DNA from: an uncultured Planctomycetales bacterium | Lineage (GTDB): Bacteria; Omnitrophota; Gorgyraeia; Gygaellales; Profunditerraquicolaceae | DNA length: 64,000 nucleotides | Direction of reading: 5' to 3' | Assembly: GCA_964427405.1 (NCBI GenBank) | Contig: CAYRUB010000002.1 | Location: 68,741 to 132,740 of the forward strand | In this document: piece after piece, positions 1-64,000 of the stretch | Layout of the letters: the number at the start of each line of letters is the position of its first letter | Numbering within the stretch: position 1 is the stretch's first letter | Notes under the pieces: model-generated | Database searches by the model: none | What the model saw: the letters and a program-made list of their open reading frames with translations, nothing else | What the model was told of the DNA's origin: nothing | Made by a program: the position numbers and the translations under genes

Positions 1-933
1 TATCTGATCATTTTTATCGCTTTTTCTATCGGCAGGTTTTTTGTTCCGGCTAAACTCTCCATTATACCGGATTTAGTGGATAAGAAAGACCTGCTTATTG
101 CCAATTCTCTGGTTAACACAACCGGAATGATCGCAGCAACCCTGGGATTTGGAATAAGCGGAGTGCTTGTAGAGTGGCTGGGTGCTAAAAGCGGTTTTTA
201 TCTTAACTCCTTAACCTTTTTAATCTCGGGAACATTTATCTTTTTGATCTCCAGGAAATTTGTGGTAAAGATGGATTTTAAGAAGATCGGCCAGGAGATT
301 ATAGATGTAATTAGAAAATCAGTATTTCAGGAGATCAAGGAGGGGGTGTCTTATTTTATCCGGAAAAAAGACATCCGTTTTACCGCCGGAATTATCTTTG
401 CGCTTTGGTCGGCATTAGGCGCGGTTTATGTGGTAATCATCGTTTTTGTGCAAAATACCCTGCATTCGACAACTAAAGACCTGGGGCTTTTGGTGATGTT
501 TTTGGGTATCGGTTTATTTCTGGGGTCTCTGGTTTATGGCAGGTTCGGCCAGCGCATTGCGCATTATAAGGTCATTTTTGCTTCTCTGGTCTTAAGCGGA
601 ATAATGCTGGACATTTTTGCCCTGGGAATATATAATTATCCCAATTTTGCCATGGCTGCGTTGCTAGCTTTGTGTTTGGGCTTGATTATTGCTCCGATTA
701 TGATTGCCTCCAATACTATTATCCATAGTGTCAGTGATAACGATATGCTAGGCAAGGTTTTTAGTTCCTTTGAGATAGTCATGCATCTGGGTTTTCTTTT
801 ATTCATGTTTATCAGCAGCATGCTGGCAGAAAGATTCTCTCATTTGTTGATTTTGATTATCGTAGGTGGATTGTTGAGCCTGCTAGGATTAGTAAATTTA
901 TTCTTTAACCGAAAGGCAGCATGGTTAAATTAG
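1..933 (+). CDS. MFS-type transporter, 5'-truncated by window edge (reading frame open from nt 1)
   Basis: Frame 1 is open from nt 1 through the listed ORF 76..933. The product is polytopic and hydrophobic, with TM helices throughout, typical of the C-terminal half of an MFS permease. Confidence 0.6.
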   Translation, partial: YLIIFIAFSIGRFFVPAKLSIIPDLVDKKDLLIANSLVNTTGMIAATLGFGISGVLVEWLGAKSGFYLNSLTFLISGTFIFLISRKFVVKMDFKKIGQEIIDVIRKSVFQEIKEGVSYFIRKKDIRFTAGIIFALWSALGAVYVVIIVFVQNTLHSTTKDLGLLVMFLGIGLFLGSLVYGRFGQRIAHYKVIFASLVLSGIMLDIFALGIYNYPNFAMAALLALCLGLIIAPIMIASNTIIHSVSDNDMLGKVFSSFEIVMHLGFLLFMFISSMLAERFSHLLILIIVGGLLSLLGLVNLFFNRKAAWLN

Positions 934-2189
934 CGGAAAATAAACACTATTCGCAAAATAAGGCGATTGAAAAATTGCCGCTTCCTTCTAAAGTCTATCT
1001 GCCTTTAATCCAGCATTTGGGTAAGATCTGTAACCCCGAGGTAAAAGTTGGCGATACGGTCAGACTTGGCCAGAGGATTGCCACTATACAGGCCAATCTC
1101 TACGCGCCTATTCATGCTTCAATATCTGGTGTGGTTGTCGCGATACAAGATTGGCCGCATCCTGTTTTGGGCAGGGCCAAGGCCATTGTTTTAGAAGGTA
1201 GCGGCCAGGATGATGGCACAGCTTTTAGTTTAAAAAGCCGGCAGGAGATAGATAGGCTTAGTCCCACGGATATCAGGAAGATTGTTTTAGATGCCGGTAT
1301 AGTAGGTATGGGCGGGGCAAGTTTTCCTACCCATATAAAACTTAATCCTCCTAAGCCGCTGAATACGCTGATTATTAACGGCGCAGAGTGTGAGCCGTAT
1401 TTGACTGCGGATGGCCGGCTAATGGTTGAGAAAACAGCCGAAATTGCAGAGGGTATTAAATTAATTGCCGCTTGCTTAGGGATAAAAGAGATTTATATCG
1501 GGATAGAGGATAATAAACCCGAAGCGATAAAGGTATTTTCCGGTTTTCCCGGGATTAAAGTTAAGGTTTTAAAGTCAGATTATCCGCAAGGCGGAGAAAA
1601 ACAATTAATTCAGAATATTCTAGGCAAGCAGATTCCCCGCGGCAAACTGCCCTTTGATATCGGTGTGCTGGTGCAGAATGTAGCTACTGTATATGCGGTT
1701 TACGAGGCGGTGTTTAAAGGTAAGCCTTTAATTGAAAGGCTGGTTACAGTTACCGGCAACTGTCTGGAAAACCCCAAAAATCTACTCGTGCGTTTAGGCA
1801 CTCCGATAAAGAATTTGATTGATTTTTGCGGGCCGCTTAAGGAAGAGCCGGCGAAGATTATTATTGGCGGCCCGATGATGGGTATTGCCCAGTATACAGA
1901 TGAAGTTCCAATAATAAAATCAAGCGGCGGCCTCTTGCTTATGAATGCGCAAGAAGCCAAAACCATAGAGGAAGGGCCTTGTATACGCTGTGCTGCCTGT
2001 GTACGCGGTTGTCCTGTGGGGCTTATGCCTTGTCAGATTAACCTGGCTTCAGAGAGATCTCTTTGGTCATTAACCAAAGAGTATGGAGCTGGCGATTGTA
2101 TTGAATGCGGCATATGTAATTATGTCTGTCCGGCAAATCGCAGGTTGTTGCAGACGATTAAAAGGGCAAAGTTAGAGGGAATAAAATAA
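921..2189 (+). CDS. rnfC: Rnf electron transport complex subunit C (RnfC/NqrA-like, 2x[4Fe-4S])
   Basis: SFPTHIKLNPP region and two ferredoxin-type CxxCxxCxxxCP motifs (CIRCAACVRGCP, CIECGICNYVCP). Followed directly by rnfGDEAB. Confidence 0.85.
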   Translation: MVKLAENKHYSQNKAIEKLPLPSKVYLPLIQHLGKICNPEVKVGDTVRLGQRIATIQANLYAPIHASISGVVVAIQDWPHPVLGRAKAIVLEGSGQDDGTAFSLKSRQEIDRLSPTDIRKIVLDAGIVGMGGASFPTHIKLNPPKPLNTLIINGAECEPYLTADGRLMVEKTAEIAEGIKLIAACLGIKEIYIGIEDNKPEAIKVFSGFPGIKVKVLKSDYPQGGEKQLIQNILGKQIPRGKLPFDIGVLVQNVATVYAVYEAVFKGKPLIERLVTVTGNCLENPKNLLVRLGTPIKNLIDFCGPLKEEPAKIIIGGPMMGIAQYTDEVPIIKSSGGLLLMNAQEAKTIEEGPCIRCAACVRGCPVGLMPCQINLASERSLWSLTKEYGAGDCIECGICNYVCPANRRLLQTIKRAKLEGIK

Positions 2190-2190
2190 C

Positions 2191-2715
2191 ATGAAAGAAA
2201 TGGCCCGTTACGGTTTTATCTTAACGTTGATTTGTGTAGTTGCCGCGGGGTTATTAGCCGGGGTTAATTCACTTACCCGTTCTAAAATTATAGCCCAAGC
2301 TTTAGCAGAAGAGCAGGCAGCGCTTAAAGAGGTTATGCCTGGCGCCGTGAAATTTACCGAGGTAAAATCAGGACAGGAAATATTATATTACAGGGCGCTG
2401 GATAGCCAGAATAGCTTAATAGGTTTTGTTTTTAAAGCCAGTGGTAAAGGTTATTCCAGCGTAATTGAAACTTTAGCCGGTATCTTTCTTGATGGAAAAA
2501 TAAGCGCCATAAAGGTCATTTCTTTAAATGAAACCCCAGGTTTAGGTATGCGTGTTACGGAAGATAGCTTTACCAGCCAGTTTAATAGCCAGGATGCGTT
2601 GAATCTATCGGGAGTGCAGGCAATTGCCGGGGCAACTATTTCTAGCCGGGCGGTAATGGATTCAGTGGTTAAAAAGGCGCAAGAGTTACAAGAATTAATA
2701 AAAAATGAAAAATAA
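2191..2715 (+). CDS. rnfG: Rnf complex subunit G (FMN-binding, membrane anchored)
   Basis: N-terminal TM anchor and the FMN-attachment motif AGATISSRAV (SGAT-type). Confidence 0.8.
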   Translation: MKEMARYGFILTLICVVAAGLLAGVNSLTRSKIIAQALAEEQAALKEVMPGAVKFTEVKSGQEILYYRALDSQNSLIGFVFKASGKGYSSVIETLAGIFLDGKISAIKVISLNETPGLGMRVTEDSFTSQFNSQDALNLSGVQAIAGATISSRAVMDSVVKKAQELQELIKNEK

Positions 2716-3646
2716 TCTTATAGTTTCCGGTTCTCCGCATATCCATAAGCAGGAATCTGTTTCCCGGATCATGTGGACAGTTGTGCTTAGTATTATACCC
2801 GCTGGGGTTGCCGGGGTAATCATATTCGGCTTAGATGCGCTTTGGGTTACTTTAGTTGCGGTTACCGCTGCGGTTTTAACTGAAACAATTTTTGAAGTTT
2901 GGACTAAAAAGAAGATTACGGTTATGGATGGCTCAGCGGTAATTACCGGGATATTACTGGCCTATAATTTGCCGTCTAATGTGCCTTTGTGGTTGCCGAT
3001 AGTTGGCGCGGTATTCTCTATTGCCATCGGCAAGCAGGTTTTCGGCGGCCTGGGGCAGAATATTTTTAACCCCGCGCTCGTAGGCAGGGTATTTCTTATG
3101 GCTTCCTGGCCGAAATATATGACTACCTTTGTTAAGCCATTTAGTTATGATGCAATAACTTCCGCAACCCCTTTGGCTGTGCTTAAAGAAGGAAAGATCC
3201 TGGAGCATATTTCTTATCTGGATTTATTCTTAGGCAAACGCGGAGGTTGTATCGGTGAAGTTTGTATATTAGCATTATTAATCGGAGCGGCGATTTTGTT
3301 GTACAAGGGGTATATTTCCTGGCATATTCCCGCAACCTATATTCTTACCACAGCTATCTTTACCTATATATTCGGGGCTAAACAGTTATTCCATGGAGAC
3401 TGGTTATTTCATATATTAAGCGGAGGTTTGATCCTGGGGGCATTTTTTATGGCTACTGATTATGTGGCTACGCCCTTAACTTCCAAAGGACAAATTATCT
3501 TTGGCGTAGGCTGCGGCCTGCTTACGGCAATTATCCGGCTTTGGGGTGGATACCCGGAAGGGGCATCATATGCCATCTTAATGATGAATGCGGCAACCCC
3601 GTTTATCGACCGTTATACAAAAAACAGGATTTACGGCTCAAAATGA
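2705..3646 (+). CDS. rnfD: Rnf complex subunit D (NqrB/RnfD family)
   Basis: N-terminal SPHIH motif, polytopic membrane protein, TSATPL flavinylation-type motif. 313 aa. Confidence 0.85.
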   Translation: MKNNLIVSGSPHIHKQESVSRIMWTVVLSIIPAGVAGVIIFGLDALWVTLVAVTAAVLTETIFEVWTKKKITVMDGSAVITGILLAYNLPSNVPLWLPIVGAVFSIAIGKQVFGGLGQNIFNPALVGRVFLMASWPKYMTTFVKPFSYDAITSATPLAVLKEGKILEHISYLDLFLGKRGGCIGEVCILALLIGAAILLYKGYISWHIPATYILTTAIFTYIFGAKQLFHGDWLFHILSGGLILGAFFMATDYVATPLTSKGQIIFGVGCGLLTAIIRLWGGYPEGASYAILMMNAATPFIDRYTKNRIYGSK

Positions 3647-4236
3647 AGAACTTAATTAAAGAATTTACTAAAGGGATAATTAAAGATAATCCCACTTTTG
3701 TCCTTGTTCTGGGTTTGTGCCCAACGCTGGCAGTTTCCGTATCGGTAGCTAATGGTATTGGTATGGGGATCGCCGCTACTTTTGTGCTCTTGGGTTCAAG
3801 TATAATGATCTCATTAGTCAGGGATTTTATTCCGGATAAGATTCGTATACCTTGCTATATCGTAATTATCGCTACATTTGTTACGATTATTGAATTGTGT
3901 ATGAAAGCCTACAGTCCGGTATTGGATCGTGCTTTAGGTATTTACGTTCCGCTGATTGTTGTTAACTGCATGGTTTTGGGCCGCGCAGAGGCATTTGCCT
4001 GCAAGAATAATTTAAGCCGTTCATTTTTTGATGGCTTGGGCATGGGTGTGGGTTTTACCCTGGCGCTTATTCTCATCTCAGCTATAAGGGAGTTTTTAGG
4101 CTCAGGCCAGATATTGGGCCACACCTTGATTAAAGGGTTTGAGCCGATATTTGTTTTTGGCATGCCTTCAGGGGCCTTGCTGGTGATAGGGTTATTATTA
4201 GGTTTTTTTAATTTATTAAAGAATAGAAAAACATGA
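3643..4236 (+). CDS. rnfE: Rnf complex subunit E (NqrD/RnfE family)
   Basis: MKNLIKEFTKGIIKDNPTFVLVLGLCPTLAVS is RnfE/NqrD-like. The ATG at 3643 overlaps the rnfD TGA (ATGA). The track ORF starting at 3541 is an upstream in-frame extension. Confidence 0.85.
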   Translation: MKNLIKEFTKGIIKDNPTFVLVLGLCPTLAVSVSVANGIGMGIAATFVLLGSSIMISLVRDFIPDKIRIPCYIVIIATFVTIIELCMKAYSPVLDRALGIYVPLIVVNCMVLGRAEAFACKNNLSRSFFDGLGMGVGFTLALILISAIREFLGSGQILGHTLIKGFEPIFVFGMPSGALLVIGLLLGFFNLLKNRKT

Positions 4237-4841
4237 GCCTGCAAGAATTATTAACCATATTTATTTCCGCGGTATTTATTTATAACGTAATTCTTTCGCG
4301 TTTCCTGGGTCTTTGTTCTTTTATTGCTATTTCCAAAGAGACAAAGCCGGCGCTGGCGATGAGTTCTGCGGTTATGTTTGTTATTGTTATGTCTTCGGCG
4401 ATCACCTGGTTTGTCTATCGTTTTCTGCTTTTACCGTTTGGGTTGACTTATCTGCGCACAATTTCCTTTATTTTAGTTATTGCCACATTTGTACAGTTTG
4501 TAGAAATGGTTATAAAGAAGGTGAGTCCGCAGTTGTATAGAGCATTTGGAATTTATCTGCCATTAATTACCGTAAACTGCGCGGTGTTAGGGGTGGCTGT
4601 ACTAAATATCGATATGTTTTTTGTAAACGGCAAGCAGGTTGCCGGTAGCTTCTACTATTCTGTCTTTCAGGGTTTATGTGTAGGTTTAGGTTATACCTTG
4701 GCCATGCTTTTGATGTCCGGGATAAGAGAGAGGCTTGAGCTTTGTAATATTCCTAAAGCCTTGAAGGATTTTCCGCTGGCGTTTATTATCGCTGCTGTTT
4801 TAAGTTTAAGTTTTATGGGTTTTAGCGGGTTTAAATTCTAA
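4233..4841 (+). CDS. rnfA: Rnf complex subunit A (NqrE/RnfA family)
   Basis: Six-TM RnfA-like sequence (GIYLPLITVNCAVLG). ATGA overlap with rnfE. Confidence 0.85.
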   Translation: MSLQELLTIFISAVFIYNVILSRFLGLCSFIAISKETKPALAMSSAVMFVIVMSSAITWFVYRFLLLPFGLTYLRTISFILVIATFVQFVEMVIKKVSPQLYRAFGIYLPLITVNCAVLGVAVLNIDMFFVNGKQVAGSFYYSVFQGLCVGLGYTLAMLLMSGIRERLELCNIPKALKDFPLAFIIAAVLSLSFMGFSGFKF

Positions 4842-5629
4842 TGGAAATATTGATTGCCATACTAGTCTTAGGTTTCTTAGGGTTACTGTTTGGGGTAGGT
4901 TTAGCTATCGCCTCCAAAAAGTTAGCTGTTCAGATTAATCCTAAATTAGAAGAGCTGCAGCATCTTCTTCCTGGCTCAAACTGCGGGGCATGCGGAAATC
5001 CCGGATGTTTTGGTTTTGCGGAGAGCCTGCTTAATGGTAAGAGCGCTGCAGATGGCTGCCGGGTTTGTAGCGATGAAGTTAAAGAGGAAATTGCCCGCCT
5101 GATGGGACTTACGCTTGAGAAGCAGACTAAAAAGATCGCCACCCTGCATTGTAACGGGGGCTTAAAGGTAAAAGATAAATATTTATATAACGGGGTTAAT
5201 GATTGCGTTGCGGCGAATCTGGTTTTAGGAGGGCAGAAGGCTTGCGTCTTTGCCTGCCTTGGTTTTAGTACTTGCCAGAAGGCCTGTCCGTTTGGAGCGA
5301 TTAGCATGTCTGCCGAGGGTTTGCCGATAGTAGATAAAATTAAATGCCGCGCTTGTAATAAATGCGTATTGGCCTGTCCCAAGAAACTATTCTCGCTTGT
5401 ATCCGTATCCAATAGCGTGTATGTAGCATGCAGCTCACATGATTCAGGCAGGGATGTAAAAGCCGTCTGTCCTGTAGGTTGTATTGCCTGTAAGTTATGC
5501 GAGAAGGCGTGTAAATTCGACGCGATTCATGTAATAGATAACCTGGCGGTAATTGATTATCATAAGTGTACTTCTTGTAAAGAGTGTGTTAAGGTTTGCC
5601 CTGCCAAGACCATAAGGATAAGAGAATGA
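4841..5629 (+). CDS. rnfB: Rnf complex subunit B (polyferredoxin)
   Basis: N-terminal TM segment, CGACGNPGC cluster and several 4Fe-4S Cys motifs. TAATG overlap with rnfA. Confidence 0.85.
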   Translation: MEILIAILVLGFLGLLFGVGLAIASKKLAVQINPKLEELQHLLPGSNCGACGNPGCFGFAESLLNGKSAADGCRVCSDEVKEEIARLMGLTLEKQTKKIATLHCNGGLKVKDKYLYNGVNDCVAANLVLGGQKACVFACLGFSTCQKACPFGAISMSAEGLPIVDKIKCRACNKCVLACPKKLFSLVSVSNSVYVACSSHDSGRDVKAVCPVGCIACKLCEKACKFDAIHVIDNLAVIDYHKCTSCKECVKVCPAKTIRIRE

Positions 5630-6198
5630 ATTTAGCCGTATTTGCTTCGGGTAACGGAAGTAATTTTTCGGCGATTGTTAAAGCGATAAAGCAACGCAAG
5701 ATTAAGATGAAGTCGGTAATTTTGGTTTGCGATAAGCCAGGGGCTTTTGTGATTAAGCGCGCGCAAAAGGCAGGAGTGCAGGTTATTTTAGTCAGCCGTG
5801 TTGACTTTTCCAGCCGCAAAGATTTTGAAACAGCGATAATTCAGAGACTAAAAAATTATAAAATAGATTTAATTGCGTTAGCCGGATTTATGCGTATGCT
5901 CAGCCCGGCTCTTGTTAAGCAATACCGTAACCGCATTTTAAATATCCACCCTTCATTGCTTCCTGAGTTTAAGGGCGGCCATGCCATAAAAGACGCCTTT
6001 GAAGATAAAGTTCCTTTTACCGGAGTAACAGTGCATTTTGTTGATGAAAAGATGGACCACGGACCGGTTATTTTGCAGGAACAAATAAAAATCAGAAATA
6101 GGGATACATTGGCCTCGCTTGAGAAGAGAATTCATAGCTTGGAACACAAGCTTTATCCTCAGGCAATCAAATTATTTTGTAGCGGTAAGATAAATTAA
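5626..6198 (+). CDS. purN: Phosphoribosylglycinamide formyltransferase
   Basis: MNLAVFASGNGSN start, NIHPSLLP, and the formyl-transferase core. The ATG at 5626 overlaps the rnfB TGA. Confidence 0.85.
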   Translation: MNLAVFASGNGSNFSAIVKAIKQRKIKMKSVILVCDKPGAFVIKRAQKAGVQVILVSRVDFSSRKDFETAIIQRLKNYKIDLIALAGFMRMLSPALVKQYRNRILNIHPSLLPEFKGGHAIKDAFEDKVPFTGVTVHFVDEKMDHGPVILQEQIKIRNRDTLASLEKRIHSLEHKLYPQAIKLFCSGKIN

Positions 6199-6216
6199 AG
6201 AGGCAGGAAGGTATTG

Positions 6217-7131
6217 CTATTCTTTAGATCCGGCAAAGACAGCAGTTTGATTAAGGATGGTCTTTGTTCCGGTTACCAGGTTAGTCATCTCTACAATAGT
6301 AAAATCTTTAAAAGCGTAAGTATTTAAAGTAAGAGAGACTATCTTTAAGATTTCCCTGTCGATATCCGCATTCTTTTCCACCTCTGGTTTTTGGAACTTC
6401 ATTCTTATGCGGCCTTGGATCTGATCAGTGAGAAACTCCTCTAAGGTTATATCCTGATAAACTAAATGCCTGCCTTCTTTATCTCCGATAATCTGTGCGG
6501 AAACCTCCGTATTCTGGACAATACGGTGCTGATATTCGGACTGGGAGATAAAACCATAAGACAGTTTCTTTAAGTCCAGGCAATAAAAAATTTGTTTTAG
6601 TTCAAAACCGTTTGCGATATCTGAAGTAACAATACAGAAAAACAGGGGGTTATTCTTAGGCTGCTTGTTATCCATACTAAAAAGCACTCTGCGGATAACC
6701 TGCAATACGTTAAAGATTTTTGTATTTACGGATTTATCTAATGACATATCCTGCTGTTTTTCTGTTTCCGGGACAGGTTTAACAAGATAATTAATTCTTA
6801 AGATTCTTTCATCCAAGTGACTCTTTCTGTTTTCAACCAGGAATCTTTCGATGTATTTTTCCGGTTTGGGAGATTTGGTAATTATGTTCTCAAGCGGCAT
6901 ATATACCCAAAAAGTGCGCCCCTCAAGATTGGTTATAATATCAAGCTGGTATTCCTTTTTACATATATCTTTTACTGCTTTGGAGATATCATTTTTTAAA
7001 AATGACGGAGTGGTAGAGGAGGTGCAGGCGGATAAAAATAAAATAAGAGGGATCAGTTTAAGGGCGGCTCTTGCCAAACTCTTTGAAGATAGCTTCGATT
7101 TCATCGTAATTGAGTTCACTTTTTGCCACAA
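6217..7131 (-). CDS. Hypothetical lipoprotein (signal peptide plus lipobox LSAC)
   Basis: N-terminal signal peptide ending in LILFLSAC followed by a Ser/Thr-rich linker. No recognisable catalytic motif. The true start may be the internal Met near nt 7104. Confidence 0.5.
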   Translation of the reverse strand: MWQKVNSITMKSKLSSKSLARAALKLIPLILFLSACTSSTTPSFLKNDISKAVKDICKKEYQLDIITNLEGRTFWVYMPLENIITKSPKPEKYIERFLVENRKSHLDERILRINYLVKPVPETEKQQDMSLDKSVNTKIFNVLQVIRRVLFSMDNKQPKNNPLFFCIVTSDIANGFELKQIFYCLDLKKLSYGFISQSEYQHRIVQNTEVSAQIIGDKEGRHLVYQDITLEEFLTDQIQGRIRMKFQKPEVEKNADIDREILKIVSLTLNTYAFKDFTIVEMTNLVTGTKTILNQTAVFAGSKE

Positions 7132-8737
7132 GCTCTTTGGCCAACCGGTCCATAAGGGGTTCTTCTTTTTTGAGTAATGCGGTTACTTCGATAAGGCAGG
7201 TATTTAATATGTCCTGGACGTCGGCATCAAGCTTGCCCTTAACATCTTCGGAGATCTTATCAACAATCTCCCAGTTGCCTAAAAATCCGCTTTTACCCAT
7301 GCCGCAGACCCAGACCATATTGTGGGCATGATGCATGGCACTGGAAAAATCTCCATATACGCCGGAGGTTGTCGCATTGTACTTGATTTTTTCTGCAGCG
7401 TACGAACCTAAACTAATCTTTATTTTGCTGAGTAGCTCATTAGAATCTTCAATAAAAGTATCTTCTCTTTCCGGAATCCAGGTTGCTCCACCAGTGGGGC
7501 CGCGCGGGGTGATCGTTATTTTAAAAACATCCTTAGAGGGGGCAAGCAGGTAAGTGGTAATGGCATGTCCGCTTTCATGGTAGGCGGTCTGCCATTTTTC
7601 TTTTTCACTTAATTTAATTCTGCGTTTTATACCTAAGGCGATTCTTTCCCGCGCTTCATCAATTTCTTTCATGGAAACTGATGAGTTTTGATTGCGTACG
7701 GTAATTAGGGCTGCCTCTCGTACTATATTGGCAATATCCGCCGGGCTTTGACCTACGGTAATGCGTGCGAGCCGGTCGATCTTTACATCTTGCGCATCAT
7801 ATTTTACACTTTTTAGGTAATAGGCAAAGAGCTTACCGCGATCCTCCAGATTGGGTTTATCTACGATGATCTTGCGGTCAAACCTTCCCGGTCTAAGCAG
7901 GGCCTGATCAAGGTAAGTTTCAGGCGCATTGGTTGCGCCGATTAAAATAATATTATAATCTTTATCTTTTAGGCCATCCAGTTCAACCAGCAACTGATTC
8001 AGGGTAGTATTATGCTCAGTAGTCCCGCCGAAACCGCGATCCATGGAACGTTGCGCGCCTATGGCATCAATTTCATCAATAAAAATGATGCAGCCGCCTT
8101 CAAGTTCCGCCAGTTGTTGTGCCCTTTTAAATAAAGAACGTACCCTTCCGGCTCCTACGCCGACAAACATCTCTACAAATTCCGAACCCGACATGGAGAT
8201 AAAAGGAAGCTTGGTTTCTGTAGCGATTGCTTTAGCCAGGTAAGTCTTACCGCATCCCGGGGGGCCGAGCATAAGGATGCCTTTTAAAATTTTTCCTCCT
8301 ATACGCTGAAGGCTCACACGGTCGGTGATCAATTTAACTACTTCCAGGGCTTCTTGTTTGGCTTCATCCATCCCGATCACATCATCCCAGGTAACACCTA
8401 CATCTCCCCCGGAAATAGATTTCTTGCTGGTTTGAGAAAATGATGAGGCCCCGCGTTTAAAATAGAGCCAATACATCAGGTATGTGTATACAAAGCCGAA
8501 GATAAGGGCCATAATAATCTGTAGGTATAGCTGCAGGGGAATCATGGCTAGCTGGGATTGTCTTAAATAAGATTCAGATTCATTCCAGGCACGCAGGCCG
8601 GTAATAACGAGGAATCCTAGAGATATGGCCAGTGCAGCTAAAAAAGTAAAAAGGAGGACTTTTAACCAGTGTAGCTTTGCATAGAACCTGATTTTTTTCC
8701 AATTCATAATTTCTCCCGTCTGCCGCTGACTAAGCAT
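7058..8737 (-). CDS. ftsH: ATP-dependent zinc metalloprotease FtsH (AAA+ plus M41 peptidase)
   Basis: Walker A GPPGCGKT, AAA second region, zinc-binding HESGHAI (HEXXH), N-terminal TM helices. Confidence 0.85.
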   Translation of the reverse strand: MLSQRQTGEIMNWKKIRFYAKLHWLKVLLFTFLAALAISLGFLVITGLRAWNESESYLRQSQLAMIPLQLYLQIIMALIFGFVYTYLMYWLYFKRGASSFSQTSKKSISGGDVGVTWDDVIGMDEAKQEALEVVKLITDRVSLQRIGGKILKGILMLGPPGCGKTYLAKAIATETKLPFISMSGSEFVEMFVGVGAGRVRSLFKRAQQLAELEGGCIIFIDEIDAIGAQRSMDRGFGGTTEHNTTLNQLLVELDGLKDKDYNIILIGATNAPETYLDQALLRPGRFDRKIIVDKPNLEDRGKLFAYYLKSVKYDAQDVKIDRLARITVGQSPADIANIVREAALITVRNQNSSVSMKEIDEARERIALGIKRRIKLSEKEKWQTAYHESGHAITTYLLAPSKDVFKITITPRGPTGGATWIPEREDTFIEDSNELLSKIKISLGSYAAEKIKYNATTSGVYGDFSSAMHHAHNMVWVCGMGKSGFLGNWEIVDKISEDVKGKLDADVQDILNTCLIEVTALLKKEEPLMDRLAKELVAKSELNYDEIEAIFKEFGKSRP

Positions 8738-8797
8738 GTGAAATACAACATATAAAAAATAACATATCTGTTATCTTAAGTCAAACCTTTTCTTCCC

Positions 8798-8825
8798 TTG
8801 ACTTGATAATTTTTGCGTGTATAAT
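8798..8825 (+). promoter_or_regulatory. Sigma70-like promoter upstream of eno (TTGACT, 16-nt spacer, TATAAT)
   Basis: TTGACT at 8798-8803 and TATAAT at 8820-8825, about 40 nt upstream of the eno RBS GGGAG. Confidence 0.45.
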
Positions 8826-8830
8826 TATGA

Positions 8831-10132
<1,302 letters not shown>

Positions 10133-10414
10133 ATGCTCTCTACGTTAAGAAAGGCCTTTTGGCTTTTTGGTTTTACGGTTTTGCTTTTAATCTTATTCCT
10201 GCCGGGTTATATAAAATTGCAGGGATTAAGAGCGAAGAACCGTCAGTTAGAGGATAGTTTTCGTAAGATGGCCGTTGAAAATTATCTTTTGCAACAAGAG
10301 CTTAAGCGGGTTGATAATGACCCGGTTTATCAGGAGAAGATGGCTCGGGATAAGATGGGGGTAGTGAGAAAAGGCGAGATCCCGATTAAGATTTTCTCGG
10401 ATAAGAAGAGATAG
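10133..10414 (+). CDS. ftsB: Septum formation initiator FtsB/DivIC family
   Basis: Single N-terminal TM helix followed by a coiled coil (LQGLRAKNRQLEDSFRKMAVENYLLQQELKRV). Typical position just after eno. Confidence 0.65.
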   Translation: MLSTLRKAFWLFGFTVLLLILFLPGYIKLQGLRAKNRQLEDSFRKMAVENYLLQQELKRVDNDPVYQEKMARDKMGVVRKGEIPIKIFSDKKR

Positions 10415-10561
10415 CTGGTTTTAATATCATAGGTAGGTAATCAATATCCCCGCAGTTAATCGCTTCGCAAATTCTTCACAGAATTTGTTCGCAACTGCAG
10501 GGATTAATTCGCACATTGACTTATGTTTACTCCGTTCCATAAGCCAAGTGCTCATTAATTT

Positions 10562-10635
10562 CGCGGGGTGGAGCAGCCTGGTAGCTCGCAAGGCTCATAA
10601 CCTTGAGGTCATGCGTTCAAATCGCATCCCCGCAA
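10562..10635 (+). tRNA. tRNA-Met (CAT), initiator-type (C1:A72 mismatch)
   Basis: Cloverleaf CGCGGGG...GCTCATAACC...GTTCAAATC...CCCCGCA-A. The unpaired C1/A72 end and the GGAGCAGCCTGGTAGCTCG D-region match bacterial tRNA-fMet. No encoded CCA. Confidence 0.8.
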
Positions 10636-10717
10636 TTGAACATACACCTGTACCGTTAGATGCACATATTGTGTAAAATCCCGTGAGCGTAAGCGAAACG
10701 GGGTCAATACAAACAAG

Positions 10718-10760
10718 GCTAGGATGAGCAGTTATGCAAATCCTGGCTTTTTTGTTTTTC
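10718..10760 (+). terminator. Putative rho-independent terminator downstream of tRNA-fMet
   Basis: GCTAGGAT...ATCCTGGC stem (8 bp with one G-U), then TTTTTTGTTTTT. Confidence 0.4.
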
Positions 10761-10910
10761 TATCCCAGTCAGCTCCATTCTGCCCCCTGTTATGGTTACG
10801 GGTTTTTTCTCCCCATTAAATTGCTTACCATTCTGAAATGGAAGTGATATAATTAGGAAACAGTTTGGTAAAATCGTTAATTTTTGATATAAGAAATAGA
10901 TGAATAAAAA

Positions 10911-12272
10911 ATGATGAAGAAAATATCTTACTTTATTTTTATTTTTTGCCTGTTATTTATATCAGCTTGCCAGCGCGAAGGAAAAAGGGGGTACGCGCCT
11001 CCGGCTGTAATTCCTAACACAACAAGAGAGATGAAAAGCCCCGGTTTTTGGATAAGCCGGAATTCTTTCGCAGATAAAGTGGTTTTGGATTCTTCAGCTA
11101 TCGCTTTGTTTAACTCAGAAGTAGAATGTAAGCTTGGGCTTACGGAGGATGTTGCTAAAATTGGCCCGAGTTATTCAGGGGAAGAATTAAGCTCTTTTTT
11201 AGAAAAAGAACTTAAGGGGCTTTTTTTAAATAAACTTTTCGATAAAAATGCAAAGAGAATAAACAACTCTTTTTACCGGGCAATCAGGGAAGAAATTAAT
11301 TTTAGCGCTATACCGGTTGAAATTAATGTGCGTTACGGTTTTATCAGGCATTATGCTGACCAGAGGATTTTGCCAACTGAGGAGGCCTTATTTAGTCAGC
11401 CGGGTGATGTTGAATTTGACGAGCTTCAAAATAGTTCTTTGGATATCGGGACACCTTTAGCAGTTTTACATGAAAGTAAAGACGGTTTATGGATATATGC
11501 GCATTCTCCGGCAAGCCCAGGCTGGGTAAGAAAAGACAGGGTTGTTATTTGTACTTTTGCTGAGCTTAAGAGTTATTTAGAAAAAGAGCCCTTTGTTGTA
11601 GTGACTAATACTAAGGCCGATATTTTCTTAGATCCGGGTTTAACACAATATTTTGATTATGTCAGGATGGGAGTGAGGTTTCCCGTAAAGAAAGATATTA
11701 ATTCTGGAGTAATCCAGATTTCTATCCCTTTTCAAGTAGATGGAGGCAAGTTTAATAAGCGCAATGCCTATATGAGAAAAGAGGATATAAATTCAGGCTA
11801 TTTACTGTATACTCCTCGCAATATTATTCAGCAGGCCTTTAAGCTTCTCAATGCTCCTTATGGCTGGGGAGGCATGAATGGCGAACAGGATTGCTCTAGC
11901 TTTCTCCAGGAGATTTTTTCCACCGTTGGTATATATTTACCAAGGAATTCTCAGGCTCAATGTAAAGTAGGAAAGCAATTAGGGTCATTTACTGAAAAAA
12001 CAAACAGCGCATCAAAACTGCTTATTCTGGATAAATTAGCTATCGGTGGAGCTACGATTTTACAGTTAAAAGGACACGTGCTTTTATATCTTGGGTCATA
12101 TAAAGGTTCTCCTTACGTGATACATGAAACTCATGGCTATAGGCAAAAAAAAGGGTGGAAAGATATCTTGTGCGCAGTAAATCGCGTAGTAGTAAGCGAT
12201 CTTTCTTTGGGGCAAGGGTCAAAAAATGGTTCTTTGCTTGAAAGATTGCTATCTATTTGTAACGTTAATTAA
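10911..12272 (+). CDS. NlpC/P60 (C40) family peptidoglycan peptidase lipoprotein
   Basis: Lipobox FISAC. C-terminal NlpC/P60 core with catalytic Cys in NGEQDCSSF and a downstream His (GHVLLYLG). Confidence 0.65.
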   Translation: MMKKISYFIFIFCLLFISACQREGKRGYAPPAVIPNTTREMKSPGFWISRNSFADKVVLDSSAIALFNSEVECKLGLTEDVAKIGPSYSGEELSSFLEKELKGLFLNKLFDKNAKRINNSFYRAIREEINFSAIPVEINVRYGFIRHYADQRILPTEEALFSQPGDVEFDELQNSSLDIGTPLAVLHESKDGLWIYAHSPASPGWVRKDRVVICTFAELKSYLEKEPFVVVTNTKADIFLDPGLTQYFDYVRMGVRFPVKKDINSGVIQISIPFQVDGGKFNKRNAYMRKEDINSGYLLYTPRNIIQQAFKLLNAPYGWGGMNGEQDCSSFLQEIFSTVGIYLPRNSQAQCKVGKQLGSFTEKTNSASKLLILDKLAIGGATILQLKGHVLLYLGSYKGSPYVIHETHGYRQKKGWKDILCAVNRVVVSDLSLGQGSKNGSLLERLLSICNVN

Positions 12273-12423
12273 TAGTAATAAAAAAGCCGATATTTTCCTA
12301 TAAGCATTGTGCATAAAAAAGAGTTGTTTTTAAGATGCTAAAGTGGGAAAATAATAAAATATTAAGAAAGTTTGGTATAAACGTTGTGATTCTAATGGCA
12401 GTGTAAGGGGAGAGCGAGGCGGA

Positions 12424-12780
12424 ATGCAAGAGAGAAGAAGGTATACAAGAGTTCCTGAAAGCCTGCAGGTAGCTTACGAGATCATACCCGCAGAGACAAT
12501 AAAGGAGTATCTCACAAGGGATATCAGTCAGGGGGGGATAAGATTTTTAACTCATGAGTTTATCCCTAAGGATAGCCGCTTAAGGATCAGGATCACTTTC
12601 CCTGCGACGTTATTCAGCTTTGAGACATTGGTTAAATGTATGTGGATTAGGGAGTTGTCTTATGGCGATGATTTTGAGGTTGGCGTAGAGTTTATAGATT
12701 TGCCATCAGAAATACTGGATTATCTTGTAAGCTACATAAGAGCCTCTTTTAATATCAAAAAAGAAGAGCCGGGTGGTTAA
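12424..12780 (+). CDS. PilZ domain protein (c-di-GMP receptor)
   Basis: RRRYTRV (RxxxR) and DISQGGIRF (DxSxGG) motifs with canonical spacing. Confidence 0.75.
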   Translation: MQERRRYTRVPESLQVAYEIIPAETIKEYLTRDISQGGIRFLTHEFIPKDSRLRIRITFPATLFSFETLVKCMWIRELSYGDDFEVGVEFIDLPSEILDYLVSYIRASFNIKKEEPGG

Positions 12781-13015
12781 GACTTTATCCTGCCCGATTT
12801 CAATATTGGTTTATTTGTTCGCTATAGTAGTCGGTTTAGCGATGTTTCTTGCGCCCGGAGCGATTATTGAGTTCCAGCGAAAGTTCTATGAAAAGATTAA
12901 CTGGCGTGTTGAGCCAATCTCAATGCCTAAAGAAATACGCAATACCAAGTTGATGGGTTTATTCCTGGTTCTTGCAACCTTCCTGGCTGTAATTTATATT
13001 CTCAATTCGCATTAA
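12773..13015 (+). CDS. Small two-TM membrane protein, hypothetical
   Basis: 80-aa ORF with two hydrophobic helices. 8-nt overlap with the PilZ gene suggests co-translation. Confidence 0.35.
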   Translation: MVKTLSCPISILVYLFAIVVGLAMFLAPGAIIEFQRKFYEKINWRVEPISMPKEIRNTKLMGLFLVLATFLAVIYILNSH

Positions 13016-13106
13016 TCTTTAAATGAGCCGATTCTTCAAATTCACATTTTATCACTAAGGCATATCGCTTTATTATGATATTTTAAAATATATGGGTTAG
13101 AAAGGA

Positions 13107-13571
13107 GTGGGAGGTATATTGAAGTGGAAATTTAAGAGGATTGCTGTCCGTCTGCTTAGGCTGAATAATTCTCCCCAGGAGATTGCCTTGGGAGTTGCCA
13201 TAGGCGTTTTTATTGGTATCTTACCGGTTTATGGGTTGCATACCGTATTGGTAGTTATCGCTGCTATTCTGGTCCGTCCGGCAAATAAGATCGCGATTTT
13301 CCTGGGAACCAGTATTTCTTTACCTCCGACAGTCCCTCCCATAACCTGGGCAGGCTATGAAATTGGCAGGTGTATCTTAAATGGAAAATTTGAACCTTTA
13401 AGCTGGTCAGTATTTAAGAATATAACATTCCAGAAGATTTGTAGTTATTATCAGCCGCTTTTTTTAGGTAGCGTAGTACTGGGGATTATCTGCGCGGTAA
13501 TCTTTTACTTCATTACCTTTTTCATAGTAAAGAGGATTAACCTTAAGGCAAAACGTGTCCGGAGAACTTAA
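13107..13571 (+). CDS. DUF2062 family membrane protein
   Basis: The SPQEIALGVAIGVFIGILPVYGLHTVLVVIAAILVRPANKIA pattern is typical of DUF2062, which is often linked to GT2 glycosyltransferases. Confidence 0.55.
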   Translation: MGGILKWKFKRIAVRLLRLNNSPQEIALGVAIGVFIGILPVYGLHTVLVVIAAILVRPANKIAIFLGTSISLPPTVPPITWAGYEIGRCILNGKFEPLSWSVFKNITFQKICSYYQPLFLGSVVLGIICAVIFYFITFFIVKRINLKAKRVRRT

Positions 13572-14217
13572 CGTAAATATCAGGAAGTTTGAAAATAGGG
13601 ATAGAGGCAAGCTCAGGTCAATCAGCCATGATACTGCTTTTATGGGGCAGCCGGCTTCTCTATTTTTTGAAGGCAGAGAAATTATTTGCGATGCCCTTAA
13701 CTCATATTTTACTGATTATGAACCGGAGTCTTGTTTTGTCGCGGAGGTTAATTCGACAGTCGTTGGTTACTTGATTGGCGCAAAAAACAAAATTGCCGCA
13801 GAAAAAGTTTTTCAAGATAAGATAATGTTACGTTTATTTTGGAGGGCGCTAAAAAGCGGCGTTTTTATTAAAAAAAAGAATATTGTCTTTATTTTTAGTT
13901 GTTTGACGGCGTTTCTTAAGGGCGGCTTTTCCACTCCTGATTTTACAAAAGAATACCCAGCCACTTTTCATATCAACATAAAAAACGAATTCCGTGGCCA
14001 AAATATCGGCACGGCCTTAATAAACGCTTACCTGAGTTACCTGAAAGAAAAACTGGTCTCTGGCGTGCATTTAGCGACAATGTCCCGGGCCGGAGCAGAT
14101 TTTTTCTTTAAACAATCATTCCGGTTGCTCTATGAAGGAAAAAGGTCTTATTTTAAACATATTCTGCGCAAAGATGTTCCGCTTTATATTTACGGTAAGA
14201 AATTAGTAAGTTTATAG
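13555..14217 (+). CDS. GNAT family N-acetyltransferase (putative)
   Basis: Acetyl-CoA-binding-like motif RGQNIGTALINAYLSYLKEK (Q/RxxGxG/A). Confidence 0.45.
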   Translation: MSGELNVNIRKFENRDRGKLRSISHDTAFMGQPASLFFEGREIICDALNSYFTDYEPESCFVAEVNSTVVGYLIGAKNKIAAEKVFQDKIMLRLFWRALKSGVFIKKKNIVFIFSCLTAFLKGGFSTPDFTKEYPATFHINIKNEFRGQNIGTALINAYLSYLKEKLVSGVHLATMSRAGADFFFKQSFRLLYEGKRSYFKHILRKDVPLYIYGKKLVSL

Positions 14218-14262
14218 AGTTTTGCTTGAATATACCTTATGCTTATGTTAATTTAACTAATT

Positions 14263-16926
14263 ATGGATAAAACTTTATATAGCTTTACGGATAATTCAGG
14301 AAGTTTTTATTCGGGCTGCGCAGATAAAATCAAGAGCCTGTATTTGCCTCTGGGCAATGATAGCATTATGTCTTCTATCACTCCTGATTTGCATGGGGAT
14401 ATCAAGAGCGGACAAAACTCTTTTCTTTTGGCCCCGGTTTCGCGCATTGATTTAACCAACTTGCGCTCTTCGCGCAACTTCTGGATTTATATTAACCCGC
14501 GTAAAGTATGGTCAGCTACCGGTGTCTCCAAAGATTCCAAACAGATAGGCCAGGATAAATTTAGCTTAGAGGCTGGTTTACTTTGGCAGAAGATAAACCG
14601 TCGGAATAAAACAATAGGTATTAATGCAGAGATCCTTTCTTTTGTGCCGGCTACGGGTGAGCCGGTTGAAATAATGCAAGTCAGGCTTACCAATATTTCC
14701 CGTAACTTAATAAGTTTTATCCCCACAGCGGCTATTCCTATGTATAGCCGCGGCGCCAATAATATACGCGATCATCGCCACGTAACCAGTTTGTTGCAGC
14801 GTGTTAGCTTGCATAAATTTGGGGTAATCTCTAAACCGACATTGGCTTTTGATGAATCCGGCCACCGGAGGAATAAAGATAGCTATTTTGTTTTAAGCTG
14901 GGATGAAAAACTTTCTCCTCCTGAGAGGATCTATCCGACACAGGAGGTTTTTTGTGGAGACTCAGGTGACCTGGAAGAACCAGAGGCGGTATTTAAAAAC
15001 ATCCCTGAGCGGTTAAATAATATTCAGGGCAAGGAGGTCATGGGGGGTTTAAGTTTTAAGAGAGTTTCTCTTAAAACTGGGCAGTCAAAGATATATACGG
15101 TGGCTATGGGGATAGTTCAGGATGCCGGGCAAATTACAAAATTAATTTCTAAATTTAATCATCCGGATAAAATTTCGCATGCCTTGCAAAAAACTAGAAT
15201 ATTCTGGGGAAGCTTGAGTCAGGGGATAAATATTACAACACAGGATAGAGATTTTGATAACTGGTTGCGCTGGGTAAATGCCCAACCGACATTAAGAAGA
15301 ATTTTCGGGTGTTCATTTCTGCCGGATTTTGATTACGGAAAAGGCGGGCGTGGATGGCGCGACCTATGGCAGGATTGCCTGGGGCTAATCCTTAATGAAC
15401 CTGAAAAAGTCAGGCCGTTTTTAGTTAATAATTTCTGCGGAGTAAAGATTGACGGCTCCAATGCTACTATCATCGGAAAGGAGCCCGGAGAATTTATTGC
15501 CGACCGTAACAATATCAGCCGGGTATGGATGGATCATGGTATCTGGCCGCTTTTAACCCTGGATTTATATATTAACGAAACCGGTGACCTGGGTATTTTG
15601 TTTGAGTCGGCAACTTATTTTTACAATCATGAAATAAAACGTACCAAAGATATTGATTATAACTGGACACCTGCTTACGGGAATAAGCTAAAGACTAATT
15701 CCGGAAGGATATATTCAGGTTCTGTTTTAGAGCATCTTTTAGTGCAAAATCTGGTACAGTTCCTTAATGTCGGCAGCCACAATCATATCCGTCTTGAAGG
15801 TGCTGATTGGAATGACGGCCTGGATATGGCAAGGGAAAACGGAGAAAGCGTAGCTTTTAGCGCTATGTACGCGCAAAATCTGGAAACACTTGCTGAACTT
15901 TTGCTTAAAACCGGGAAAAACAAAATAGAGGTTTTCGATGAGATCAAAATATTATTTACTAAGATTAATTACAAAAGCATTCCTTCTAAGCGTAAACTTT
16001 TAGGTAAATATTTTTCTAAAATTTCTACTGTTGTGTCCGGAAAAAAGATCCTTTTAGATGTCGCGCAGATAGCCGCAGATCTTAGGGGTAAGTCTGTTTG
16101 GATGAAACAACACATCCGTGCCTCAGAATGGCTTAAGGAAGGGTTTTTTAATGGTTATTATGATAACCGTAAGAAGCGCCTGGAGGGTAGAAAAGGAAAT
16201 CGTGTGCAAATGACCCTGACTGCCCAGGTTTTTAACGTAATGGCCGGCATTGCCCGGCCTTGGCAGGTGCGCAAAATCCTACAAAGTGTAAATAAATATC
16301 TGTTTGATAAACAAAACCGCAGCATTCATCTTAATACCGATTTTAAACAAGAGCAGCTTGATTTGGGCAGGGCTTTTTCTTTTTCTTATGGGGAAAAGGA
16401 GAATGGGGCAATTTTTAGCCATATGGCAGTGATGTTTAGTTATGCGTTATATAAACAAGGCTATGCTCAAGAGGCCTGGGAAACTTTAAGCTCACTTTAT
16501 AAAATGGCAGTGAATACTTCCAGGAGTAAAGTTTATCCTTGTCTGCCGGAATACTTTAATCTGGAAGGCCGGGGGATGTATTCTTATTTGACCGGTTCAG
16601 CCAGCTGGTTTATGTTAACTATGCTTACCCAGGTTTTTGGAGTCAGGGGGCAGGGCGGAGATTTGGTAATTGAGCCAAAATTAAACGCAGAGCATTTTCG
16701 TAAAAGCAACAGCATAAGCATTGAGCGTATTTTTGCCGGCAGAAGGATAAAAATAAAGTTTATAAATTGCGGAAAGCTTGTTTACGGAAAGTATAAGATT
16801 GCTAAGGTTTTGTTTAATTCAGAAAATCTGCTTGTTGATAAATCCCGCTATTTGATCATTACCCGCCAGGTAATCCTTGCCCTACCGAACAAAAAGTTAA
16901 ATTTAATCGAAGTTCATCTGCGTTAA
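14263..16926 (+). CDS. Large (alpha/alpha)6-barrel glycoside phosphorylase/hydrolase-like protein (GH94/cellobiose-phosphorylase-like)
   Basis: 887 aa. GADWNDGLDM resembles the catalytic DWND region of GH94 phosphorylases. Family assignment is tentative. Confidence 0.4.
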   Translation: MDKTLYSFTDNSGSFYSGCADKIKSLYLPLGNDSIMSSITPDLHGDIKSGQNSFLLAPVSRIDLTNLRSSRNFWIYINPRKVWSATGVSKDSKQIGQDKFSLEAGLLWQKINRRNKTIGINAEILSFVPATGEPVEIMQVRLTNISRNLISFIPTAAIPMYSRGANNIRDHRHVTSLLQRVSLHKFGVISKPTLAFDESGHRRNKDSYFVLSWDEKLSPPERIYPTQEVFCGDSGDLEEPEAVFKNIPERLNNIQGKEVMGGLSFKRVSLKTGQSKIYTVAMGIVQDAGQITKLISKFNHPDKISHALQKTRIFWGSLSQGINITTQDRDFDNWLRWVNAQPTLRRIFGCSFLPDFDYGKGGRGWRDLWQDCLGLILNEPEKVRPFLVNNFCGVKIDGSNATIIGKEPGEFIADRNNISRVWMDHGIWPLLTLDLYINETGDLGILFESATYFYNHEIKRTKDIDYNWTPAYGNKLKTNSGRIYSGSVLEHLLVQNLVQFLNVGSHNHIRLEGADWNDGLDMARENGESVAFSAMYAQNLETLAELLLKTGKNKIEVFDEIKILFTKINYKSIPSKRKLLGKYFSKISTVVSGKKILLDVAQIAADLRGKSVWMKQHIRASEWLKEGFFNGYYDNRKKRLEGRKGNRVQMTLTAQVFNVMAGIARPWQVRKILQSVNKYLFDKQNRSIHLNTDFKQEQLDLGRAFSFSYGEKENGAIFSHMAVMFSYALYKQGYAQEAWETLSSLYKMAVNTSRSKVYPCLPEYFNLEGRGMYSYLTGSASWFMLTMLTQVFGVRGQGGDLVIEPKLNAEHFRKSNSISIERIFAGRRIKIKFINCGKLVYGKYKIAKVLFNSENLLVDKSRYLIITRQVILALPNKKLNLIEVHLR

Positions 16927-17448
16927 TTCCTGCGTTTTTGTGCAGACAAAAAGCTGATTAAATCCAAGCATAAAGGTTTGATAGGTTTCAATCTGGAAAA
17001 GGCCTTTCAGCAAGTTATGCATAGAATTTAGATTGTAATATCTTTGGTGCGGGCCTTCTGTCGTTTCGTAATGGGGATGATATATCTTCATCAGCCACTT
17101 TCCCGCTGACTTCGGGGTAGTTATAATTAATTTACCGTCAGCTTTGATTATACGGTGGCATTCTTTGATAATCTTTTCCGGGCAGCTCAGATGTTCTATG
17201 CAGGCCAGCATTGTTATGCAGTCAATGCTATTGTCTTGCGCAGGGATTGTATCAACCAGGACTTGTCCAGTTTGCCGGTCAAATCCTATGCGGGTCCGGC
17301 AGGGGGATTTTTTTAATAAGTACTTATCGAGCCCGCATCCGATATCAATATGGATTTCTGCGCGGGGAATATAAGGCAAGGCTTTGCGCGTCCTTATTTC
17401 TCTGGTAAGCCAGGTGAAGATATTTAATAATTTTTTATGATTGCCCAT
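16903..17448 (-). CDS. Class I SAM-dependent methyltransferase
   Basis: Motif I HIDIGCGLDKYL, motif post-I, and IIKADGKLIITTP (Methyltransf_11/23-like). Confidence 0.7.
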   Translation of the reverse strand: MGNHKKLLNIFTWLTREIRTRKALPYIPRAEIHIDIGCGLDKYLLKKSPCRTRIGFDRQTGQVLVDTIPAQDNSIDCITMLACIEHLSCPEKIIKECHRIIKADGKLIITTPKSAGKWLMKIYHPHYETTEGPHQRYYNLNSMHNLLKGLFQIETYQTFMLGFNQLFVCTKTQELTQMNFD

Positions 17449-18806
17449 AATCCCTTGAAATCATTTTTAAGTTCAGCAAAGTTTAAATGCCGCAATCTTT
17501 TTGCGATATACGCCGGCCTTAAATAAAATGACCGGGTGGAGTTTTTTATTAAGACAGACAATTCTTTAACTGACATTTTTGTGGTATTCAGCCTGAGTTG
17601 TTCGTATGCGAATGAATAAGGTTGGCCGTTGATGAACCAGTCATTGCGCAGGGCCTCATCATATAGGCAGGAGCCGGGGAACGCGGTAAGGTATGCGCAG
17701 TTAAGATAATCCGGGTCTAATTGTTTTATAAATGCTAAAGTCTGGCGGGCGGTTTCTTTGGTTTCCCCGGGCGCGCCAAAAATAATATTTAAGGTTACCT
17801 GGATCCCTGCTTTCTTTGTTGCCTGGACAGCTCTGGTTGCCTGCTCTAATGTAAAATCCTTTTTAAGATTATTCAGAATTTCCTGGTTGCCTGATTCTAG
17901 CCCATAGGTAATCATTTTGCAGCCAGCCTGCTTCATTAATAAGGCGATTTCTTCGTTGATCATGTCTACCCGTCCATTACAGGACCAGATAAGATTAAAC
18001 CTTTTCTCGATTAAAAGCTTACATAGCGCAATCACATTTTTTTTGTCGATCAAAAAGTCGCTATCTTTAAAAAGAATCTCCTTGATTTTGAATTCTTTGA
18101 CTAACCTGGAGATTTCTGAAATAGTTTTTTGCGGAGACTGCACCCTGTAAACTTTTCCGAACATTTTCTGCACGCCGCAGAAAATACAGTTAAAGGGGCA
18201 CCCGCGGCTGCGGATAAAAGTAACATAAGGTGAGCGCGTTGAGACCATGCTGTTATAACGCGCGATAGGAAGTAAGCCGTAGGCAGGCAAGGGGATAGTG
18301 TCGAGATCCGGTATCAATTCTCTTTTCGGGTTTACAATTATCCGGCCGTTTTTCCTAAACACCAGCCCTTTGATTAAACTGTAATCCTTATCTCTTGATT
18401 CATATGTCTTTAACCATTCAAGAAAAGTGATTTCTCCTTCTCCTGCTACTATTGCATCAAAATTAGTGTCCTTAATCACATCAAGGGGCTGAACTGTAGG
18501 ATGATATCCTCCTGCAATGATAGTAACGTGGGGGAGGACTGTTTTTACAAATCCGGCAGTGTAGTGCGCACTGTCTGATAACAGGCTGGTGAAGCTTATG
18601 CCTACTACGTCGGGTTGAAATTCACGAAGCAGCATGCGCAATGATTGAAAAGGCTTTTTTTCAACGTTAGCATCGAATATGAGCACATTGTGCCCTTGCT
18701 CTAAAGTGACAGCGCTGACAAATGCTATCCCTAGCGGAGGGTATTTTAATCCCTGTTGGATTTTAAGATTGACATTTACCGGAGGGTGTATAAATAATAT
18801 TTTCAT
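17424..18806 (-). CDS. B12-binding radical SAM protein (class B)
   Basis: N-terminal cobalamin-binding Rossmann region (MKILFIHPP...) and the radical SAM CxxxCxxC motif (RGCPFNCIFCGV). Confidence 0.8.
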   Translation of the reverse strand: MKILFIHPPVNVNLKIQQGLKYPPLGIAFVSAVTLEQGHNVLIFDANVEKKPFQSLRMLLREFQPDVVGISFTSLLSDSAHYTAGFVKTVLPHVTIIAGGYHPTVQPLDVIKDTNFDAIVAGEGEITFLEWLKTYESRDKDYSLIKGLVFRKNGRIIVNPKRELIPDLDTIPLPAYGLLPIARYNSMVSTRSPYVTFIRSRGCPFNCIFCGVQKMFGKVYRVQSPQKTISEISRLVKEFKIKEILFKDSDFLIDKKNVIALCKLLIEKRFNLIWSCNGRVDMINEEIALLMKQAGCKMITYGLESGNQEILNNLKKDFTLEQATRAVQATKKAGIQVTLNIIFGAPGETKETARQTLAFIKQLDPDYLNCAYLTAFPGSCLYDEALRNDWFINGQPYSFAYEQLRLNTTKMSVKELSVLIKNSTRSFYLRPAYIAKRLRHLNFAELKNDFKGLWAIIKNY

Positions 18807-18812
18807 AGTCGG

Positions 18813-20228
18813 CTAATGGTTCAGCAGCGTGCTTGCCATATGAACTTGTCTGATCAACTGGGAGACGCTTTTAATTTTAGTTAGTTTACGCATCATGAAT
18901 TTCGGCCGCATGTAGAATTTTTTATTTGTTTCCCGGATAATCTGATCGACCCTTTGTTCAGGCAATTCTTTTGAGGAGAGGCAAGGCGCAGTATTAGTAA
19001 TTTCTCCTGCAAGAAATTTCTCCCAATAATCTGCCGGAATAAGTTTTTGCGAGGCTGCCCAATCAAAGAGTTCGCTTCCCGGTATAAGTATTGTTTTACT
19101 GAGTACCGCAAAATCCGGTTCTATAGCAAATATTAGCGCAATGGTTTTTTTAATAGTCTTTTCGGTTTCTTCGGGGCAGCCGAACATGAAATAGCCGTAG
19201 ATTTCAATACCTGATTCTTTAACAAGGCGGGCGCATTCCAGGGACTGCTTTACGGTAATTCCTTTTTTCAGGATTCTTAATATCGCCTCGTCCCCTGATT
19301 CAAACCCAAAACGGATACGGTAGCAGCCAGATTTTTTCATTATTGCAAGAAGCTCCCGGTCAACCATGTCAACCCGGCTGCGGCACTCCCATATAATTTT
19401 GAGGTTTTTTTCAAGGATTAGATTACAGAATTCAATGGTGCGCCTGCGGTCTATGATAAATTCATCGTCAAAAAACATTATCTCTTTTATGCCATAGTGG
19501 TCTTTTAATTCTCGCATTTCTTCTATAATTCTGCGATTCGAAAAAGAGCGCCATTTATTTCCCATGCGGTTACGCCTGTCGCAATAAATACAACTGTAAG
19601 GGCAGCCCCGGCTGGTGATCATAGTTGCGCATGTGCGTTTTCTCGATAAGGCATCATAATAACGATTAAGCTTTACCAGGTGCCTGGCAGGGTTTGGGAT
19701 AGAATCCAGCGTTTCAATCAAAGGCCTTTGTCCGTTCAAAAATAACTGCTGTTTTTTTCGGTAAATAATTCCAGGTATTTTGCTTGTGTCGCCTTTAAAG
19801 CCAAGTGTCCGCATAAGCTCAATAGTTGTTTTTTCACCTTCGCCAATCACTCCATAATCAAACACGCTGTATTCCATTACCGGCTCGGGTGCTGAAGTGA
19901 TTGCCGCTCCGCCTGCAACTACGCATATAGAAGGAAGGGTATTCTTTGCAAGTTTTGCGATTTCATTAGCCTGGTGAAAAGTCCATGTCATTACGTGGAT
20001 GCACAAGATCTCCGGCTTAAGGCGTAAAAGGGAATGCAGGATCTTGTTTTGAGGATCAGTTTCAATATCAATATCGATTACTTCGACATGGTGGCCTTCT
20101 TGCTCTAATACTGCAGCGATGTAGAGTAACCCTAACGAAGGATAAATTCCCCGGGCTTTTTCAATCCTGTTGTTATAATGCCCCACCTGTTCTCGGGTGA
20201 GGCTTGGGTTGATAAGCAGAATGTTCAT
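18813..20228 (-). CDS. B12-binding radical SAM protein (class B), paralog
   Basis: MNILLINPS B12-binding N-terminus and RGCPYSCIYCD radical SAM motif. Paralogous to the 17424..18806 gene. Confidence 0.8.
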   Translation of the reverse strand: MNILLINPSLTREQVGHYNNRIEKARGIYPSLGLLYIAAVLEQEGHHVEVIDIDIETDPQNKILHSLLRLKPEILCIHVMTWTFHQANEIAKLAKNTLPSICVVAGGAAITSAPEPVMEYSVFDYGVIGEGEKTTIELMRTLGFKGDTSKIPGIIYRKKQQLFLNGQRPLIETLDSIPNPARHLVKLNRYYDALSRKRTCATMITSRGCPYSCIYCDRRNRMGNKWRSFSNRRIIEEMRELKDHYGIKEIMFFDDEFIIDRRRTIEFCNLILEKNLKIIWECRSRVDMVDRELLAIMKKSGCYRIRFGFESGDEAILRILKKGITVKQSLECARLVKESGIEIYGYFMFGCPEETEKTIKKTIALIFAIEPDFAVLSKTILIPGSELFDWAASQKLIPADYWEKFLAGEITNTAPCLSSKELPEQRVDQIIRETNKKFYMRPKFMMRKLTKIKSVSQLIRQVHMASTLLNH

Positions 20229-20242
20229 ATAAAGAGTTTTGT

Positions 20243-21139
20243 TTAGTGTTTTGTTCCCATCATATCAGCAAGCATTCCGAATAGTATGATTTGAATGCCG
20301 CCAATAACCAGGATTGAAATAGTGGCATCGCCAAAGAATCCCTCCCCGGCCAGCATAATTTTAATCCCCAGCGCAACTCCTGCTGCAATTAAAAAGATCC
20401 CCAGGGGGAGGAATACTTTTAGCGGATTGGCGTAGAAAAAGAAGCGGATTATGGTTGGTACCACCTTGATGGGATAGCGCCAGGAAATAAATGATTTTCC
20501 CGTTTCTCTTTTATAAAATACTACGGGAGTTTCAATAATGCGCATGTGCTTGCTGCTTGCATCCATAATTAATTGTTGCGTCTCATTGTAATCTGAGATC
20601 ATTTCAAAATCTTTAAGATAGCGTTTGCTGAAAGCCATAAGCCCTGTCTGGGCATCGGTTATTTTAAAGCCGGTAAGTTTGCTTACCAGATAGCTGAAAA
20701 ATCGATTACCCATTGTGCGATAAAAAGGCATGGTATATTTTAATCCACCGCTAAAGCGGCTGCCGAAGACACAATCTGCTTTGTCTTCAAGTATGGGCTG
20801 TATAAGCTTATCGATGTCATCAGGGTCATGCTGGAAATCAGCGTCGATTTTAACCGCAACATCGGCGCCCATTTCATAAGCCCTTTGCAGGCCGATGCGC
20901 GTAGCGGCGCCTAACCCCCGGTTTTTAATATGCGAGATTATTTTGTTTACTCCGGCCTCTTTGGCAACTTTTGCGGTGTTGTCAGAGGAGCCGTCATCCA
21001 CTACGATAATCTCAACCCAATAGTTTTTATTTTGGGCAATATAATTTTCCTGTATTTTCTTAATAACATTTGCTATTGACGCCTCTTCATTATGTGCGGG
21101 TATCATAATAACTACGTAAGGGTATCTTTCTAATGTCAT
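20243..21139 (-). CDS. GT2 polyprenyl-phosphate sugar transferase (ArnC/DPM1/GtrB-like)
   Basis: GT-A fold with DDGSSDNT and an ED motif, plus two C-terminal TM helices as in ArnC/GtrB. Confidence 0.8.
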   Translation of the reverse strand: MTLERYPYVVIMIPAHNEEASIANVIKKIQENYIAQNKNYWVEIIVVDDGSSDNTAKVAKEAGVNKIISHIKNRGLGAATRIGLQRAYEMGADVAVKIDADFQHDPDDIDKLIQPILEDKADCVFGSRFSGGLKYTMPFYRTMGNRFFSYLVSKLTGFKITDAQTGLMAFSKRYLKDFEMISDYNETQQLIMDASSKHMRIIETPVVFYKRETGKSFISWRYPIKVVPTIIRFFFYANPLKVFLPLGIFLIAAGVALGIKIMLAGEGFFGDATISILVIGGIQIILFGMLADMMGTKH

Positions 21140-22278
21140 ATTATTGTCCTTTCCTTTAGCCTGTGTAATAGCTTGCCAACCGAATTGACCATATAATCTA
21201 ACTCTTTCTTTGTCAGCCCGGGATACATAGGTAAGGTTACAATGGAATCAGCCACGCGTTCAGTCACCGGTAAATCATGGATCAGGTATTTGTATCTTTC
21301 CGCATAGTATTTTTGTAAATGCACGGGGGGAGTAAAATGCACTGAGGCCATAATTCCTTTTTTCCTCAAACCCAGAACAAAATCCCTCCTTACGACTTTT
21401 TTAACTTTGATGGTGTACATCTGGTAGACATGCCGGCACTCTTTTAACTCTACGGGAAGATCTATTTCATCAAAGCTTAATTTTTTATTCAAGTAGGCAG
21501 CATGTTCTCTGCGTCGTGCATTCATGGCATCAAGTTTTTTCAATTGTTCAACGCCAATGGCCGCTAAAATACTGCTCATCCTGAAATTGTACCCGGCGTA
21601 ACTGGCTTCTCTGAACCATGGTTCTTGTGAATGTTGGCGTTCATACGTGCTTTTTTTAATGCCGTGGCCGGCCAGGACCTTTACTTTATCGGCGAGTTTA
21701 TGATTATTCGTAGTAAGCATCCCGCCTTCACCGGTAGTGATATTTTTTGTGGGGTAAAATGAAAAACATCCCGTAGAAAAGCTGCCGGTTTTTTGTTTCT
21801 TGTAAGTTCCGCCAATGGTCTCAGCGGAATCTTCAATGATCTTTAAGTTATGCCGGCCGGCAAGTTTAGTAATTTTATCCATAGGGCATGCCTGTCCTGC
21901 GTAGTGCACGACCATTATTGCCTGGGTGCGGGGAGTAATCTTGCGTGCGATGTCAATGGGATCAATATTGCAGGTGCCGTATTCTATATCTGCAAACACC
22001 GGTGTCGCCCCGGCTCTTACTACAGCGTTTGCGGAGGCAACAAAGGTAAAACTGGGCAGAATCACCTCGCCCGTGATTTCCGAAGCTTCTATTGCCAGTT
22101 GCAGCGCCGCGGTGCAGGAATTCAAAGTCAGGGCTCTTTTTACTCCGATATATTTTGCAAATGCTTCTTCAAATTCTGTGTTCATCGGGCCGTCAGTAAG
22201 CCACCCCGATTTTAACACCTTCTCAATTGCCCGGGATTCCTTTGAATTAAAATTATTTTTGCAAAGCCGGATTTTCAT
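21136..22278 (-). CDS. DegT/DnrJ/EryC1/StrS-family PLP-dependent sugar aminotransferase (ArnB-like)
   Basis: Family N-terminal (LKSGWLTDGPMNTEFEEAFAKYIG) and a PLP-lysine region. Confidence 0.85.
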   Translation of the reverse strand: MKIRLCKNNFNSKESRAIEKVLKSGWLTDGPMNTEFEEAFAKYIGVKRALTLNSCTAALQLAIEASEITGEVILPSFTFVASANAVVRAGATPVFADIEYGTCNIDPIDIARKITPRTQAIMVVHYAGQACPMDKITKLAGRHNLKIIEDSAETIGGTYKKQKTGSFSTGCFSFYPTKNITTGEGGMLTTNNHKLADKVKVLAGHGIKKSTYERQHSQEPWFREASYAGYNFRMSSILAAIGVEQLKKLDAMNARRREHAAYLNKKLSFDEIDLPVELKECRHVYQMYTIKVKKVVRRDFVLGLRKKGIMASVHFTPPVHLQKYYAERYKYLIHDLPVTERVADSIVTLPMYPGLTKKELDYMVNSVGKLLHRLKERTII

Positions 22279-23267
22279 TCTGTGCCGGGCTCATTCTTGT
22301 TAAAACCGTTTTCCAGGATAAAATCAATATACTCGTTAATCCCTCTTTCAATATCATAAACTGGTTCATACCCCAGGATTTTCTTAGCCTTTGTGTTATC
22401 CAGGGCGCCTCTTTTTGGCCTGCGTTCATCCGAAGGCTTTATTTGAATACTTAGCCCGGGGATCCTTTTTTTAATAGCTTCTGCGAATTCTTTGACGCTT
22501 CTGCCTTCTCCTCTGGTTATATTAAATGTTTCATTCTTGGCGTTATCGGAAAGGGCGGCTAGCACAAACCCATGGGCGGTGTCTTTGACATAGGTAAAAT
22601 CAATTCTTTCCTGGCCGCCATCGTGTAAGGTAAGCGGCTTTCCGGAAAGGGCGGCATTGATAAGGATTTGCGTTACCCTGCGGTTTGCATCGGTGGGGCC
22701 GTACACCGCGGAAGGCCTGATAATAGTGTAATCCATGCCGAACTTTTTGCCAAAAGCAGCGGTGAGAATTTCTCCTGAAAGTTTTGTTCCTCCGTAAATA
22801 TCAATAGGGCGGCTGGGGTGATTTTCGTCCGCGGGCTCATAATCAAAATCGCCGTAAATAAAACTGGATGAAGTGAAAATAAACCTTTTGACTGAAGTCG
22901 CCTGTCTCAAGCATTCAAGAATAGTCACTGTACCGTTGAGGTTAATTTGGATTGCTTCTTCAGAAAACTGATTTGATGCTTTGTGAATGGGGATGGCAGC
23001 CAGATGGATGACCAGGTCAGGCGCGGTTTCCTTAAGGGCCTTAGCCAGGCATCCCCTGTTGCGTATATCGCCTCGTATCAGACAGGTTTTATTCTTTAAG
23101 TCATTTAAACGGTATCTTAGGTATGTCGCATATGAACTTTCCAGCGGCGGGATGTAATTTAAGAAGGCGTCGTATAAAATGACTTCAACATTATGCTCAA
23201 GGAGTTCCTTGGTGATGTGATACCCCAGGAAGCCGGCTCCGCCAGTGATCAGAATTTTTTTTGTCAT
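22275..23267 (-). CDS. NAD-dependent sugar epimerase/dehydratase (extended SDR)
   Basis: GGAGFLG Rossmann motif and the YxxxK catalytic region. UDP-sugar 4-epimerase/4,6-dehydratase-like. Confidence 0.85.
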   Translation of the reverse strand: MTKKILITGGAGFLGYHITKELLEHNVEVILYDAFLNYIPPLESSYATYLRYRLNDLKNKTCLIRGDIRNRGCLAKALKETAPDLVIHLAAIPIHKASNQFSEEAIQINLNGTVTILECLRQATSVKRFIFTSSSFIYGDFDYEPADENHPSRPIDIYGGTKLSGEILTAAFGKKFGMDYTIIRPSAVYGPTDANRRVTQILINAALSGKPLTLHDGGQERIDFTYVKDTAHGFVLAALSDNAKNETFNITRGEGRSVKEFAEAIKKRIPGLSIQIKPSDERRPKRGALDNTKAKKILGYEPVYDIERGINEYIDFILENGFNKNEPGTE

Positions 23268-23405
23268 TATGTTTGTGGTTCCGAGTATTAGTTTAGACGG
23301 ATATTGTTTTTATTATATTATAAATAAATAGCGTATGCAAAGCATTTTAGCCCCAGATTTATTCTTGCAATTGTTTATTTATGATATAATTAAAACAAAT
23401 AAATT

Positions 23406-25247
23406 ATGATGAAAAATTTAGAAAATCGTACACTTTTTTTTATACCATTCGCCGCGTTGCTCTTGTTTTTTCTGGGAATAACCATCTATTCCAATATTTT
23501 GAAAAGCCCCTTTCAGTTTGATGATATTGGGTTTATCGTTGAGAATCGCAGCATAAGGGATATTTCAAATCTGCCTTTAATCTGGAAATTCCTGCCTACC
23601 CGTTTCATGGATTTCTTTTCCTTGGCTTTAAATTACCATTTTGCTAAATTGGATGTTTTTAGCTATCACCTATTTAATTTATTCTTACACCTTGCGGTAT
23701 CAACGCTGGTTTTTTGGTTTGTGCGGCTTATTTTTTCTACTCCAATTATGAAAGAAGAGCGGCTGGCGCGGTTCAAAGGAGAGATCGCCTTATTTATCAG
23801 CCTCATATTTTTAGTTCACCCCATTCAAACAGAATCAGTGACTTATATACATCAACGTTCAACCTGCCTTGCCGGGCTGTTTTATTTATCTTCTCTTTGT
23901 TTATATGTAACTGCCAGATTATGGGGGATAGGCGGGAAGTTGCGCATCCAAAGGCGCATTTTATATATCTTAGCTTATATAGTTGCCCTAGCTGGCATGT
24001 TTACCCGGGAGAATACGATTACCTTACCCTTAGCCATACTTTTATTTGAATTTTATTTTTTTAGGACAGACAAACAAATAAAATGGCAACCGGCGGCCCC
24101 TTTTTTAATCACCTTGCCCATTATCCCGGTTACCATGTTTTTGTCTAAACCCATCACTTTATTGCATATCCAGAAATTGGCCGATGCTCCTATAAAAGGC
24201 TGGTATTATTTCTTAACACAACTAAATGTAAAAATTACCTACTTAAGGTTATTCTTTTATCCTCTAAAACAAAATTTTGATTATGACTATCCAGTATCCA
24301 GGAGCCTGTTTGAGTTACCGACTTTAATCAGCCTGATCGCGTTAATACTGGTTTTGGTTATCGCTGTAAAAATATTCCGCAGATACAAAATATTATCTTT
24401 TGCCATCTTTTGGTTTTTTCTGACATTATTACCGGAGTCGAGTTTTATTCCCCAGCCTGATGTTATATTTGAACACCGGCTTTATTTACCGTTAGTCGGC
24501 CTTTGCATTTTTTCTGTTTGTGTTATGTATTATATTTTTTCCGCAAGAAATAGAAGGCTCTTGGTTATTTTACTAGGTATAATTGTGATATTTTCTTCTG
24601 TTTTAACATTTAAGAGAAATATCATCTGGAGGGATGAAATCTCTTTATGGAATGACACAATCAGTAAGTCTCCCGATAAAGCACGCCCCTATAATGAACG
24701 CGGTAATGCTTATGCTGCCAAGGGCAATTATGCCCAAGCTATCGCGGATTTTAATAAGGCCATTGAAATTGATTCAAAGATGCATTTTAGCGTTAAGAAC
24801 CCCCTGCATTCATATCCTATCAGCGCCAGGATCTATTATAATCGCGCAAATGTATATCAAAAGATGGGCAATCCCGGACAGGCTTTATCCGACTATAACC
24901 GCTCTATTGAAATAAATAGTATTAATCCCAGGGCGTATAATAACCGGGCAACTATTTATGCGATGAAAAATGAGTATGATCAAGCTGTTCTTGATCTCGG
25001 CCAGGCGATAAAAAGTGATCCCAACTTTATTTTGGCATATTCCAACCGGGCAGCGCTATATATGGAGAGGCATAAATACCCGGAAGCAATCTCTGATTTT
25101 TCTAAGGCCGTACAAATTGACCCTAATTTTACCGAGGCATATTATGGCAGGGCAGTTGCTTATCTGAATATGGATAATCTTCAGCAGGCAAGCCTGGATT
25201 TTGAAAAAGTCAAGCGGCTCGAGTCTAGCGCGGGGGTAAAAAGATAG
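23406..25247 (+). CDS. GT-C-type (DUF1736/TMTC/PMT-like) membrane glycosyltransferase with C-terminal TPR repeats
   Basis: N-terminal [11 protein letters not shown] motif after TM1, about 10 TM helices, and a C-terminal TPR array ([18 protein letters not shown] and similar). Confidence 0.7.
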
Positions 25248-25338
25248 AGTTAGGCAAATATTTTTTCTTTACAAGGTGTCAGAATATAGATATAATAACT
25301 TTCTTAACAGCGGCTTTTTAAGAAAAGGGAAATTTATT

Positions 25339-26223
25339 ATGAAAAACAAAGTATTAAAATTCGGTTTACCTAAAGGCAGCCTCCAGGAGTCTACCTTTAA
25401 GATGCTTAAAAAGGCCGGTTTTAACGTTAATTTGCCCAGTTCGCGTTCATATTTTCCGTCGGTTGATGATTCGGAGATCCAGGCGGTTTTATTGCGCGCC
25501 CAAGAAATGTCACGTTATGTCCAGGATGGCGCGCTTGACTGCGGAATTACCGGTAATGACTGGATCCTGGAGAATAAATCTGACGTGGTTAGGGTTACGG
25601 ATTTAACTTATGCCAAACAGGGTTTGAATAAAGTAAGATGGGTTTTGGCGGTTCCGGAGGGCTCCGGGATTAAGAGCGTAAAGGATTTAAATGGTAAGCG
25701 TGTGGCTACGGAGTTGGTAAATGTAACCAAGGATTATTTTAAGAAAAATAAAGTTAATGTAGAAGTAGAATTCAGTTGGGGGGCAACGGAGGTTAAAGTC
25801 AGCGGCGGACTGGTTGATGCGATAGTTGAACTGACTGAGACAGGCAGTTCCTTGCGGGCGAATAAATTAATTGAGATTGCCACTCTTTGTGAGTCTACTA
25901 CCCAGCTAATCGCCAATAAAAATGCTTATAAGGACAGCTGGAAGAGGGCTAAGATGGAGCAGATTGCCTTGCTTCTACAGGGGGCAATTGCCGCAGAAGA
26001 AAAAGTCGGCTTAAAGATGAACGTAAGAAAAGAAAATCTTAAGGCAGTTATCGTTAAGCTTCCGGCATTAAAGAAGCCCACTATCTCCGGTTTGAGTGAT
26101 GATGGCTGGTTTGCCATCGAGACAATTATTGACGAGAAAGTTGTCAGGGTGCTTATTCCTGTTTTAAAGCAAGCTGGCGCTCAAGGGATTATTGAATATC
26201 CACTGAATAAGGTTATTTTATAA
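25339..26223 (+). CDS. hisG: ATP phosphoribosyltransferase (long form)
   Basis: [15 protein letters not shown] start with RBS AAAAGGGA upstream, and a C-terminal regulatory domain. The track ORF start at 25276 is an upstream extension. Confidence 0.85.
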
Positions 26224-26240
26224 GTAAGGGAGAGGTTATC

Positions 26241-26351
26241 ATGCCTTGTGGAAAGAAAAGAAAAAGACAGAAGATTAAAACCCATAAGCGTAAGAAGATG
26301 CGTCGTCGTCTTCGTCACTTGAAGAAAAGAGCTTGGGGTGGTAAGGGTTAA
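26241..26351 (+). CDS. 36-aa highly basic protein resembling ribosomal protein bS22 (AURKAIP1/DUF1713-like); absent from the ORF track
   Basis: ATG at 26241 with RBS AAGGGAGAGG 8 nt upstream. Product MPCGKKRKRQKIKTHKRKKMRRRLRHLKKRAWGGKG. The KKRKR..K.HKRKK.RRR.R pattern matches the mycobacterial/Bacteroidetes bS22 signature. Confidence 0.5.
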   Translation: MPCGKKRKRQKIKTHKRKKMRRRLRHLKKRAWGGKG

Positions 26352-27366
26352 GTTTTTTCTTCTAGGGCTTCTGGATAATTTTAGAAGGGTATTCTTGAAG
26401 TTACGATATCTTAACAGCGTAGTCTGCCTTTGCCTTTTATTGGCCTTGTTCGCTCCAACTGCCCGGGCCTTAGATGCGGATAGGTTAGAAAACACCCAGA
26501 GTTTAAGCCACTATATCACGGCTATTTATTGCGAAGACCTTGGTGATATAGATAAGGCTATCCAGGAATACCGTAAGGCCCTGGAGAGCGATAATCAGAG
26601 TTCTTTGTTACATTTAAATCTGGCTTCAGCTTTCATTAAAAAAAATGATATCCCTTCGGCAATACTTGAGTTAAAGCAGTCTATCAATCTTGCCCCTGAT
26701 GCCATAGAGCCGCATGCGATATTAGCGCTGGTTTACACAACTCAGAATAAAACGGATTTGGCTACGCAGGAGTATGCGTTTGCGCTTAAGAATGCCGCTA
26801 AACTTGAGCCTGAGAATATTGAGATTTACAAAAATTTAGCTGCGGTTTATTTGCAGCAGCGTAAATTAAAAGAAGCCGAGGGGATTCTTAAATTAATTAC
26901 AGGTTTGGCCCCGCTTGATGCGCAGGCACATTTTTATCTGGGCAGTGTCTATTATGACCTGAAAGATTACGCTGCTACAGAAAAAGAATTTAAGGTCGCA
27001 ATAAAATTAAAACCCGATTATCATGAAGCCTTGAATTTCCTGGGTTATTTTTACCTGGAGCAAAATAGGAATATTGATAAAGCCGGCGGATTGATTAAAA
27101 AGGCTTTAAGTTTTGATCCGGAAAATGGGGCTTATGTTGATAGCCTGGGATGGTTCTATTTCAAAAAAGGTAAGTTTAAAGAGGCGTTAAGCCATTTGGA
27201 AAAAGCAGCGTCTTTTTTAAGCGACCCGGTTATATATGAGCATCTGGGGGATGTTTTTATGAAGTTAGGCAACTGGGATAACGCAAAGCTCAATTGGGAG
27301 AAATCCCTGAAATTAGATTCTACCCAAGAACAAGTAAAAGAAAAACTGCTCCAAGTTTGCCAATAA
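26338..27366 (+). CDS. Secreted TPR-repeat protein
   Basis: Signal peptide VVCLCLLLALFAPTARA-LDAD, then about 7 TPR repeats. The real start is probably the TTG at 26397, giving MKLRYLNS.... Confidence 0.6.
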   Translation: MVRVKFFLLGLLDNFRRVFLKLRYLNSVVCLCLLLALFAPTARALDADRLENTQSLSHYITAIYCEDLGDIDKAIQEYRKALESDNQSSLLHLNLASAFIKKNDIPSAILELKQSINLAPDAIEPHAILALVYTTQNKTDLATQEYAFALKNAAKLEPENIEIYKNLAAVYLQQRKLKEAEGILKLITGLAPLDAQAHFYLGSVYYDLKDYAATEKEFKVAIKLKPDYHEALNFLGYFYLEQNRNIDKAGGLIKKALSFDPENGAYVDSLGWFYFKKGKFKEALSHLEKAASFLSDPVIYEHLGDVFMKLGNWDNAKLNWEKSLKLDSTQEQVKEKLLQVCQ

Positions 27367-28187
27367 TGGAAAACAATCAATTATCAGTAAAAGAATTAGA
27401 GGCTAAGGCCAAAGAGGCCCGGCGTCTAATTATTGAGATGCTGGCTAAGGCCGGCTCAGGGCATCCCGGAGGAAGCCTTTCTGCCGCGGATTTAGTTGTC
27501 GCATTATACTTTAATATCTTACGTTTTAATCCAAAAGATCCGCAATGGCCGGACAGGGACCGTTTTCATATGTCTAAGGGACACTGTTGTCCGCTTTGGT
27601 ATGCGGTATTAGCGCAAACAGGTTATTTTCCGAAAGAAGAATTAATGACTTTGCGGCAATTAGGCTCGAATCTTCAGGGGCATCCTGTCCGTTTGACTCC
27701 GGGTATTGAATCAGCATCCGGCTCGCTTGGCCAGGGGCTTTCTATTGGTTTGGGGATGAGCCTGGCGGCAAAAATGGATAAAAAAGATTATCGGGTTTAT
27801 GTTTTATTGGGAGACGGGGAGACGCAAGAGGGAAATATCTGGGAGGCAGCTATGGCTTGCAGCCATTTTTCCTGCGATAATATTTGCGCTATTTTAGATT
27901 TTAACGGTTGTCAGATTGACGGTAAATGCGAAGATATAATGGGAGTAGAGCCATTAGCTGCTAAATGGCAGGCATTTGGCTGGCATGTGATTGAGATTGA
28001 CGGCCATGACATGCGGCAGATTTTATCCGCTTATGAGCAGGCCAAGACAGTAAAATCCAAGCCCACAATAATTATCGGCCGCACTATAAAAGGAAAAGGG
28101 GTCTCATTTATGGAAGGCGTAATAGGCTTTCATGGTAAAGCTCCTACTAAAGAAGAAGCAGAAAAGGCTTTAAGGGAGTTGGCATAA
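27366..28187 (+). CDS. Transketolase, N-terminal (TPP-binding) subunit
   Basis: GSGHPGGSLSAADLVVALYF and the TPP-binding GDGETQEGNIWEA. Split-gene transketolase. TAATG overlap with the upstream gene. Confidence 0.85.
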   Translation: MENNQLSVKELEAKAKEARRLIIEMLAKAGSGHPGGSLSAADLVVALYFNILRFNPKDPQWPDRDRFHMSKGHCCPLWYAVLAQTGYFPKEELMTLRQLGSNLQGHPVRLTPGIESASGSLGQGLSIGLGMSLAAKMDKKDYRVYVLLGDGETQEGNIWEAAMACSHFSCDNICAILDFNGCQIDGKCEDIMGVEPLAAKWQAFGWHVIEIDGHDMRQILSAYEQAKTVKSKPTIIIGRTIKGKGVSFMEGVIGFHGKAPTKEEAEKALRELA

Positions 28188-29116
28188 TGGCAGAGCAGCT
28201 TTATCAAAGGGATGTTTACGGCCAGACATTAGTGAAACTTGGCGCATCAGATAAGAATATTGTGGTTTTAGACGCCGATCTTTCCAGCTCTACCCGGACG
28301 AATCTTTTTGCCAAGCAATTCCCGGACAGATTTTTTAATTTTGGCGTAGCAGAGCAGAACATGATGGCTACGGCCGCAGGATTAGCCAGCTGCGGTAAAA
28401 CGGTTTTTCTTTCTACCTTCGCCGTTTTTGCAGCAGGCCGTGCCTGGGATCAGATACGGGTTTCCATAGCTTATAATAATTTCAATGTTAAAATTGTAGC
28501 TACTCATGCCGGTATTACCGTAGGACCGGATGGCGCAAGCCACCAGGCCCTGGAGGACATTGCGTTGATGCGCGTGCTTGCCGGTATGAATATTATTGTT
28601 CCTTGCGACGGCCCTCAGACAGCAGATGCGATTATTGCCGCAGCAAATACTCCGGGACCTTTTTATATCCGCTTAGGCCGCTCAAAATTTCCTACTATTG
28701 AGAATAAAAATGAGTTTAAATTCGGTAAAGCCCAGGTGATCTCTGAAGGAGACGATCTCACTATTATCGCCTGCGGAATAATGGTTTCGGAGGCGCTCTT
28801 AGCAGTGAAAAGTTTGGCGCAAAAAGGGATTAAGGCGCGCCTGATTAATATGCATACTATTTGGCCGCTGGATAATGAAATTATTCTTAAGGCCGCTAAA
28901 GAAACTAAGTTTTTTGTTATCTGTGAAGAGCATAATGTTATCGGAGGCCTGGCTTCCAGCGTCGATGCAGTCGTTGCTGAACATTGTCCCAGGAAAGTTA
29001 TCCGTCTTGGTATTCGTAACCGCTTTGGCCAATCAGGCCAGCCGGAAGAGCTCTTAAAAGAATATAATCTTACCAGCCTGGATATAGAAAAAGCGGTTTT
29101 ATCCAATATCTCCTAA
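28187..29116 (+). CDS. Transketolase, C-terminal (pyrimidine-binding) subunit
   Basis: Transketolase pyrimidine-binding domain plus C-terminal domain. Start overlaps the stop of the N-terminal subunit gene. Confidence 0.85.
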   Translation: MAEQLYQRDVYGQTLVKLGASDKNIVVLDADLSSSTRTNLFAKQFPDRFFNFGVAEQNMMATAAGLASCGKTVFLSTFAVFAAGRAWDQIRVSIAYNNFNVKIVATHAGITVGPDGASHQALEDIALMRVLAGMNIIVPCDGPQTADAIIAAANTPGPFYIRLGRSKFPTIENKNEFKFGKAQVISEGDDLTIIACGIMVSEALLAVKSLAQKGIKARLINMHTIWPLDNEIILKAAKETKFFVICEEHNVIGGLASSVDAVVAEHCPRKVIRLGIRNRFGQSGQPEELLKEYNLTSLDIEKAVLSNIS

Positions 29117-29132
29117 GCTTTAGCATAAATTC

Positions 29133-30062
29133 ATGAAGCCTCGTAACGAGCCGCTGGTTATTAAATCTTTTGCTAAAATAAATCTTTATTTGCGCGTGTT
29201 AGGCAAGCGCAAAGATAATTTTCATAATCTGGATACCTTGTTTGTACGTATTGATCTGGCGGATACGATTATCCTTAAGCAGCGTAAAGATAATCTGATC
29301 AGGATTAAATGCGATAGCCGGCATGTGCCAAAGGATGAGACTAATCTTTGTTTCCGCGCCGCGGATTTATTAAGACAGGAGTTTAAGTTAAAGTACGGGC
29401 TGGAGATAGAGATTAAAAAGCGCATACCTGTCGGTGCCGGGCTTGGCGGAGGATCATCTAACGCTGCTAGTGTGCTTTTGGGGTTAAATAAATATTGGCA
29501 TTTGAATTTATCTAAAGCAAGGCTGGCTATTTTAGCAGCTAAACTGGGAAGTGATGTCGCTTTTTTTATTTATGATGTGAAATTTGCTTTAGGCAGCCAG
29601 CGGGGAGATAAAATCAAACCGCTAACTTCTTTAAAAAACACTAAATTGTGGTTTATCCTGGTTTATCCGCGGGTTAAAGTCTCCACTCCCTTGATTTACC
29701 GGAAATTCGACTTTTATCTATCCAAGCACAAGAACCCTTTGTTTTCTTTTAAAGGTATTTCCGGGTTGACAAGGCGGGCGCCTGATGTTAAAATACTTCT
29801 TCCTGAATTGCTGGAAAATGGTTGCTCTTTTGATTCAAAATGCCTTTTTAATGATTTAGAAGTTGTTACCAGTAATCTCTACCCTGTAGTTAATCGGGTA
29901 AAAAAAGCGCTTTTTGCTATGGGGTTAGAAAGGGTAATGATGTCTGGAAGCGGTCCGGCGGTATTCGCAATTTGTAATTGCCGGGCCCAGGCTCAAAATT
30001 TAAGCAATAAGTTGCGTAAAGAACATAAATCTTGGCAAGTTTTCCTAAGTTCTGCAGTTTAG
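29133..30062 (+). CDS. ispE: 4-diphosphocytidyl-2-C-methyl-D-erythritol kinase
   Basis: GHMP kinase motif PVGAGLGGGSSNAA and the IspE N-terminal KINLYLRV. Confidence 0.85.
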   Translation: MKPRNEPLVIKSFAKINLYLRVLGKRKDNFHNLDTLFVRIDLADTIILKQRKDNLIRIKCDSRHVPKDETNLCFRAADLLRQEFKLKYGLEIEIKKRIPVGAGLGGGSSNAASVLLGLNKYWHLNLSKARLAILAAKLGSDVAFFIYDVKFALGSQRGDKIKPLTSLKNTKLWFILVYPRVKVSTPLIYRKFDFYLSKHKNPLFSFKGISGLTRRAPDVKILLPELLENGCSFDSKCLFNDLEVVTSNLYPVVNRVKKALFAMGLERVMMSGSGPAVFAICNCRAQAQNLSNKLRKEHKSWQVFLSSAV

Positions 30063-30086
30063 CCACGGCAGTCAGGGAGGGAAAAT

Positions 30087-30476
30087 ATGGAGATAACGGA
30101 AGTCAGGATAGTGTTGAAGGATTCTCCGGATAAGAAGTTAAAGTCATACGCTACGGTTACTTTTGATAATGTTTTTGTGGTAAGGAATATTAAGGTTATT
30201 GAAGGCTCGACGGGGTTATTCATTGCTATGCCTTCCCGCAAGGTAAAACACCCTTGCCCGAAATGTTCTTTTAAGAATGAATTGCGCAGTAAATATTGCA
30301 ATCAGTGTGCCGCTGCTTTGCCGGTTGAGGCTGTTCCGCAACGCGTGGAAGAGGCGGCAGGCAGCCAGTCCGAGCATAAGGATATAGCCCATCCTATAAC
30401 GCAGCAGTTTAGGGAATATTTGCAAAAAAGAGTCCTTGAAGCGTACGAGCAAGAGAAGAATAGGGCTAAAGTATAA
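30087..30476 (+). CDS. spoVG: SpoVG family protein with an inserted CxxC...CxxC zinc-ribbon
   Basis: MEITEVRIVLKD...YATVTFDNVFVVRNIKVIEGSTGLFIAMPS core and HKDIAHPIT. A roughly 40-aa insert, HPCPKCSFKNELRSKYCNQCAAAL, is not found in canonical SpoVG. Confidence 0.75.
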   Translation: MEITEVRIVLKDSPDKKLKSYATVTFDNVFVVRNIKVIEGSTGLFIAMPSRKVKHPCPKCSFKNELRSKYCNQCAAALPVEAVPQRVEEAAGSQSEHKDIAHPITQQFREYLQKRVLEAYEQEKNRAKV

Positions 30477-30628
30477 ATTTGAGCACCCAAAGTTTTGGTT
30501 TAGCGAAATCCTTGATCGAACGTTAGTGAGATCAAGGATCTAGAGCACCTTAAATCTTTTATTTAGTGAAACACTTGTGCCAAGCGCAAGTGCCTACCGG
30601 CTTGGAGAGGTAGGGAAGATGTAATTTC

Positions 30629-30699
30629 TGCCCGGTAGTGTAATGGTAGCACATCAGAATTTGGGTCTGACTGTCAAGGTTCGAATCCTTGCCGGGCAA
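30629..30699 (+). tRNA. tRNA-Gln (TTG)
   Basis: Acceptor TGCCCGG/CCGGGCA, anticodon stem TCAGA/TCTGA with loop ATTTGGG (anticodon TTG), T-arm CAAGG-TTCGAAT-CCTTG. CCA not encoded. Confidence 0.7.
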
Positions 30700-30718
30700 C
30701 TATGAATAAAAACAAAAT

Positions 30719-31993
30719 ATGAAAAATAATATCGCAGTAATAATCCTGGCAGCGGGTAAAAGTACACGCATGAGATCTGAAACGCCCAAAGTGCTGCATA
30801 ATCTTTGCGGCAGGCCTATGCTGGGTTATGTTTTGGATTTGGTAGCTTCCTTGAAACCTAAACAGGTGGTCGCGGTTTTAGGGTTTAAACAAGAGTTGGT
30901 GCGTAAGATTATTCCTAAAGGGGTTGGGATATCCGTACAGAAGAAATTGATTGGTACCGCAGATGCGGTTAAAACTGGCCTTACGGCCTTGAAAGGATTT
31001 AAAGGTACTGTGCTTGTTCTCTATGGAGATAATCCTTTATTAAAGAAAGAAACACTTAAGAAGATTTTAGATTACCATATAGAAAATAATGTTGACGCAA
31101 CACTATTAACGGCGCAGTTAAAAAAGCCTTCCGGATACGGCAGGATTATGCGCGATAAATACTTTAGTATATGCGGCATAGTTGAAGAAAAGGACGCCGA
31201 TGAGGTGCAGAAAGATATCAAAGAGATTAATACCGGAATTATGGTATTTAAAAAAGAAGTCCTGGCCGGAAATTTAAAACACATCCGCGCTAATAACCGC
31301 AAGAAAGAATATTATCTAACCGACTTAATTGGTATTTTAGCCAAAAAGAACTACCTGGTTGATGGGGTAAAGGTTGGAGATACCCGGGAAGCGCTGGGGA
31401 TTAACACCCGGGCCGAATTAGCTAAAGCCAACTCTCTGATGCAGGAAAGGATTAATGAAAAATTAATGCAGGATGGCGTAACTATTGTTGACCCGGCATC
31501 TACCTTTATTAATTTTGGTACCAAGGTTGGCATAGATACGGTGATTTATCCCTTTACAGTAATTGAAAGGGGTGTTAAAATTGGAAAACGTTGTGCAGTG
31601 GGTCCTTTTGCTCACCTGCGTGAAGGTGTCGAACTAAAAGATGATGTGACGGCTGGTAACTTTATTGAAATTGTGCGCGCCAAGATCGGCGCCAAGACAC
31701 TCGTCAAACACTTCTCTTACATCGGAGATAGCTCCGTCGGTTCCTGCGTAAATATTGGAGCAGGTACTGTTACGGCTAACTTTGATGGCCTTAGGAAAAA
31801 TAATACAGTTATTAAGGATAAGGCTAATATCGGTTCTGATACTGTAATTGTTGCTCCGGTTCAAATCGGCAAGTCCGCAGTTACCGGAGCTGGTTCAGTG
31901 ATTACTAAAAATATCCCGGATAATACGGTTGTTGTAGGAATTCCGGCGAGAATTTTAAGGAAGAAGCCTGCCTGCCGGCAGGCAGGGGGATAA
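30719..31993 (+). CDS. glmU: Bifunctional UDP-N-acetylglucosamine pyrophosphorylase / glucosamine-1-phosphate N-acetyltransferase
   Basis: N-terminal ILAAGKSTRM nucleotidyltransferase motif and a C-terminal left-handed beta-helix of hexapeptide repeats. Confidence 0.8.
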   Translation: MKNNIAVIILAAGKSTRMRSETPKVLHNLCGRPMLGYVLDLVASLKPKQVVAVLGFKQELVRKIIPKGVGISVQKKLIGTADAVKTGLTALKGFKGTVLVLYGDNPLLKKETLKKILDYHIENNVDATLLTAQLKKPSGYGRIMRDKYFSICGIVEEKDADEVQKDIKEINTGIMVFKKEVLAGNLKHIRANNRKKEYYLTDLIGILAKKNYLVDGVKVGDTREALGINTRAELAKANSLMQERINEKLMQDGVTIVDPASTFINFGTKVGIDTVIYPFTVIERGVKIGKRCAVGPFAHLREGVELKDDVTAGNFIEIVRAKIGAKTLVKHFSYIGDSSVGSCVNIGAGTVTANFDGLRKNNTVIKDKANIGSDTVIVAPVQIGKSAVTGAGSVITKNIPDNTVVVGIPARILRKKPACRQAGG

Positions 31994-31999
31994 ATAAAT

Positions 32000-32938
32000 A
32001 TGGATAAGTTAGCTATTTTTAGCGGTAATGCAAACCTTGTGTTAGCCAAAGATATCTGTAAGAATTTAAAAGTTAAATTACAGGATGCCCTGGTAGGCAG
32101 ATTCAGTGAAGGCGAGATCCGGGTAAAAATTAATGAGAATGTGCGCGGCAAGGATGTTTTTGTAGTGCAACCGACCTGCCCTCCGTCGAATGATAACCTT
32201 ATGGAATTATTAATTATGATTGATGCCTTGCGCCGCGCATCCGCCCAAAGGATTACCGCGGTTATCCCGTATTTTGGTTATGCGCGCCAGGACAGGAAGG
32301 ATCAGCCGCGTGTGCCGATTACCGCAAAATTAGTAGCTAACCTTCTGACTACCGCCGGGGCTAACCGGATTTTAACCATGGATTTACACGCCGGACAGAT
32401 TCAGGGGTTCTTTGATATTCCCGTGGATCATCTTTTTTCCGTTGGTGTATTCGTGGATTATTTCTCCAAGATGAATATTAAGGATCTTGTTGTTGTTTCT
32501 CCTGATGTGGGGAGTATCAAGATGGCCAGGGCTTATGCTAAAAGAGTTTCCGCAGGCCTGGCGATAATTGATAAACGCCGGGTTTCCCCTGAGAAAGCCG
32601 AAGCCATGCATATTATGGGCGAGGTAGAAGATAAAAATGTGATTATTATTGATGATATGATTGCTACGGGCAGTTCCCTGATCGAGGCTGTAGAGGCTTT
32701 AAAAAAAGCCAGGGCCAAGACTATTTATGCGGCGATTACCCATGGTATTTTATCGGGGCCGGCAATCGAGCGTATTGATCAATGCAAAGGTTTGGAGAAA
32801 TTGCTTATTTCTGACAGCGTGCCTTTATCCGCGGAAAAGCAGCATGCGAGGATTGAGGTGCTTTCAGTAGCCAACCTTTTGGCCGAAGCAATAAAAAGAA
32901 TCCACAATGAGGAGTCAGTCAGCTGCTTATTTGATTAA
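32000..32938 (+). CDS. prs: Ribose-phosphate pyrophosphokinase
   Basis: MDKLAIFSGNANLVLAKDIC, DLHAGQIQGFF, and the PRPP-binding DDMIATGSS. Confidence 0.9.
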   Translation: MDKLAIFSGNANLVLAKDICKNLKVKLQDALVGRFSEGEIRVKINENVRGKDVFVVQPTCPPSNDNLMELLIMIDALRRASAQRITAVIPYFGYARQDRKDQPRVPITAKLVANLLTTAGANRILTMDLHAGQIQGFFDIPVDHLFSVGVFVDYFSKMNIKDLVVVSPDVGSIKMARAYAKRVSAGLAIIDKRRVSPEKAEAMHIMGEVEDKNVIIIDDMIATGSSLIEAVEALKKARAKTIYAAITHGILSGPAIERIDQCKGLEKLLISDSVPLSAEKQHARIEVLSVANLLAEAIKRIHNEESVSCLFD

Positions 32939-32981
32939 GCGGTAGGTGTAATTCTTAATAAAGAAAAGAAAGGTAAAGAAA

Positions 32982-33686
32982 ATGGAAGAGATATTTTTGG
33001 AAGCAGAATTAAGAGAAGAAAAAGGAAGCGCTAAGGCCAGGGAATTAAGAAATAAAGGTTATTTGCCGTCAGTGGTTTATTCTCATGGCAAGGATGCCCT
33101 GTCCATAAAGTTTTCTAAGAGCGCACTTTTAAAGCTGGTACATCAGCATCACTTAGAAAGCGTTATTATTAAGCTTAAGATTAAGGATGACAAGAAGGCC
33201 AAAGAGCGTCCATGCCTGGTTAAGGAAATTCAGTATGACCCGGTGAGCGAGGATATTATGCATTTGGATTTTAATGAGATTTCTCTAACTGAAGCCATCA
33301 AGGTTAATGTCTCTATTGAAGTTAAGGGTGAGTCTATAGGTGTAAAACAGGAGGGTGGATCCTTAGAGCATATACTTTGGGAGGTTGAAGTAGAGTGTTT
33401 ACCTACAAATATCCCTAAGAATATCGAAGTAGATGTTTCCGCGCTTAAAATGGGTGAAGCTATTCATGTCAAGGATATAGTTTTCCCTGCGGGAGTTAAG
33501 CCTTTAAATGATCCTGAGGCGATTGTCTTGCATGTTGCCGCTCCGATGAAGGAAGAGGTGCCGGTGGAAGCAGTTGAAGGGGAAACTAAAGCTGAGCCAG
33601 AAGTAATCAAGGAGAAGAAGGAAGTTCCTGTTGAAGGCGCCGCAGCGGCTGATGAAGCTAAGGGAAAAGAAAAAGAGAAGAAATAA
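32982..33686 (+). CDS. rplY: 50S ribosomal protein L25 / general stress protein Ctc, with acidic/lysine-rich tail
   Basis: N-terminal L25 fold signature (LEAELREEKGSAKARELRNKGYLPSVVY) and a beta-barrel C-domain. Confidence 0.8.
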   Translation: MEEIFLEAELREEKGSAKARELRNKGYLPSVVYSHGKDALSIKFSKSALLKLVHQHHLESVIIKLKIKDDKKAKERPCLVKEIQYDPVSEDIMHLDFNEISLTEAIKVNVSIEVKGESIGVKQEGGSLEHILWEVEVECLPTNIPKNIEVDVSALKMGEAIHVKDIVFPAGVKPLNDPEAIVLHVAAPMKEEVPVEAVEGETKAEPEVIKEKKEVPVEGAAAADEAKGKEKEKK

Positions 33687-33730
33687 GGACCTAAAGATTA
33701 AAAGAGGGCGAATAGGATAGAGGGTGTTGG

Positions 33731-34309
33731 GTGAAGCTGATTGTAGGATTAGGTAATCCCGGGTTGATTTATGCGGGCTCTCGGCATAACATTGGTTTTA
33801 CGGTAATTAAATCCTTAGCCCGTTCTTTAAAGGTCGTTCTTAAAAGAGATAGTTCAGTTTCGGCTTTAGTCGGTAAAACCAGTTATGGCCAGCATAATCT
33901 GGTATTAGCTCTGCCGCAGACTTTTATGAATTTAAGCGGCATAGCAGTTAAGGCCCTGCTTAAGAAATTTAAGGTAAGCCCGCAAGAGCTTTTGGTGGTC
34001 TGTGACGATCTGGATTTAGAGCTGGGAAGAGTTAAGATCCGGCCGCTTGGCTCAAGCGGCGGGCAGCGGGGAATGGTTTCTATTATTGAGCATTTAGGAA
34101 CGCAAGAGTTTAGCCGGCTGCGCGTCGGTATTGGCCGGCCGAAGAATCCGGCAGATGCCGCACGGTACGTTTTGTCAGGGTTTTTACGTAAAGAAAAAGT
34201 GATTGTTGAAGAAGCAAGGGAAGATGCCGTCGCTTGCGCTTTGAGTTGGGTAGAAAATGGCATAATTATTACTATGGACACTTTTAACACAAGGAGTAGA
34301 AATGAATAA
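33731..34309 (+). CDS. pth: Peptidyl-tRNA hydrolase
   Basis: KLIVGLGNPG...SRHNIGF signature. GTG start at 33731. Confidence 0.9.
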   Translation: MKLIVGLGNPGLIYAGSRHNIGFTVIKSLARSLKVVLKRDSSVSALVGKTSYGQHNLVLALPQTFMNLSGIAVKALLKKFKVSPQELLVVCDDLDLELGRVKIRPLGSSGGQRGMVSIIEHLGTQEFSRLRVGIGRPKNPADAARYVLSGFLRKEKVIVEEAREDAVACALSWVENGIIITMDTFNTRSRNE

Positions 34310-34592
34310 GTATGAAGCAATGTTGATTGTCAAACCGGACTTATCCGATGAAGATAAGAAAACGTTATTTAAACAGATTGATGATGCGGTAACTAAGAAT
34401 AACGGTCAGATTTCCCAGTCAGCGGTATGGGCAGAAAGGCGCAAATTATATTTTCCTATTAATAAATTCCAGGAAGGTATTTATTATCTGGTAGCTTTTA
34501 CCGCTCCGCCGCAGGCGATCAAGGAGATGCGTAATATTTACAAGCTTAATGAAAATATCCTTAGGGTTTTATTTACCCGTATGGATATTTAA
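34302..34592 (+). CDS. rpsF: 30S ribosomal protein S6
   Basis: MNKYEAMLIVKPDLSDED is the S6 signature. 96 aa. Confidence 0.85.
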   Translation: MNKYEAMLIVKPDLSDEDKKTLFKQIDDAVTKNNGQISQSAVWAERRKLYFPINKFQEGIYYLVAFTAPPQAIKEMRNIYKLNENILRVLFTRMDI

Positions 34593-34618
34593 AGCGGCGA
34601 TTCACAAGGAGGACTTAC

Positions 34619-35080
34619 ATGGCCAGTTATAATAAAGTATTATTGATGGGTAATCTTACTAAGGATCCCGAGTTGCGCTATACTCCGCAAGGTACCGCTG
34701 TAGTTAATCTGCGCCTGGCGGTAAATCGTAAATACCGCACTAAAGAACAGGAACTAAAAGAAGAGGTTTGTTTTATAACCGCGGTAGTTTGGAATAAGCA
34801 GGCAGAGACATGCAATCAGTATTTACATAAGGGAAGCAGTGTTTTTGTCGAGGGAAGATTACAGTCGCGCTCCTGGGAGGATAATACCGGGGCAAAGCGA
34901 TCGGTAATTGAGGTCAGGGCGGAACGTGTGCAGTTTATGGGTGCGCCTGGCCAGGGCAAGCCAGCCGGTCAAGCCAGCCAAACACACGCAGAGGTTTTGG
35001 TTGATGAGCCGAGCAGCGAATCAACCTGGTTGTCAGAAGGCGGCGATGATGCCCAGCCTTCTGAAGAGGGGATAAATTAA
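34619..35080 (+). CDS. ssb: Single-stranded DNA-binding protein
   Basis: NKVLLMGNLTKDPELRYTPQG OB-fold start and an acidic C-terminal tail. Confidence 0.9.
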   Translation: MASYNKVLLMGNLTKDPELRYTPQGTAVVNLRLAVNRKYRTKEQELKEEVCFITAVVWNKQAETCNQYLHKGSSVFVEGRLQSRSWEDNTGAKRSVIEVRAERVQFMGAPGQGKPAGQASQTHAEVLVDEPSSESTWLSEGGDDAQPSEEGIN

Positions 35081-35150
35081 TATCTGTGCTTAGCATGGCG
35101 AGGAAAATTTAAATTAAACAAAATAATGAAAAGAGGATAGGGGGACACAC

Positions 35151-35426
35151 ATGAAAGTTAAGACTAGAGGTTTTGGCAAAGACAAGAAGATTATTAAAAA
35201 GAAAAAGGACCTGCTTGGCCCGGTGAGAAAAAGATTCTGCCGGTTCTGTGCGGACAAATTAGGCAGTATTGATTATAAAGATATTAAAAGGCTTGAGGTT
35301 TTTATTACCGAGAAAGGTAAAATCGTCTCCAGCCGTTTTTCCGGAAATTGCGCCAGACATCAGAGAAGGATCAGGGAATTGATTAATAAAGCCAGGTTTC
35401 TTTCTCTGCTTCCCTATACCCGCTAA
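35151..35426 (+). CDS. rpsR: 30S ribosomal protein S18
   Basis: CRFCADKLGSIDYKD...ITEKGKIVSSRFSGNCARHQRRIRELINKARFLSLLPY. Confidence 0.9.
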   Translation: MKVKTRGFGKDKKIIKKKKDLLGPVRKRFCRFCADKLGSIDYKDIKRLEVFITEKGKIVSSRFSGNCARHQRRIRELINKARFLSLLPYTR

Positions 35427-35431
35427 ATAAT

Positions 35432-35872
35432 ATGGAAGTAATATTAATCAAAGATGTAGAAAAAATCGGTAAAGCAGGCTCGGTGGTTAAAATCAAAGAG
35501 GGGTTTGCCAGGAACTTTCTTTTCCCGCATAACCTCGCCAAGATAGCTACTCCGGGAGGCCTTAAACAATTAGACAAAGAAAAGCAGGCGAGGTTGGCGC
35601 AATATGCCAAGGGTAAAGAAGAATCAGAGGAAATTAAGAAACGCCTCAGCGCGCTTTCTTTAACTATTTCTGCTTTGACTCAAGGTGAGGAGTTATATGG
35701 CAGTATCAGCAGCCATGATATAGCTGTTGTTTTGAAAGAGGAAGGTTTTCTTATAGATAAAAATGTTATTGAATTGGCTGAGCCGATAAAATCTTTAGGG
35801 GTTTATGAATTTTCCGTGAAGTTACATCCGGAAGTAATTGCAACGCTCAAGCTTTGTGTAGCTAAAAAGTAA
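35432..35872 (+). CDS. rplI: 50S ribosomal protein L9
   Basis: MEVILIKDVEKIGKAGSVVKIKEGFARNFLFP is the L9 N-domain signature. Confidence 0.85.
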   Translation: MEVILIKDVEKIGKAGSVVKIKEGFARNFLFPHNLAKIATPGGLKQLDKEKQARLAQYAKGKEESEEIKKRLSALSLTISALTQGEELYGSISSHDIAVVLKEEGFLIDKNVIELAEPIKSLGVYEFSVKLHPEVIATLKLCVAKK

Positions 35873-35954
35873 CTGAGTGCATAACTTACGGAGCGACAGT
35901 GAACGTAAGTTATCTGCGCGAAGTTATACTGCATCCTGAAGGGATGCAGTATAA

Positions 35955-37337
35955 GTGATTCAGGTTTTAGGAGATTTGTTAAACATGCCGCAAGACTTAA
36001 ATCTAGATAAACTCCCTCCGCAAAATCTTGACGCTGAGATGGCCGTATTAGGATCTATGCTTCTGGATGAAGAAGCAGTTTCGGTTGCCGTTGAGAAATT
36101 GGACGCAGGATGTTTTTATAAGGATACTCACAGGAAGATCTTTCAGACAATAAGTGATCTTTATAATGCTAATAAGGCGGTAGATTTAATCACCCTTGCT
36201 GACGCCTTAAGAAAAGATAACTCTCTTGATGAGATAGGCGGGGCAAGCTATCTTACGTCTTTGGCTAATGCTGTTCCTACCGCCGCCAATATCAACCATT
36301 ACGCCGGCATTGTGCGGGAAAAATATATCTTAAGGACCTTAATTAATAACTCTACCAAGATTATCACTGTTTGCCATGAGAGTGAAGGCAATATCGCTGA
36401 AGTTGTAGATACCGCCGAGAGGCTTATCTTTGAGGTCAGCGACCGCAGAAACCAAGGTTCTTATTTGCACCTCAAGGAGATTGTTAAAGAGAGTATTGAA
36501 ACTATTGATAAACTTTATCAAAATAAAGCGCATGTTACCGGAATTCCTACAGGTTATATAGATTTTGATATTAAGACCGCAGGGCTTCAGCCGTCGGATT
36601 TAATTATTGTCGCGGGCCGGCCTTCAATGGGCAAAAGCGCCTTTGCCTTGGGGATAGCTGAATACGCCGGAGTAATTGAAAAGGTGCCTACTGCGATCTT
36701 TAGCTTAGAGATGTCCAAGGAACAGCTGGTGCAGAGGATGCTTTGTTCGCATGCGCGAGTTGATGCGCATAAAGTAAGGACCGGGTATTTAGCTACCAGC
36801 GATTGGCCGCGCCTGACTGCGGCTGCCGGAAAACTTTCCGAGGCACCCATATATATTGACGATACCCCGGCGATCTCCGTAATGGAGCTGCGTGCCAGGG
36901 CGCGTCGTCTGAAATCGCATCATGGTATAAAATTAATTATCTTAGATTACATGCAGTTAATGCGTGGATCAGCGATGAATATGGAGAGCAGACAGCAGGA
37001 GATCTCTGAGATTTCGCGTTCACTCAAAGCTTTAGCAAGAGAATTAAGCGTTCCGGTTATTGCGATCAGTCAGTTGTCCCGGGCAGTGGAATCGCGTACA
37101 GACCATAGGCCGCAGCTTTCAGATTTAAGGGAATCCGGGGCAATAGAGCAGGATGCCGACGTAGTCGTGTTAATTTTAAGGGAGGAGTATTATACCCCTT
37201 CTCCTGATAATCAGGGCATAGCGGAAGCGATTATCGCCAAGCAGCGTAATGGCCCGGTAGGCTCTTTAAAATTAGCCTTTATTAAAGAATTTACCAGGTT
37301 TGACAACTTATCTAGAGTAGATAGTTCAATAGAATGA
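35955..37337 (+). CDS. dnaB: Replicative DNA helicase
   Basis: PQNLDAEMAVLGSMLLD N-domain and RecA-like core (GRPSMGKSAFALGIA, ILDYMQLM). The start may be Met at 35955 or at 35985. Confidence 0.9.
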   Translation: MIQVLGDLLNMPQDLNLDKLPPQNLDAEMAVLGSMLLDEEAVSVAVEKLDAGCFYKDTHRKIFQTISDLYNANKAVDLITLADALRKDNSLDEIGGASYLTSLANAVPTAANINHYAGIVREKYILRTLINNSTKIITVCHESEGNIAEVVDTAERLIFEVSDRRNQGSYLHLKEIVKESIETIDKLYQNKAHVTGIPTGYIDFDIKTAGLQPSDLIIVAGRPSMGKSAFALGIAEYAGVIEKVPTAIFSLEMSKEQLVQRMLCSHARVDAHKVRTGYLATSDWPRLTAAAGKLSEAPIYIDDTPAISVMELRARARRLKSHHGIKLIILDYMQLMRGSAMNMESRQQEISEISRSLKALARELSVPVIAISQLSRAVESRTDHRPQLSDLRESGAIEQDADVVVLILREEYYTPSPDNQGIAEAIIAKQRNGPVGSLKLAFIKEFTRFDNLSRVDSSIE

Positions 37338-37413
37338 GTTATATGGCATCCACCTGCGGTAAACTGGATAAAATATTTGATTTTAAAAGCCTATTCCTAT
37401 ATAATAACCTCAA

Positions 37414-39810
37414 ATGCGCAGATTAATCTTAATATCTTTAACCGTTTTCCTTCTTTTCGTTACCGCCTCCTTTGTCTTTGCTGAAGAAAATCTACAGAAC
37501 CAGCCCCAACAGAATACTGTTGTTTCTTCTGAGGCAGCGCCTTCAGCAAAGAATGTCACTGCCATAGAAGTCAAAGGCAATAAATCTATCAGCACCAATG
37601 TAATCGTTTCTAAAATGAAGACGCGCATTGGCAGCCCCTATCAGGAAAATATCATCAGCGATGATTTAAAAAGGCTTTACCTGTTGGGTTTCTTCAGTGA
37701 TATTAAGATAGATACCGAGGCGTATAAAGATGGATTAAAAGTCGTGCTTAACGTTGTAGAAAGGCCGATTATAGATAAAATAAGTTTTACGGGGATAAAC
37801 CGGATTACCATGAAGGAAGATAAATTGAAGCAGCAGTTGAAATCAAAAGAGACGCAATATCTGGATTATCCCAGCCTGTCTGAGGATGTGCGCACGCTAA
37901 AGAAGATGTATGAGAAAATAGGTTATAGCCAGGCTGACGTTACTTATAAAGTTGAGCTTAAGCCTGAAACAAATAAGGCAGTGATAAGTTTTGATGTTGT
38001 AGAGGGCCAGAAAGTCCGTATTAAGGATATTATCGTCCAGGGGAATAAGTCTTTCTCAAGCGGACGTATCCTGAAGTTGCTTAAGATCAAACGCGCCTGG
38101 TTTTTTAATGCCGGGGTTTTAAAAGAAGATGTGTTAAAGGAAGATATGGAGCGCGTCAAATCATTTTATCAACGGGAAGGTTTTACTGATGTCGTGGTAG
38201 AATATGAGGTCAATCCTGATGCTCAAAAGTCATATTTGTTATATGTTACGATTAAGGTTACAGAAGGTAAAAAATATCTCGTAGGTTCGGTGGTCATTCA
38301 AGGAAATAAGGATATTGTTGAAAAAGCTATTCTTAGCCGTCTTAGTGAGTGTGTCCCGGGTAAGGTTTTTAGCGCGGATGCAATGAAAAAAGATGTTACT
38401 AGTATACAGGGGTTATATTTTGACCGTGGATATATATCTGCGCAGGTCCAGGAGTCAACTATAGTTAACCCGGATACCGGACGCGTAGATATAACCTATT
38501 CGATTATCGAAAACCAGATAGTTTATGTGGATAAGATTAAGGTCCGCGGCAATATCAAAACCAAGGATGTAGTTATTCGCAGGGAGATGCGCCTGCATCC
38601 CGGGGACAGGTTTGACGGTGAGAAACTTCGCCGGAGCAAGGAGAGGTTGACAAACTTAGGTTTCTTTGAAGAGGTCAGCTATGACACTGAAGATACCCCG
38701 GAGCCGGATAAAAAGAATTTAGTGGTTGATGTGAAGGAAAGTAAGACCGGGGCTTTCAGTTTCGGAGGCGGATATAGTACGGTTGATCAGTTCGTGGGTT
38801 TTGTGGAGGTTGAACAAAAGAATTTCGACTGGAAGAATTGGCCGTATTTTACCGGAGCCGGCCAGAATTTGAAGGTGCGCGCATCCATCGGTAGCTCGAG
38901 CAATGGTTTTGAATTGAGTTTTACCGAGCCATGGCTATTTGATTATCCGGTTTCTTTTGGCTTTGATCTTTACCGCCGCACGCATGACCGGGACACTGAT
39001 TCAGGTTATGGTTATGATGAAAAGGTTACCGGAGGGGATCTGCGTTTAGGTAAAGAGATATCCGAATACTTAAGAGGGGATATAATGTATCGTTTGGACC
39101 AGGTTGACTTAAGCAACCCATCCGATACCACTGATACCAACCTGATGGATGAAATGGGCACGAATCTGATTAGCACGATTTCCCCCAGCTTAACTTATGA
39201 CTCCAGGGATAATGTCTTTGATGCCAGAAAAGGTAATTTATTAACTGCTTCTTTTGATTTTGCCGGCGGCCCGCTTGGCGGTGATAAAAATTTTACAAAG
39301 TTTTTTGCCCGGGCATCTCATTATTTTCCGATGCCCAGAGGCGCTGTACTTGAGGTAAGAGGCAGGCTTGGTTTGGCACAGCCTTATGGTAGTACAGAAA
39401 AGATCCCTATTTATGAAAGATTCTTTGCCGGCGGCGCTTACACAATAAGAGGTTATGAGGAAAGAAAAGTCGGGCCGGTTAGTAGTGGTAGTGATCATGA
39501 TCCTATAGGCGGCGCGTCTATGGTAGTGGGCAATATTGAGTATACTTATCCTTTATTTAGTTTTTTAAAAGTCGCGGCTTTTTATGATGTAGGTAATGTC
39601 TGGGAGAAAATAGGTGATATGTTTTCAAATAAAAATGCTAACGGAGTAGAGAATAGCGGTGGGCTTAAGTCCAGCGTGGGTTTAGGCTTGCGTATTAAAA
39701 CCCCGATTGGCCCGATTATGTTGGATTACGGTATCCCTTTTGATAAAGAGCCTGGCGAGAGTGATAAAAAGAGCGGGCAATTCCATTTCAGCGCCAGCCA
39801 TGGATTTTAA
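37414..39810 (+). CDS. bamA: Outer membrane protein assembly factor BamA (POTRA x5 plus Omp85 barrel)
   Basis: Signal peptide, repeated POTRA modules, and a C-terminal barrel with aromatic-rich beta strands. Followed by skp and lpxD as in the canonical locus. Confidence 0.85.
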   Translation: MRRLILISLTVFLLFVTASFVFAEENLQNQPQQNTVVSSEAAPSAKNVTAIEVKGNKSISTNVIVSKMKTRIGSPYQENIISDDLKRLYLLGFFSDIKIDTEAYKDGLKVVLNVVERPIIDKISFTGINRITMKEDKLKQQLKSKETQYLDYPSLSEDVRTLKKMYEKIGYSQADVTYKVELKPETNKAVISFDVVEGQKVRIKDIIVQGNKSFSSGRILKLLKIKRAWFFNAGVLKEDVLKEDMERVKSFYQREGFTDVVVEYEVNPDAQKSYLLYVTIKVTEGKKYLVGSVVIQGNKDIVEKAILSRLSECVPGKVFSADAMKKDVTSIQGLYFDRGYISAQVQESTIVNPDTGRVDITYSIIENQIVYVDKIKVRGNIKTKDVVIRREMRLHPGDRFDGEKLRRSKERLTNLGFFEEVSYDTEDTPEPDKKNLVVDVKESKTGAFSFGGGYSTVDQFVGFVEVEQKNFDWKNWPYFTGAGQNLKVRASIGSSSNGFELSFTEPWLFDYPVSFGFDLYRRTHDRDTDSGYGYDEKVTGGDLRLGKEISEYLRGDIMYRLDQVDLSNPSDTTDTNLMDEMGTNLISTISPSLTYDSRDNVFDARKGNLLTASFDFAGGPLGGDKNFTKFFARASHYFPMPRGAVLEVRGRLGLAQPYGSTEKIPIYERFFAGGAYTIRGYEERKVGPVSSGSDHDPIGGASMVVGNIEYTYPLFSFLKVAAFYDVGNVWEKIGDMFSNKNANGVENSGGLKSSVGLGLRIKTPIGPIMLDYGIPFDKEPGESDKKSGQFHFSASHGF

Positions 39811-39934
39811 AATAAATAATTACTAACCAACACCCCGCGTTGCCCAGGCACCTGGCCCCTATGGGAATTGGGTCAGTGTTTGCCACGTGGCGAAAATTGT
39901 GCGGGTGTGCCCTTGAGGGCAAGGAGGAAGTAAA

Positions 39935-40438
39935 ATGAGAAAGACAGCAGTAGTTTTAGGCAGTATGGTTATTGGTTTGTTTTTGTTTGCAGGAAGCGCT
40001 CAAGCCGCGGATAAATTTGGCTATATTGATTTAAGCCGTACCTTTAGTGAATATAGCAAAACCAAAGGGTATGATAAAACTTTAAACGATAAAGAAAAAG
40101 TTTATACAGACGAGCGTGATAAAAAAGTAGCTGAGCTTAAAGCCCTTCAGGATAAATTTAATTTACTTAATGATAAAGAAAGAGAAGCGAAAAAGGGCGA
40201 ACTTGAAACCAAGATGAAGGCATTCCAGGATTCTGACCGCCAAAAGCAGGAAGCTTTGCGTAAAGAGCAGGATGAGAAAATGAAAGAGATACTCAAGGAT
40301 ATTGAAGATGCGGTGAAGAAATACTCGGAAAAAGAAGGCTACACCATGGTTTTTAATGACCGTGTGTTAGTGTATCAGAATAAGGCCCTGGAGATTACAA
40401 ACCAGATTATTGAGGCTTTAAACAAGGTTAGCAAATAA
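39935..40438 (+). CDS. skp: Periplasmic chaperone Skp/OmpH
   Basis: Signal peptide, then the FGYIDLSRTF start and a long lysine/glutamate-rich coiled coil. Position between bamA and lpxD. Confidence 0.75.
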   Translation: MRKTAVVLGSMVIGLFLFAGSAQAADKFGYIDLSRTFSEYSKTKGYDKTLNDKEKVYTDERDKKVAELKALQDKFNLLNDKEREAKKGELETKMKAFQDSDRQKQEALRKEQDEKMKEILKDIEDAVKKYSEKEGYTMVFNDRVLVYQNKALEITNQIIEALNKVSK

Positions 40439-40452
40439 AATAAATATTCATA

Positions 40453-41493
40453 ATGTTGCATAAAACCCTGAATGAAATAGCCAAATTTATTGGCGGAAAG
40501 GTTATCGGCGACGGAGATACCTTAATTACGGGTGTCTCGGGTATTAAAGAAGCGGCAGAGGGGGATATTACCTTTCTGGCTAATTCTAAATACAGCCCGC
40601 TTATGGATAAGACGGCTGCTTCGGCGATTATTACCTCAGCTGACGCGCAGAAAACCGCAAAGCCGGTTATTTTAACCGAGAACCCTTCCCTGGCATTTAC
40701 CAAGATCATCTCTATGTTTATACCTGATGATATAGGGCATCCAGAGGGTATAGATTATACCGTGGTTATGGGCAAGAATGTAACCTTGGGTAAAGATGTG
40801 GCTATCGGGCCTTATGTAGTTATCGGGGATAATGTATCTATCGGAGACAAATCAATAATTTACGCGGGTTGTTTCATCGGCCATCACAGTAAAATCGGAA
40901 GCCAGACATTAATTTATCCGCATGTCTCAATACGCGAGCGCATCAGTATCGGCAGCCGTGTAATTATCCATTCCGGAACTGTGATTGGTTCAGATGGTTT
41001 TGGATTTGTTACGATTAAGGGTGCGCAGCATAAGATACCCCAGGTGGGTACGGTTGAGATTGCTGATGATGTGGAGATTGGGGCTAATGTTACTATTGAC
41101 CGGGCGCGCTTTGATAAAACTGCGATCGGCTGCGGCACTAAAATTGACAATCTTGTGCAGATCGGCCATAACGTAATTATCGGCGAGAACTGTTTAATCG
41201 TGGCCCAGGTGGCTATAGCCGGCAGCACGATTGTTGGCAACAACGTAACTTTAGCCGGACAGGCAGGCCTAGTCGGACATATTACCATTGGAGACAATGT
41301 GATTGTGACCGGGCAATCAGGCGTATCTAAGTCTGTACCTGCAAATACCATGGTTTCCGGATATCCAGCCCGGCCCTTTATGACTACTCAAAGGGTGAAT
41401 GCCAGCTTGCAGAACCTGCCTAAGTTATTTGATCTAGTTAAAGAATTAAAGAAAAAGGTTGAAGAATTAGAAGCCAGATTGGGTAAGAAATAA
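40453..41493 (+). CDS. lpxD: UDP-3-O-acylglucosamine N-acyltransferase
   Basis: N-terminal LpxD domain and a left-handed beta-helix of hexapeptide repeats ([12 protein letters not shown]...). Confidence 0.85.
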
Positions 41494-42785
41494 TGGAAAA
41501 GCAAAAGACAATTGCCGGCCAGGTTTCGCTTTCCGGCATTGGCATACATACAGGGAATAAAGTAAATATAACTCTTAAGCCCGCTCAGGCGTCTTCGGGG
41601 GTGACCTTTATCCGTACAGATATTCCCGGAGCTCCGAGGATACAGGCTAACGTACAGTCATTTCTTGCGGCTAAATTCAGCCGCCGCAGTTCAATTGGCA
41701 ATAATGAAGTAGAGGTGCAGACGATAGAGCATCTTATGGCTGCCCTCTCCAGTTTAGGGATAGACAATATCGATGTAGGGATAGATAGTAATGAACTTCC
41801 GGGCATGGATGGAAGTGCAATTAAATTTGTGGAAGCACTTGAGAAGGTAGGGGTAGTTGAACAGGAGCAGGAAAAATATATCCATGTAATTAAAGAGCCT
41901 ATATGTATTGAAGATGGAGCGTCTTCAATTACGGTTGTGCCGTCAAAAGAGTTTAAGATTTCATATACTTTAAATTATGACCATCCTTTGCTAGAGGCGC
42001 AATTCTTAGAGATATGCGTTAATGCGGAATCTTTTAAAGCTGAGATTGCCCCGGCGCGAACTTTTTGTCTTGAGAGCGAAGCCTCTGAATTGCAAAATCA
42101 GGGTTTAGGTTTAGGCGCTAATTATGAGAATACCCTGGTTGTAGGTAAAACAGGGGTAATTAAGAATAGCTTGAGATTTAAGGATGAGTTTGTCAGGCAT
42201 AAGATACTTGATTTAATCGGTGATCTTTGCCTGGCCGCCTGTCCTATCCGGGGCCACGTGATCGCATTAAAAAGCGGGCATTCTTTAAATTTAAAGATTG
42301 CCCAGAAGATCTATGAACAGAAGACAAAAGCACAAGGAGCCAATACTATGGAAGGGGTTTTAGACGTTAATGAAATTATGAAGATTATTCCGCATCGGGA
42401 GCCGTTTTTATTTGTTGATCGGGTGACCATCCTGGAAAAAGGCAAACGCGCGGTCGGCGTTAAGAATGTAACTATAAACGATTATTTTTTTAGAGGTCAT
42501 TTCCCGGGCCGTCCGGTTATGCCTGGGGTAATCATCGTTGAGGCCATGGCGCAGGTAGGCGGGGTAATGATGCTTGCTTCCGAAGAGAACAGGGGAAAGC
42601 TGGCCTTCTTTTTATCCATTAATAATGTAAAATTCCGTAAGCCGGTAGTTCCGGGAGATCAGTTAGTGCTTGAGGTTGAGGCAATAAAGGTAAAGTCAAA
42701 AACCGGCCAAGTCCGCGGCAGGGCATTAGTAGACGGCAAAGTAGTGGCGGAAGCCGACTTTGTATGTGCCTTGGTGAGTAATTAA
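41493..42785 (+). CDS. lpxC-fabZ: Bifunctional UDP-3-O-acyl-GlcNAc deacetylase / 3-hydroxyacyl-ACP dehydratase (LpxC-FabZ fusion)
   Basis: N-terminal LpxC (TIAGQVSLSGIGIHTG, HRILDLIGDL-like) and C-terminal FabZ hotdog (IPHREPFLFVDRV, GHFPGRPVMPGV). Confidence 0.85.
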   Translation: MEKQKTIAGQVSLSGIGIHTGNKVNITLKPAQASSGVTFIRTDIPGAPRIQANVQSFLAAKFSRRSSIGNNEVEVQTIEHLMAALSSLGIDNIDVGIDSNELPGMDGSAIKFVEALEKVGVVEQEQEKYIHVIKEPICIEDGASSITVVPSKEFKISYTLNYDHPLLEAQFLEICVNAESFKAEIAPARTFCLESEASELQNQGLGLGANYENTLVVGKTGVIKNSLRFKDEFVRHKILDLIGDLCLAACPIRGHVIALKSGHSLNLKIAQKIYEQKTKAQGANTMEGVLDVNEIMKIIPHREPFLFVDRVTILEKGKRAVGVKNVTINDYFFRGHFPGRPVMPGVIIVEAMAQVGGVMMLASEENRGKLAFFLSINNVKFRKPVVPGDQLVLEVEAIKVKSKTGQVRGRALVDGKVVAEADFVCALVSN

Positions 42786-42786
42786 T

Positions 42787-43566
42787 ATGCAAATACATCC
42801 CAGTGCGATAGTTTCCCCAAAAGCAAAACTTGAAGCGGGCGTAATTGTCGGTCCGTATAGCATAATTGGCGATAATATAAGCATTGGCGCCGATACGGTA
42901 ATTGGCGCTCATTGTGTAATTGAAGGCAATACTGCTATTGGCAAAGGCTGTGAAATATTTACCGGAGCGGTAATCGGCAGCCGGCCGCAGGACCTTAAAT
43001 TTAAAGGCGAAGATGTTTTTCTGGAGATAGGCAGTAATAATATTATTCGCGAGTATTGCACCCTTAATCCAGGTACCGGTGAAGGCGGCAAGACGATTGT
43101 CGGGGATAACAATTTGTTAATGGCCTATTCGCATATTGCCCATGATTGCCGGGTTGGAAGCGGTTGTATACTGGCCAATAACAGTACTTTGGCTGGCCAT
43201 GTTAGCATTGAAGACAGGGCAGTTGTCGGAGGAATAGTTGCTATCCATCAGTTTGTCAGAGTTGGCATGCTTTCTATTATCGGAGGCTGCTCCAAGGTAG
43301 TTCAAGATATTCCCCCGTTTTCTACATGCGACGGGCATCCTGCCCGGGTCTATGGTTTAAACCTTATCGGCCTGAGGCGCAAAGGTGTTTCCCGCGAATC
43401 CATCAAGCAAATTGACCGGGCGTTTAAATTAATATTTAATTCCGGATTGTCCCCAAAACACGCTATTCTAAGAGTGGAAAAGGAATTAGTTAAGACTGAA
43501 GAGATAGCTTATCTGGTTAATTTTATCAAAAGTTCAGAGCGCGGCCTGACCCGTTCCTGCCGCTAA
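42787..43566 (+). CDS. lpxA: Acyl-ACP:UDP-GlcNAc O-acyltransferase
   Basis: MQIHPSAIVSPKAKLE, hexapeptide-repeat beta-helix, and a C-terminal alpha-helical domain. Confidence 0.85.
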   Translation: MQIHPSAIVSPKAKLEAGVIVGPYSIIGDNISIGADTVIGAHCVIEGNTAIGKGCEIFTGAVIGSRPQDLKFKGEDVFLEIGSNNIIREYCTLNPGTGEGGKTIVGDNNLLMAYSHIAHDCRVGSGCILANNSTLAGHVSIEDRAVVGGIVAIHQFVRVGMLSIIGGCSKVVQDIPPFSTCDGHPARVYGLNLIGLRRKGVSRESIKQIDRAFKLIFNSGLSPKHAILRVEKELVKTEEIAYLVNFIKSSERGLTRSCR

Positions 43567-43574
43567 AAATACAT

Positions 43575-44378
43575 ATGGAAAAGATTGGTTTGATTGCCGG
43601 GAACAGAAAATTCCCTCTGCTTTTTGCCGCAAGCGCTAAGAAAAAAGGGTATACCGTTATTGCTATTGCCATTAAAGGCGATACCTCACTTAAGCTAAAG
43701 AAATTAGTTGATAAAATCTACTGGTTAAGTCTTGCTGAATTCCATAAAATATTCACTATATTTAAATCTGAAGGGGTTAAGGATGTGGTTATGGCCGGGC
43801 AAGTCAGCCCGGTTAGGTTGTTCAGCAAGGAAATTAATAAAAGTGAAGAGTTGCGGCAGATATTAGCCAGCCTGAAAGATAAAAAAACGGATACTTTGTT
43901 TGGAGCCGTAGCGCAAAGATTAGAGGCAAATGGGTTGAGCCTTTTGGATTCCACTACTTTTATTGAAGATTATCTGCCTAAAAAGGGCACACTTACGAAC
44001 CTCGAGCCTGATTTTGATACATGGGAAAATATTTACTTTGGTTTAAACCTGGCTAAGGCTGTGGCTGATTTGGATATCGGCCAGACGGTGGCGGTGAAAA
44101 GTAAAGCCATAGTCGCAGTTGAGGCTTTCGAAGGAACGGATAATTTAATTCGCCGGGCAGGTAAAATCGGCCATGGTAGGATTGTGATTGTTAAAGTAAG
44201 CAAACCAAAGCAGGATATGCGTTTTGATATTCCTGTTATTGGGCTAAATACCGTAAAGAATCTGGTTAAGGTAAAGGCCAGATGCCTTGCTTTTGAGGCA
44301 GGTAAAACACTTTTTATTGATAAAGAAGCAAGCCTTAAGCTTGCCGATAAAAAAGGTATCTCGATAGTTGCGGTATAG
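43575..44378 (+). CDS. lpxI: UDP-2,3-diacylglucosamine hydrolase LpxI (DUF1009)
   Basis: MEKIGLIAGNRKFPLL N-terminus and two-domain LpxI architecture. Sits directly after lpxA where lpxI typically lies. Confidence 0.6.
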   Translation: MEKIGLIAGNRKFPLLFAASAKKKGYTVIAIAIKGDTSLKLKKLVDKIYWLSLAEFHKIFTIFKSEGVKDVVMAGQVSPVRLFSKEINKSEELRQILASLKDKKTDTLFGAVAQRLEANGLSLLDSTTFIEDYLPKKGTLTNLEPDFDTWENIYFGLNLAKAVADLDIGQTVAVKSKAIVAVEAFEGTDNLIRRAGKIGHGRIVIVKVSKPKQDMRFDIPVIGLNTVKNLVKVKARCLAFEAGKTLFIDKEASLKLADKKGISIVAV

Positions 44379-44556
44379 ATAATGTAAGATTATCCTTGCT
44401 CACTTTGTTCGCAAGGACTTCGCTGGATTAAACCTTAAGGTGCTCGATTCACGCATTGACTTACTCGCACTGCCGTGCTCGTAAGTCAAGCGTTCATAAA
44501 CTTCTTGACATCGGCTGGTTGTAGTGTGAAAATAAGTGTAAACAAAGGAGGTAGTT

Positions 44557-44832
44557 ATGCCACGTTTAGCCGGAACAAAATTAACAGAATTTAAGTTATA
44601 TGCCCCTGGAGCCAAAAAGGTTGTGCTTGCCGGAAGTTTTAATAAATGGGATACCAGCAAACTACTCGCTAAGAAGGATAGTAAGGGTAATTGGTTGGTA
44701 AAGGCCGGGCTTAAGCCGGGAAGGCACGAATATAAGTTTATCGTCGATGGATCGTGGGTAAATGACCCCCGCTGTACCTCTTGTGTGGCTAATTCACTCG
44801 GAACGCATAATTGTGTTGTTGAAGTAAAATAA
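44557..44832 (+). CDS. Stand-alone CBM48/AMPK-beta-type glycogen-binding domain protein
   Basis: The GTKLTEFKLYAPGAKKVVLAGSFNKWD...GRHEYKFIVDGSWVNDP pattern matches CBM48 (isoamylase N-terminal/E-set). Confidence 0.6.
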   Translation: MPRLAGTKLTEFKLYAPGAKKVVLAGSFNKWDTSKLLAKKDSKGNWLVKAGLKPGRHEYKFIVDGSWVNDPRCTSCVANSLGTHNCVVEVK

Positions 44833-44930
44833 TTGAACTTTTTAAGGGTTATTAAGTGAACTTTAGGGCGCTGCTTAATGAGTAGCGCCCTATTCCTTGT
44901 TCGCCAGATAAGAACCATAGGGCACTCATT

Positions 44931-45650
44931 ATGAAATATATATATGGACCGATAAAATCGCGCAGATTGGGACTTTCCTTAGGCCTAAGCCTTAGCTTAC
45001 ATAAAACATGTAATTTGGATTGTATTTATTGCCAATGGGGCTCGACCCCAGTGACTGTTTCTGAGAGAAAGGAATATGCCAGGGTTGATGAAATTATCTT
45101 CGAGTTAAAATCCTGGCTGCAAAATAATCCTCGGGAAGCTAAGCAGCTGCGTTTTGTGACTCTTTCCGGGCTGGGAGAGCCGACATTAAATACATGTATC
45201 GGTGAACTGATCGGCCAGGTAAGAAAGATTACCGGCGCTAACATAGCTGTAATTACTAACTCTACTCTTTTAGGTGACCCCTTAGTGCGTAAGTCCATCT
45301 TAGGGGTAGATTTGATTGTTCCTTCTTTGGATACGGTAGATCCGGAAATATTCAAACAGATTGATCGTCCTTGCGCCGGTATAAAATTAGATGAGATTAT
45401 AAATGGCTTAGTTGCCTTAAGAAAAGAATTCCCGGGTAAGATCTGGCTTGAGGTAATGCTTGTTTCTGGTGTAAATGATGATATCCGGCATATTAAGGAA
45501 TTACACAAGTCTATCCAGCGCATAAACCCGGATAAAATTCAGCTTAACTCTCCGGTGCGCTCAACCGCAGAAAAGAATGTTTTTTCCGTTGAGAAAGCTA
45601 AACTAGAGAAGATCCGCGAGATGTTAGGTAGCAAAGCGGAGATTATTTAA
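44931..45650 (+). CDS. Small radical SAM protein (COG0731-like)
   Basis: YGPIKSRRLGLSLGLSL followed by CNLDCIYC (CxxxCxxC). Confidence 0.65.
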   Translation: MKYIYGPIKSRRLGLSLGLSLSLHKTCNLDCIYCQWGSTPVTVSERKEYARVDEIIFELKSWLQNNPREAKQLRFVTLSGLGEPTLNTCIGELIGQVRKITGANIAVITNSTLLGDPLVRKSILGVDLIVPSLDTVDPEIFKQIDRPCAGIKLDEIINGLVALRKEFPGKIWLEVMLVSGVNDDIRHIKELHKSIQRINPDKIQLNSPVRSTAEKNVFSVEKAKLEKIREMLGSKAEII

Positions 45651-45656
45651 GTTTTT

Positions 45657-45730
45657 GCGCCTGTAGCTCAACTGGATAGAGCGCTAGCCTTCGGAGCTAG
45701 GCGTTGCAGGTTCGACTCCTGCCAGGCGCA
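45657..45730 (+). tRNA. tRNA-Arg (TCG)
   Basis: Acceptor GCGCCTG/CAGGCGC, anticodon stem CTAGC/GCTAG with loop CTTCGGA (TCG), T-arm GCAGG-TTCGACT-CCTGC. Confidence 0.85.
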
Positions 45731-45742
45731 TTAAATCCACAT

Positions 45743-46198
45743 ATGTCCAACTTTAACAAAATAACCTACGCTTCAATTATTTCCCTCCTAGTATTTATAG
45801 GCATAATCCGGCTGCAGCTTTTCGCCTCCGAGGCCGGAGAAAAGAAATTGATTTATTTTAAGAGTAATTCTTTTCTTGTGGAGATAGCAGAAACTAAGCA
45901 ACAGCAGGAAAAAGGGTTGATGTTTGTAAGAAGCCTGCCTTATAATTCAGGGATGCTTTTTATTTATAAGGATGAGGCGCCCAGGTCTTTTTATATGAAG
46001 AATACATACATACCCTTAGATATAATCTGGATGAACAAGGAAAAGAAAATTGTTTTTATAAAGAAAAACGCTGAACCTGAAAACCTGGATGCTTACGAGA
46101 CAATCTCTCCTCGTGAAGAGGCCATGTATGTGTTAGAATTAAGCTCTGGTAGTTCAGAGAGGATTGGGTTAAGAATAGGTGACAGGTTGCAGTTCTAG
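45743..46198 (+). CDS. DUF192 domain protein
   Basis: NTYIPLDIIWMNKEKKIV core typical of DUF192 (COG1430). N-terminal TM segment. The ATG is 13 nt after tRNA-Arg. The track ORF start at 45704 lies inside the tRNA and is rejected. Confidence 0.6.
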   Translation: MSNFNKITYASIISLLVFIGIIRLQLFASEAGEKKLIYFKSNSFLVEIAETKQQQEKGLMFVRSLPYNSGMLFIYKDEAPRSFYMKNTYIPLDIIWMNKEKKIVFIKKNAEPENLDAYETISPREEAMYVLELSSGSSERIGLRIGDRLQF

Positions 46199-46242
46199 CA
46201 TTTTAAAGTGAAAGTGGTATAATTAATAAAAGGAGGGAAGAG

Positions 46243-46581
46243 ATGAGAAAAATCATTATTTTTTTGTGCTTAGTGTTAGCCGGCTGCGCCACGGTTCCGT
46301 GTGAAAATAAGGTTCCGTCTCAAGCTGTCAAAATGGAATCTACCGTTACTCTCAATCAAAATGAACTGGATAGCATTATCAATATATTTAGCGAGGCTAT
46401 CAAAAATAACCCTGCTTATGCAGGCGCATATTATAATAGGGCGGTTGCCTATTATTATAAAAAAGACTATGACAAAAGCTGGCAGGACATACATAAGGCG
46501 CAGGATTTGGGGTTTAAAAATGATCCCATGTTTATAGGGCTAGTCAATAAATTAAAGATGGCTTCCGGCAGGGAGAAATAA
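46243..46581 (+). CDS. Small TPR-like lipoprotein
   Basis: Lipobox VLAGC. The YYNRAVAYYYKKDYDKS pattern is TPR-like. Confidence 0.5.
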   Translation: MRKIIIFLCLVLAGCATVPCENKVPSQAVKMESTVTLNQNELDSIINIFSEAIKNNPAYAGAYYNRAVAYYYKKDYDKSWQDIHKAQDLGFKNDPMFIGLVNKLKMASGREK

Positions 46582-46635
46582 TCTTATTATTAAAAAGCAG
46601 GTAAAAGCCCTCGTTAAAGCCTGGGAGGAAAAGGC

Positions 46636-47019
46636 GTGGTGAAGTTTCTTAAATTGTGGTTTCCTGTTGCTGCCTGGGCTGTTTTTATCTTCTACCTTTC
46701 AGGTATCCCTGATTTAAAGACTGGCCTTGAGTTTGATTTTATTCTAAGAAAAATATCCCACCTTGTTGAATATCTGATCCTTGTTTGGCTTCTATATCGA
46801 GCATTTGCAGGATCATTCGATAATATTAATATTCCGCGTCTTTTTATTTATCCGGCTGCCATATCTTTTCTCTATGCCATATCCGATGAGTTGCATCAAT
46901 CGTTTGTCCCGGGCAGAAACTGTTCCACTCAGGACCTCCTAATTGATGCTCTGGGCATACTTATTTTCTATATTATTAATATTTTTGTATCCCGCAAGAA
47001 AAGGAGAATTATAATTTAA
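46636..47019 (+). CDS. VanZ-like family membrane protein
   Basis: ISDELHQSFVPGRNCSTQDLLIDALGILIFY is VanZ-like. GTG start. Confidence 0.6.
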   Translation: MVKFLKLWFPVAAWAVFIFYLSGIPDLKTGLEFDFILRKISHLVEYLILVWLLYRAFAGSFDNINIPRLFIYPAAISFLYAISDELHQSFVPGRNCSTQDLLIDALGILIFYIINIFVSRKKRRIII

Positions 47020-47023
47020 GCAA

Positions 47024-47218
47024 ATGCCTGGTTATCTCTGTCCTCATTGCAAGCAACCCGTTTATGATGATGAAGCCATATTATGCCTTTATTGTGGAGA
47101 AAACCTTGGCCGCAGCGTAGGTTTTATGGGAAAATTAAGGTACCCTAAACATGCAATAATAACTATAGTTTTGATAATCGGAGTGCTGCTCAGTTTTATA
47201 ATATTGATAATTCAATAG
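47024..47218 (+). CDS. Zinc-ribbon (CPHC...CLYC) single-TM membrane protein
   Basis: N-terminal CxxC-x13-CxxC followed by one C-terminal hydrophobic helix. Confidence 0.45.
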   Translation: MPGYLCPHCKQPVYDDEAILCLYCGENLGRSVGFMGKLRYPKHAIITIVLIIGVLLSFIILIIQ

Positions 47219-47355
47219 TCGGTATTACCGCCCAGCTTATAGAAGCTCCCGAGAAGCTATAAGGTAACCAAAAACTAGTTGATTTTAGGTTGTAATGGCG
47301 GGATAATGAAATAGCCTTATAATTGGTTGGCGACTAAACGCCAAAGGAGAGAGCG

Positions 47356-47847
47356 ATGAAGAAAAAAATAATATTATTATTAAGTGCAGTTATTATGGGT
47401 TTAATCATAGGGTCTTTCTTGGTAAAAGGGAAGGCAAAGGGGGATGGACCGTTTAAGTCATATTACCCGGATGGACAGCTGCGGGAAGTAGGAGCGATTA
47501 AGAGTGGTAAGCTTAATGGGGCATTTAAGTCGTATTATCCAGGTGGCCATCTGAAATTGAAATGGACCTATAGGGATGGCAAGAAAGAGGGCATAGCTAA
47601 ATTTTATTTTGAGAGTGGTAAACTACAAGCGGTAGTAACTTATAAAGGTGATGTGTCAGAAGGAACATCCAAATTTTATTTTGAAAATGGAAAACTGCAG
47701 GCAGAAATGAATTACAAGGATGGTAAGTTGGATGGGGTATCTAAAACATATCGTTCCTCCGGGGAAATCATATATATTGATAATTATGAGAATGGTGAAA
47801 TGAAAATTCGCAAGCCCTTTAACGAGACAGGCAAGCTGGGTGGTTAA
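47356..47847 (+). CDS. MORN-repeat (YwqK-like) protein with N-terminal TM/signal segment
   Basis: About 6 tandem ~23-aa repeats (SYYPDGQL..G....GK..G..K, FYFE(S/N)GKLQ...). Confidence 0.65.
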   Translation: MKKKIILLLSAVIMGLIIGSFLVKGKAKGDGPFKSYYPDGQLREVGAIKSGKLNGAFKSYYPGGHLKLKWTYRDGKKEGIAKFYFESGKLQAVVTYKGDVSEGTSKFYFENGKLQAEMNYKDGKLDGVSKTYRSSGEIIYIDNYENGEMKIRKPFNETGKLGG

Positions 47848-47920
47848 GGAAAATTATTGCAGCATAAAGTCTTTCTATGGATAATCTCTTCATGACTCCA
47901 TTCTTTTGCGAACAATTTTC

Positions 47921-47949
47921 TTGATTTAATTTTTTGTCTAAGTTATACT
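47921..47949 (+). promoter_or_regulatory. Sigma70-like promoter for tRNA-Lys (TTGATT, 17 nt spacer, TATACT)
   Basis: Hexamers read directly from the sequence, about 25 nt upstream of the tRNA start. Confidence 0.4.
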
Positions 47950-47974
47950 CTTTACTACAATAACAAGCAATCAC

Positions 47975-48047
47975 GGGCCATTAGCTCAGCTGGTAGAGCA
48001 GGACACTCTTAATGTCAAGGTCGTAGGTTCGACTCCTACATGGCTCA
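47975..48047 (+). tRNA. tRNA-Lys (CTT)
   Basis: GGGCCATTAGCTCAGCTGGTAGAGCAG...CTCTTAA...GGTTCGACTCC...ATGGCTCA, collinear with E. coli tRNA-Lys. Anticodon loop CTCTTAA. Confidence 0.85.
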
Positions 48048-48117
48048 ATTAAATTACAGGGGTATCCCGGATAAACCCTCCTTGTCTTACGCTTATTAAT
48101 TCCTCTGCCTGCATACA

Positions 48118-50079
48118 ATGAACAAAACAATGAAACTAAAACAATCTAAAAATATGGGATTTAAGGAATTGAAGGATAAGTACCAGTTACTCAGAGATCT
48201 GATGGATTTTATCCCGGATGTCATCTACTTTAAAGATAAGAAAGGCAGGTTTATTATGGTCAACCAGGCTCATGCTAGGGGCCTGGGGGTAAAACCTGAA
48301 GCGTTGGTAGGGAAAACAGATTTTGATCTTTTTTCAAAAAACCGGGCGAGGAAAATGGTCCAGGATGATGCACGCGTTATGGATACCTGCACACCAATCA
48401 TTGATAAGGTGGAAAGAGCGACTCGGCCGGACGGCGTAGATAACTATGTTTCTACAACTAAGATTCCGCGTTATGACGATAAAGGAAAGGTTATCGGTTT
48501 AATCGGCATTACCAGGGATATTACCCGGCGTATGCAGTTTGAGCGGCTGAGAAAGGATAAATTAAGTATTGAAAAGAAACTGGAGGCGTTGGAGGAGCTC
48601 AGTGTGATGAAGTCTGAGTTTATCTCTACTGTTTCTCATGAATTACGCACTCCTTTGGCAGTAATTAAGCAGTTGGTTACCGTAGTTTTTAATGAAGTTG
48701 TCGGTCAGATAAACCATAAGCAAAGGGAAGTACTTCAGAAAACACTGGATAACTCTGAACGCTTAAAGAAGATTATTGATGATTTACTGGATGTCTCGCG
48801 GATCGAAAGAAATACCCTCAAACTTCACTATTCCCTGGTAGATATAGTTGATCTCATGAAAGACTCGGAAGGCTTTTTCATGAAATTGGCCGAAGAAAAG
48901 AATATCTGCCTGAAATACGCTTATCCTAATGAACCGGTCAATGTCTTTATTGATGCTGACAGGATAAGGCAGGTTATTTCTAATCTTATCAGTAATGCTA
49001 TCAAATTTACCATGGATGGCGGTAAGATCAAGGTAGAGGTAAAAATTTTGGAAGCAAAAGTCAGGATAGGGGTTGTAGACACCGGTGTCGGTATTTCTAA
49101 AGCAGACCTGCCTTCAATATTTAACAAATTCACTCAAGTTTCTAAACTTCCGGGAGCAGAAACTAAAGGCGTAGGATTGGGGCTTTCTATATCTAAGAAG
49201 CTGGTTGAAAGGCACAAAGGGGAGATTTGGGCTGAATCTAAAGCTGGAGTGGGAAGCAGGTTTTATTTTACCTTACGCCGTTTTTATACTCTTGATATGC
49301 TGGGTAAGAGCGTAAGGAATAAAGTGGGCAGGCTAATGAAAAGCGGAGTATCCATGCACTTTGTTAGCTTGTTGATCTTAAATTGCAGCGAATTCAGAAA
49401 AAGGATGAAAATCGGTTCGCAATCATTATTTAAAGATTTACATACTATTCTTGATTTGGTGCTTAAGAACGCTAAATATGGAAATGCAGATAAACAAGTA
49501 ATGTCTGTAATAAACCCCAAGGCAGGCAAATTCAGCATAATTCTTCCCGGGGCCTCCAACAGGCAGGCAGCCAATATTTCCAGCTTGCTTAAATATAAGA
49601 TTAAGCAGTACTTTGCCAACAATAAAGTCGAAGATGTTTTTATAACTATAGGTTCGCTGTCTTATTCGCAGAAGGTTTTCTCGCAAAATGACGGGCTTTC
49701 TCCTTCGCGGTTTTCTATTAAAGAAATATATATAGGTTCAGAGATGCGGCGTTTTAAAAGGATGTCTTTTAAAACAAATATTAAGCTTTTCTTGCCCGCG
49801 GAAAAAATTGAGTTATCTGAATCCGTAGATGTATCTGAGGGGGGAATTTGCTTGGTAATTAAGCATCTGTTAAAGACAGATTCACAATTAAAGATAAGCT
49901 TTGCTTTCCCGGAAAACAAAGAATTCATTATTGTGGCAAAAGTGCGCCTGGCCTGGATAAGAAAGATTGAACTTCCCCTTGGAGAGATGTCCGATAAATA
50001 TAAAGTGGGGCTGGAGTTTGTAAATTTAGAGAAGAGGTACAAAAGAGTTATTTGCAGAAGATTGATGAATAAATCTTAA
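48118..50079 (+). CDS. Cytoplasmic sensor histidine kinase: PAS, HisKA, HATPase_c, degenerate GGDEF-like domain, C-terminal PilZ domain
   Basis: HisKA SHELRTPLAVIKQ. HATPase GVGISKADLPSIFNKF...GVGLGLSISKKLVERHKGEIWAE. The segment LLILNCSEFRK...DLHTILDLVL...ADKQVMSVINPKAGKFSIILPG aligns to a GGDEF fold with the GG(D/E)EF replaced by KAGKF. Terminal PilZ motifs RRFKRMSF (RxxxR) and DVSEGGICL (DxSxGG). No TM helix. Confidence 0.8.
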   Translation: MNKTMKLKQSKNMGFKELKDKYQLLRDLMDFIPDVIYFKDKKGRFIMVNQAHARGLGVKPEALVGKTDFDLFSKNRARKMVQDDARVMDTCTPIIDKVERATRPDGVDNYVSTTKIPRYDDKGKVIGLIGITRDITRRMQFERLRKDKLSIEKKLEALEELSVMKSEFISTVSHELRTPLAVIKQLVTVVFNEVVGQINHKQREVLQKTLDNSERLKKIIDDLLDVSRIERNTLKLHYSLVDIVDLMKDSEGFFMKLAEEKNICLKYAYPNEPVNVFIDADRIRQVISNLISNAIKFTMDGGKIKVEVKILEAKVRIGVVDTGVGISKADLPSIFNKFTQVSKLPGAETKGVGLGLSISKKLVERHKGEIWAESKAGVGSRFYFTLRRFYTLDMLGKSVRNKVGRLMKSGVSMHFVSLLILNCSEFRKRMKIGSQSLFKDLHTILDLVLKNAKYGNADKQVMSVINPKAGKFSIILPGASNRQAANISSLLKYKIKQYFANNKVEDVFITIGSLSYSQKVFSQNDGLSPSRFSIKEIYIGSEMRRFKRMSFKTNIKLFLPAEKIELSESVDVSEGGICLVIKHLLKTDSQLKISFAFPENKEFIIVAKVRLAWIRKIELPLGEMSDKYKVGLEFVNLEKRYKRVICRRLMNKS

Positions 50080-50092
50080 GGAGCTAAAAACT

Positions 50093-50464
50093 ATGCCAAA
50101 GAAACGAATATTACTTATAGAAGATGAAGTTGATATGGTGTATGCGCTGACTCTTCATCTGGAGGCAATGAATTGTGAAGTTTTAAGTGCTGGCGACGGG
50201 CAAACAGGCTTGGATATGGCGCGTAAAGAAAAGCCGGATTTGATTATACTGGATTTGATGCTTCCCAAAATGGACGGTTATAAGGTTTGCAGAATATTAA
50301 AATTTGATGAAAGATACAAGAAGATACCCATTATTATGTTTACTGCCCGCGCCCAGGATCAGGATAAAAAACTGGGCCAGGAGGTAGGTGCGGATGCTTA
50401 TATCACCAAACCTTTTGATTCCAGGGTGCTTTTGGATAAGATAAGCGCGTTGCTTAAGAAATAA
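50093..50464 (+). CDS. Single-domain response regulator (CheY-like receiver)
   Basis: ILLIEDE...DLIILDLMLPKMDGY (phospho-Asp) ...ITKPF. 123 aa with no output domain. Confidence 0.8.
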   Translation: MPKKRILLIEDEVDMVYALTLHLEAMNCEVLSAGDGQTGLDMARKEKPDLIILDLMLPKMDGYKVCRILKFDERYKKIPIIMFTARAQDQDKKLGQEVGADAYITKPFDSRVLLDKISALLKK

Positions 50465-50883
50465 TGAGTGTTTCTTTCCAGCTTATAGAACATACCGCTG
50501 ATATCGGCATCAGGGTCAAATCACTTTCCTTAGGCGGTTTATTCAAGAAAGCAGGCCTTGCTATAGCCGATCTTTCATTAGAGAGACAAAAAACCCGATA
50601 CCCTGAAAAACACAAGATTGCAATCAAGCAAAAAGCAACTAATCTGGAGGAGCTTTTTGTCAATTGGATAAATGAGCTATTGTCAGTATCCGCAGTAGAA
50701 TCCCTCGCTTTTGAAAATATTCAAATAAATCAGATCAATAAGAATTTTGTGGATGCAGTTGCCGTAGGAAGCGATATAAGAAATTATAAGATCAACACTG
50801 AAATCAAGGCCGCTACCTACCATCAGCTAAAGGTTAAAAAAACCGGGCTCATCTGGCAGGCAGAAGTAATTTTTGATGTGTGA
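50464..50883 (+). CDS. Archease (RtcB activator)
   Basis: FQLIEHTADIGIRVKS is the archease N-terminal signature. 139 aa. Directly precedes rtcB. Confidence 0.8.
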   Translation: MSVSFQLIEHTADIGIRVKSLSLGGLFKKAGLAIADLSLERQKTRYPEKHKIAIKQKATNLEELFVNWINELLSVSAVESLAFENIQINQINKNFVDAVAVGSDIRNYKINTEIKAATYHQLKVKKTGLIWQAEVIFDV

Positions 50884-50886
50884 AAA

Positions 50887-52341
50887 ATGACCGGCAATAT
50901 CCCATTAGAGAAAATTGATGATTATCGCTGGCGCATCCCCCGAAGCTATAAGCCGGGAATGCGCGTGCCCGGTTTAATTTATGCTGATGAGAAGTTATTG
51001 AAAGACATCTATCAGGACAAGGCCCTGGAACAGGTGGCTAATGTGGCTTTTTTGCCGGGGATAGTAGATAATTCTCTAGCTATGCCTGATATCCATTGGG
51101 GCTATGGTTTTCCTATCGGAGGAGTGGCGGCTACAGATATTGAAGAAGGCGGGGTTATTTCACCCGGAGGAGTAGGGTTTGATATAAATTGCGGGGTAAG
51201 ATTATTAAAAACTAATTTAGAATATGATGATCTTAAGAATAAGATTAAGGATTTAATTTATCGTTTATTTTCTGATGTTCCTTCCGGAGTCGGCTCGCAA
51301 GGTGATATAAGAGTCAGCTCTAAAGAAGAAAGAGAAATCTTATTAAAAGGCGCACGTTGGGCAGTGGAAAAGGGATTTGGAACAGAGGATGATCTTGATT
51401 GCACTGAAGAAAATGGAGCTATGCAGGGAGCAGACCCTCAGACAGTATCGGAGCGGGCCCTGCAGCGGGGCAAAACACAGTCTGGCACATTGGGGTCCGG
51501 AAATCATTTCTTAGAAGTTCAGGTAATTGACCAGCTTTATGACCGGGAGGCCTGCGATACTATGGGGCTTAATTTGGGCCAGGTGATGGTTGCGATCCAC
51601 TCCGGCTCCAGGGGCTTAGGTTATCAGATTTGTGAAGATTATTCGCGCGGCATGGTCGCAAGCCTGGGAAAATATAATATAAATGTGCCTGACCGGCAAC
51701 TTGCTTGTGCTCCGGTTACTTCTAATGAAGGTAAGGCGTATCTATCTGCGATGAAATGCGCGGCAAATTATGCCTGGTGCAACCGGCAGTGTTTGATGCA
51801 TTTAACCCGTCAGGTATTTGAGAAGATTTTTGGTTCTTCTTGGCAGAAACTGGGAATGTTTTTAATTTATGATGTTGCTCACAACATTGCCAAAATTGAA
51901 AAACATAAGGTTGGCGGCAAGGAAAAGAATCTCTGTGTACATCGCAAAGGCGCAACCCGGGCCTTTGGCCCTAACCATCCGGTCCTGCCTGAGAAATACA
52001 AGAAAATCGGCCAGCCGGTAATTATTCCTGGGGATATGGGCAGGAATTCGTATCTTTTGGTCGGGACGGAAAAAGCAATGCAGGAGACCTTTGGCAGCGC
52101 CTGCCATGGCGCCGGCCGTCTGAAATCACGTACCGCCGCCTTAAGATCCATTAACCCAGATATATTATTGAAAGAATTAGAATCTAAAGGTATAATAGTA
52201 AAAGCCTCAGGACGTAATACGCTGGTAGAGGAGGCGCCTTCGGTTTATAAAGATGTAAATGACGTGGTGGATGTAGTACATAATGCGGGGATTTCCAAAC
52301 GCGTCTGCAGAATGCGCCCGCTAGGAGTAGTTAAAGGTTAA
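50887..52341 (+). CDS. rtcB: RNA-splicing ligase RtcB (3'-phosphate/5'-OH RNA ligase)
   Basis: HWGYGFPIGGVAA, GSGNHF, and His-rich metal/GMP site (SACHGAGR). Confidence 0.9.
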   Translation: MTGNIPLEKIDDYRWRIPRSYKPGMRVPGLIYADEKLLKDIYQDKALEQVANVAFLPGIVDNSLAMPDIHWGYGFPIGGVAATDIEEGGVISPGGVGFDINCGVRLLKTNLEYDDLKNKIKDLIYRLFSDVPSGVGSQGDIRVSSKEEREILLKGARWAVEKGFGTEDDLDCTEENGAMQGADPQTVSERALQRGKTQSGTLGSGNHFLEVQVIDQLYDREACDTMGLNLGQVMVAIHSGSRGLGYQICEDYSRGMVASLGKYNINVPDRQLACAPVTSNEGKAYLSAMKCAANYAWCNRQCLMHLTRQVFEKIFGSSWQKLGMFLIYDVAHNIAKIEKHKVGGKEKNLCVHRKGATRAFGPNHPVLPEKYKKIGQPVIIPGDMGRNSYLLVGTEKAMQETFGSACHGAGRLKSRTAALRSINPDILLKELESKGIIVKASGRNTLVEEAPSVYKDVNDVVDVVHNAGISKRVCRMRPLGVVKG

Positions 52342-52344
52342 AAA

Positions 52345-53616
52345 ATGCTAGATATAAAATTCATTCGGGAAAATCAAGATTTAGTAAAGCAGGCAATGAA
52401 AGACCGGGCTTTAACGGTAGATATTGATAGCCTTGTTAAGATTGACGATAATCGTCGTAAAGCTTTAAGCGAGTTTGAGGAATTAGCAGCTAAGCGCAAT
52501 AAAGCCAATGATGAAATCAGCGTGTTGTTAAAAGAAAAAAAAGACGCGAAGAGCAAAATATTCTCAATGAAGGATATCTCAAAGCGTATTGGAGAGCTTG
52601 AGCCGCAAATAAAAAAGCAGGAAGTAGAATTAAATAAGCTGCTTCTAAGCATTCCCAATGTTCCGCATGCCTCTTTGCCGGTAGGAGATGCTTCCTGTAA
52701 TAAGGTTGTGCGTAGCTGGGGGGAGCCGAGGAAGTTTGATTTTAAGCCGCTTAGCCATATTGAGCTTTGCCAGGACTTAGATATCGTAGACTTTAACCGG
52801 GCTACTAAAATTACCGGTTCGAATTTTATCCTTTTCAAGGGTTGGGGGGCAAAACTTGAGCGCGCTTTAATTAATTTTATGCTTGATTTGCATACCAGCA
52901 AACATGGTTATACTGAAATATTCCCGCCGTTTCTGGTTAATCGCGCCTCTATGCTTGGCACTGGCCAGCTTCCCAAGTTGGAAGAAGATATGTATAAGCT
53001 TAAAGATGATGATCTTTTTCTTATTCCTACCGCAGAAGTACCGGTTACCAATATTTTCCGTGATGAAATTATAGATGAAGATAAACTGCCTATTTATTAT
53101 ACTGCCTATACAGCTTGTTTTAGGAGAGAGGCAGGCTCGTATGGTAAAGATACCAAAGGTTTGATCCGCGTGCATGAATTTGATAAGGTAGAGATGGTTA
53201 AATTTGTTAAGCCTGAAGACTCTTATGATGAGCTGGAAAAACTGGTAGTTAATGCAGAAGAGGTGTTGCAGCTTTTAGAGCTGCCTTATCGGCTGCTATT
53301 GCTTTCTACGCAAGATATAAGTTTTTCTGCCAGCAAATGCTATGACCTTGAGGCTTATACTGCAGGTGTAGATAAATGGCTTGAAGTATCCAGCTGTAGC
53401 AACTTTGAAAGTTTCCAGGCCCGTCGGGCAAATATAAGGATGCGCCGCAAAGAAAGTAAAAAGATAGATTTTGTGCATACTTTGAACGGTTCAGGTATTG
53501 CTTTAGCGCGCACGGTGGTAGCGATTTTAGAGAATTACCAACAGGAGGACGGCTCGGTTTTAATCCCTAAAGCCCTGCAGCCGTATTTAAATGGCCAAGA
53601 AAGAATTACCCGATAA
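52345..53616 (+). CDS. serS: Seryl-tRNA synthetase
   Basis: [15 protein letters not shown]-terminal coiled-coil arm, class II motifs ([31 protein letters not shown]). Confidence 0.9.
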
Positions 53617-54298
53617 GAAATTACTCAAAGATAGCCCTTTATCAAGGGAACCTGCCGGTATCTCCGGAGATTTCTCCAGCAAGATATCTGGTCTATCCAG
53701 CAAGGCCTTTGGAATAATCAAATTTATTTTAGGTTTAGTTCTTTTGCCGTTTGTTTTCTCGACTGCAGTATCTTTTTTAAATGAGTTTGGCCTGGTGAAC
53801 AGGAATTTACAGACAATATTCTGGAGCGGGGCAATTAGTTTTTTGGTGATCTATCTATTTATTTGGGAACCGGCGTTAATTTACAATAAAGGCCACAAGC
53901 TGCTGGAGATTATGTTTAGTTTCTTTAAGCCCATGGTTAATGTAGCGCCTTTTCTTCTGCCTATATACGTGATCTTAGCATTTATTATTTACGGGTTGTT
54001 GTCGCTGGCAATCAAATCCAGCTGGTTGATTGAATATACGCTTTTTTTGGTTGGTTTTGCCGCTGTTTTACACCTGGTGTTTTCAGCTAAAACCATCCGT
54101 ACTAAGAAGGGTGATTTTTTAAAGGGAAATTACATATTTGGATTTTCCTTTATTTTTATCCTGAACCTTGCTTTGCTTGCCATGGGCTTTAGCCTGATTT
54201 TTAAGGAGTTCTCATTTGTTAATTTCTGCAATATTTCTTTTGGTATAGCCAGTAAAATATTTTACGCTGTTTTTAAACAGCTTTTTATATTTGGTTGA
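53591..54298 (+). CDS. Hypothetical polytopic membrane protein
   Basis: About 6 hydrophobic helices and no recognisable motif. 26-nt overlap with serS, so the start is uncertain. Confidence 0.4.
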
Positions 54299-54322
54299 GA
54301 ATAGGCCATAATCAGGAGAGCT

Positions 54323-54411
54323 GGAGAGGTCGCATAGCTGGTTGATTGCACCGGTCTTGAAAACCGGAAGGGGACTTGTTCCCCTCGCGAGTTCGAATCT
54401 CGCCCTCTCCG
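54323..54411 (+). tRNA. tRNA-Ser (TGA)
   Basis: Acceptor GGAGAGG/CCTCTCC, anticodon stem CCGGT/ACCGG with loop CTTGAAA, long variable arm, T-arm GCGAG-TTCGAAT-CTCGC, discriminator G. Confidence 0.85.
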
Positions 54412-54424
54412 TTTATTTTTTAAT

Positions 54425-55471
54425 ATGATAGGTGCTATGGCAGAGCGGATTAGAAATAGAAGGGCAAAGTTTCCGGAAGGCAAACAAAGATTGTTTATCT
54501 CAAGCGTTAATAAAAAATTAGGCGTGAGCCGGGATAAGCTATCTGAAATTTTCAATATAAACAGGCGTACATTAAGCGATTGGTGCAGAGAGAAATCCTC
54601 TATGAATTATAAGGTTCTTTTAGATTTGCAAACAAATTATAATATATCAATTCCAAAAGAAATCAAGATTTTACCGCAATTTTGGTACGTTAATAGAGCG
54701 GCTAAACTTGGAGCATTGATGCGGAATAAGCTTTATGGAAACTTTGGTACCCCCGAAGGTAGGCGAAAGGGTGGGCTTACTACGATAAGAAAGTTTATGC
54801 ATAGGCCTAAGTTAGCTAAGAAATTGGGGCTAAGAGTTATTAAAGATATAAAACGTCCTAAAAGTGGCTTGCAATTGTCTGAATTTGTAGGTATAGTATT
54901 GGGCGATGGAGGCTTGACAGATTATCAGCTAAGAATTACTTTTAATAGAGACACAGACGCTGAGTATGCGGATTTTGTGAAAGAGTTGATAAAAAAACTT
55001 TTTAAACTAGCGCCAAGAATAATTCACAAAAAGTCGGATAAGGGAAGTGATATTGCGGTTTATAGTAAGAACTTAGTGGAGTTTTTAGAGAGTCGCGGCT
55101 TAAAAAGAGGGAATAAAGTTAGAAATAAAGTAGATATTCCCCGCTGGATAAAGAAAAACAAAAGATTCCAATTGTCTTGTTTGCGCGGCCTGATGGATAC
55201 TGATGGTTCTTGTTATGCCTATTCGCATAACGTCAATAAGAAGAGATATCGTAATGTTGCGCTTTGTTTTACCAATGCTTCGGAAGCTTTATTAAAAAGT
55301 GTTTACCATATCTTTGATAGTGGTGGATATTATCCTCGTATGACCGGCAGGCGGGTTTATGTATACGGAGAAAACGAGATTAATAAATATTTTCAAAAAG
55401 TAGGCTCGCATAATTATAAGTATTTGGAAAATTATAGAAGATTCAGATCTTTGAAAGGTAAAGAAACCTAA
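54425..55471 (+). CDS. Free-standing LAGLIDADG-family homing-endonuclease-like protein (two LAGLIDADG motifs) with N-terminal HTH-like domain
   Basis: Two dodecapeptide motifs, FVGIVLGDGGL and LRGLMDTDGSC, about 100 aa apart, as in single-chain LAGLIDADG enzymes. N-terminal basic/HTH-like region (RRTLSDWCREK). The gene sits between two tRNA-Ser genes. Confidence 0.65.
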   Translation: MIGAMAERIRNRRAKFPEGKQRLFISSVNKKLGVSRDKLSEIFNINRRTLSDWCREKSSMNYKVLLDLQTNYNISIPKEIKILPQFWYVNRAAKLGALMRNKLYGNFGTPEGRRKGGLTTIRKFMHRPKLAKKLGLRVIKDIKRPKSGLQLSEFVGIVLGDGGLTDYQLRITFNRDTDAEYADFVKELIKKLFKLAPRIIHKKSDKGSDIAVYSKNLVEFLESRGLKRGNKVRNKVDIPRWIKKNKRFQLSCLRGLMDTDGSCYAYSHNVNKKRYRNVALCFTNASEALLKSVYHIFDSGGYYPRMTGRRVYVYGENEINKYFQKVGSHNYKYLENYRRFRSLKGKET

Positions 55472-55486
55472 TTTTTGGAGGCGTCG

Positions 55487-55567
55487 CATAGCTGGTTGAG
55501 TGCACCGGTTTCGAAAACCGGAATGGTCGTAAGGCCATCGGAGGTTCGAACCCTCCCGCCTCCGCCA
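55487..55567 (+). tRNA. tRNA-Ser (CGA), CCA encoded
   Basis: Acceptor GGAGGCG/CGCCTCC, anticodon loop TTCGAAA, long variable arm, T-arm GGAGG-TTCGAAC-CCTCC, discriminator G plus CCA. Confidence 0.85.
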
Positions 55568-55626
55568 TAAACATTTTGGTGTGGAACAAATCCTCCCGTT
55601 TCCGATGGAATCTTTTTATGGTGCTA

Positions 55627-55651
55627 CAGGAGGGGCTGTTCCTGATTTTTT
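55627..55651 (+). terminator. Rho-independent terminator after tRNA-Ser(CGA)
   Basis: CAGGA-GGGGCTGT-TCCTG hairpin followed by ATTTTTT. Confidence 0.5.
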
Positions 55652-55677
55652 GAATTATTTGAGGAAGTAGGTAATAT

Positions 55678-56823
55678 TTGGCTTGCTTGAACATTAAGCA
55701 AAAATCCTGTTGTTTGCTCGCACTTTTCTTCCTATCCTTCATTTTTTCTCCCCTATTCGCCCAGGACTTTTCACCCGCGCAAGTAAGAGACATTTCAGAC
55801 CGCGCCTACGAACCGGCAGTGATTGAGCTCTTGGATCAGGCTAAAGAGTCTATTACTATTTCCATGTATAACATCAGCTTGGGCGTAAAGGAAAGGAATC
55901 CGGTAACCTTTCTTCTCCAGGATTTAATGGAAGCCCGCCAACGCGATGTCGCGGTTACATTTTACCTGAACACCAACTTCAGGGAAATTGATAAAGAGCC
56001 CCATCAGCTTATCAGGAGCCCATTCTTTAAGAAATTAGCGGATGCCGGATGCATTTTTCATCTCTTGCCTTCGCGCCTGCGCCTTCACGATAAACTTATC
56101 ATAGTGGATAGCCGTTTCGTGGTTGAGGGAAGCACAAATTGGTCCATCTCTGCCTTAAAGAGCAATCGCGAATCCGCCACACTGATAGATTCCCCTGGAC
56201 TTGCCGGAATAAAGTTATCGCGGCTTAAAGCTCTGCCATTAACCACCAAGCCAAAAGAAAAAGAGCCCCGCAGGGCATTATATCTGGAAACCCTGCCCGA
56301 CAGCATAGTTATCCCCGTGATTCTTCTCCTTGACGAGCGTTATTTTCCCAAAATGTTTACCAGCCAGGATTCCCGCAGTATGGATCTTTATCTACTGCTT
56401 CTATCCCATAGCCAGGTTGAGGGAAAATCAGGTTTCTTCGTTGAGTTGGAGAGTATGGCCCTTAGCCTGAATATGCCTGTTTCCTGGTTTGATTTTGGGC
56501 TTAGGCGCCAGGTAATCAGGAGCCTTAAAAAATTAGAGGATAATTACGGCTTGCTGCGCGTTAAATTTTTCCATAGTAAGGATGCCTGGGTTGAGCTTGT
56601 AAATTTTCCTCAAGAGCCCTTTAGCGCAAATTCTAAACTTATCACTAACCAAAAAATATCTTATCGCCTGAAATTCCTGCTTATGATAAAATCCCTGCTT
56701 GAATCGCAGGGAGAAGATTTGCATTCCATATCCAAACAGGAGATTGCCAGGCGTTTCCATATCCATCCTTGGACTGTAGGCGAAGCCTTCAAAGAGCTAA
56801 AACAATACGAAAAAGGCAGTTAA
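55678..56823 (+). CDS. Secreted phospholipase D-like (single HKD motif, Nuc-like) protein with uncharacterised C-terminal domain
   Basis: Signal peptide LALFFLSFIFSPLFAQD. HKD motif HDKLIIVDSRFVVEGSTNWS (HxKx4Dx6GSxN). About 180-aa C-terminal extension without recognisable motifs. Confidence 0.65.
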   Translation: MACLNIKQKSCCLLALFFLSFIFSPLFAQDFSPAQVRDISDRAYEPAVIELLDQAKESITISMYNISLGVKERNPVTFLLQDLMEARQRDVAVTFYLNTNFREIDKEPHQLIRSPFFKKLADAGCIFHLLPSRLRLHDKLIIVDSRFVVEGSTNWSISALKSNRESATLIDSPGLAGIKLSRLKALPLTTKPKEKEPRRALYLETLPDSIVIPVILLLDERYFPKMFTSQDSRSMDLYLLLLSHSQVEGKSGFFVELESMALSLNMPVSWFDFGLRRQVIRSLKKLEDNYGLLRVKFFHSKDAWVELVNFPQEPFSANSKLITNQKISYRLKFLLMIKSLLESQGEDLHSISKQEIARRFHIHPWTVGEAFKELKQYEKGS

Positions 56824-56886
56824 ATGTAATTCCATTATCTTTTTAGTTAATTTTTGATATAATGGGATTCGCTGTAATAGCCGCAA

Positions 56887-58419
56887 TTATTCTACTAAAT
56901 TTTGGAGAGGTGGCAGAGTGGTCGAATGCGCACGCCTGGAGAGCGTGTGACCCGCAAGGGTTCCAGGGTTCGAATCCCTGCCTCTCCGCCAACAAGGATA
57001 GGGCGCTGCTTCAAACAGGGGACGGAAGGTGCCTTCCGTCGAAAAATTGAGGCGGCGCTCTTTTAAAATAAAGTTCGAACCAATCTTTTCCAGAAATTCT
57101 TTCTGGGATTCTAAATTTCCCTCTTCAATCGCGCAACGGGCTCTATTTAAAGAAGTTACAAGTTCTTTGGCCGGTTCGAACCAATTATTTGCCCCAGCAG
57201 CAAAATCCTGCATAGATTCCTGCAATTCCTTCTTATCGTTAATAAAAGCTTCCTTCTTAGCCTGATATTCTTCAAGCGTCAGAGTGCCTTCAAGGTAAAC
57301 ATCAATAAGCTTATTAATCTTAGTTTCAATCGTCTTAACCTTAACTTCAAGATTTTGCTGCTGGGGCAACGATGATTGGACACCGCTATTTCTGTCTTTT
57401 TCTAACTCTTCTAAAATCTTCTTTGTCCAATCATCGCACAAAGAAACTTTTTGAATGAAGGATTTGATCTGCGCGGCAAGCGCTTCTTCACGCACATACT
57501 TCTGATTGCAATTTGTAAGGCGCTTGGTGCAGCGGTAATAAGTATGTCCTTTTTGGATTTCAGCGGTTATTGACCTTCCGCATTCACCGCAACGCATTAG
57601 CCCCCTGAAAACAAATTTAAATTCTTCTTTCTTGGGCTTGCCGCGCCTAAGCATTACTTCCTGACACTTATCAAAAAGTTTCTTTGTGATAATTGGTTCG
57701 TGTGTACCTTCATACATCTCGCCTTTATAGCGAAATACGCCGTAGTAGAGAGGATTTTGCAGCATAAACTGGTAGTCGCTAACAGATAAAGGCTTATCTT
57801 TTCTGCCGGTCATACCAAGGGTGTTTATCTTACGGCGTATTTCGCTAAGAGGATAAGAGCCCGTTGCGTAGATTTCAAAAGCTTTCCTGATGAAAGGAGC
57901 TTTGCCCTCATCCAAGATAATCGCGCGGGTCTTGCGGTCGTTAAGGTATCCAACAGGCGCCCATTGAGGCCAGATACCTTTGCTTAACTTGAGGCGGATG
58001 CCACGCCTGATATTCTCTGAAAGGGCATCTATATAATACTTACTCTGCCCGAAAGCGATAGAGAGCATAAACTTACCTTGGGCGTTATTATCAAGGCGGT
58101 AGGTAGGAAACTTCAAGTCTTTAATTAAGCCACGATCCAAAAGGTAGATGATGCGCCCGCCGTCTATGGAATTGCGCGCCAATCTATCCGGGTGCCAAGC
58201 CATTATTCCTTCGGCTTCACCTTTTTCGATAGCTTTAATCATATCGTTAAAAAGCAACCGCCCGGGCTCTTTGGCAGTTTTCGCTTCAACTAATTCCTTA
58301 TAAACAAAAAGATTCTCCCGCTTGGCAAAGGCGCGCAATTCCACAAGCTGGGCCTCAATGGATAATATTTGTCTGTCATCATCATCGGTGGACTTTCGGG
58401 CATAGATAAAGTAACGCAT
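56887..58419 (-). CDS. Large serine recombinase (resolvase/invertase N-domain, recombinase domain, zinc ribbon, coiled coil)
   Basis: Catalytic N-terminus MRYFIYARKSTDDDDRQILSIEAQ (the Ser of ARKST), recombinase domain, zinc-ribbon Cys cluster (CGECGRS...YYRC), and coiled coil. The last ~60 codons lie antisense over IR-L and tRNA-Ser(GGA), so the true C-terminus is uncertain. Confidence 0.85.
   Translation of the reverse strand: MRYFIYARKSTDDDDRQILSIEAQLVELRAFAKRENLFVYKELVEAKTAKEPGRLLFNDMIKAIEKGEAEGIMAWHPDRLARNSIDGGRIIYLLDRGLIKDLKFPTYRLDNNAQGKFMLSIAFGQSKYYIDALSENIRRGIRLKLSKGIWPQWAPVGYLNDRKTRAIILDEGKAPFIRKAFEIYATGSYPLSEIRRKINTLGMTGRKDKPLSVSDYQFMLQNPLYYGVFRYKGEMYEGTHEPIITKKLFDKCQEVMLRRGKPKKEEFKFVFRGLMRCGECGRSITAEIQKGHTYYRCTKRLTNCNQKYVREEALAAQIKSFIQKVSLCDDWTKKILEELEKDRNSGVQSSLPQQQNLEVKVKTIETKINKLIDVYLEGTLTLEEYQAKKEAFINDKKELQESMQDFAAGANNWFEPAKELVTSLNRARCAIEEGNLESQKEFLEKIGSNFILKERRLNFSTEGTFRPLFEAAPYPCWRRGRDSNPGTLAGHTLSRRAHSTTLPPLQNLVE
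56904..56991 (+). tRNA. tRNA-Ser (GGA), CCA encoded
   Basis: Acceptor GGAGAGG/CCTCTCC, anticodon stem CACGC/GCGTG with loop CTGGAGA, long variable arm, T-arm CAGGG-TTCGAAT-CCCTG, then G-CCA. Confidence 0.85.
56986..57076. repeat. IR-L: left copy of a perfect 91-bp inverted repeat, beginning inside the CCGCCA 3' end of tRNA-Ser(GGA)
   Basis: Sequence 56986-57076 is the exact reverse complement of 58527-58617 (91/91 by manual alignment). Confidence 0.85.
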
Positions 58420-58526
58420 AGGGCAAAGCTCCTTTCTCCCAAATAGGGAAGAGGGAAATTTAGAATCCGTGCTTTTTATTTTGGGCCTCCATTACCCAAA
58501 ATAAAAAGTACAAAAAGATTGGTGAA

Positions 58527-58617
58527 GAACTTTATTTTAAAAGAGCGCCGCCTCAATTTTTCGACGGAAGGCACCTTCCGTCCCCTGTTTGAAGCAGCGC
58601 CCTATCCTTGTTGGCGG
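58527..58617. repeat. IR-R: right copy of the 91-bp inverted repeat, about 105 nt upstream of the recombinase start
   Basis: Reverse complement of 56986-57076. The outer flank of IR-R continues with GGTGGTTCTTTGATACTGTTCGAAC, a partial tRNA-3'-end-like sequence (GTTCGAA...CACCGCCA) in inverse orientation. Confidence 0.85.
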
Positions 58618-59255
58618 TGGTTCTTTGATACTGTTCGAACGATCTTTGTTTAATCCACCGCGCCTGTCGGCGCTCCCACATCTCCCGTGCACCGTTCCCC
58701 CTCGCTGGGGCTCGGGGTCACTTGGCGGCCGCCTGGGCCGGCGGCCTTCTTGCTAATGCAATGCGTGTGCGGCGCAGCTGGATGCTGCAGCCGGGTGGGG
58801 GCGGCTGCAGCATCCAGCGTCCTCACCGAGCAATTATTATAAGTAAAAACCAAAGTTTATAAGGGTTCGGCCGCTATGCCGCTATTACTTCCTAAAACCT
58901 ACACAAACGCGGCAATGCCGCGCCTCTTGCGTTCAACACTTTAAAGCAGACTGGCAAAATTTTGGTGCGGGCAAAATTTTGCCTGACCTATCCTTTTAGG
59001 CCAAAGCATAGAAGAGAAAGAACATCTACTTGAGCATTTCAATTATAAAGAATATAACAAATAAAATTAAAGATATGATGATCCCAGCTGCAATTTTCTC
59101 TTCATAGAATTTAAAATACCTCTCCATATTATTCTCTCCAAAGAATGGAAATTGGTTTGAAAAGCGCGTTTTTTAGTGGTAGAATACGCCTATTGGTATC
59201 CTTAAATTAGCTATCATTATGTTAATACTATTATAATATATAGTCAAGAGAAAAC

Positions 59256-59453
59256 ATGCTAGCAAAAAGAGTAAAAGAGTTTCGAAAAAAGAAGGGTTGG
59301 ACTCAACAGAAATTAGCTGAGAAAACAGGCCTCTCTTTTAATACGATTACTAAGATTGAGCAAGGGATTGGAGATTCTCCTACTTTGAAAACTTTGATTA
59401 AGTTAGCGGATGCTTTAGGTATCGGTTTAGACGAATTGGCCGGTCGTTCTTAA
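59256..59453 (+). CDS. XRE-family (Cro/C1-type) HTH regulator, possible C-protein of the adjacent RM system
   Basis: The 65-aa product WTQQKLAEKTGLSFNTITKIEQG is the HTH_3 signature. Located about 60 nt upstream of mod. Confidence 0.75.
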   Translation: MLAKRVKEFRKKKGWTQQKLAEKTGLSFNTITKIEQGIGDSPTLKTLIKLADALGIGLDELAGRS

Positions 59454-59525
59454 AGTATAAAAAATAATAGAAACGGTCATATTGCTCGTTACTGGAAACA
59501 ATAAGGAAGATTGAAAGGTAGAAGT

Positions 59526-62063
59526 ATGCCGAGAGGAAAAGCAAAACAGAGCAAAGACATAAAAGTTGAGACATATACGCATAAAGGCAAGAAGCGCAGG
59601 AATAATCCCCACGTTGGCCTTGTCTCAAGCGCAACGGATAAATTAAACGGTCGGACGAAATATAAACACGATCCGTATATAGATCCTTATCTTAGCTGGG
59701 CTGGCAAGGCCGAGGGCATGAGTCTTGAAGTTCAGAATGTTAGTCTCCATATCCATGAGCGCATTGACTCCAAGCGCATCGTCAAAGCTTTTTTAAATAA
59801 AAAAGAACAGAAACAATTTCAGCTCGATTTGTTTGAACAGCCGGACAATGACCCTCCGTTAAACAAGGCCATTGACTTCTATAAACACGAGCAAGATTGG
59901 GCAAACCGACTAATCGCCGGTGATTCACTTTTGGTTATGAATTCTCTCCTCAAGAAAGAAGGAATGGCTGGCAAGGTCCAAATGGTCTACATCGACCCGC
60001 CGTATGGAATTAAATACAATTCCAATTTTCAGCCGTTTGTTGATGACACATCAATGAAGCAAGGCGATAAGGATGGTGATTTAGTTGTTGAGCCTGAAAT
60101 GATTCAGGCATTTAGAGACACATGGGAATTGGGTGTGCATTCATACTTAAACTATCTTCGAGATCGGATTCTATTGGCAAAAGATCTCCTCAGTAAATCT
60201 GGGAGTATTTTTGTTCAAATATCGGAGGAAAATGTTCACAGTGTAAGAGCTATCCTCGATGAATTATTTGGAGTCGAAAACTTTGTCAGCCAAATTAATA
60301 TTAAACGCGCATCGATGATGTTCGCAAAAAAGCTATTAAATAATGCGGTTTATTACGTGATATGGTACGCAAAAAATAAAGAAGAAGTTAGATATCACCA
60401 ATTATTTACCGACAAAGATGAGCAATGGTTTGCGGATTCTGCAGGCGCACATCTTAGGGCGGAAAATCCTGTGAATGGAGAAACCATCTTAGTTCCTGCA
60501 GATATGCGAAAGAATATGAAGGAGTTTAAGATAAAATACCCCGATTGGAAGTTATACAGATTGCTAGGGGTTAATGCTCAAGGTACAGAAAAAAGAGAGC
60601 CATTTGAATTTGATGGAAAAAGTTTTATCCCGCCAAGTGGTACTCAATGGAAATATTCATATGATGGCTTAAATATTCTAAAACAGAAAAACCGTCTTGA
60701 AATTGAGAAGAATAGTTTAGCATGCAAAGTTTATCTCTCAGATTATCCTGTAGAGTCTATAAATAGTTTGTGGGATGGAATTGGTGCGGCTGGGGATAAA
60801 ATTTATGTGGTTCAAACATCTGACGAAATAGTTAAAAGATGTCTTTTGATGACTACCGATCCCGGTGACCTTGTTTTTGATCCTACCTGCGGTTCTGGAA
60901 CAACAGCCTATGTTGCCGAGCAATGGGGACGACGCTGGATCACCTGTGATACTTCACGTGTTGCCGTTACTCTTGCCAAACAAAGATTAATGACTTCGAA
61001 ATATGATTATTACCAGTTAGCACATCCTACCGAGGGCATAAAGAGCGGATTTAAGTATAAAACCGTTCCTCATGTCACGCTTGGTTCAATCGCAAATAAT
61101 GAGCTACCCTCGCAAGAAACTCTCTATGATTCACCGCCTGTTGAGAAAGGCAAAGTACGAGTTACGGGACCATTTACTGTTGAAGCAGTGCCATCGCTTC
61201 GTGTGAAGCCATTTGACGGTAACGAGCCAAAGGTTGAAGCCACAAGCGAACAATTAGCACGCATGGGTGAAACCGGCAAGCAGGTTGAATGGCGTGATGA
61301 ATTAAAAACTACCGGGATTCGTGCGACTGGCGGCAAAGTCATACAATTCTCTCGCCTTGAGCCGATGGTTGCTACGAGATTCTTGCATGCCGAGGGCGAG
61401 ATCCTTGACGCTGGCGGTGAAAATAAACGAGCATATATCAGCTTTGGTTCAGATTTTGGCCCACTCGAGCAGAGGCAAGTTGAAGAAGCTATAAAAGAAG
61501 CGCGTTCTCTAAAAAATAAACCGCACTTTGTAATATTTGCCGCATTTCATTTTGACCCTGAAGCGGCCAAAGACATTGATCAGATAAACTGGCCGGGGGT
61601 AAAGATTCTTAAGGCACAGATGAGTGTTGATCTCTTGACTAAAGATCTACGCAAGAACCGGTCTTCTAGCCACAGCTATTGGCTTATCGGTCAGCCGGAT
61701 GTGGAAGTCACCAAGCATAAAGATGGAAACTACAAGGTAAGAGTAAATGGTTTTGATTATTACAATCCGCTTACTGGCGAAATTGAATCTAAAGGCACTA
61801 AGCACATTGCCATGTGGTTTTTAGATACCGACTATGACGAGAGGAGCCTTTATCCCGATCAGGTCTTTTTCCCTGAGAGCGATTCAAAGCGCGACTGGTC
61901 AAAATTGGCCAAGGCATTGAATGGCGAGGTTAATGAAGACCTTCTGGATAAATTCTCAGGCGTTGAATCTCTGCCATTCGCTGGTGGTGAAAATAAAAAG
62001 ATCGCGGTTAAGATTATCGATAACCGCGGGATTGAAGCCTTTGTAATTAAAAAACTGGATTAA
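59526..62063 (+). CDS. mod: Type III restriction-modification Mod subunit (beta-class N6-adenine DNA methyltransferase), unusually long
   Basis: Motif IV VYIDPPYGIKYN precedes motif I FDPTCGSGTTAYVA (beta-class order). 845-850 aa depending on the start (TTG at 59511 or ATG at 59526). res follows 2 nt later. Confidence 0.8.
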   Translation: MPRGKAKQSKDIKVETYTHKGKKRRNNPHVGLVSSATDKLNGRTKYKHDPYIDPYLSWAGKAEGMSLEVQNVSLHIHERIDSKRIVKAFLNKKEQKQFQLDLFEQPDNDPPLNKAIDFYKHEQDWANRLIAGDSLLVMNSLLKKEGMAGKVQMVYIDPPYGIKYNSNFQPFVDDTSMKQGDKDGDLVVEPEMIQAFRDTWELGVHSYLNYLRDRILLAKDLLSKSGSIFVQISEENVHSVRAILDELFGVENFVSQINIKRASMMFAKKLLNNAVYYVIWYAKNKEEVRYHQLFTDKDEQWFADSAGAHLRAENPVNGETILVPADMRKNMKEFKIKYPDWKLYRLLGVNAQGTEKREPFEFDGKSFIPPSGTQWKYSYDGLNILKQKNRLEIEKNSLACKVYLSDYPVESINSLWDGIGAAGDKIYVVQTSDEIVKRCLLMTTDPGDLVFDPTCGSGTTAYVAEQWGRRWITCDTSRVAVTLAKQRLMTSKYDYYQLAHPTEGIKSGFKYKTVPHVTLGSIANNELPSQETLYDSPPVEKGKVRVTGPFTVEAVPSLRVKPFDGNEPKVEATSEQLARMGETGKQVEWRDELKTTGIRATGGKVIQFSRLEPMVATRFLHAEGEILDAGGENKRAYISFGSDFGPLEQRQVEEAIKEARSLKNKPHFVIFAAFHFDPEAAKDIDQINWPGVKILKAQMSVDLLTKDLRKNRSSSHSYWLIGQPDVEVTKHKDGNYKVRVNGFDYYNPLTGEIESKGTKHIAMWFLDTDYDERSLYPDQVFFPESDSKRDWSKLAKALNGEVNEDLLDKFSGVESLPFAGGENKKIAVKIIDNRGIEAFVIKKLD

Positions 62064-62065
62064 CT

Positions 62066-64000
62066 ATGAGCCAAAAAGGTATTGATCGGTTAATTATAAG
62101 CAGTCCCTATGAAGAGCCCAAAGAGCATTGGCTGTATATTCGGGAAACACAGGAGTTTGTGCTTCAGCCCGGGCGTAGGCAATCTGGATATTGGCGTGCA
62201 ACCGCAAAGACAGCGCAGAACTTTGATGACCCGGGCGAATTTGTTTCGATAGAGTTGGTTAATAAAATTCGGCCAAGGGTCAAACAATGGAAAGAAAGCG
62301 GATATCCGAATGTAACTGGTGTTACGCAAAAACTGCTTCGTTTCTGGAATGACAGCGCCCAACGTAATCAACCTTTCTTTTGGTGCCAGTTAGAAGCGGT
62401 TGAGACGGCCATATGGTTGGCTGAGGCAAGCTCTGCCGAGAAACAAGGTATTGAGATTCCCAATGATGGGAGTGCGTGGGAGCGGCAATGCTTAAAGCTC
62501 GCCACAGGAACAGGAAAAACAGTTGTCATGGCCATGCTTATCGCGTGGCAGGCTTTGAATAAGATTGCAAACCCAAAAGATCAGAGATTTTCAAAGAACG
62601 TCCTTGTCATAGCGCCGGGTTTGACCGTTCGTGATAGATTACAGGTTCTTTTGCCAGAGAATAGCGAGAATTTTTATCAGCTCTTCTCTCTTATGGATTC
62701 AACCATGTGGCAAGAATTACTGCAAGCCAAGATCGTTGTGACCAATTGGCATACTCTGGCACCGATCAATGAGAATTACGGCCCAAAGGTTGTGAAGAAA
62801 GGCCCGGAAAGCGAAGAGGCTTTTTTCCGTAGGGTCATGCCTGACTTTGGAAACGCAGGCAATATTTTGATAATCAACGATGAGGCCCATCATTGTCATC
62901 GTCCATCGGCAGATGAAGACGAAGATGAGAAAGAAAAGGCCACGATTTGGGTGAGCGGTATTGACCGTATTCATACATCTCGGGGCGTTTTGAGGGCTTA
63001 TGATTTATCTGCTACGCCGTTTAAGCCAACGGGAAAAATTAATCAAGGCGAACAGCTTTTCACTTGGATCGTAAGCGATTTTGGGTTGAACGATGCTATT
63101 GAAAGTGGATTAGTAAAAACCCCTAAGGTCGCGGTGCGTGATGATTCCAATCTTGGCCCGGATTTAAAGTCAAAACTCTTTCATATCTACCCGGAAGTGC
63201 GGGAAGATCTCAATCGTAGAGCTGAACCGCACGAGGGCTTGCCTGATTTAGTGAGAAATGCTGTTAATATTTTGGGTGGCGATTGGTTGAAAGAAAAAGA
63301 AAGCTGGGCGAATCAAGAGCAACCTCGAGAAACTCCGCCGGTAATGATTATGATTTGTAATCGCACTGAAACAGCGGCGCGGCTGGAATATTCAATGGTG
63401 AACGGCTACTTTGCGGTTGATGAACTCGGCGAGAAGGACGCGCTGATTCGTATAGACCAAGACGCGCTGGATAAGATTGAATCCGATGAGGCAGAGCGCA
63501 TTAATGCTGATAAGTCTGGTAAGGAATTAGTTGAATCTCAGCGTGAGAAATTTAATACGGTAGGAAAAAAAGGAAAAGCCGGTGAACAGATTCAGTGCGT
63601 AATCGGCGTTAACATGCTCTCCGAAGGTTGGGACGCCCGGACAGTGACGCATATACTCGGGCTCCGTGCGTTTACGAGTCAGCTTTTGTGTGAACAGGTT
63701 ATCGGACGAGGCTTGCGCCGAATTTCATATGACGTGAATCCCGAGACGGGCTTGTATGAATCTGAATATGTCACAGTTTTTGGCGTACCTTTTACTTTCC
63801 TTCCGGCTGAACAACAAGAGGGGCCTCCTCGTGTAGAAAAGCCTAAGATAAAAATTGAGCCAGTTCAAGACCGCAAAGCACAAGAGATTGGTTGGCCGCA
63901 TGTGTTGCGGGTTGAGTATAAACTTAATTATTTTCTTGATTTAGACTGGGAAAAACTTGCGAAGTTAGTGTTATCCGCCGAAGATGCCCCTACTATTGTT
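62066..64000 (+). CDS. res: Type III restriction endonuclease Res subunit (SF2 helicase-nuclease), 3'-truncated by window end
   Basis: Manual translation of the open frame from the ATG at 62066. Walker A LATGTGKT, DEAH box INDEAHH, LSATP, and motif VI QVIGRGLRR. The ORF has no stop within the window, so it is absent from the ORF track. Confidence 0.8.
   Translation, partial: MSQKGIDRLIISSPYEEPKEHWLYIRETQEFVLQPGRRQSGYWRATAKTAQNFDDPGEFVSIELVNKIRPRVKQWKESGYPNVTGVTQKLLRFWNDSAQRNQPFFWCQLEAVETAIWLAEASSAEKQGIEIPNDGSAWERQCLKLATGTGKTVVMAMLIAWQALNKIANPKDQRFSKNVLVIAPGLTVRDRLQVLLPENSENFYQLFSLMDSTMWQELLQAKIVVTNWHTLAPINENYGPKVVKKGPESEEAFFRRVMPDFGNAGNILIINDEAHHCHRPSADEDEDEKEKATIWVSGIDRIHTSRGVLRAYDLSATPFKPTGKINQGEQLFTWIVSDFGLNDAIESGLVKTPKVAVRDDSNLGPDLKSKLFHIYPEVREDLNRRAEPHEGLPDLVRNAVNILGGDWLKEKESWANQEQPRETPPVMIMICNRTETAARLEYSMVNGYFAVDELGEKDALIRIDQDALDKIESDEAERINADKSGKELVESQREKFNTVGKKGKAGEQIQCVIGVNMLSEGWDARTVTHILGLRAFTSQLLCEQVIGRGLRRISYDVNPETGLYESEYVTVFGVPFTFLPAEQQEGPPRVEKPKIKIEPVQDRKAQEIGWPHVLRVEYKLNYFLDLDWEKLAKLVLSAEDAPTIV

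Follow-up and report, generated by a model that had tools for sequence, protein, structure and literature searches.

The Arn pathway (ArnA/B/C/D/T/E/F), which places L-Ara4N on lipid A, uses the aminotransferase ArnB, the GT2 enzyme ArnC and an extracytoplasmic GT-C glycosyltransferase. GtrA/B/C, Bordetella LgmA/B/C, Francisella FlmF/NaxD/FlmK, mycobacterial PpgS/Rv3779 and archaeal AglJ represent three-component lipid-carrier monosaccharide systems, consisting of a GT2 polyprenyl-phosphate sugar synthase, a flippase and a variable, acceptor-determining GT-C; to our knowledge, none of them contains radical SAM tailoring enzymes. Class-B radical SAM enzymes do act on lipid-attached sugars in the hopanoid (HpnI/HpnK/HpnJ) and moenomycin (MoeE5/MoeK5) pathways, where HpnJ contracts the ring of BHT-glucosamine and MoeK5 is a sugar methylase of moenomycin A biosynthesis. 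Most characterised sugar-acting enzymes of this class, including GenK, GenD1, Fms7 and MoeK5, are C-methylases, whereas HpnJ, whose substrate is a lipid-linked glucosamine, BchE and OxsB are not methylases (PMC9204698). During gentamicin garosamine tailoring one sugar undergoes oxidation, transamination, N-methylation and cobalamin-radical-SAM C-methylation, catalysed by the oxidoreductase GenD2, the transaminase GenS2, the N-methyltransferase GenN and the C-methyltransferase GenD1 (PMC4340712). In apramycin C3' deoxygenation, the radical SAM diol dehydratase AprD4, which binds no cobalamin (PMC12931638), is paired with the NAD(P)-dependent reductase AprD3 on an amino sugar.

We analysed a 64 kb stretch of DNA (hereafter the window) from an uncultured Omnitrophota bacterium. 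In this window the initial annotation had described a six-gene minus-strand operon and a divergent GT-C gene. All seven open reading frames are present (Table 1). The overlapping stops and starts attributed to the operon exist at three junctions, with overlaps of 4 bp for both SDR/DegT and DegT/GT2 (from coordinates) and 25 bp for rSAM-B/methyltransferase, but the other two junctions are gaps of 14 bp (GT2 to rSAM-A) and 6 bp (rSAM-A to rSAM-B). The 3' end of the methyltransferase gene overlaps a convergent GH94-like gene by 24 bp. Consensus matches within the intergenic region suggest a candidate minus-strand promoter (TTTGCA-18-TATAAT, 23341-23312) and candidate plus-strand sites within 23292-23321. 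The lipid A genes lpxD, lpxC-fabZ, lpxA and lpxI, also named in the initial annotation, are found at 40453-44378, behind bamA-skp. No flippase gene was seen in or near the operon of the window.

Table 1. Coordinates of the operon, the divergent GT-C gene and their parts in the window.
Feature	Position	Strand	Remarks
SDR	22275-23267	minus	330 aa; first operon gene
DegT aminotransferase	21136-22278	minus	380 aa
GT2	20243-21139	minus	298 aa
rSAM-A, B12-binding + Radical_SAM	18813-20228	minus	471 aa
rSAM-B, B12-binding + Radical_SAM	17424-18806	minus	460 aa
Methyltransferase, Methyltransf_23/11	16903-17448	minus	181 aa; last operon gene
GT-C/TPR protein	23406-25247	plus	613 aa; divergent from six-gene operon
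GT-C transmembrane domain, TMTC/PMT type	23406-24677	plus	residues 1-~424
TPR array, C-terminal	24678-25247	plus	residues ~425-607
Divergent intergenic region	23268-23405	no strand	138 bp, AT-rich, promoter-like hexamers both directions

Profile classification gave strong Pfam calls for the enzyme classes. The SDR is an extended, epimerase-type enzyme (Epimerase, 179 bits) with the clade motifs TSSSFIYGDF, IDIYGGTKL and IIRPSAVYGPTDxNRRV, the motif being kept in 26 orthologs. Its closest solved structure is the B. cereus UDP-GlcA 4-epimerase 6zl6 (112 bits), with GalE, Pal, UXS1 and MoeE5 as further solved relatives. A motif check found neither the Asp-Glu pair of 4,6-dehydratases nor the catalytic Glu of UXS/ArnA decarboxylases. 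Of the proposed epimerase/dehydratase assignment the first half is retained, and the second is weakened by the missing acid/base residues. The second enzyme (DegT, 399 bits) has its PLP lysine, K178, within an SFYPTK motif and, as the ArnB-type label implied, finds its closest solved structure in ArnB (1mdo, 236 bits), with perosamine synthases next; its NCBIfam scores for PseC (328 bits) and ArnB (280 bits) are both under cut-off. The GT2 (94 bits) contains the motif DADFQHDP (DADxQ) and, by hydropathy, a pair of C-terminal TM helices (about 246-264 and about 272-290). Its strongest solved matches are all polyprenyl-phosphate glycosyltransferases (DPMS 5mlz, ArnC 9hwj/9bhc/8vxh and GtrB 5ekp), and residues 9-295 align to residues 10-296 of ArnC, that is, over the full length including the C-terminal helices. 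The top NCBIfam matches were AglJ, PpgS, PgfS, a dolichyl-P hexose transferase and ArnC, below all equivalog cut-offs. Closer alignment thus bears out the ArnC/GtrB-like reading, and homology assigns the enzyme to a predicted polyprenyl-phosphate specificity class (ArnC/GtrB/DPMS/AglJ/PpgS type).

The two B12-binding radical SAM proteins are indeed paralogs (33% identical, E 2e-91). Both match the Radical_SAM (88-91 bits) and B12-binding (66-82 bits) Pfam models, and both keep the CxxxCxxC motif (C209xxxC213xxC216 in rSAM-A, C203xxxC207xxC210 in rSAM-B). The N-terminal B12-binding Rossmann domain and radical SAM core of rSAM-A make up a full class-B architecture. Its predicted structure (pLDDT 93) resembles TsrM, AprD4, MgmA, OxsB, CysS and TokK to a similar degree (TMq 0.63-0.75). 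The highest NCBIfam scores of the pair were obtained with BchE (200-222 bits), HpnJ (188-215) and ladderane-type models (148-165), which describe non-methylases or enzymes whose chemistry is not known. The possibility raised earlier, that the pair belongs to an unrelated family of bacteriochlorophyll or hopanoid methylases, finds no support, the BchE and HpnJ scores of 188-222 bits being set against cut-offs of 481-578. The last operon gene encodes, as annotated, a small class I SAM-dependent methyltransferase (Methyltransf_23 51 bits, Methyltransf_11 38 bits).

The 613-aa protein consists of a polytopic TM domain (residues 1 to about 425) and TPRs (residues 425-607), and is a GT-C/TMTC homolog. 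The family profile aligns with human TMTC1-4 over nearly the full N-domain (E 1e-18 to 1e-26), and structure prediction gave the yeast protein O-mannosyltransferases Pmt4 and Pmt2 as nearest folds. The TMTC and PMT parts of the initial description are therefore upheld, but Pfam DUF1736 gave no match even at E<=10. The catalytic-type motif FQFDD lies at residues 36-40, with D39 and D40 invariant in 32 homologs; further motifs are VHPIQTE, R201-E202-N-T-I-T206, D292-Y293 and E356-H-R358-L-Y360. The architecture is that of the eukaryotic protein O-mannosyltransferases TMTC1-4 and PMT1/2/4, with about 11 TM helices and then TPRs, and the bacterial protein keeps the TMTC motifs M1 (DD), M4 (K/R-E-x-x-x-T) and M7 (E-x-R-x-Y), with D-Y replacing D-W in M5. 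In contrast to the TMTCs, it lacks the mannose-contacting M2 (SHKSYRP), and it probably uses a donor other than a mannosyl phosphate lipid. The annotated TPR array is real (TPR_1 143 bits, at least 4 repeats; solved-structure matches include OGT), and homology with TMTC topology predicts that it lies on the periplasmic side (PMC7801869).

Homology shows that the core cassette is conserved across phyla. The order SDR, DegT, GT2, (rSAM-B), rSAM-A recurs at 43-69% identity in other Omnitrophota and in Patescibacteria, including Portnoybacteria and Zambryskibacteria. Among loci whose rSAM-A ortholog falls within that range, 23 of 26 have the cassette GT2 directly upstream of it. The corresponding counts are 19/24 for DegT, 19/27 for SDR and 14/21 for LPG_synthase_TM, a flippase-like gene, whereas next to radical SAM homologs below 43% identity we found the cassette GT2 in 0/16, DegT in 0/13 and SDR in 0/19. 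The defining, always-present radical SAM of the cassette is rSAM-A. The optional rSAM-B occurs in seven of 27 mid-distance loci, and orthologs of 42-58% identity were seen in L011, L022, L036, L039, L045, L048 and L094. Orthologs of the methyltransferase are found in L022 (57%) and L094 (51%), and CPR loci contain weaker homologs downstream of rSAM-A. Conservation of the cassette does not extend to the TPR-fused GT-C; in other lineages PMT_2-type GT-C proteins take its place, and they often accompany the cassette. In the genus of the window the TMTC-like gene accompanies the cassette, an adjacency of shallow depth only, and the flanking housekeeping genes hisG and GH94 are syntenic too. CPR loci contain a 550-aa-class membrane protein family, and a PMT_2 match was obtained for one of its members. 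Loss of synteny among relatives, which would have counted against a functional unit, was not observed, the whole locus being syntenic within the genus. In the literature we found no description of this core gene set recurring in Omnitrophota and CPR.

These results favor the Arn-like logic initially proposed, an amino sugar made on a lipid carrier and transferred by a GT-C, with support from the GT2, the aminotransferase, the GT-C and synteny. We consider it probable that the locus encodes an Arn/Gtr-type pathway in which a lipid-carrier sugar donor is used to glycosylate an extracytoplasmic target. The SDR would oxidise a sugar hydroxyl, probably at C4, on a nucleotide sugar or an already lipid-linked sugar, the ArnB-like DegT would turn the resulting ketone into an amine, and the GT2, working at the inner membrane face, would link the sugar to polyprenyl phosphate. 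Tailoring of the amino sugar may then fall to the small methyltransferase and the pair of B12-type radical SAM enzymes, most economically with N-methylation by the class I enzyme and C-methylation by the radical enzymes, following the GenD2/GenS2/GenN/GenD1 model. After flipping, a GT-C would attach the sugar to an outer-face acceptor. The order of the steps, the identity of the sugar, the role of the radical SAM enzymes, the coupling to this GT-C and the acceptor are inferred. At L022 the cassette is joined by Formyl_trans_N/C (ArnA-type formyltransferase), Polysacc_deac_1 (ArnD-type deacetylase) and PMT_2 (the ArnT-family Pfam), which makes the Arn parallel nearly explicit. The window differs from Arn in having no formyltransferase, deformylase or ArnE/F, in an SDR that is not ArnA-DH-like (no Glu434-type residues; a score of 51 bits where the cut-off is 777), in the additional radical SAM and methyltransferase genes, and in a GT-C of the TMTC type with TPRs. 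Four enzyme classes are shared with gentamicin tailoring, but the likeness is one of class, not orthology, and the Gen substrate is an aminoglycoside pseudotrisaccharide rather than a lipid-linked sugar. As far as we know, GenD2 is not an SDR of the cassette type. PpgS and AglJ, among the best GT2 matches, and the flippase-like gene of the CPR versions link the cassette to the three-component systems. HpnJ, one of the two best radical SAM matches (188-215 bits against 578), and MoeE5 provide links to the lipid-attached sugars of hopanoids and moenomycin; the carrier here is, however, polyprenyl phosphate, and we saw no hopanoid or moenomycin genes near the cassette.

The chemistry of the radical SAM enzymes should be interpreted with some caution. 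Within the same pathway they could instead catalyse dehydration/deoxygenation or a rearrangement, either as an AprD4-like diol dehydratase giving a keto-deoxy sugar that DegT aminates and/or the SDR reduces, or by rearranging the skeleton of the lipid-linked amino sugar in the manner of HpnJ or OxsB, which would leave N- or O-methylation through the class I enzyme as the only methyl transfer. We regard this as a substantial, though lesser, possibility. The top NCBIfam scores with BchE, HpnJ and ladderane-type models, the first two of them non-methylases, the dehydratase AprD4 as best solved match of rSAM-A by sequence (95 bits) and its tie with TsrM in the fold search, and the action of HpnJ on a lipid-linked sugar all point this way. 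A radical SAM enzyme paired with an NAD(P)-dependent reductase on an amino sugar is a further trait in common with AprD4/AprD3. Moreover, the origin of the free keto sugar is not accounted for by an SDR without the ArnA/UXS Glu and the 4,6-dehydratase Asp-Glu, and an AprD4-like step would supply that ketone. However, every score is far below the family cut-offs (122 bits against 500 for the AprD4 model), so no membership is shown; the strong B12-binding matches (82 and 66 bits) do not fit an AprD4-like enzyme, C-methylases prevail among characterised class-B enzymes acting on sugars, and an HpnJ-type ring contraction would ruin the glycosyl-phosphate donor that the GT-C requires.

It is doubtful, but deserves consideration, that the GT-C/TPR protein is a mere neighbour with another donor, the sugar being used by a GT-C elsewhere or the lipid-linked sugar being the end product. 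With more than 1300 matches among 8000 candidates scored, the TMTC-like family is very large, paralogs of about 45-55% identity stand in unrelated, housekeeping contexts in 3/5 sampled loci, cassette partners outside the genus are not TMTC-like, and synteny within the genus extends to unrelated flanking genes. On the other hand, a GT-C is required for the operon to work as proposed and no other is encoded in the 64 kb, the operon and the GT-C gene share the putative 138-bp divergent promoter region, and the missing M2 is compatible with a different sugar donor. In L094, another Omnitrophota lineage, PMT_2 occupies the slot directly downstream of the same six genes, which fits a swap of one GT-C for another, and at L089 a 55%-identical paralog also lies beside B12-radical-SAM, methyltransferase and flippase-like genes. 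That lipid A or the LPS core is the acceptor, as in a true Arn analogue altering outer-membrane charge, we find improbable. The organism does make lipid A, judging from its lpx genes, and L022 holds a full arnB/C/D/A-FT/arnT-like gene content. Patescibacteria, in which the cassette is abundant, have neither lipid A nor an outer membrane, which makes lipid A improbable as a general acceptor; in addition, the lpx genes belong to a housekeeping bamA-lpx cluster 13 kb away. Less credible still is the reading of the locus as an ordinary cytoplasmic cluster for nucleotide sugars, O-antigen or capsule, in which the GT2 would extend a glycan. SDR, DegT and GT2 genes are frequent in polysaccharide loci, and Bac_transf, Wzy_C and Polysacc_synt genes lie nearby in CPR loci, but the full-length GT2 alignment, with TM helices and DADxQ, was obtained only with monosaccharide polyprenyl-phosphate transferases, and PGT, Wzx and Wzy genes are not among the annotated ORFs of the window.

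In conclusion, the most likely role of the gene set is to assemble an amino sugar on a lipid carrier in the membrane, modify it with two B12-type radical enzymes and hand it to a GT-C related to animal protein O-mannosyltransferases. A protein acceptor is favored over the lipid A initially considered, in keeping with the earlier hint from the TPRs and with a GT-C of the protein-mannosyltransferase type. In this genome the GT-C would be the divergent TMTC-family protein, whose periplasmic TPR domain most likely picks the protein to be modified.

Our results support the interpretation that the cassette encodes a lipid-carrier glycosylation pathway of the Arn/Gtr type in which radical SAM enzymes tailor the sugar, paired in this Omnitrophota genus with a bacterial TMTC homolog. 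The Arn-like pathway proposed by the initial annotation is supported by an ArnC-like GT2, a DegT aminotransferase near to ArnB and, on a metagenome contig (L022), a nearly complete arn-like operon. The ORF list together with the Pfam and NCBIfam calls reproduced exactly the six-gene minus-strand operon (SDR, DegT, GT2, the two paralogous B12-binding radical SAM proteins rSAM-A and rSAM-B, and a small methyltransferase) and the divergent GT-C/TPR gene, which begins 138 bp from it. Junctions within the operon are overlaps of 4, 4 and 25 bp and gaps of 14 and 6 bp, and the intergenic region displays promoter-like hexamers in both directions, as consensus matches only. A recent foreign island was ruled out because the operon (GC content 0.41-0.43) does not differ in composition from the remaining sequence of the window. 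Neither a cobalamin nor a SAM riboswitch was found in an Rfam scan of the whole window, which also contains no flippase gene. Convergent with the operon lies a GH94-like gene, adjoining it only within this genus.

Coordinates of the features discussed, in the window and in homologous loci
Feature	Sequence	Position	Strand	Description
GH94-like gene	window	14263-16926	+	887 aa; supersandwich and catalytic domain, no NCBIfam match; 24-bp overlap with 3' end of methyltransferase gene
Operon	window	23267 to 16903	-	six genes
GT-C/TPR gene	window	23406-25247	+	613 aa
Outer-membrane/lipid A cluster	window	37414-44378	+	bamA, skp (OmpH), lpxD, fused lpxC-fabZ (430 aa), lpxA, lpxI
Radical SAM gene	window	44931-45650	+	stand-alone, 239 aa; directly downstream of lpxI
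tRNA gene	window	45657-45730		adjoins the 239-aa radical SAM gene
Histidine kinase gene	window	48118-50079	+	PAS-HisKA-HATPase, C-terminal PilZ (c-di-GMP-binding) domain
Arn-like operon	L022, metagenome contig Ga0180433_10006724	212-11241		DegT, GT2, Polysacc_deac_1, Formyl_trans_N+C, rSAM-A, rSAM-B, methyltransferase, SDR, 159-aa ORF, PMT_2
GT-C paralog locus	L089	8001-17764		directly beside pilin-like genes
GT-C paralog locus	L090	7086-9926		directly beside pilin-like genes
Radical SAM array	L009, Candidatus Nealsonbacteria contig JBDRKR010000020.1	3708-12928		five B12-binding radical SAM paralogs in ~9 kb
Second module	L011	12323-15941		GT2 and radical SAM protein
Second module	L094, Omnitrophota MAG	1490-3383		GT2 of 250 aa; radical SAM protein with SPASM domain
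Wzy_C-TPR locus	L014, CPR	2421-4670		Wzy_C-TPR fusion

The GT2 had been described as a polyprenyl-phosphate sugar transferase with C-terminal TM helices, and its sequence supports this description. The protein (Pfam GT2, 94 bits) carries in residues 96-107 (VKIDADFQHDPD) the signature DADFQHDP, which aligns with DADLQHPP of DPMS and DADLQNPP of ArnC and holds the DxD of GT-A enzymes inside a DAD(L/F)Q(H/N/D)PP-type signature. Hydropathy peaks at 246-264 and 272-290 indicate two C-terminal TM helices, and the alignment with ArnC is full length (residues 9-295 to 10-296). Its full-length significant relatives in the Protein Data Bank are Pyrococcus DPMS, three ArnC entries and GtrB, all of them monosaccharide polyprenyl-phosphate transferases. 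The top NCBIfam models (AglJ, PpgS, PgfS, the haloarchaeal dolichyl-phosphate hexose transferase and ArnC) all scored under their equivalog cut-offs, the ArnC equivalog NF007986 giving 73.5 bits against a curated cut-off of 529 bits. Solved relatives, signature, helices and these sub-cut-off scores together point to an enzyme that would function like ArnC/GtrB, judged from its sequence to be the ortholog of no named enzyme.

The DegT/ArnB-type assignment of the aminotransferase was likewise upheld. It matches PF01041 with 399 bits (gathering score 19.8) and keeps the PLP-binding lysine (K178 in SFYPTK, rather than the His of dehydratase variants); ArnB is its best solved relative (236 bits), followed by glutamine-scyllo-inositol transaminase and then by C4-aminotransferases such as perosamine synthase, while the ArnB equivalog NF008658 scores 280 bits, below its curated cut-off of 631 bits. 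For the SDR, annotated as an epimerase/dehydratase, only the first half of the label stood. It is an extended SDR (Pfam Epimerase, 179 bits) with the catalytic Ser/Thr and YxxxK, and among solved structures UDP-glucuronate 4-epimerase, GalE, Pal and UXS1 stand nearest to it. Its active-site stretch, TSSSFIYG in all 26 of 26 cassette orthologs, lacks both the T-D-E triad of 4,6-dehydratases (RmlB/LegB), having Ser-Phe in place of Asp-Glu, and the ArnA/UXS decarboxylase motif STSEVYG, in which the Glu two residues before YG is replaced by Phe in 26 of 26. NCBIfam scores were 51 bits for ArnA (cut-off 777), 143 for RmlB (365) and 145 for LegB (475). In the presumed order of steps, the SDR/DegT pair may act either on a nucleotide sugar, as in Arn, or on a lipid-linked sugar.

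By its homologs the organism is a Candidatus Omnitrophota MAG. A genome-contig scan with the single rSAM-A sequence found nothing beyond near relatives in Omnitrophota and two radical SAM loci unrelated to the cassette; scanning metagenomes with an alignment was more productive. One metagenome contig (L015) is 97-99% identical, and around rSAM-A relatives of 72-99% identity the whole neighbourhood is kept. Since this includes the unrelated GH94-like and hisG flanks, synteny within the genus says little about function. The cassette order also recurs around rSAM-A orthologs of 43-69% identity in other Omnitrophota and in Patescibacteria (CPR), for example Portnoybacteria and Zambryskibacteria, and the lack of synteny that the initial annotation had named as evidence against itself is thus not what we found. 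Neighbours were counted across 33 such loci, including only loci with enough flanking sequence, and for comparison around rSAM-A homologs of less than 43% identity. The conserved order is SDR, DegT, GT2, (rSAM-B), rSAM-A, (hexapeptide/GNAT acyltransferase), (methyltransferase), flippase-like gene, parentheses marking genes that are not always present.

Neighbours of rSAM-A at two levels of rSAM-A identity (loci with the neighbour/loci counted)
Neighbour	43-69%	<43%
Cassette GT2, directly upstream	23/26	0/16
DegT, near	19/24	0/13
SDR, near	19/27	0/19
rSAM-B, near	7/27	0/19
Related methyltransferase, near	10/22	0/17
Flippase-like LPG_synthase_TM gene, downstream	14/21	1/16

In gene content the L022 operon essentially amounts to arnB, arnC, arnD, the formyltransferase of arnA and an arnT-like gene, interrupted in the middle by the radical SAM pair and the methyltransferase gene; identities to the window are 53% for rSAM-A, 55% for rSAM-B, 57% for the methyltransferase and 44% for the SDR. 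The 159-aa ORF preceding its PMT_2 gene has no Pfam match and could encode a small flippase subunit. In L094, from another Omnitrophota MAG, the six genes keep the order of the window (SDR 64%, DegT 63%, GT2 70%, rSAM-A 56%, rSAM-B 58% and methyltransferase 51% identical) and a co-directional PMT_2 gene follows directly, and in CPR loci the cassette is adjoined by a family of 535-612-aa polytopic proteins, one member of which matches PMT_2. Alignment of the latter family with the window GT-C family by hhalign gave a probability of 6%, no detectable homology, and by this comparison the two appear to be different GT-C candidates. Consequently, the cassette is repeatedly coupled to a GT-C-type membrane transferase, and the GT-C itself is exchangeable, as expected if it sets acceptor specificity, the role that GtrC plays in Gtr systems. 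Only in particular lineages is the partner a TPR-fused GT-C, which is not a conserved part of the cassette. A second recurring module adjoins the cassette in many loci (among them L011, L032, L040, L048, L066, L094 and L095), consisting of a GT2 of ~320 aa and a radical SAM protein of ~370 aa, with an extra B12 radical SAM gene in some loci.

The 425-residue N-domain of the GT-C protein has no Pfam match at E<=10, Pfam seeing the TPRs only, so that homology had to come from a fold search and a TMTC profile search. For the same reason the DUF1736 part of the original label (PF08409, the TM7-TM8 loop) fell away, whereas its TMTC/PMT-like character with C-terminal TPRs was retained by profile and fold. 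The domain adopts the GT-C fold and carries an acidic motif in its first loop outside the cytoplasm (STT3B, AglB and ALG12 are listed in the comparison), and TPR_1 matches with 143 bits at residues 425-607, after the last TM helix. When the N-domain sequences of human TMTC1-4 (Additional file 1 of PMC7801869) were searched with an HMM of the window GT-C family, nearly full-length alignments of 73-100 bits were obtained (E 1e-18 to 1e-26 at a nominal database size of one million sequences), which places the TM domain as homologous to TMTC1-4. Of the conserved TMTC motifs M1-M7 (PMC7801869, Table 4), the DD of M1 corresponds to the family-invariant D39-D40, K/R-E-x-x-x-T of M4 to R201 to T206, D-W of M5 to D292-Y293 and E-R-x-x-Y of M7 to E356-H-R-L-Y360; VHPIHTE of TMTC appears as VHPIQTE, M3 and M6 are partial, and the mannose-contacting M2, SHKSYRP, is missing and falls in an alignment gap. 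Profile match and the partial agreement in motifs argue for a bacterial TMTC-family GT-C, whose TPR domain would by homology face the periplasm, and which probably uses a donor sugar other than mannose. We also note that the bacterial TMTC-like family lacks the ~11-residue segment bearing SHKSYRP in animal TMTCs and keeps the metal- and phosphate-binding motifs; within the superfamily, this segment may provide an easy way to tell donor-sugar specificity. A different TPR fusion, Wzy_C-TPR, occurs in CPR loci (L014, L054, L057, L058 and L068), divergent from Bac_transf, GT2 and a radical SAM gene ~40% identical to rSAM-A. It resembles O-antigen ligase or PglL-type O-oligosaccharyltransferase, and these loci look like a second kind of TPR-guided glycosylation, of the en-bloc type.

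The lipid A genes in the window had suggested lipid A as one plausible acceptor. Their standard cluster with bamA and skp confirms that the organism is a diderm with LpxI-type lipid A synthesis, but it lies 13 kb from the operon, and since Patescibacteria are known to have neither lipid A nor an outer membrane, lipid A cannot be the general acceptor of the cassette product and is unlikely as an acceptor. TPRs bind proteins, the closest relatives of the window GT-C glycosylate proteins, and our best guess for the acceptor is a protein. Five GT-C paralogs, 45-55% identical to the window GT-C, were sampled; three stand in unrelated contexts and two (L089 and L090) beside type IV pilin-like genes (N_methyl, ComP_DUS). 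The L089 paralog is also beside PilM/N and secretin genes, and upstream of it are genes for a B12 radical SAM protein, for methyltransferases and for a flippase-like protein. The pilin-like neighbours hint at pilins as targets of some bacterial TMTC homologs. The link should not be transferred to the window locus, since a prepilin-motif regex found no convincing pilin gene in the window.

The two radical SAM proteins are 33% identical and both keep CxxxCxxC; their matches (PF02310, 82 and 66 bits; PF04055, 91 and 88 bits), together with the fold, show a class B layout of N-terminal B12-binding Rossmann domain, CxxxCxxC core and C-terminal helical domain. The initial annotation took the pair and the small methyltransferase (Pfam Methyltransf_23/11) to imply C- or unusual methylation, or another radical modification; class B architecture and methyltransferase domain stand, whereas C-methylation is unproven. 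GenK, GenD1, Fms7 and MoeK5 are sugar C-methylases according to reviews (PMC9204698), and in gentamicin garosamine formation an oxidoreductase, a transaminase, an N-methyltransferase and a cobalamin radical SAM C-methyltransferase, the same enzyme classes as in the cassette, act successively on one sugar (PMC4340712). This is the best-supported analogy for the tailoring step, and we consider it close to an even call that the radical SAM enzymes methylate. The same reviews emphasise that HpnJ, BchE and OxsB do not act as methylases (PMC9204698) and that AprD4 binds no cobalamin (PMC12931638). The main rival reading, an AprD4-like dehydration or an HpnJ-like rearrangement, would also account for the origin of the ketone; to radical chemistry other than methylation we give a smaller but still appreciable probability, with the remainder left unassigned. 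No sequence motif parts methylases from HpnJ-, BchE- or AprD4-like enzymes; the rSAM-A model (pLDDT 93) is about equally near in fold to TsrM, AprD4, MgmA/QCMT, OxsB, CysS and TokK, and the fold search gave no split between methylases and non-methylases.

Transfer of a hopanoid or bacteriochlorophyll block, which the initial annotation had named as evidence against itself, was ruled out because BchE, HpnJ and HpnR scores are far under their cut-offs and because, whatever the lineage, the neighbouring genes concern sugars and carriers. The BchE/HpnJ models gave 200/188 bits for rSAM-A and 222/215 bits for rSAM-B (curated cut-offs 481/578), followed by ladderane-type, ApyD, PhpK and BzaD models, and neither protein is a member of a curated family. 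In CPR glycan loci, class-B radical SAM genes seem to be unusually frequent and often have a GT2 gene as partner, and pile-ups like that in L009 occur also in L083 and L050.

To our knowledge, no Arn, Gtr, Lgm, PpgS or DPM/PMT system contains cobalamin-type radical SAM enzymes. In the literature searched (radical SAM, cobalamin, polyprenyl/undecaprenyl phosphate, GT-C and Patescibacteria, with most subscription journals outside its scope) we found no account of the cassette, nor of any pathway for polyprenyl-phosphate sugars that includes a B12 radical SAM enzyme, in agreement with the earlier view that the combination lies outside characterised lipid A and glycoprotein modification pathways. 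In a fuller reading, which we regard as doubtful taken as a whole, the cassette would make an amino sugar not described before, branched or rearranged, the radical SAM step would act on the polyprenyl-phosphate-linked sugar or just before loading, and the TMTC homolog would transfer the sugar to Ser/Thr; a garosamine-like sugar, both C-methylated and N-methylated, is one possibility. Equally tentatively, the targets in the Omnitrophota genus would then be periplasmic or surface proteins, possibly pilins. If true, bacterial TMTC-type enzymes would gain their first functional assignment, and a B12-radical-SAM step would for the first time be placed in lipid-carrier glycosylation, in a pathway that CPR bacteria share.

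In conclusion, systems that carry a monosaccharide on a lipid (Arn, Gtr, Lgm, PpgS, DPM/PMT) have a central part in modifying the envelope and in antibiotic resistance, and the conserved, compact cassette inserts one or two radical SAM enzymes after the GT2 that loads the carrier and before the flippase/GT-C steps, which predicts a new surface sugar. Six genes and a predicted lipid-linked substrate make a tractable target for enzymology that could help to establish how a BchE/HpnJ-like class-B radical SAM enzyme acts on a sugar, and the genomic context gives a first indication of what the bacterial relatives of human TMTC O-mannosyltransferases do. Omnitrophota and Patescibacteria are large uncultured groups whose cell-surface chemistry is little known and whose lifestyles rely on cell-cell contact, and the cassette offers a route into their surfaces.

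Follow-up and report, generated by a model that had tools for sequence, protein, structure and literature searches.

The 64,000-nucleotide stretch of DNA analysed here (the window) carries, directly after hisG, a 36-codon ORF that very probably encodes the Omnitrophota ortholog of the small-subunit ribosomal protein bS22, in the 'MPxG' type of Bacteroidota and Borrelia. This kind of bS22 is itself already known from the ribosome structures of Borrelia and Bacteroidetes; what is new here is bS22 in Omnitrophota. The features that make up the locus are the following:

25268-25296, forward strand: promoter-like site TTTACA-17-TATAAT upstream of hisG (11/12 consensus matches, a consensus match only)
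25336-26223, forward strand: hisG (ATP phosphoribosyltransferase), the upstream neighbour, with Pfam HisG and HisG_C in the syntenic loci
26226-26235, forward strand: Shine-Dalgarno (SD) site AAGGGAGAGG, 5 nt before the ATG
26241-26351, forward strand: putative bS22 gene (rpsV-like), ATG, 36 codons, TAA; product MPCGKKRKRQKIKTHKRKKMRRRLRHLKKRAWGGKG
26395-27366, forward strand: TPR protein gene, with its corrected start TTG at 26395 and SD AGAAGGG at 26383-26389

An earlier, sequence-only reading of this DNA had described a strong ribosome-binding site followed by an ATG and a 36-codon ORF after hisG, and the locus bears this out. The same reading called the ORF unannotated, which is true of its name and not of its calling: public pipelines do call the ORF, and Omnitrophota bS22 peptides are present in public sources as 'hypothetical protein' only (e.g., OQB08986.1). 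Because the hisG stop codon (TAA, 26221-26223) is separated from the ATG by a spacer of 17 nt, a scan of this gap found no terminator-like site, and a promoter-like site precedes hisG, the bS22 gene is probably carried on the hisG transcript. Lysine and arginine make up 19 of the 36 residues (53%); no other short ORF of the 64 kb window (G+C ~42%) attains a Lys/Arg share of 50%. The window contains no 16S rRNA, and an Rfam scan of it detected seven tRNAs only and no match at the bS22 locus. The peptide carries all the marks of the MPxG type: a length of 28-36 residues, more than 50% Lys/Arg, an M-P-x-G N-terminus, T/x-H-K-R-K-K at positions 14-19, and R-H at positions 25-26. Among 25 relatives these motifs vary little or not at all, and they are common to the PDB chains 8FMW_V, 7JIL_5, and 9I5V_10.

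A phmmer search of the PDB with the single 36-aa peptide, at E up to 10, matched exactly three sequences, all of them bS22 chains of cryo-EM ribosomes:

8FMW_V, Borrelia burgdorferi, MPCGRKRKLKKISTHKRKKKRRKNRHKK, phmmer E 2.1e-5
7JIL_5, Flavobacterium johnsoniae, MPSGKKRKRHKVATHKRKKRARANRHKKKK, phmmer E 1.2e-4
9I5V_10, Porphyromonas gingivalis (organism from PMC12123416), MPNGKKRKRHKMATHKRKKRLKKNRHKKKK, phmmer E 4.9e-3

All three align with the peptide from residue 1, ungapped and in register, over residues 1-28/30. A family profile built from 25 distinct relatives (alignment A1) detected the same chains with E-values of 6.1e-12 (8FMW_V), 3.1e-10 (7JIL_5), and 2e-8 (9I5V_10), and nothing else at E up to 10. 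Non-basic residues also coincide in the window peptide and the three chains, namely M1, P2, G4, an aliphatic residue at position 12 (I/V/M), T14, H15, and H26. The sequence-only reading had itself warned that the similarity might be compositional only. We permuted its residues 2-36 at random 20,000 times and scored the results by BLOSUM62 local alignment; none of these composition-preserving shuffles attained the observed score against 8FMW_V, 7JIL_5, or 9I5V_10 (z 11.7, 11.5, and 9.8, respectively), so that Lys/Arg richness does not account for the match. Of the two likenesses which that reading had drawn, the one to the Bacteroidetes protein is therefore upheld and extends to Borrelia, whereas the one to mycobacterial bS22 (33 aa, PDB 5O5J/5O61) is not: here the pairwise score does not rise above what composition alone gives (z 1.2), and 2,601 of 20,000 shuffles reach it.

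Other small ribosomal proteins (bTHX, bL34, bL36, and bL38) were rejected, since the PDB matches at E up to 10 were bS22 chains only and Pfam and NCBIfam returned no such family. A search of protein representatives covering 1.8 billion sequences gave no match for the peptide at E up to 1e-3, which is expected for a 36-aa polybasic query and is no measure of family size. A protein of the MPxG type is expected to be a single, possibly bent, alpha-helix. AlphaFold2, run on the single sequence, predicts one helix spanning residues 5-32 (mean pLDDT 85), which is weak support, since a helix may be predicted for any peptide of this kind; Foldseek found no match to this predicted helix in the PDB, a single helix being too short for Foldseek.

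We then have the evidence of conservation, which comes from an unbiased set of loci fetched via the window hisG alone, with one genome per species. The best hisG matches were Candidatus Omnitrophota MAGs (top match Omnitrophica UBA6253, 96% identity), followed by about 50 further Omnitrophota species down to ~64% identity, then by Verrucomicrobiota, Acidobacteriota, and Bacteroidota. This order of matches assigns the window to an uncultured member of Omnitrophota. The Omnitrophota-like loci are L009-L059, of which L016 was left out for having no downstream sequence, making 50 assessable loci. An ORF beginning with MPCG follows hisG in 48 of these 50 (hisG identity from 96 down to 64%), at a distance from the hisG stop codon of 6-213 nt (median 26 across loci with the ORF). 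The copy in L053 is cut by the contig end, and no polybasic ORF was found after hisG in L042 (2429-2900) and L058 (1787-2300). An SD-like tetramer is present at -18..-4 in 46 of the 50 related loci, as against 13.8% at random positions; the expectation of the sequence-only reading that relatives would retain the ORF together with a ribosome-binding site was thus correct.

Nine residues (M1, P2, C3, G4, K6, H15, K19, R25, and H26) are invariant in the 25 relatives of A1. Applied to codons 1-28 of 50 sequences, the Nei-Gojobori method gives a mean pairwise pS of 0.84 (saturated) and pN of 0.19, and the window copy differs from that of L011 by 13 synonymous and no nonsynonymous changes. Selection on the ORF is strongly purifying. 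In public assemblies, 110 blocks have the exact 36-aa protein among their gene calls; its copies in eight fetched contigs differ at up to 17 of 111 nt, all of these differences being synonymous, although this set was chosen for identity and cannot stand alone as conservation evidence. These calls and the retention of the ORF in the 48 independently retrieved loci together confirm that it is a real gene, more than a product of chance.

The family also shows variation within Omnitrophota. A C-terminal R-x-W-(G/A/N) tail is present in the main clade (A1; window residues 31-36, 26332-26348), where Trp32 is conserved, and GGKG is appended to it in the closest relatives of the window, whose own C-terminus reads …HLKKRAWGGKG. 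In a sub-clade (L046 3895-, L050 3982-, L051 1928-, L055 3330-, L056 1781-), RHWFKK takes the place of the otherwise invariant THKRKK (MPCGRKRKLKKVKRHWFKKRRKxQRHK..), which puts two aromatics midway along the basic helix. The small gene has a GTG start in L047 (3880) and L069 (3930), as reported for Borrelia bS22, and such starts would hamper automatic annotation further.

Some assemblies in the set carry unexpected titles. Ten MAGs (L012, L014, L019, L026, L039, L047, L048, L055, L058, and L065) have a hisG 63-88% identical to that of the window, and several of them are titled 'uncultured Planctomycetales/Planctomycetia', while two bear archaeal titles ('Methanosarcinales archaeon' for L058, 'Thermococci archaeon' for L065). 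The MPCG ORF is present in most of the MAGs titled Planctomycetales/Planctomycetia and absent from the two with archaeal titles. The MAGs with Planctomycetales/Planctomycetia, Methanosarcinales, and Thermococci titles are probably mislabelled bins.

On the downstream side, a mechanical choice of the longest ORF starts the TPR gene at GTG 26338, so that it shares 14 nt with the end of the bS22 ORF. The sequence-only reading had noticed this overlap and had proposed a later TTG start, rightly so: the TTG and its AGAAGGG SD (5-6 nt upstream) are conserved in L001, L002, L004, and L006-L010, a stop codon interrupts the reading frame ahead of the TTG in L007, L009, L002, and L010, and public gene calls for the TPR gene begin at this TTG. 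We therefore regard GTG 26338 as an artefact and place the TPR start at TTG 26395, without overlap with the bS22 gene. The N-terminus of the resulting protein, MKLRYLNSVVCLCLLLALFAPTARA followed by LD, resembles a signal peptide. In eight fetched contigs the bS22 ORF lies between hisG and the TPR gene, after which come a split transketolase, an ispE-like kinase, spoVG, a glmU-like gene, and prs; the order hisG-bS22-TPR-tktN-tktC-ispE-like-spoVG is conserved in related contigs. The transketolase of the window (27294-29116) is likewise present as two genes, N-terminal at ~27366-28187 and C-terminal at 28187-29116.

A conserved polybasic peptide may also have a role outside the ribosome, whether it binds polyphosphate or nucleic acid or serves as a micro-protein that is coupled to hisG/TPR and has a regulatory function, and owe its likeness to bS22 to ancestry or constraints. 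Such a role would fit with the tight, phylum-wide linkage to hisG, which is unusual for a ribosomal protein gene, and with the RxW(G) tail, which is specific to Omnitrophota and not found in verified bS22. However, genes for small ribosomal proteins often lie dispersed over the genome. The similarity to three ribosome-resident bS22 proteins is moreover full-length, ungapped, and in register, it includes non-basic positions, and the PDB search returned bS22 chains alone; we consider a non-ribosomal role improbable.

Still less credit can be given to an upstream or leader ORF whose translation, and not its product, would regulate the TPR gene or mark the end of the his transcript. The ORF does occupy the short gap just before the TPR gene and is overlapped by the longest-ORF call, but the actual TPR start lies 44 nt further on and is served by an SD of its own, and the same peptide is found after hisG also in loci where the downstream genes differ. 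No pure uORF would retain nine invariant residues, and the pattern of strong purifying selection on the amino acids with saturated synonymous sites largely refutes this reading. A his attenuator or leader peptide was rejected as well, the ORF being downstream of hisG, without a His-codon run (two separated His codons), and strongly conserved in its peptide; a type I toxin was rejected for want of a hydrophobic segment. Hardly credible at all is an ORF present by chance in an A/G-rich spacer, or a real gene on the opposite strand in the form of a 104-aa antisense ORF (26181-26495, reverse strand). Short ORFs are common, and the region has no stop codon in the antisense frame; this openness is explained by the Lys/Arg codons, whose reverse complements never read as stops. 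In 14 of 50 relatives the antisense frame is closed, and the conservation of the sense ORF, with its SD, in the independently fetched loci refutes both versions. Identity as bS22 is thus the reading that we follow below, and we infer that the Omnitrophota protein resides in the ribosome.

The curated HMMs do not recognize it. The comparison with the DUF1713/COX24_C model that the sequence-only reading had suggested was negative (Pfam COX24_C, PF08213: E 4.1, 7.8 bits, below the cutoff of 23), and an NCBIfam search including NF047430 (ribo_bS22) gave no match to the window peptide. These negatives are nevertheless uninformative, because the cryo-EM-verified bS22 proteins of Borrelia and Flavobacterium fail COX24_C and NF047430 as well. 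M. smegmatis bS22, run as a control, passes both models (62.6 bits for NF047430 and 46.2 bits for COX24_C). The two models cover the actinobacterial/mitochondrial type of bS22 only, and current Pfam/NCBIfam models are blind to the MPxG type, verified cases included.

Among known proteins, B. burgdorferi bS22 (bb0822; 8FMW chain V; PMC10618245) shares with the window peptide an MPCG N-terminus followed by [KR]KRK..KI.THKRKK..R..RH, with residues 1-28 ungapped. Both are tiny, helical (by prediction, for the window peptide), more than 50% Lys/Arg, and missed by genome annotation. The Borrelia gene has a GTG start, as does the relative L047, whereas the window gene has an ATG with a strong SD and follows hisG; the window protein is also eight residues longer at its C-terminus (…HLKKRAWGGKG), with the clade-conserved Trp32. 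The Bacteroidota proteins (F. johnsoniae Fjoh_1533, 7JIL chain 5; P. gingivalis, 9I5V chain 10; PMC7797042, PMC12123416) share the pattern MPxG…THKRKK…RH, but their residue 3 is Ser/Asn and they end in a Lys run, while the window peptide has Cys3 and ends in RAWG(GKG). The RxW(G) tail is absent from the bS22 of Borrelia, Flavobacterium, and Porphyromonas alike. A further difference is that Bacteroidia ribosomes sequester their anti-SD, whereas the Omnitrophota genes studied here have clear SDs.

Actinobacterial bS22 (M. smegmatis, M. tuberculosis, C. acnes; NF047430, PF08213) and mitochondrial mS38/AURKAIP1 resemble the window peptide in that they are equally small, basic, and helical. They occupy the same rRNA pocket as other bS22 in the structural papers. 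The actinobacterial N-terminus is MGSVIKK as opposed to MPCGKK in the window, and there is no significant direct sequence match. The link of the window peptide to mycobacterial bS22 appears only through profiles and syntenic intermediates.

These intermediates come from Verrucomicrobiota and from L069. In Verrucomicrobiota, an ORF of 34 aa, MGSIKKRRKAKIAKHKRRKRMKLNRHKKRLRYKS, stands directly after hisG:

L071, 3891-3995
L079, 3889-
L072 and L081, 3918-
L074, 3920-

The five peptides have the consensus MGS[IL]KK[KR]RK[AS]KI[AN][KN]HKRRKRMK[LA]NRHKKRLRYKS and match COX24_C with E 1e-4 to 5e-4 (20-22 bits, cutoff 23); they match F. johnsoniae bS22 with E 4e-3 and an mS38 chain with E 0.34. Their sequence appears intermediate between mycobacterial bS22 and the MPxG type. 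In L069, the ORF after hisG is (GTG)GSIKKKRRSKMSKHKYKKRMKALRHKNK, i.e., MGSIKKKRRSKMSKHKYKKRMKALRHKNK; it reaches 33.6 bits with COX24_C (cutoff 23) and is named 'AURKAIP1/COX24 domain-containing protein' by NCBI. An hhalign comparison of the MPCG profile with an alignment of actinobacterial and intermediate sequences gave a probability of 92.8% (E 4e-7) with columns 4-31 in register, a score that may be inflated, as very short polybasic sequences of low complexity inflate profile scores. No such ORF was found near hisG in the Bacteroidetes loci fetched by hisG.

The hisG-linked small ORFs may form a continuum, from MPCG…THKRKK in Omnitrophota through MGSIKKRRKAKIAKHKRRK in Verrucomicrobiota to MGS(V)IKKRR…K(H)K in L069 and the Actinobacteria, a proposal for and against which we see about equal chances. 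From positional orthology and graded similarity combined, the MPxG and MGS types are likely to belong to one family. The hisG-bS22 gene pair spans at least two PVC phyla.

In solved ribosomes, bS22 fills a pocket formed by 16S h2, h27, h44, and h45 and contacts 23S H68/H70 (PMC10618245, PMC7797042, PMC12123416); in Bacteroidota, it lies between h44 and h45 and touches 23S H70 (PMC7797042, PMC12123416). The loss of M. smegmatis bS22 increases kanamycin susceptibility, through h44 (10.1101/2023.03.31.535098). The window protein most likely acts as bS22 does in these ribosomes. It would be translated from its own SD site, on a message most likely shared with hisG, and the ~53% Lys/Arg peptide would form a single alpha-helix, as do its homologs. 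By homology with them, this helix would enter the 16S rRNA pocket of h2, h27, h44, and h45, beside the decoding centre, and its C-terminal end would reach 23S H68/H70, making an extra intersubunit contact. The protein may in this way stabilise h44 and shape the aminoglycoside-binding region. We speculate that Trp32 of the longer C-terminus would sit at the subunit interface. The clear SDs of the Omnitrophota genes argue against a role of bS22 in SD-independent initiation, as in mycobacteria.

The bS22 genes of Borrelia, F. johnsoniae, and P. gingivalis were unannotated or 'hypothetical' until cryo-EM density revealed their products (PMC10618245, PMC7797042, PMC12123416), and the Borrelia authors foresaw bS22 in more species, with annotation tools missing such genes (PMC10618245). 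Trypsin digests so basic a peptide to fragments, and Borrelia bS22 went undetected by mass spectrometry in this way. Papers up to 2026 describe the protein in Mycobacteria, Cutibacterium, Bacteroidia, and Borrelia, one 2026 paper naming Mycobacteria and Bacteroidia. Our literature search found no paper pairing bS22 with Omnitrophota, and bS22 and Verrucomicrobia were co-mentioned only in two unrelated gut-microbiota studies. The value of the present analysis lies in annotation, in the phyletic range of bS22, and in the homology argument for its two types, together with the corrected TPR start; it brings no new mechanism.

For a protein that adjoins the decoding centre and the aminoglycoside site, the evidence of sequence would place bS22 in the whole uncultured phylum Omnitrophota and in Verrucomicrobiota, and this justifies a new HMM and the re-annotation of thousands of 'hypothetical' genes of 29-36 aa. 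The conserved hisG-bS22 pair supplies intermediates that may tie the two bS22 sequence types together. If the continuum is true, the 'structural homolog' bS22 of Bacteroidota/Borrelia and the COX24_C/mS38-type proteins would be one ancient family and not convergent look-alikes, which would contradict the convergence of bS22 types speculated in PMC12123416. The Omnitrophota branch would then have gained a Trp-containing C-terminal tail at the subunit interface, and bS22 would be widespread, yet systematically unannotated, across PVC and other phyla.

Follow-up and report, generated by a model that had tools for sequence, protein, structure and literature searches.

The window, a 64-kb stretch of DNA, carries a serine tRNA array interrupted by protein-coding genes (Table 1). 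The three tRNA-Ser genes, predicted from the sequence to lie on the + strand, are intact and were recovered by both ARAGORN and Rfam. All are full-length matches to the Rfam models with long variable arms, scoring 57.1 (UGA), 55.5 (CGA) and 58.5 bits (GGA) against a gathering score of 29, and none of these matches contains an intron. Model alignments also bear out that the acceptor ends GGAGAGG...CCTCTCC are common to tRNA-Ser(UGA) and tRNA-Ser(GGA). The tRNA-Ser(GGA) allele is identical to that of loci L086-L088, which lack the putative homing endonuclease gene (HEG) located between the first two tRNAs. In a consensus scan, promoter-like sites are not more frequent in the region than expected by chance, and the one listed in Table 1 lies in a spacer found only in HEG-bearing loci. 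The spacer GAATAGGCCATAATCAGGAGAG is common to the HEG-positive window, L096 and L113, and is absent from HEG-less neighbours. The longer spacer between tRNA-Ser(CGA) and the PLD gene, which holds the terminator-like hairpin, is absent from the HEG-less L081; this hairpin is a possible end of a tRNA-HEG-tRNA transcript.

Table 1 Organization of the serine tRNA array in the analysed window
Feature	Position	Strand	Evidence
Promoter-like site TTTATA-17-CATAAT, just 5' of tRNA-Ser(UGA)	54284..54312	+	Consensus scan; putative function
tRNA-Ser(UGA), HEG-linked allele (GGAGAGGTCGCATAG...)	54322..54412	+	ARAGORN, Rfam
Putative relic of tRNA-Ser 5' end (acceptor strand and D-arm: GGTGCTATGGCAGAGCGGATTAGAA)	54431..54455	+	Pattern match, alignment
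Putative free-standing LAGLIDADG homing endonuclease gene (HEG), 344 aa	54437..55471	+	Profile, structure, dN/dS
N-terminal XRE-like helix-turn-helix domain of HEG product	54512..54652	+	Sub-threshold Pfam, profile, AF2 model
tRNA-Ser(CGA), complete partner tRNA, start 5 nt past HEG stop codon	55477..55567	+	ARAGORN, Rfam
Terminator-like hairpin with T run, 3' of tRNA-Ser(CGA)	55627..55654	+	Consensus scan only; predicted
Nuc/NucT-like single-HKD PLD protein gene, variable insert independent of HEG	55678..56823	+	Pfam, motif, model
tRNA-Ser(GGA), resident allele, canonical D-arm; attachment point of downstream island	56904..56991	+	ARAGORN, Rfam
Strain-specific island, from 15 nt past tRNA-Ser(GGA), runs off window	57007..64000		Strain comparison

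The open reading frame of the HEG is readable from position 54425 (54425-55471, 348 aa) and features the motifs GIVLGDGG and LRGLMDTDGS; homologues start at the second ATG (54437), which leaves 344 aa from the conserved start. The product had been described as a double-motif LAGLIDADG protein with an N-terminal HTH-like domain, and both assignments hold. It matches the Pfam LAGLIDADG_3 family (26.7 bits vs a cut-off of 22.5), and the family profile matches I-Tsp061I, VMA-intein endonuclease domains and I-DmoI. The AF2 model (pLDDT 91.7) has its best Foldseek match in I-Tsp061I (E 7e-12, TM 0.78 on target), other fold matches including bI3, I-AniI and, at rank 36, the WhiA structure 8dy9. Both motif aspartates, D157 (54905-54907) and D256 (55202-55204), are invariant in 86 homologues. 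The HTH region scores below the Pfam HTH_3 threshold (17-19.6 bits vs 23), but it gives profile matches to CylR2, DdrOC and P22 C2 (E 0.003-0.5) and forms a helical bundle in the AF2 model. One HEG subfamily has no N-terminal HTH domain.

The gene located between tRNA-Ser(CGA) and tRNA-Ser(GGA) matches PLDc_2 at 60 bits, and its product carries the invariant motif H137-x-K139-x4-D144-x6-G-S152-x-N154. The best match of the protein model is Nuc 1byr (TM 0.74). The single HKD motif and the Nuc-type fold are as originally predicted; the proposed signal peptide corresponds to a hydrophobic N-terminal helix (residues 6-23) compatible with either a signal peptide or an anchor. The protein resembles Nuc (Salmonella plasmid) and NucT (Helicobacter pylori) in fold, full HKD motif and N-terminal export-type helix, but differs from them in an additional C-terminal region of about 190 aa made of winged-helix/HTH-like domains, which had gone unnoticed, and falls under the NucT family cut-offs (42 bits vs 211). 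The PLD gene is found in 3 of the 35 informative CGA-GGA slots, namely in L084, which is the window's own strain, and in the two relatives L095 and L096; 19 of these slots are empty. In L081, it lies directly 3' of tRNA-Ser(CGA), and the contig ended without a GGA tRNA being detected. Other relatives carry the gene elsewhere in the genome, where it is not beside tRNAs, and no link between the PLD gene and the HEG was seen in the relatives' loci.

The island contains a gene for a large serine recombinase on the minus strand (56887-58419), with the arms of a perfect inverted repeat of 91 nt on either side (56986-57076 and 58527-58617), and then genes encoding a C-protein-like HTH protein and a Type III methyltransferase. 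L084, 99.1% identical, is collinear with the window over 8416 nt up to position 57006 and then diverges, in agreement with the third tRNA being the insertion point; the recombinase island is missing from this strain. We read the PLD gene and the island as two variable insertions, separate from each other and from the HEG, at a single hot spot.

The UGA-CGA slot was surveyed in an unbiased sample of Omnitrophota relatives. Of 50 informative loci, 28 are empty, with 7-140 nt separating the tRNAs, 8 carry the HEG and 14 carry other genes. L097 is a precise empty site compared with L117. HEG-positive loci are scattered singletons in the flanking-gene tree, which, like our other trees, was built by neighbour-joining without support values. 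Comparison of these loci shows that the putative HEG comes and goes in this slot between genomes that are closely related. Synonymous divergence, although close to saturation for some pairs, is lower in the HEG than in the flanking gene among pairs sharing the same HEG lineage (dS 0.37 vs 1.08, 0.71 vs 1.66, and 0.38 vs 1.87). The reverse is observed for L084 and L092, which carry different HEG lineages (2.17 vs 0.81). Two HEG protein lineages, only 54% identical to each other, occupy this slot in hosts that are 85% identical in the flanking protein. As shown by these comparisons, the gene has passed from one lineage to another since their divergence. HEG dN/dS values of 0.13-0.19 show a gene maintained by purifying selection. 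The predicted repeated traffic of mobile elements at the array is borne out, as the presence of any one of the three inserts varies among relatives separately from that of the other two; uninterrupted stretches are frequent in both slots, and the array does not hold the same intervening genes in all relatives.

At its start, the HEG carries a stub of 16-26 nt corresponding to the 5' end of a tRNA-Ser gene. The window stub, which now holds the HEG start codon and the first six codons (MAERIR), can be aligned with the CGA allele found in neighbours without the HEG, and the pattern GGNGNNNTGGCNGAGCNGNTTNGAA occurs once in the window vs 0.00 expected. Of 72 loci, 13 carry a stub scoring at least 12 bits where the HEG begins (vs 0.002 expected per locus); these stubs are clearer than that of the window and lie at the identical position. 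For instance, L009 features GGAGAGGTGGCAGAGCGGTTGG, and in L010 an ATG comes immediately after GGAGAGTTGGCTGAGCC. Comparison by eye of the 11 strongest stubs with their partner tRNAs showed different D-arms in 10. In L015, the stub motif does not share the reading frame of the ORF, making it a DNA relic rather than a coding constraint. Most stubs are degenerate, and none was evident at the HEG start of the Nitrospirales loci among the 72 scanned. For stubs with the sequence GGAGATATGGCAGAG, selection for a start codon and ribosome-binding site may be part of the explanation. The position of the gene behind the stub of a broken tRNA-Ser, and not merely between tRNAs, had gone unnoticed in the original prediction.

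The flanking tRNAs vary together with the HEG. The UGA allele GTCGCATAG is found in 6 of the 8 loci with the HEG and in 3 of the 42 without it (Fisher p 1.3e-4). The window's UGA allele is not the one carried by its nearest HEG-less relatives, GGTGGGGTGGCTGAG. On the left, the replaced tract is bounded by the stop codon of the upstream gene. The D-arm of tRNA-Ser(CGA), GTCGCATAGCTGG, matches neither the stub nor GGAGAGTTGGCAGAG, the allele most common among HEG-less loci. The latter is present in 23 of 43 HEG-less loci but directly 3' of none of the 6 HEGs with a known downstream tRNA-Ser(CGA) in the sample; in the genome set, it follows only one HEG, a truncated copy in L056. tRNA alleles are reshuffled among HEG-less loci too. 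As shown by comparison, the putative HEG travels with particular tRNA-Ser alleles.

The HEG family comprises about 920 clusters at 50% identity. Linkage was assessed in the best 80 species loci from Omnitrophota, Nitrospirales and Patescibacteria, all loci being derived from metagenome assemblies with unverified taxon labels. A tRNA-Ser gene abuts the HEG in 75 of the 80; in 71, it lies on the same strand and starts -190 to +38 nt from the HEG stop (-55 to +38 nt in 69), and in 4 further loci it abuts the HEG in another orientation. Since all 75 abutting tRNAs are tRNA-Ser, the adjacency is far above chance. HEGs are packed between tRNAs, frequently overlapping into the next tRNA, and nearly all copies among these 80 loci are intact; L072 and L008 hold decayed copies. 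HEG protein clades track partner anticodon and host phylum. In viral contigs, no tRNA was found beside generic LAGLIDADG matches, while the single true family member has tRNA-Ser(GGA) alongside. This link across phyla was not part of the original prediction.

We favour, with a probability of roughly two in three, the view that the HEG is a free-standing homing endonuclease gene of a family specialized on tRNA-Ser, which would target the D-arm region and bring along a variant tRNA as replacement; the other two inserts would be separate from it. From the sequence comparisons, we infer that the enzyme would cut a susceptible tRNA-Ser gene in or near the D-arm, around nt 16-26, and that the break would be repaired from a donor consisting of a tRNA 5' stub, the endonuclease gene and a complete tRNA-Ser with a different D-arm. 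Because the donor brings a complete tRNA-Ser, the recipient would retain a working tRNA without intron or intein. Just 5' of the endonuclease gene, a stub of the old tRNA gene would persist, and the alleles of tRNAs nearby would be co-converted. Because the incoming tRNA has a variant D-arm, the new locus would be immune to cutting. The stub may have been reused as ribosome-binding site and start codon in several lineages, including that of the window (GGAG...ATG GCA GAG, 'MAE'). The HEG is probably transcribed together with the tRNAs and freed by tRNA processing. As the canonical D-arm of the window's tRNA-Ser(GGA) is close to the stub, fine discrimination would be required of the enzyme.

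The original prediction offered a domesticated endonuclease as an alternative. A LAGLIDADG/HTH protein that serves the host in connection with tRNA-Ser genes, such as a WhiA-like regulator of array transcription or a guard against integrating elements, would suit a large and mostly intact family, the purifying selection and the additional HTH domain, and the stub could serve as its operator; intact copies and clades tracking host phylum and partner anticodon also fit long vertical persistence with a host role. We consider this unlikely, however, as the HEG occupies the slot of only 8 of 50 close relatives, two divergent lineages share one slot in similar hosts, synonymous divergence is discordant with the flank, decayed copies exist and both catalytic aspartates are invariant, unlike in WhiA.

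Rather improbable, too, is a passive passenger, i.e., an assorted gene gathered by tRNA-Ser arrays acting as recombination hot spots, whose activity, if any, is aimed elsewhere. In relatives, the same slots hold a flavodoxin/4Fe-4S protein, membrane proteins, small GIY-YIG proteins, a toxin-antitoxin pair, a serpin or the PLD gene, and the reshuffling of alleles among HEG-less loci agrees with this view, but no other cargo abuts tRNA-Ser only, in a specific orientation and across phyla. Stubs and allele co-variation indicate a specific relation, and a dN/dS well under 1 requires some selected activity. A maturase-like protein that binds or helps process tRNA-Ser precursors, reading the class II tRNA shape and not DNA sequence, would explain why the association persists despite highly diverse tRNA-Ser primary sequences; some LAGLIDADG proteins are RNA maturases (bI3 and I-AniI are among the fold matches), and the tight packing between tRNAs agrees with such a role. 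We regard it as very improbable given the patchy distribution, the lack of any intron or other RNA element at the tRNAs, the conserved DNA-cleavage residues, transfer signals unexpected of a processing factor, and the 28 empty loci, which suggest normal tRNA-Ser maturation without the HEG.

WhiA, a transcription factor of Gram-positive bacteria that combines a domesticated LAGLIDADG scaffold with an HTH, is not known to have the catalytic acidic residues; its HTH is C-terminal and its inheritance vertical. The HEG product shares the LAGLIDADG scaffold and an HTH domain with WhiA, but has invariant acidic residues, an N-terminal HTH and a patchy distribution. With I-Tsp061I, I-DmoI and VMA intein endonucleases it shares the two-domain fold and acidic residues in both motifs and, like these monomeric double-motif enzymes of archaeal rRNA introns and inteins, it would target conserved RNA genes. 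In contrast to these, the HEG has no intron or intein, its product is extended at the N-terminus by an HTH domain of about 140 aa, and the host gene would be preserved by a replacement tRNA copy rather than by splicing. Similarly to tRNA-targeting integrases, the HEG would insert in a tRNA gene and supply a copy of the interrupted part, leaving a complete tRNA. However, it duplicates the 5' end of the tRNA, whereas integrases regenerate the 3' end, its enzyme would be an endonuclease that depends on recombination by the host, and the element measures no more than about 1.1 kb.

The report on T4 SegB (PMC2330249) describes a free-standing endonuclease gene in the T4 tRNA cluster and its 'intronless homing', in which the recognition site includes a conserved tRNA motif and spread by double-strand-break repair co-converts neighbouring tRNA genes. 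Like SegB, the HEG is a free-standing gene amid tRNA genes, and its homing is predicted from the comparison of loci. SegB has a GIY-YIG rather than a LAGLIDADG fold, resides in a phage and not in bacterial chromosomes, and is not limited to tRNAs of one amino-acid family; the abstract on SegB mentions no stub plus replacement tRNA such as is proposed for the HEG.

Since the 5' sequences of partner tRNAs are highly diverse across lineages, no single conserved target can be named, and each lineage would need its own specificity. The HEG family apparently represents a large, undescribed group of selfish endonuclease genes located directly 5' of tRNA-Ser in several bacterial phyla.

The original prediction of three tRNA-Ser genes on the + strand holds: ARAGORN and Rfam concur that all three are complete class II genes uninterrupted by introns, and the first and third have the acceptor stem GGAGAGG/CCTCTCC in common, as had been read from the sequence. 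The ORF of the LAGLIDADG homing endonuclease gene occupies the gap between the UGA and CGA genes, with 12 nt before and 5 nt after it. An ORF for a PLD-type protein lies between the second and third tRNA, and a large serine recombinase gene overlaps the 3' end of the third. The host belongs to Omnitrophota by protein matches. Genes for archease, RtcB, seryl-tRNA synthetase and a 235-aa membrane protein are located upstream of the array. The order tRNA-Arg(UCG), tRNA-Lys(CUU), these four genes and the tRNA-Ser array is kept in Omnitrophota (45656-54298 in the window; compared loci L001, L003, L009 and L081), so that an RNA-repair ligase and seryl-tRNA synthetase adjoin the tRNAs charged by that synthetase.

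Features of the tRNA-Ser array in the window and in compared loci (L numbers)
Feature	Locus	Coordinates	Strand	Remark
Promoter-like site	window	54284-54312		before UGA tRNA; consensus match only
tRNA-Ser(UGA)	window	54322-54412	+	ARAGORN, Rfam
Endonuclease ORF	window	54425-55471	+	homologues begin at second ATG, 54437
Stub relic	window	54431-54455		GGTGCTATGGCAGAGCGGATTAGAA; sole tRNA-Ser 5'-pattern match in 64 kb, 0.00 expected
tRNA-Ser(CGA)	window	55477-55567	+	ARAGORN, Rfam
Terminator-like hairpin	window	55627-55654		after CGA tRNA; consensus match only
PLD ORF	window	55678-56823	+
Large serine recombinase ORF	window	56887-58419	-
tRNA-Ser(GGA)	window	56904-56991	+	ARAGORN, Rfam
Perfect 91-nt inverted repeat	window	56986-57076, 58527-58617		brackets recombinase gene
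Nested 21-nt inverted repeat	window	57106-57126, 58448-58468
Resembles degenerate tRNA 3' half	window	58618-58650		just outside right arm
G+C-rich segment	window	58618-58860		outside right arm
17-bp perfect hairpin	window	58777-58818		inside G+C-rich segment
65-aa C-protein-like HTH, then 850-aa Type III restriction-modification methyltransferase	window	59256-62063		in strain-specific island
GIY-YIG-like ORFs	L109	6024-6305
	L112	5894-6292
	L124	2781-3155
	L130	5996-6271
tRNA-Ser, anticodon ACT	L040	9418-9502		ARAGORN
	L043	891-977		ARAGORN
	L073	5864-5951		ARAGORN
TadA-like gene	L004	4986-5480
	L009	7667-8122
Nucleotidyltransferase/HEPN pair	L003	7231-8248		CGA-GGA slot
	L082	7378-8359		beside PLD homologue

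The product of the gene is a LAGLIDADG endonuclease of the monomeric two-motif type, with predicted cleavage activity. The protein (344 or 348 aa, depending on the start) scores above the cut-off for Pfam LAGLIDADG_3 and just below that for HTH_3. Both motifs, LGDGG (D157) and LMDTDGS (D256), retain the terminal acidic residue, which is invariant in 86 homologues. A profile of these homologues matches I-Tsp061I over both halves, as well as I-DmoI and VMA-intein endonuclease domains, and its N-terminus matches XRE-type repressors. The AlphaFold (AF2) model is confident (pLDDT 91.7) and features the tandem alpha-beta-beta-alpha-beta-beta-alpha fold; the best Foldseek match of its last ~200 residues is I-Tsp061I (E 7e-12, TM 0.78 on target), and further matches include I-DmoI, I-OnuI and I-AniI. 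Neither NCBIfam nor PHROG holds a dedicated family, and PADLOC made no defence-system assignment. A subfamily lacking the first ~80 residues, which correspond to the HTH domain, was also observed (L036, L049, L052, L054, L056, L063, L069, L074, L077, L078 and a second copy in L096); its members mostly precede tRNA-Ser(GCT) in Omnitrophota.

Relatives were surveyed with one genome per species, and the best 80 of at least 490 were examined; all comparative data are metagenome assemblies. The loci are labelled as Omnitrophota, Nitrospirales, many Patescibacteria and a few others, some labels being probably wrong. A same-strand tRNA-Ser starts between -190 and +38 nt of the endonuclease stop codon in 71 of these 80 best-scoring loci, and between -55 and +38 nt in 69. 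tRNA-Ser(GGA) abuts the gene in another orientation in four more, three loci stop at the end of their contig, and two do not fit the pattern. The abutting tRNA is a tRNA-Ser every time, with any of four anticodons. In a neighbour-joining tree without support values, the proteins cluster by partner anticodon and host phylum. An exhaustive profile search yielded 921 clusters at 50% identity (E <= 1e-30); with the more distant members reached at E <= 1e-10, the count is 2720 clusters. Neither a full-text literature search nor a 2026 survey of tRNA introns in Patescibacteria provided a description of a LAGLIDADG gene tied to bacterial tRNA-Ser.

Two side observations concern the partner tRNAs. In more than 30 of the loci L001-L080 (e.g., L010, L024, L028, L041, L059 and L072), the endonuclease frame stays open as far as the partner tRNA and continues into it for up to ~55 nt (131 nt in L067). 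As the frame ends inside the tRNA, 5' tRNA processing would strip the stop codon, which might limit endonuclease expression or couple it to tRNA processing. Moreover, ARAGORN identified tRNA-Ser genes with the anticodon ACT, which is unusual for bacteria, in three Patescibacteria-type loci; two of the three directly adjoin the endonuclease gene.

A second, independent sample of 80 metagenome loci was anchored on the upstream membrane protein and is thus blind to the endonuclease gene. The original prediction of mobile-element traffic at the array is borne out in this sample: among 50 informative loci, the UGA-CGA slot is empty in 28 (7-140 nt between the tRNAs), holds the endonuclease gene in 8 and holds unrelated genes in 14. 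For instance, in arrays of the L086 type, which lack the gene and carry the GGAGAGTTGGCAGAGCTGG allele, the UGA and CGA genes are 7 nt apart. Variable occupancy of a single site flanked by conserved genes is a feature of free-standing homing endonuclease genes. The eight positive loci are scattered singletons in the membrane-protein tree (neighbour-joining, without support values), and two protein lineages share the slot. The endonucleases of the window's own strain (L084) and L092 are 54% identical whereas the flanks are 85% identical; conversely, L096 and L113 have 81% identical endonucleases and 69% identical flanks. Within a lineage, dS is lower for the endonuclease than for the flanking gene (0.37 vs 1.08, 0.71 vs 1.66 and 0.38 vs 1.87), and between lineages it is higher (2.17 vs 0.81), some values being near saturation. 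The dN/dS ratio of the endonuclease is 0.13-0.19. Compared with L117, the site in L097 is precisely empty. Decayed copies are also visible: a remnant lies beside tRNA-Ser(GCT) in L072 and is missing from its relative L035, and the L008 copy carries an in-frame stop.

Specific tRNA alleles accompany the gene. Between the window and L081, which lacks the endonuclease gene, protein-coding flanks show 73-85% DNA identity, whereas the UGA and CGA tRNA genes show only 68%. The UGA allele GGAGAGGTCGCATAG is present in 6/8 positive and 3/42 negative loci (p 1.3e-4), the nearest negative neighbours carrying GGTGGGGTGGCTGAG instead. The replaced tract begins at the stop codon of the membrane-protein gene and contains a spacer specific to positive loci. 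The commonest CGA allele of arrays without the gene, GGAGAGTTGGCAGAG (23/43 negative loci), is found behind none of the six endonuclease genes with a known downstream tRNA-Ser(CGA) in the membrane-protein-anchored sample; in the genome set, it directly follows only the L056 copy, which is N-terminally truncated and of the HTH-less short type. The four GGA-linked copies all have GGA partners that share GTCGCGTAG. A search for a recognition sequence common to all partner tRNAs found none, as their 5' ends are too diverse. In these comparisons, the tRNA alleles track the endonuclease gene and not the flank, which together with the discordant dS indicates horizontal spread with co-conversion of flanking markers.

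The leftover 5' end of a broken tRNA-Ser gene, here called a stub, was found at the start of endonuclease genes by means of a position matrix, for which the initial 16 nt of 168 tRNA-Ser genes were used. Stubs of >=12 bits, between -70 and +15 nt of the gene start and outside annotated tRNAs, are present in 13/72 loci, against a chance expectation of 0.002 per locus derived from 22 background matches in 808 kb. For instance, the L009 stub GGAGAGGTGGCAGAGCGGTTGG begins 31 nt ahead of the ATG, and the L010 stub GGAGAGTTGGCTGAGCC is followed by the ATG; further examples occur in L020, L051, L053, L058 and L062. Stubs end in the D-arm, after 16-26 tRNA positions. By eye, the D-arm of the stub is unlike that of the complete downstream partner in 10 of the 11 strongest cases, and the stubs of L010 and L007 resemble the common allele of arrays without the gene; stubs were aligned to neighbours' alleles with the L096 row left out. 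Partner D-arms differ from both the stubs and the common alleles of such arrays. Most other lineages carry a worn form, GGAG-ATATGGCAGAG, whose tRNA positions 1-4 resemble a ribosome-binding site; the conserved 'MAE' start, ATG GCA GAG, corresponds to positions 7-15. The motif of L015 is out of frame with the ORF and is therefore a DNA relic. No stub was evident in Nitrospirales loci by the matrix scan. Duplication of the full partner tRNA upstream of the gene was considered and rejected: in local alignments of the 250 upstream nt against the partner tRNA, only L045 was significant. Stubs derive from alleles other than the partner and were detected only with the 5'-end matrix. Their position suggests that the endonuclease target lies in the D-arm region of tRNA-Ser.

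Other accounts of the gene were weighed. Introns and inteins are the usual context of LAGLIDADG proteins, although not a strict requirement, since free-standing members exist. Such a home is rejected here, as the tRNAs are complete, Rfam detected neither group I nor group II introns in 50000-64000, and the ORF stands alone. A domesticated regulator would resemble WhiA, which has degenerate motifs without catalytic residues, a C-terminal HTH and vertical inheritance; the present protein has invariant catalytic Asp residues, an N-terminal HTH and a patchy distribution, and this account is not favoured. A phage-borne family was rejected, as viral and phage collections hold essentially no members: 2.9 million viral contigs yielded one true member, followed by tRNA-Ser(GGA), GenBank phages gave only weak partial matches, and generic LAGLIDADG matches in viral collections have no tRNA alongside.

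The endonuclease and PLD genes do not form one element: PLD occurs without the endonuclease gene in L081 (directly after tRNA-Ser(CGA)) and L095, the converse holds in L113, L117, L134 and L151, and homologues of PLD at other sites lie away from tRNAs. One homologue of 51% identity, for instance, is surrounded by glycosyltransferase and methyltransferase genes, and the 13 kb there contain no tRNA. The PLD gene, found in the CGA-GGA slot of the window's own strain and two relatives, is thus treated as an independent variable gene. Its protein (PLDc_2, 60 bits in Pfam) carries a single HxK(x)4D(x)6GSxN motif with invariant H137, K139, D144, S152 and N154. The best structural match of the model is Nuc (1byr; TM 0.74 on target), followed by Zucchini and NucT, so that motif and modelled fold place it in the Nuc-type PLD superfamily as a putative nuclease; similarity to NucT and DrmC is below family cut-offs. 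Its N-terminus bears a hydrophobic helix (residues 6-23) and its C-terminal part is a winged-helix/HTH region; more than 560 homologues occur in Omnitrophota.

The arrays of relatives hold further genes. ORFs of ~90 aa resembling GIY-YIG proteins (YVYILEC...GVT...RL.EHN) occur in tRNA-Ser spacers and may represent a second nuclease family at the same hot spot. In Omnitrophota relatives, a TadA-like tRNA adenosine deaminase gene lies between tRNA-Ser(GCT) and tRNA-Arg(ACG), the usual TadA substrate; in other relatives, this slot holds a short-form endonuclease. Two loci carry a nucleotidyltransferase/HEPN toxin-antitoxin-like pair.

L084 and the window align gaplessly with 99.1% identity for 8416 nt, as far as position 57006; beyond it, downstream of the array, L084 carries a hairpin, a TPR protein and a sulfatase in place of the recombinase island. 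That the island is a recent insertion unique to the window genome is only partly right, as at least 8 more distant relatives also have the recombinase and repeat behind tRNA-Ser(GGA). The recombinase has the resolvase catalytic domain, recombinase domain and zinc ribbon of large serine recombinases (Pfam Resolvase 59.6, Recombinase 57.2 and Zn_ribbon_recom 40.2 bits). Both 91-nt arms, which are conserved in L130 and L138, contain the terminal 6 nt of tRNA-Ser(GGA) and 15 host nucleotides, together with the 3' end of the recombinase ORF; the segment consequently looks invertible, with a C-terminal tail differing by orientation. The adjacent G+C-rich segment (59% vs a 42% background) exceeds shuffled sequences in folding stability on both strands (z -3.2 and -4.4), has no Rfam match and is partly conserved in L100 and L130.

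The tRNA-Ser linkage, the mobility of the gene, the co-travel of alleles and the stub at the insertion site, which comparison among loci has shown, may be drawn together as follows. The enzyme would cut susceptible tRNA-Ser genes in the D-arm region, donor-templated repair would copy the endonuclease gene together with a complete variant tRNA-Ser, and the old tRNA 5' end would stay behind as the stub; the neighbouring tRNA would often be converted too. The promoter-like site and terminator-like hairpin, both consensus matches only, would allow a single tRNA-endonuclease-tRNA transcript. Seryl-tRNA synthetase reads the long variable arm, and neither the anticodon nor the D-arm; tRNA-Ser would therefore be a tolerant host, and foreign tRNA-Ser bodies would still be correctly charged. 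T4 SegB, an endonuclease of a phage tRNA cluster, recognises the T-loop motif and co-converts tRNA genes (PMC2330249). SegB is the closest precedent, although it is a GIY-YIG enzyme of a phage, whereas the present one is a bacterial LAGLIDADG protein.

We put at slightly below even odds (about 45%) the reading that the family acts as a natural 'cut and replace' drive against an essential RNA gene: the endonuclease would break the resident tRNA-Ser gene in its D-arm and be inherited along with a replacement tRNA-Ser that resists cleavage. On the usual view, homing endonuclease genes persist in essential genes via introns or inteins, or lie between genes in phages. The present family, which is large, chromosomal and spread over little-known bacterial phyla, appears to do otherwise, breaking a tRNA gene and bringing a spare. 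Cut-and-replace would be a third way, beside introns and inteins, to inhabit an essential gene. If confirmed, it would provide hundreds of diverged LAGLIDADG enzymes, with likely targets readable from the adjacent stub, for use in meganuclease engineering, and would flag a systematic annotation issue, since the endonuclease ORFs often overrun the next tRNA gene. It would also be a natural counterpart of engineered cleave-and-rescue gene drives. Repeated invasion and escape would have generated unusual tRNA-Ser D-arm diversity and allele shuffling in Omnitrophota, Patescibacteria and Nitrospirales, and confirmation would account for the high variability and frequent interruption of serine tRNA genes in these phyla.
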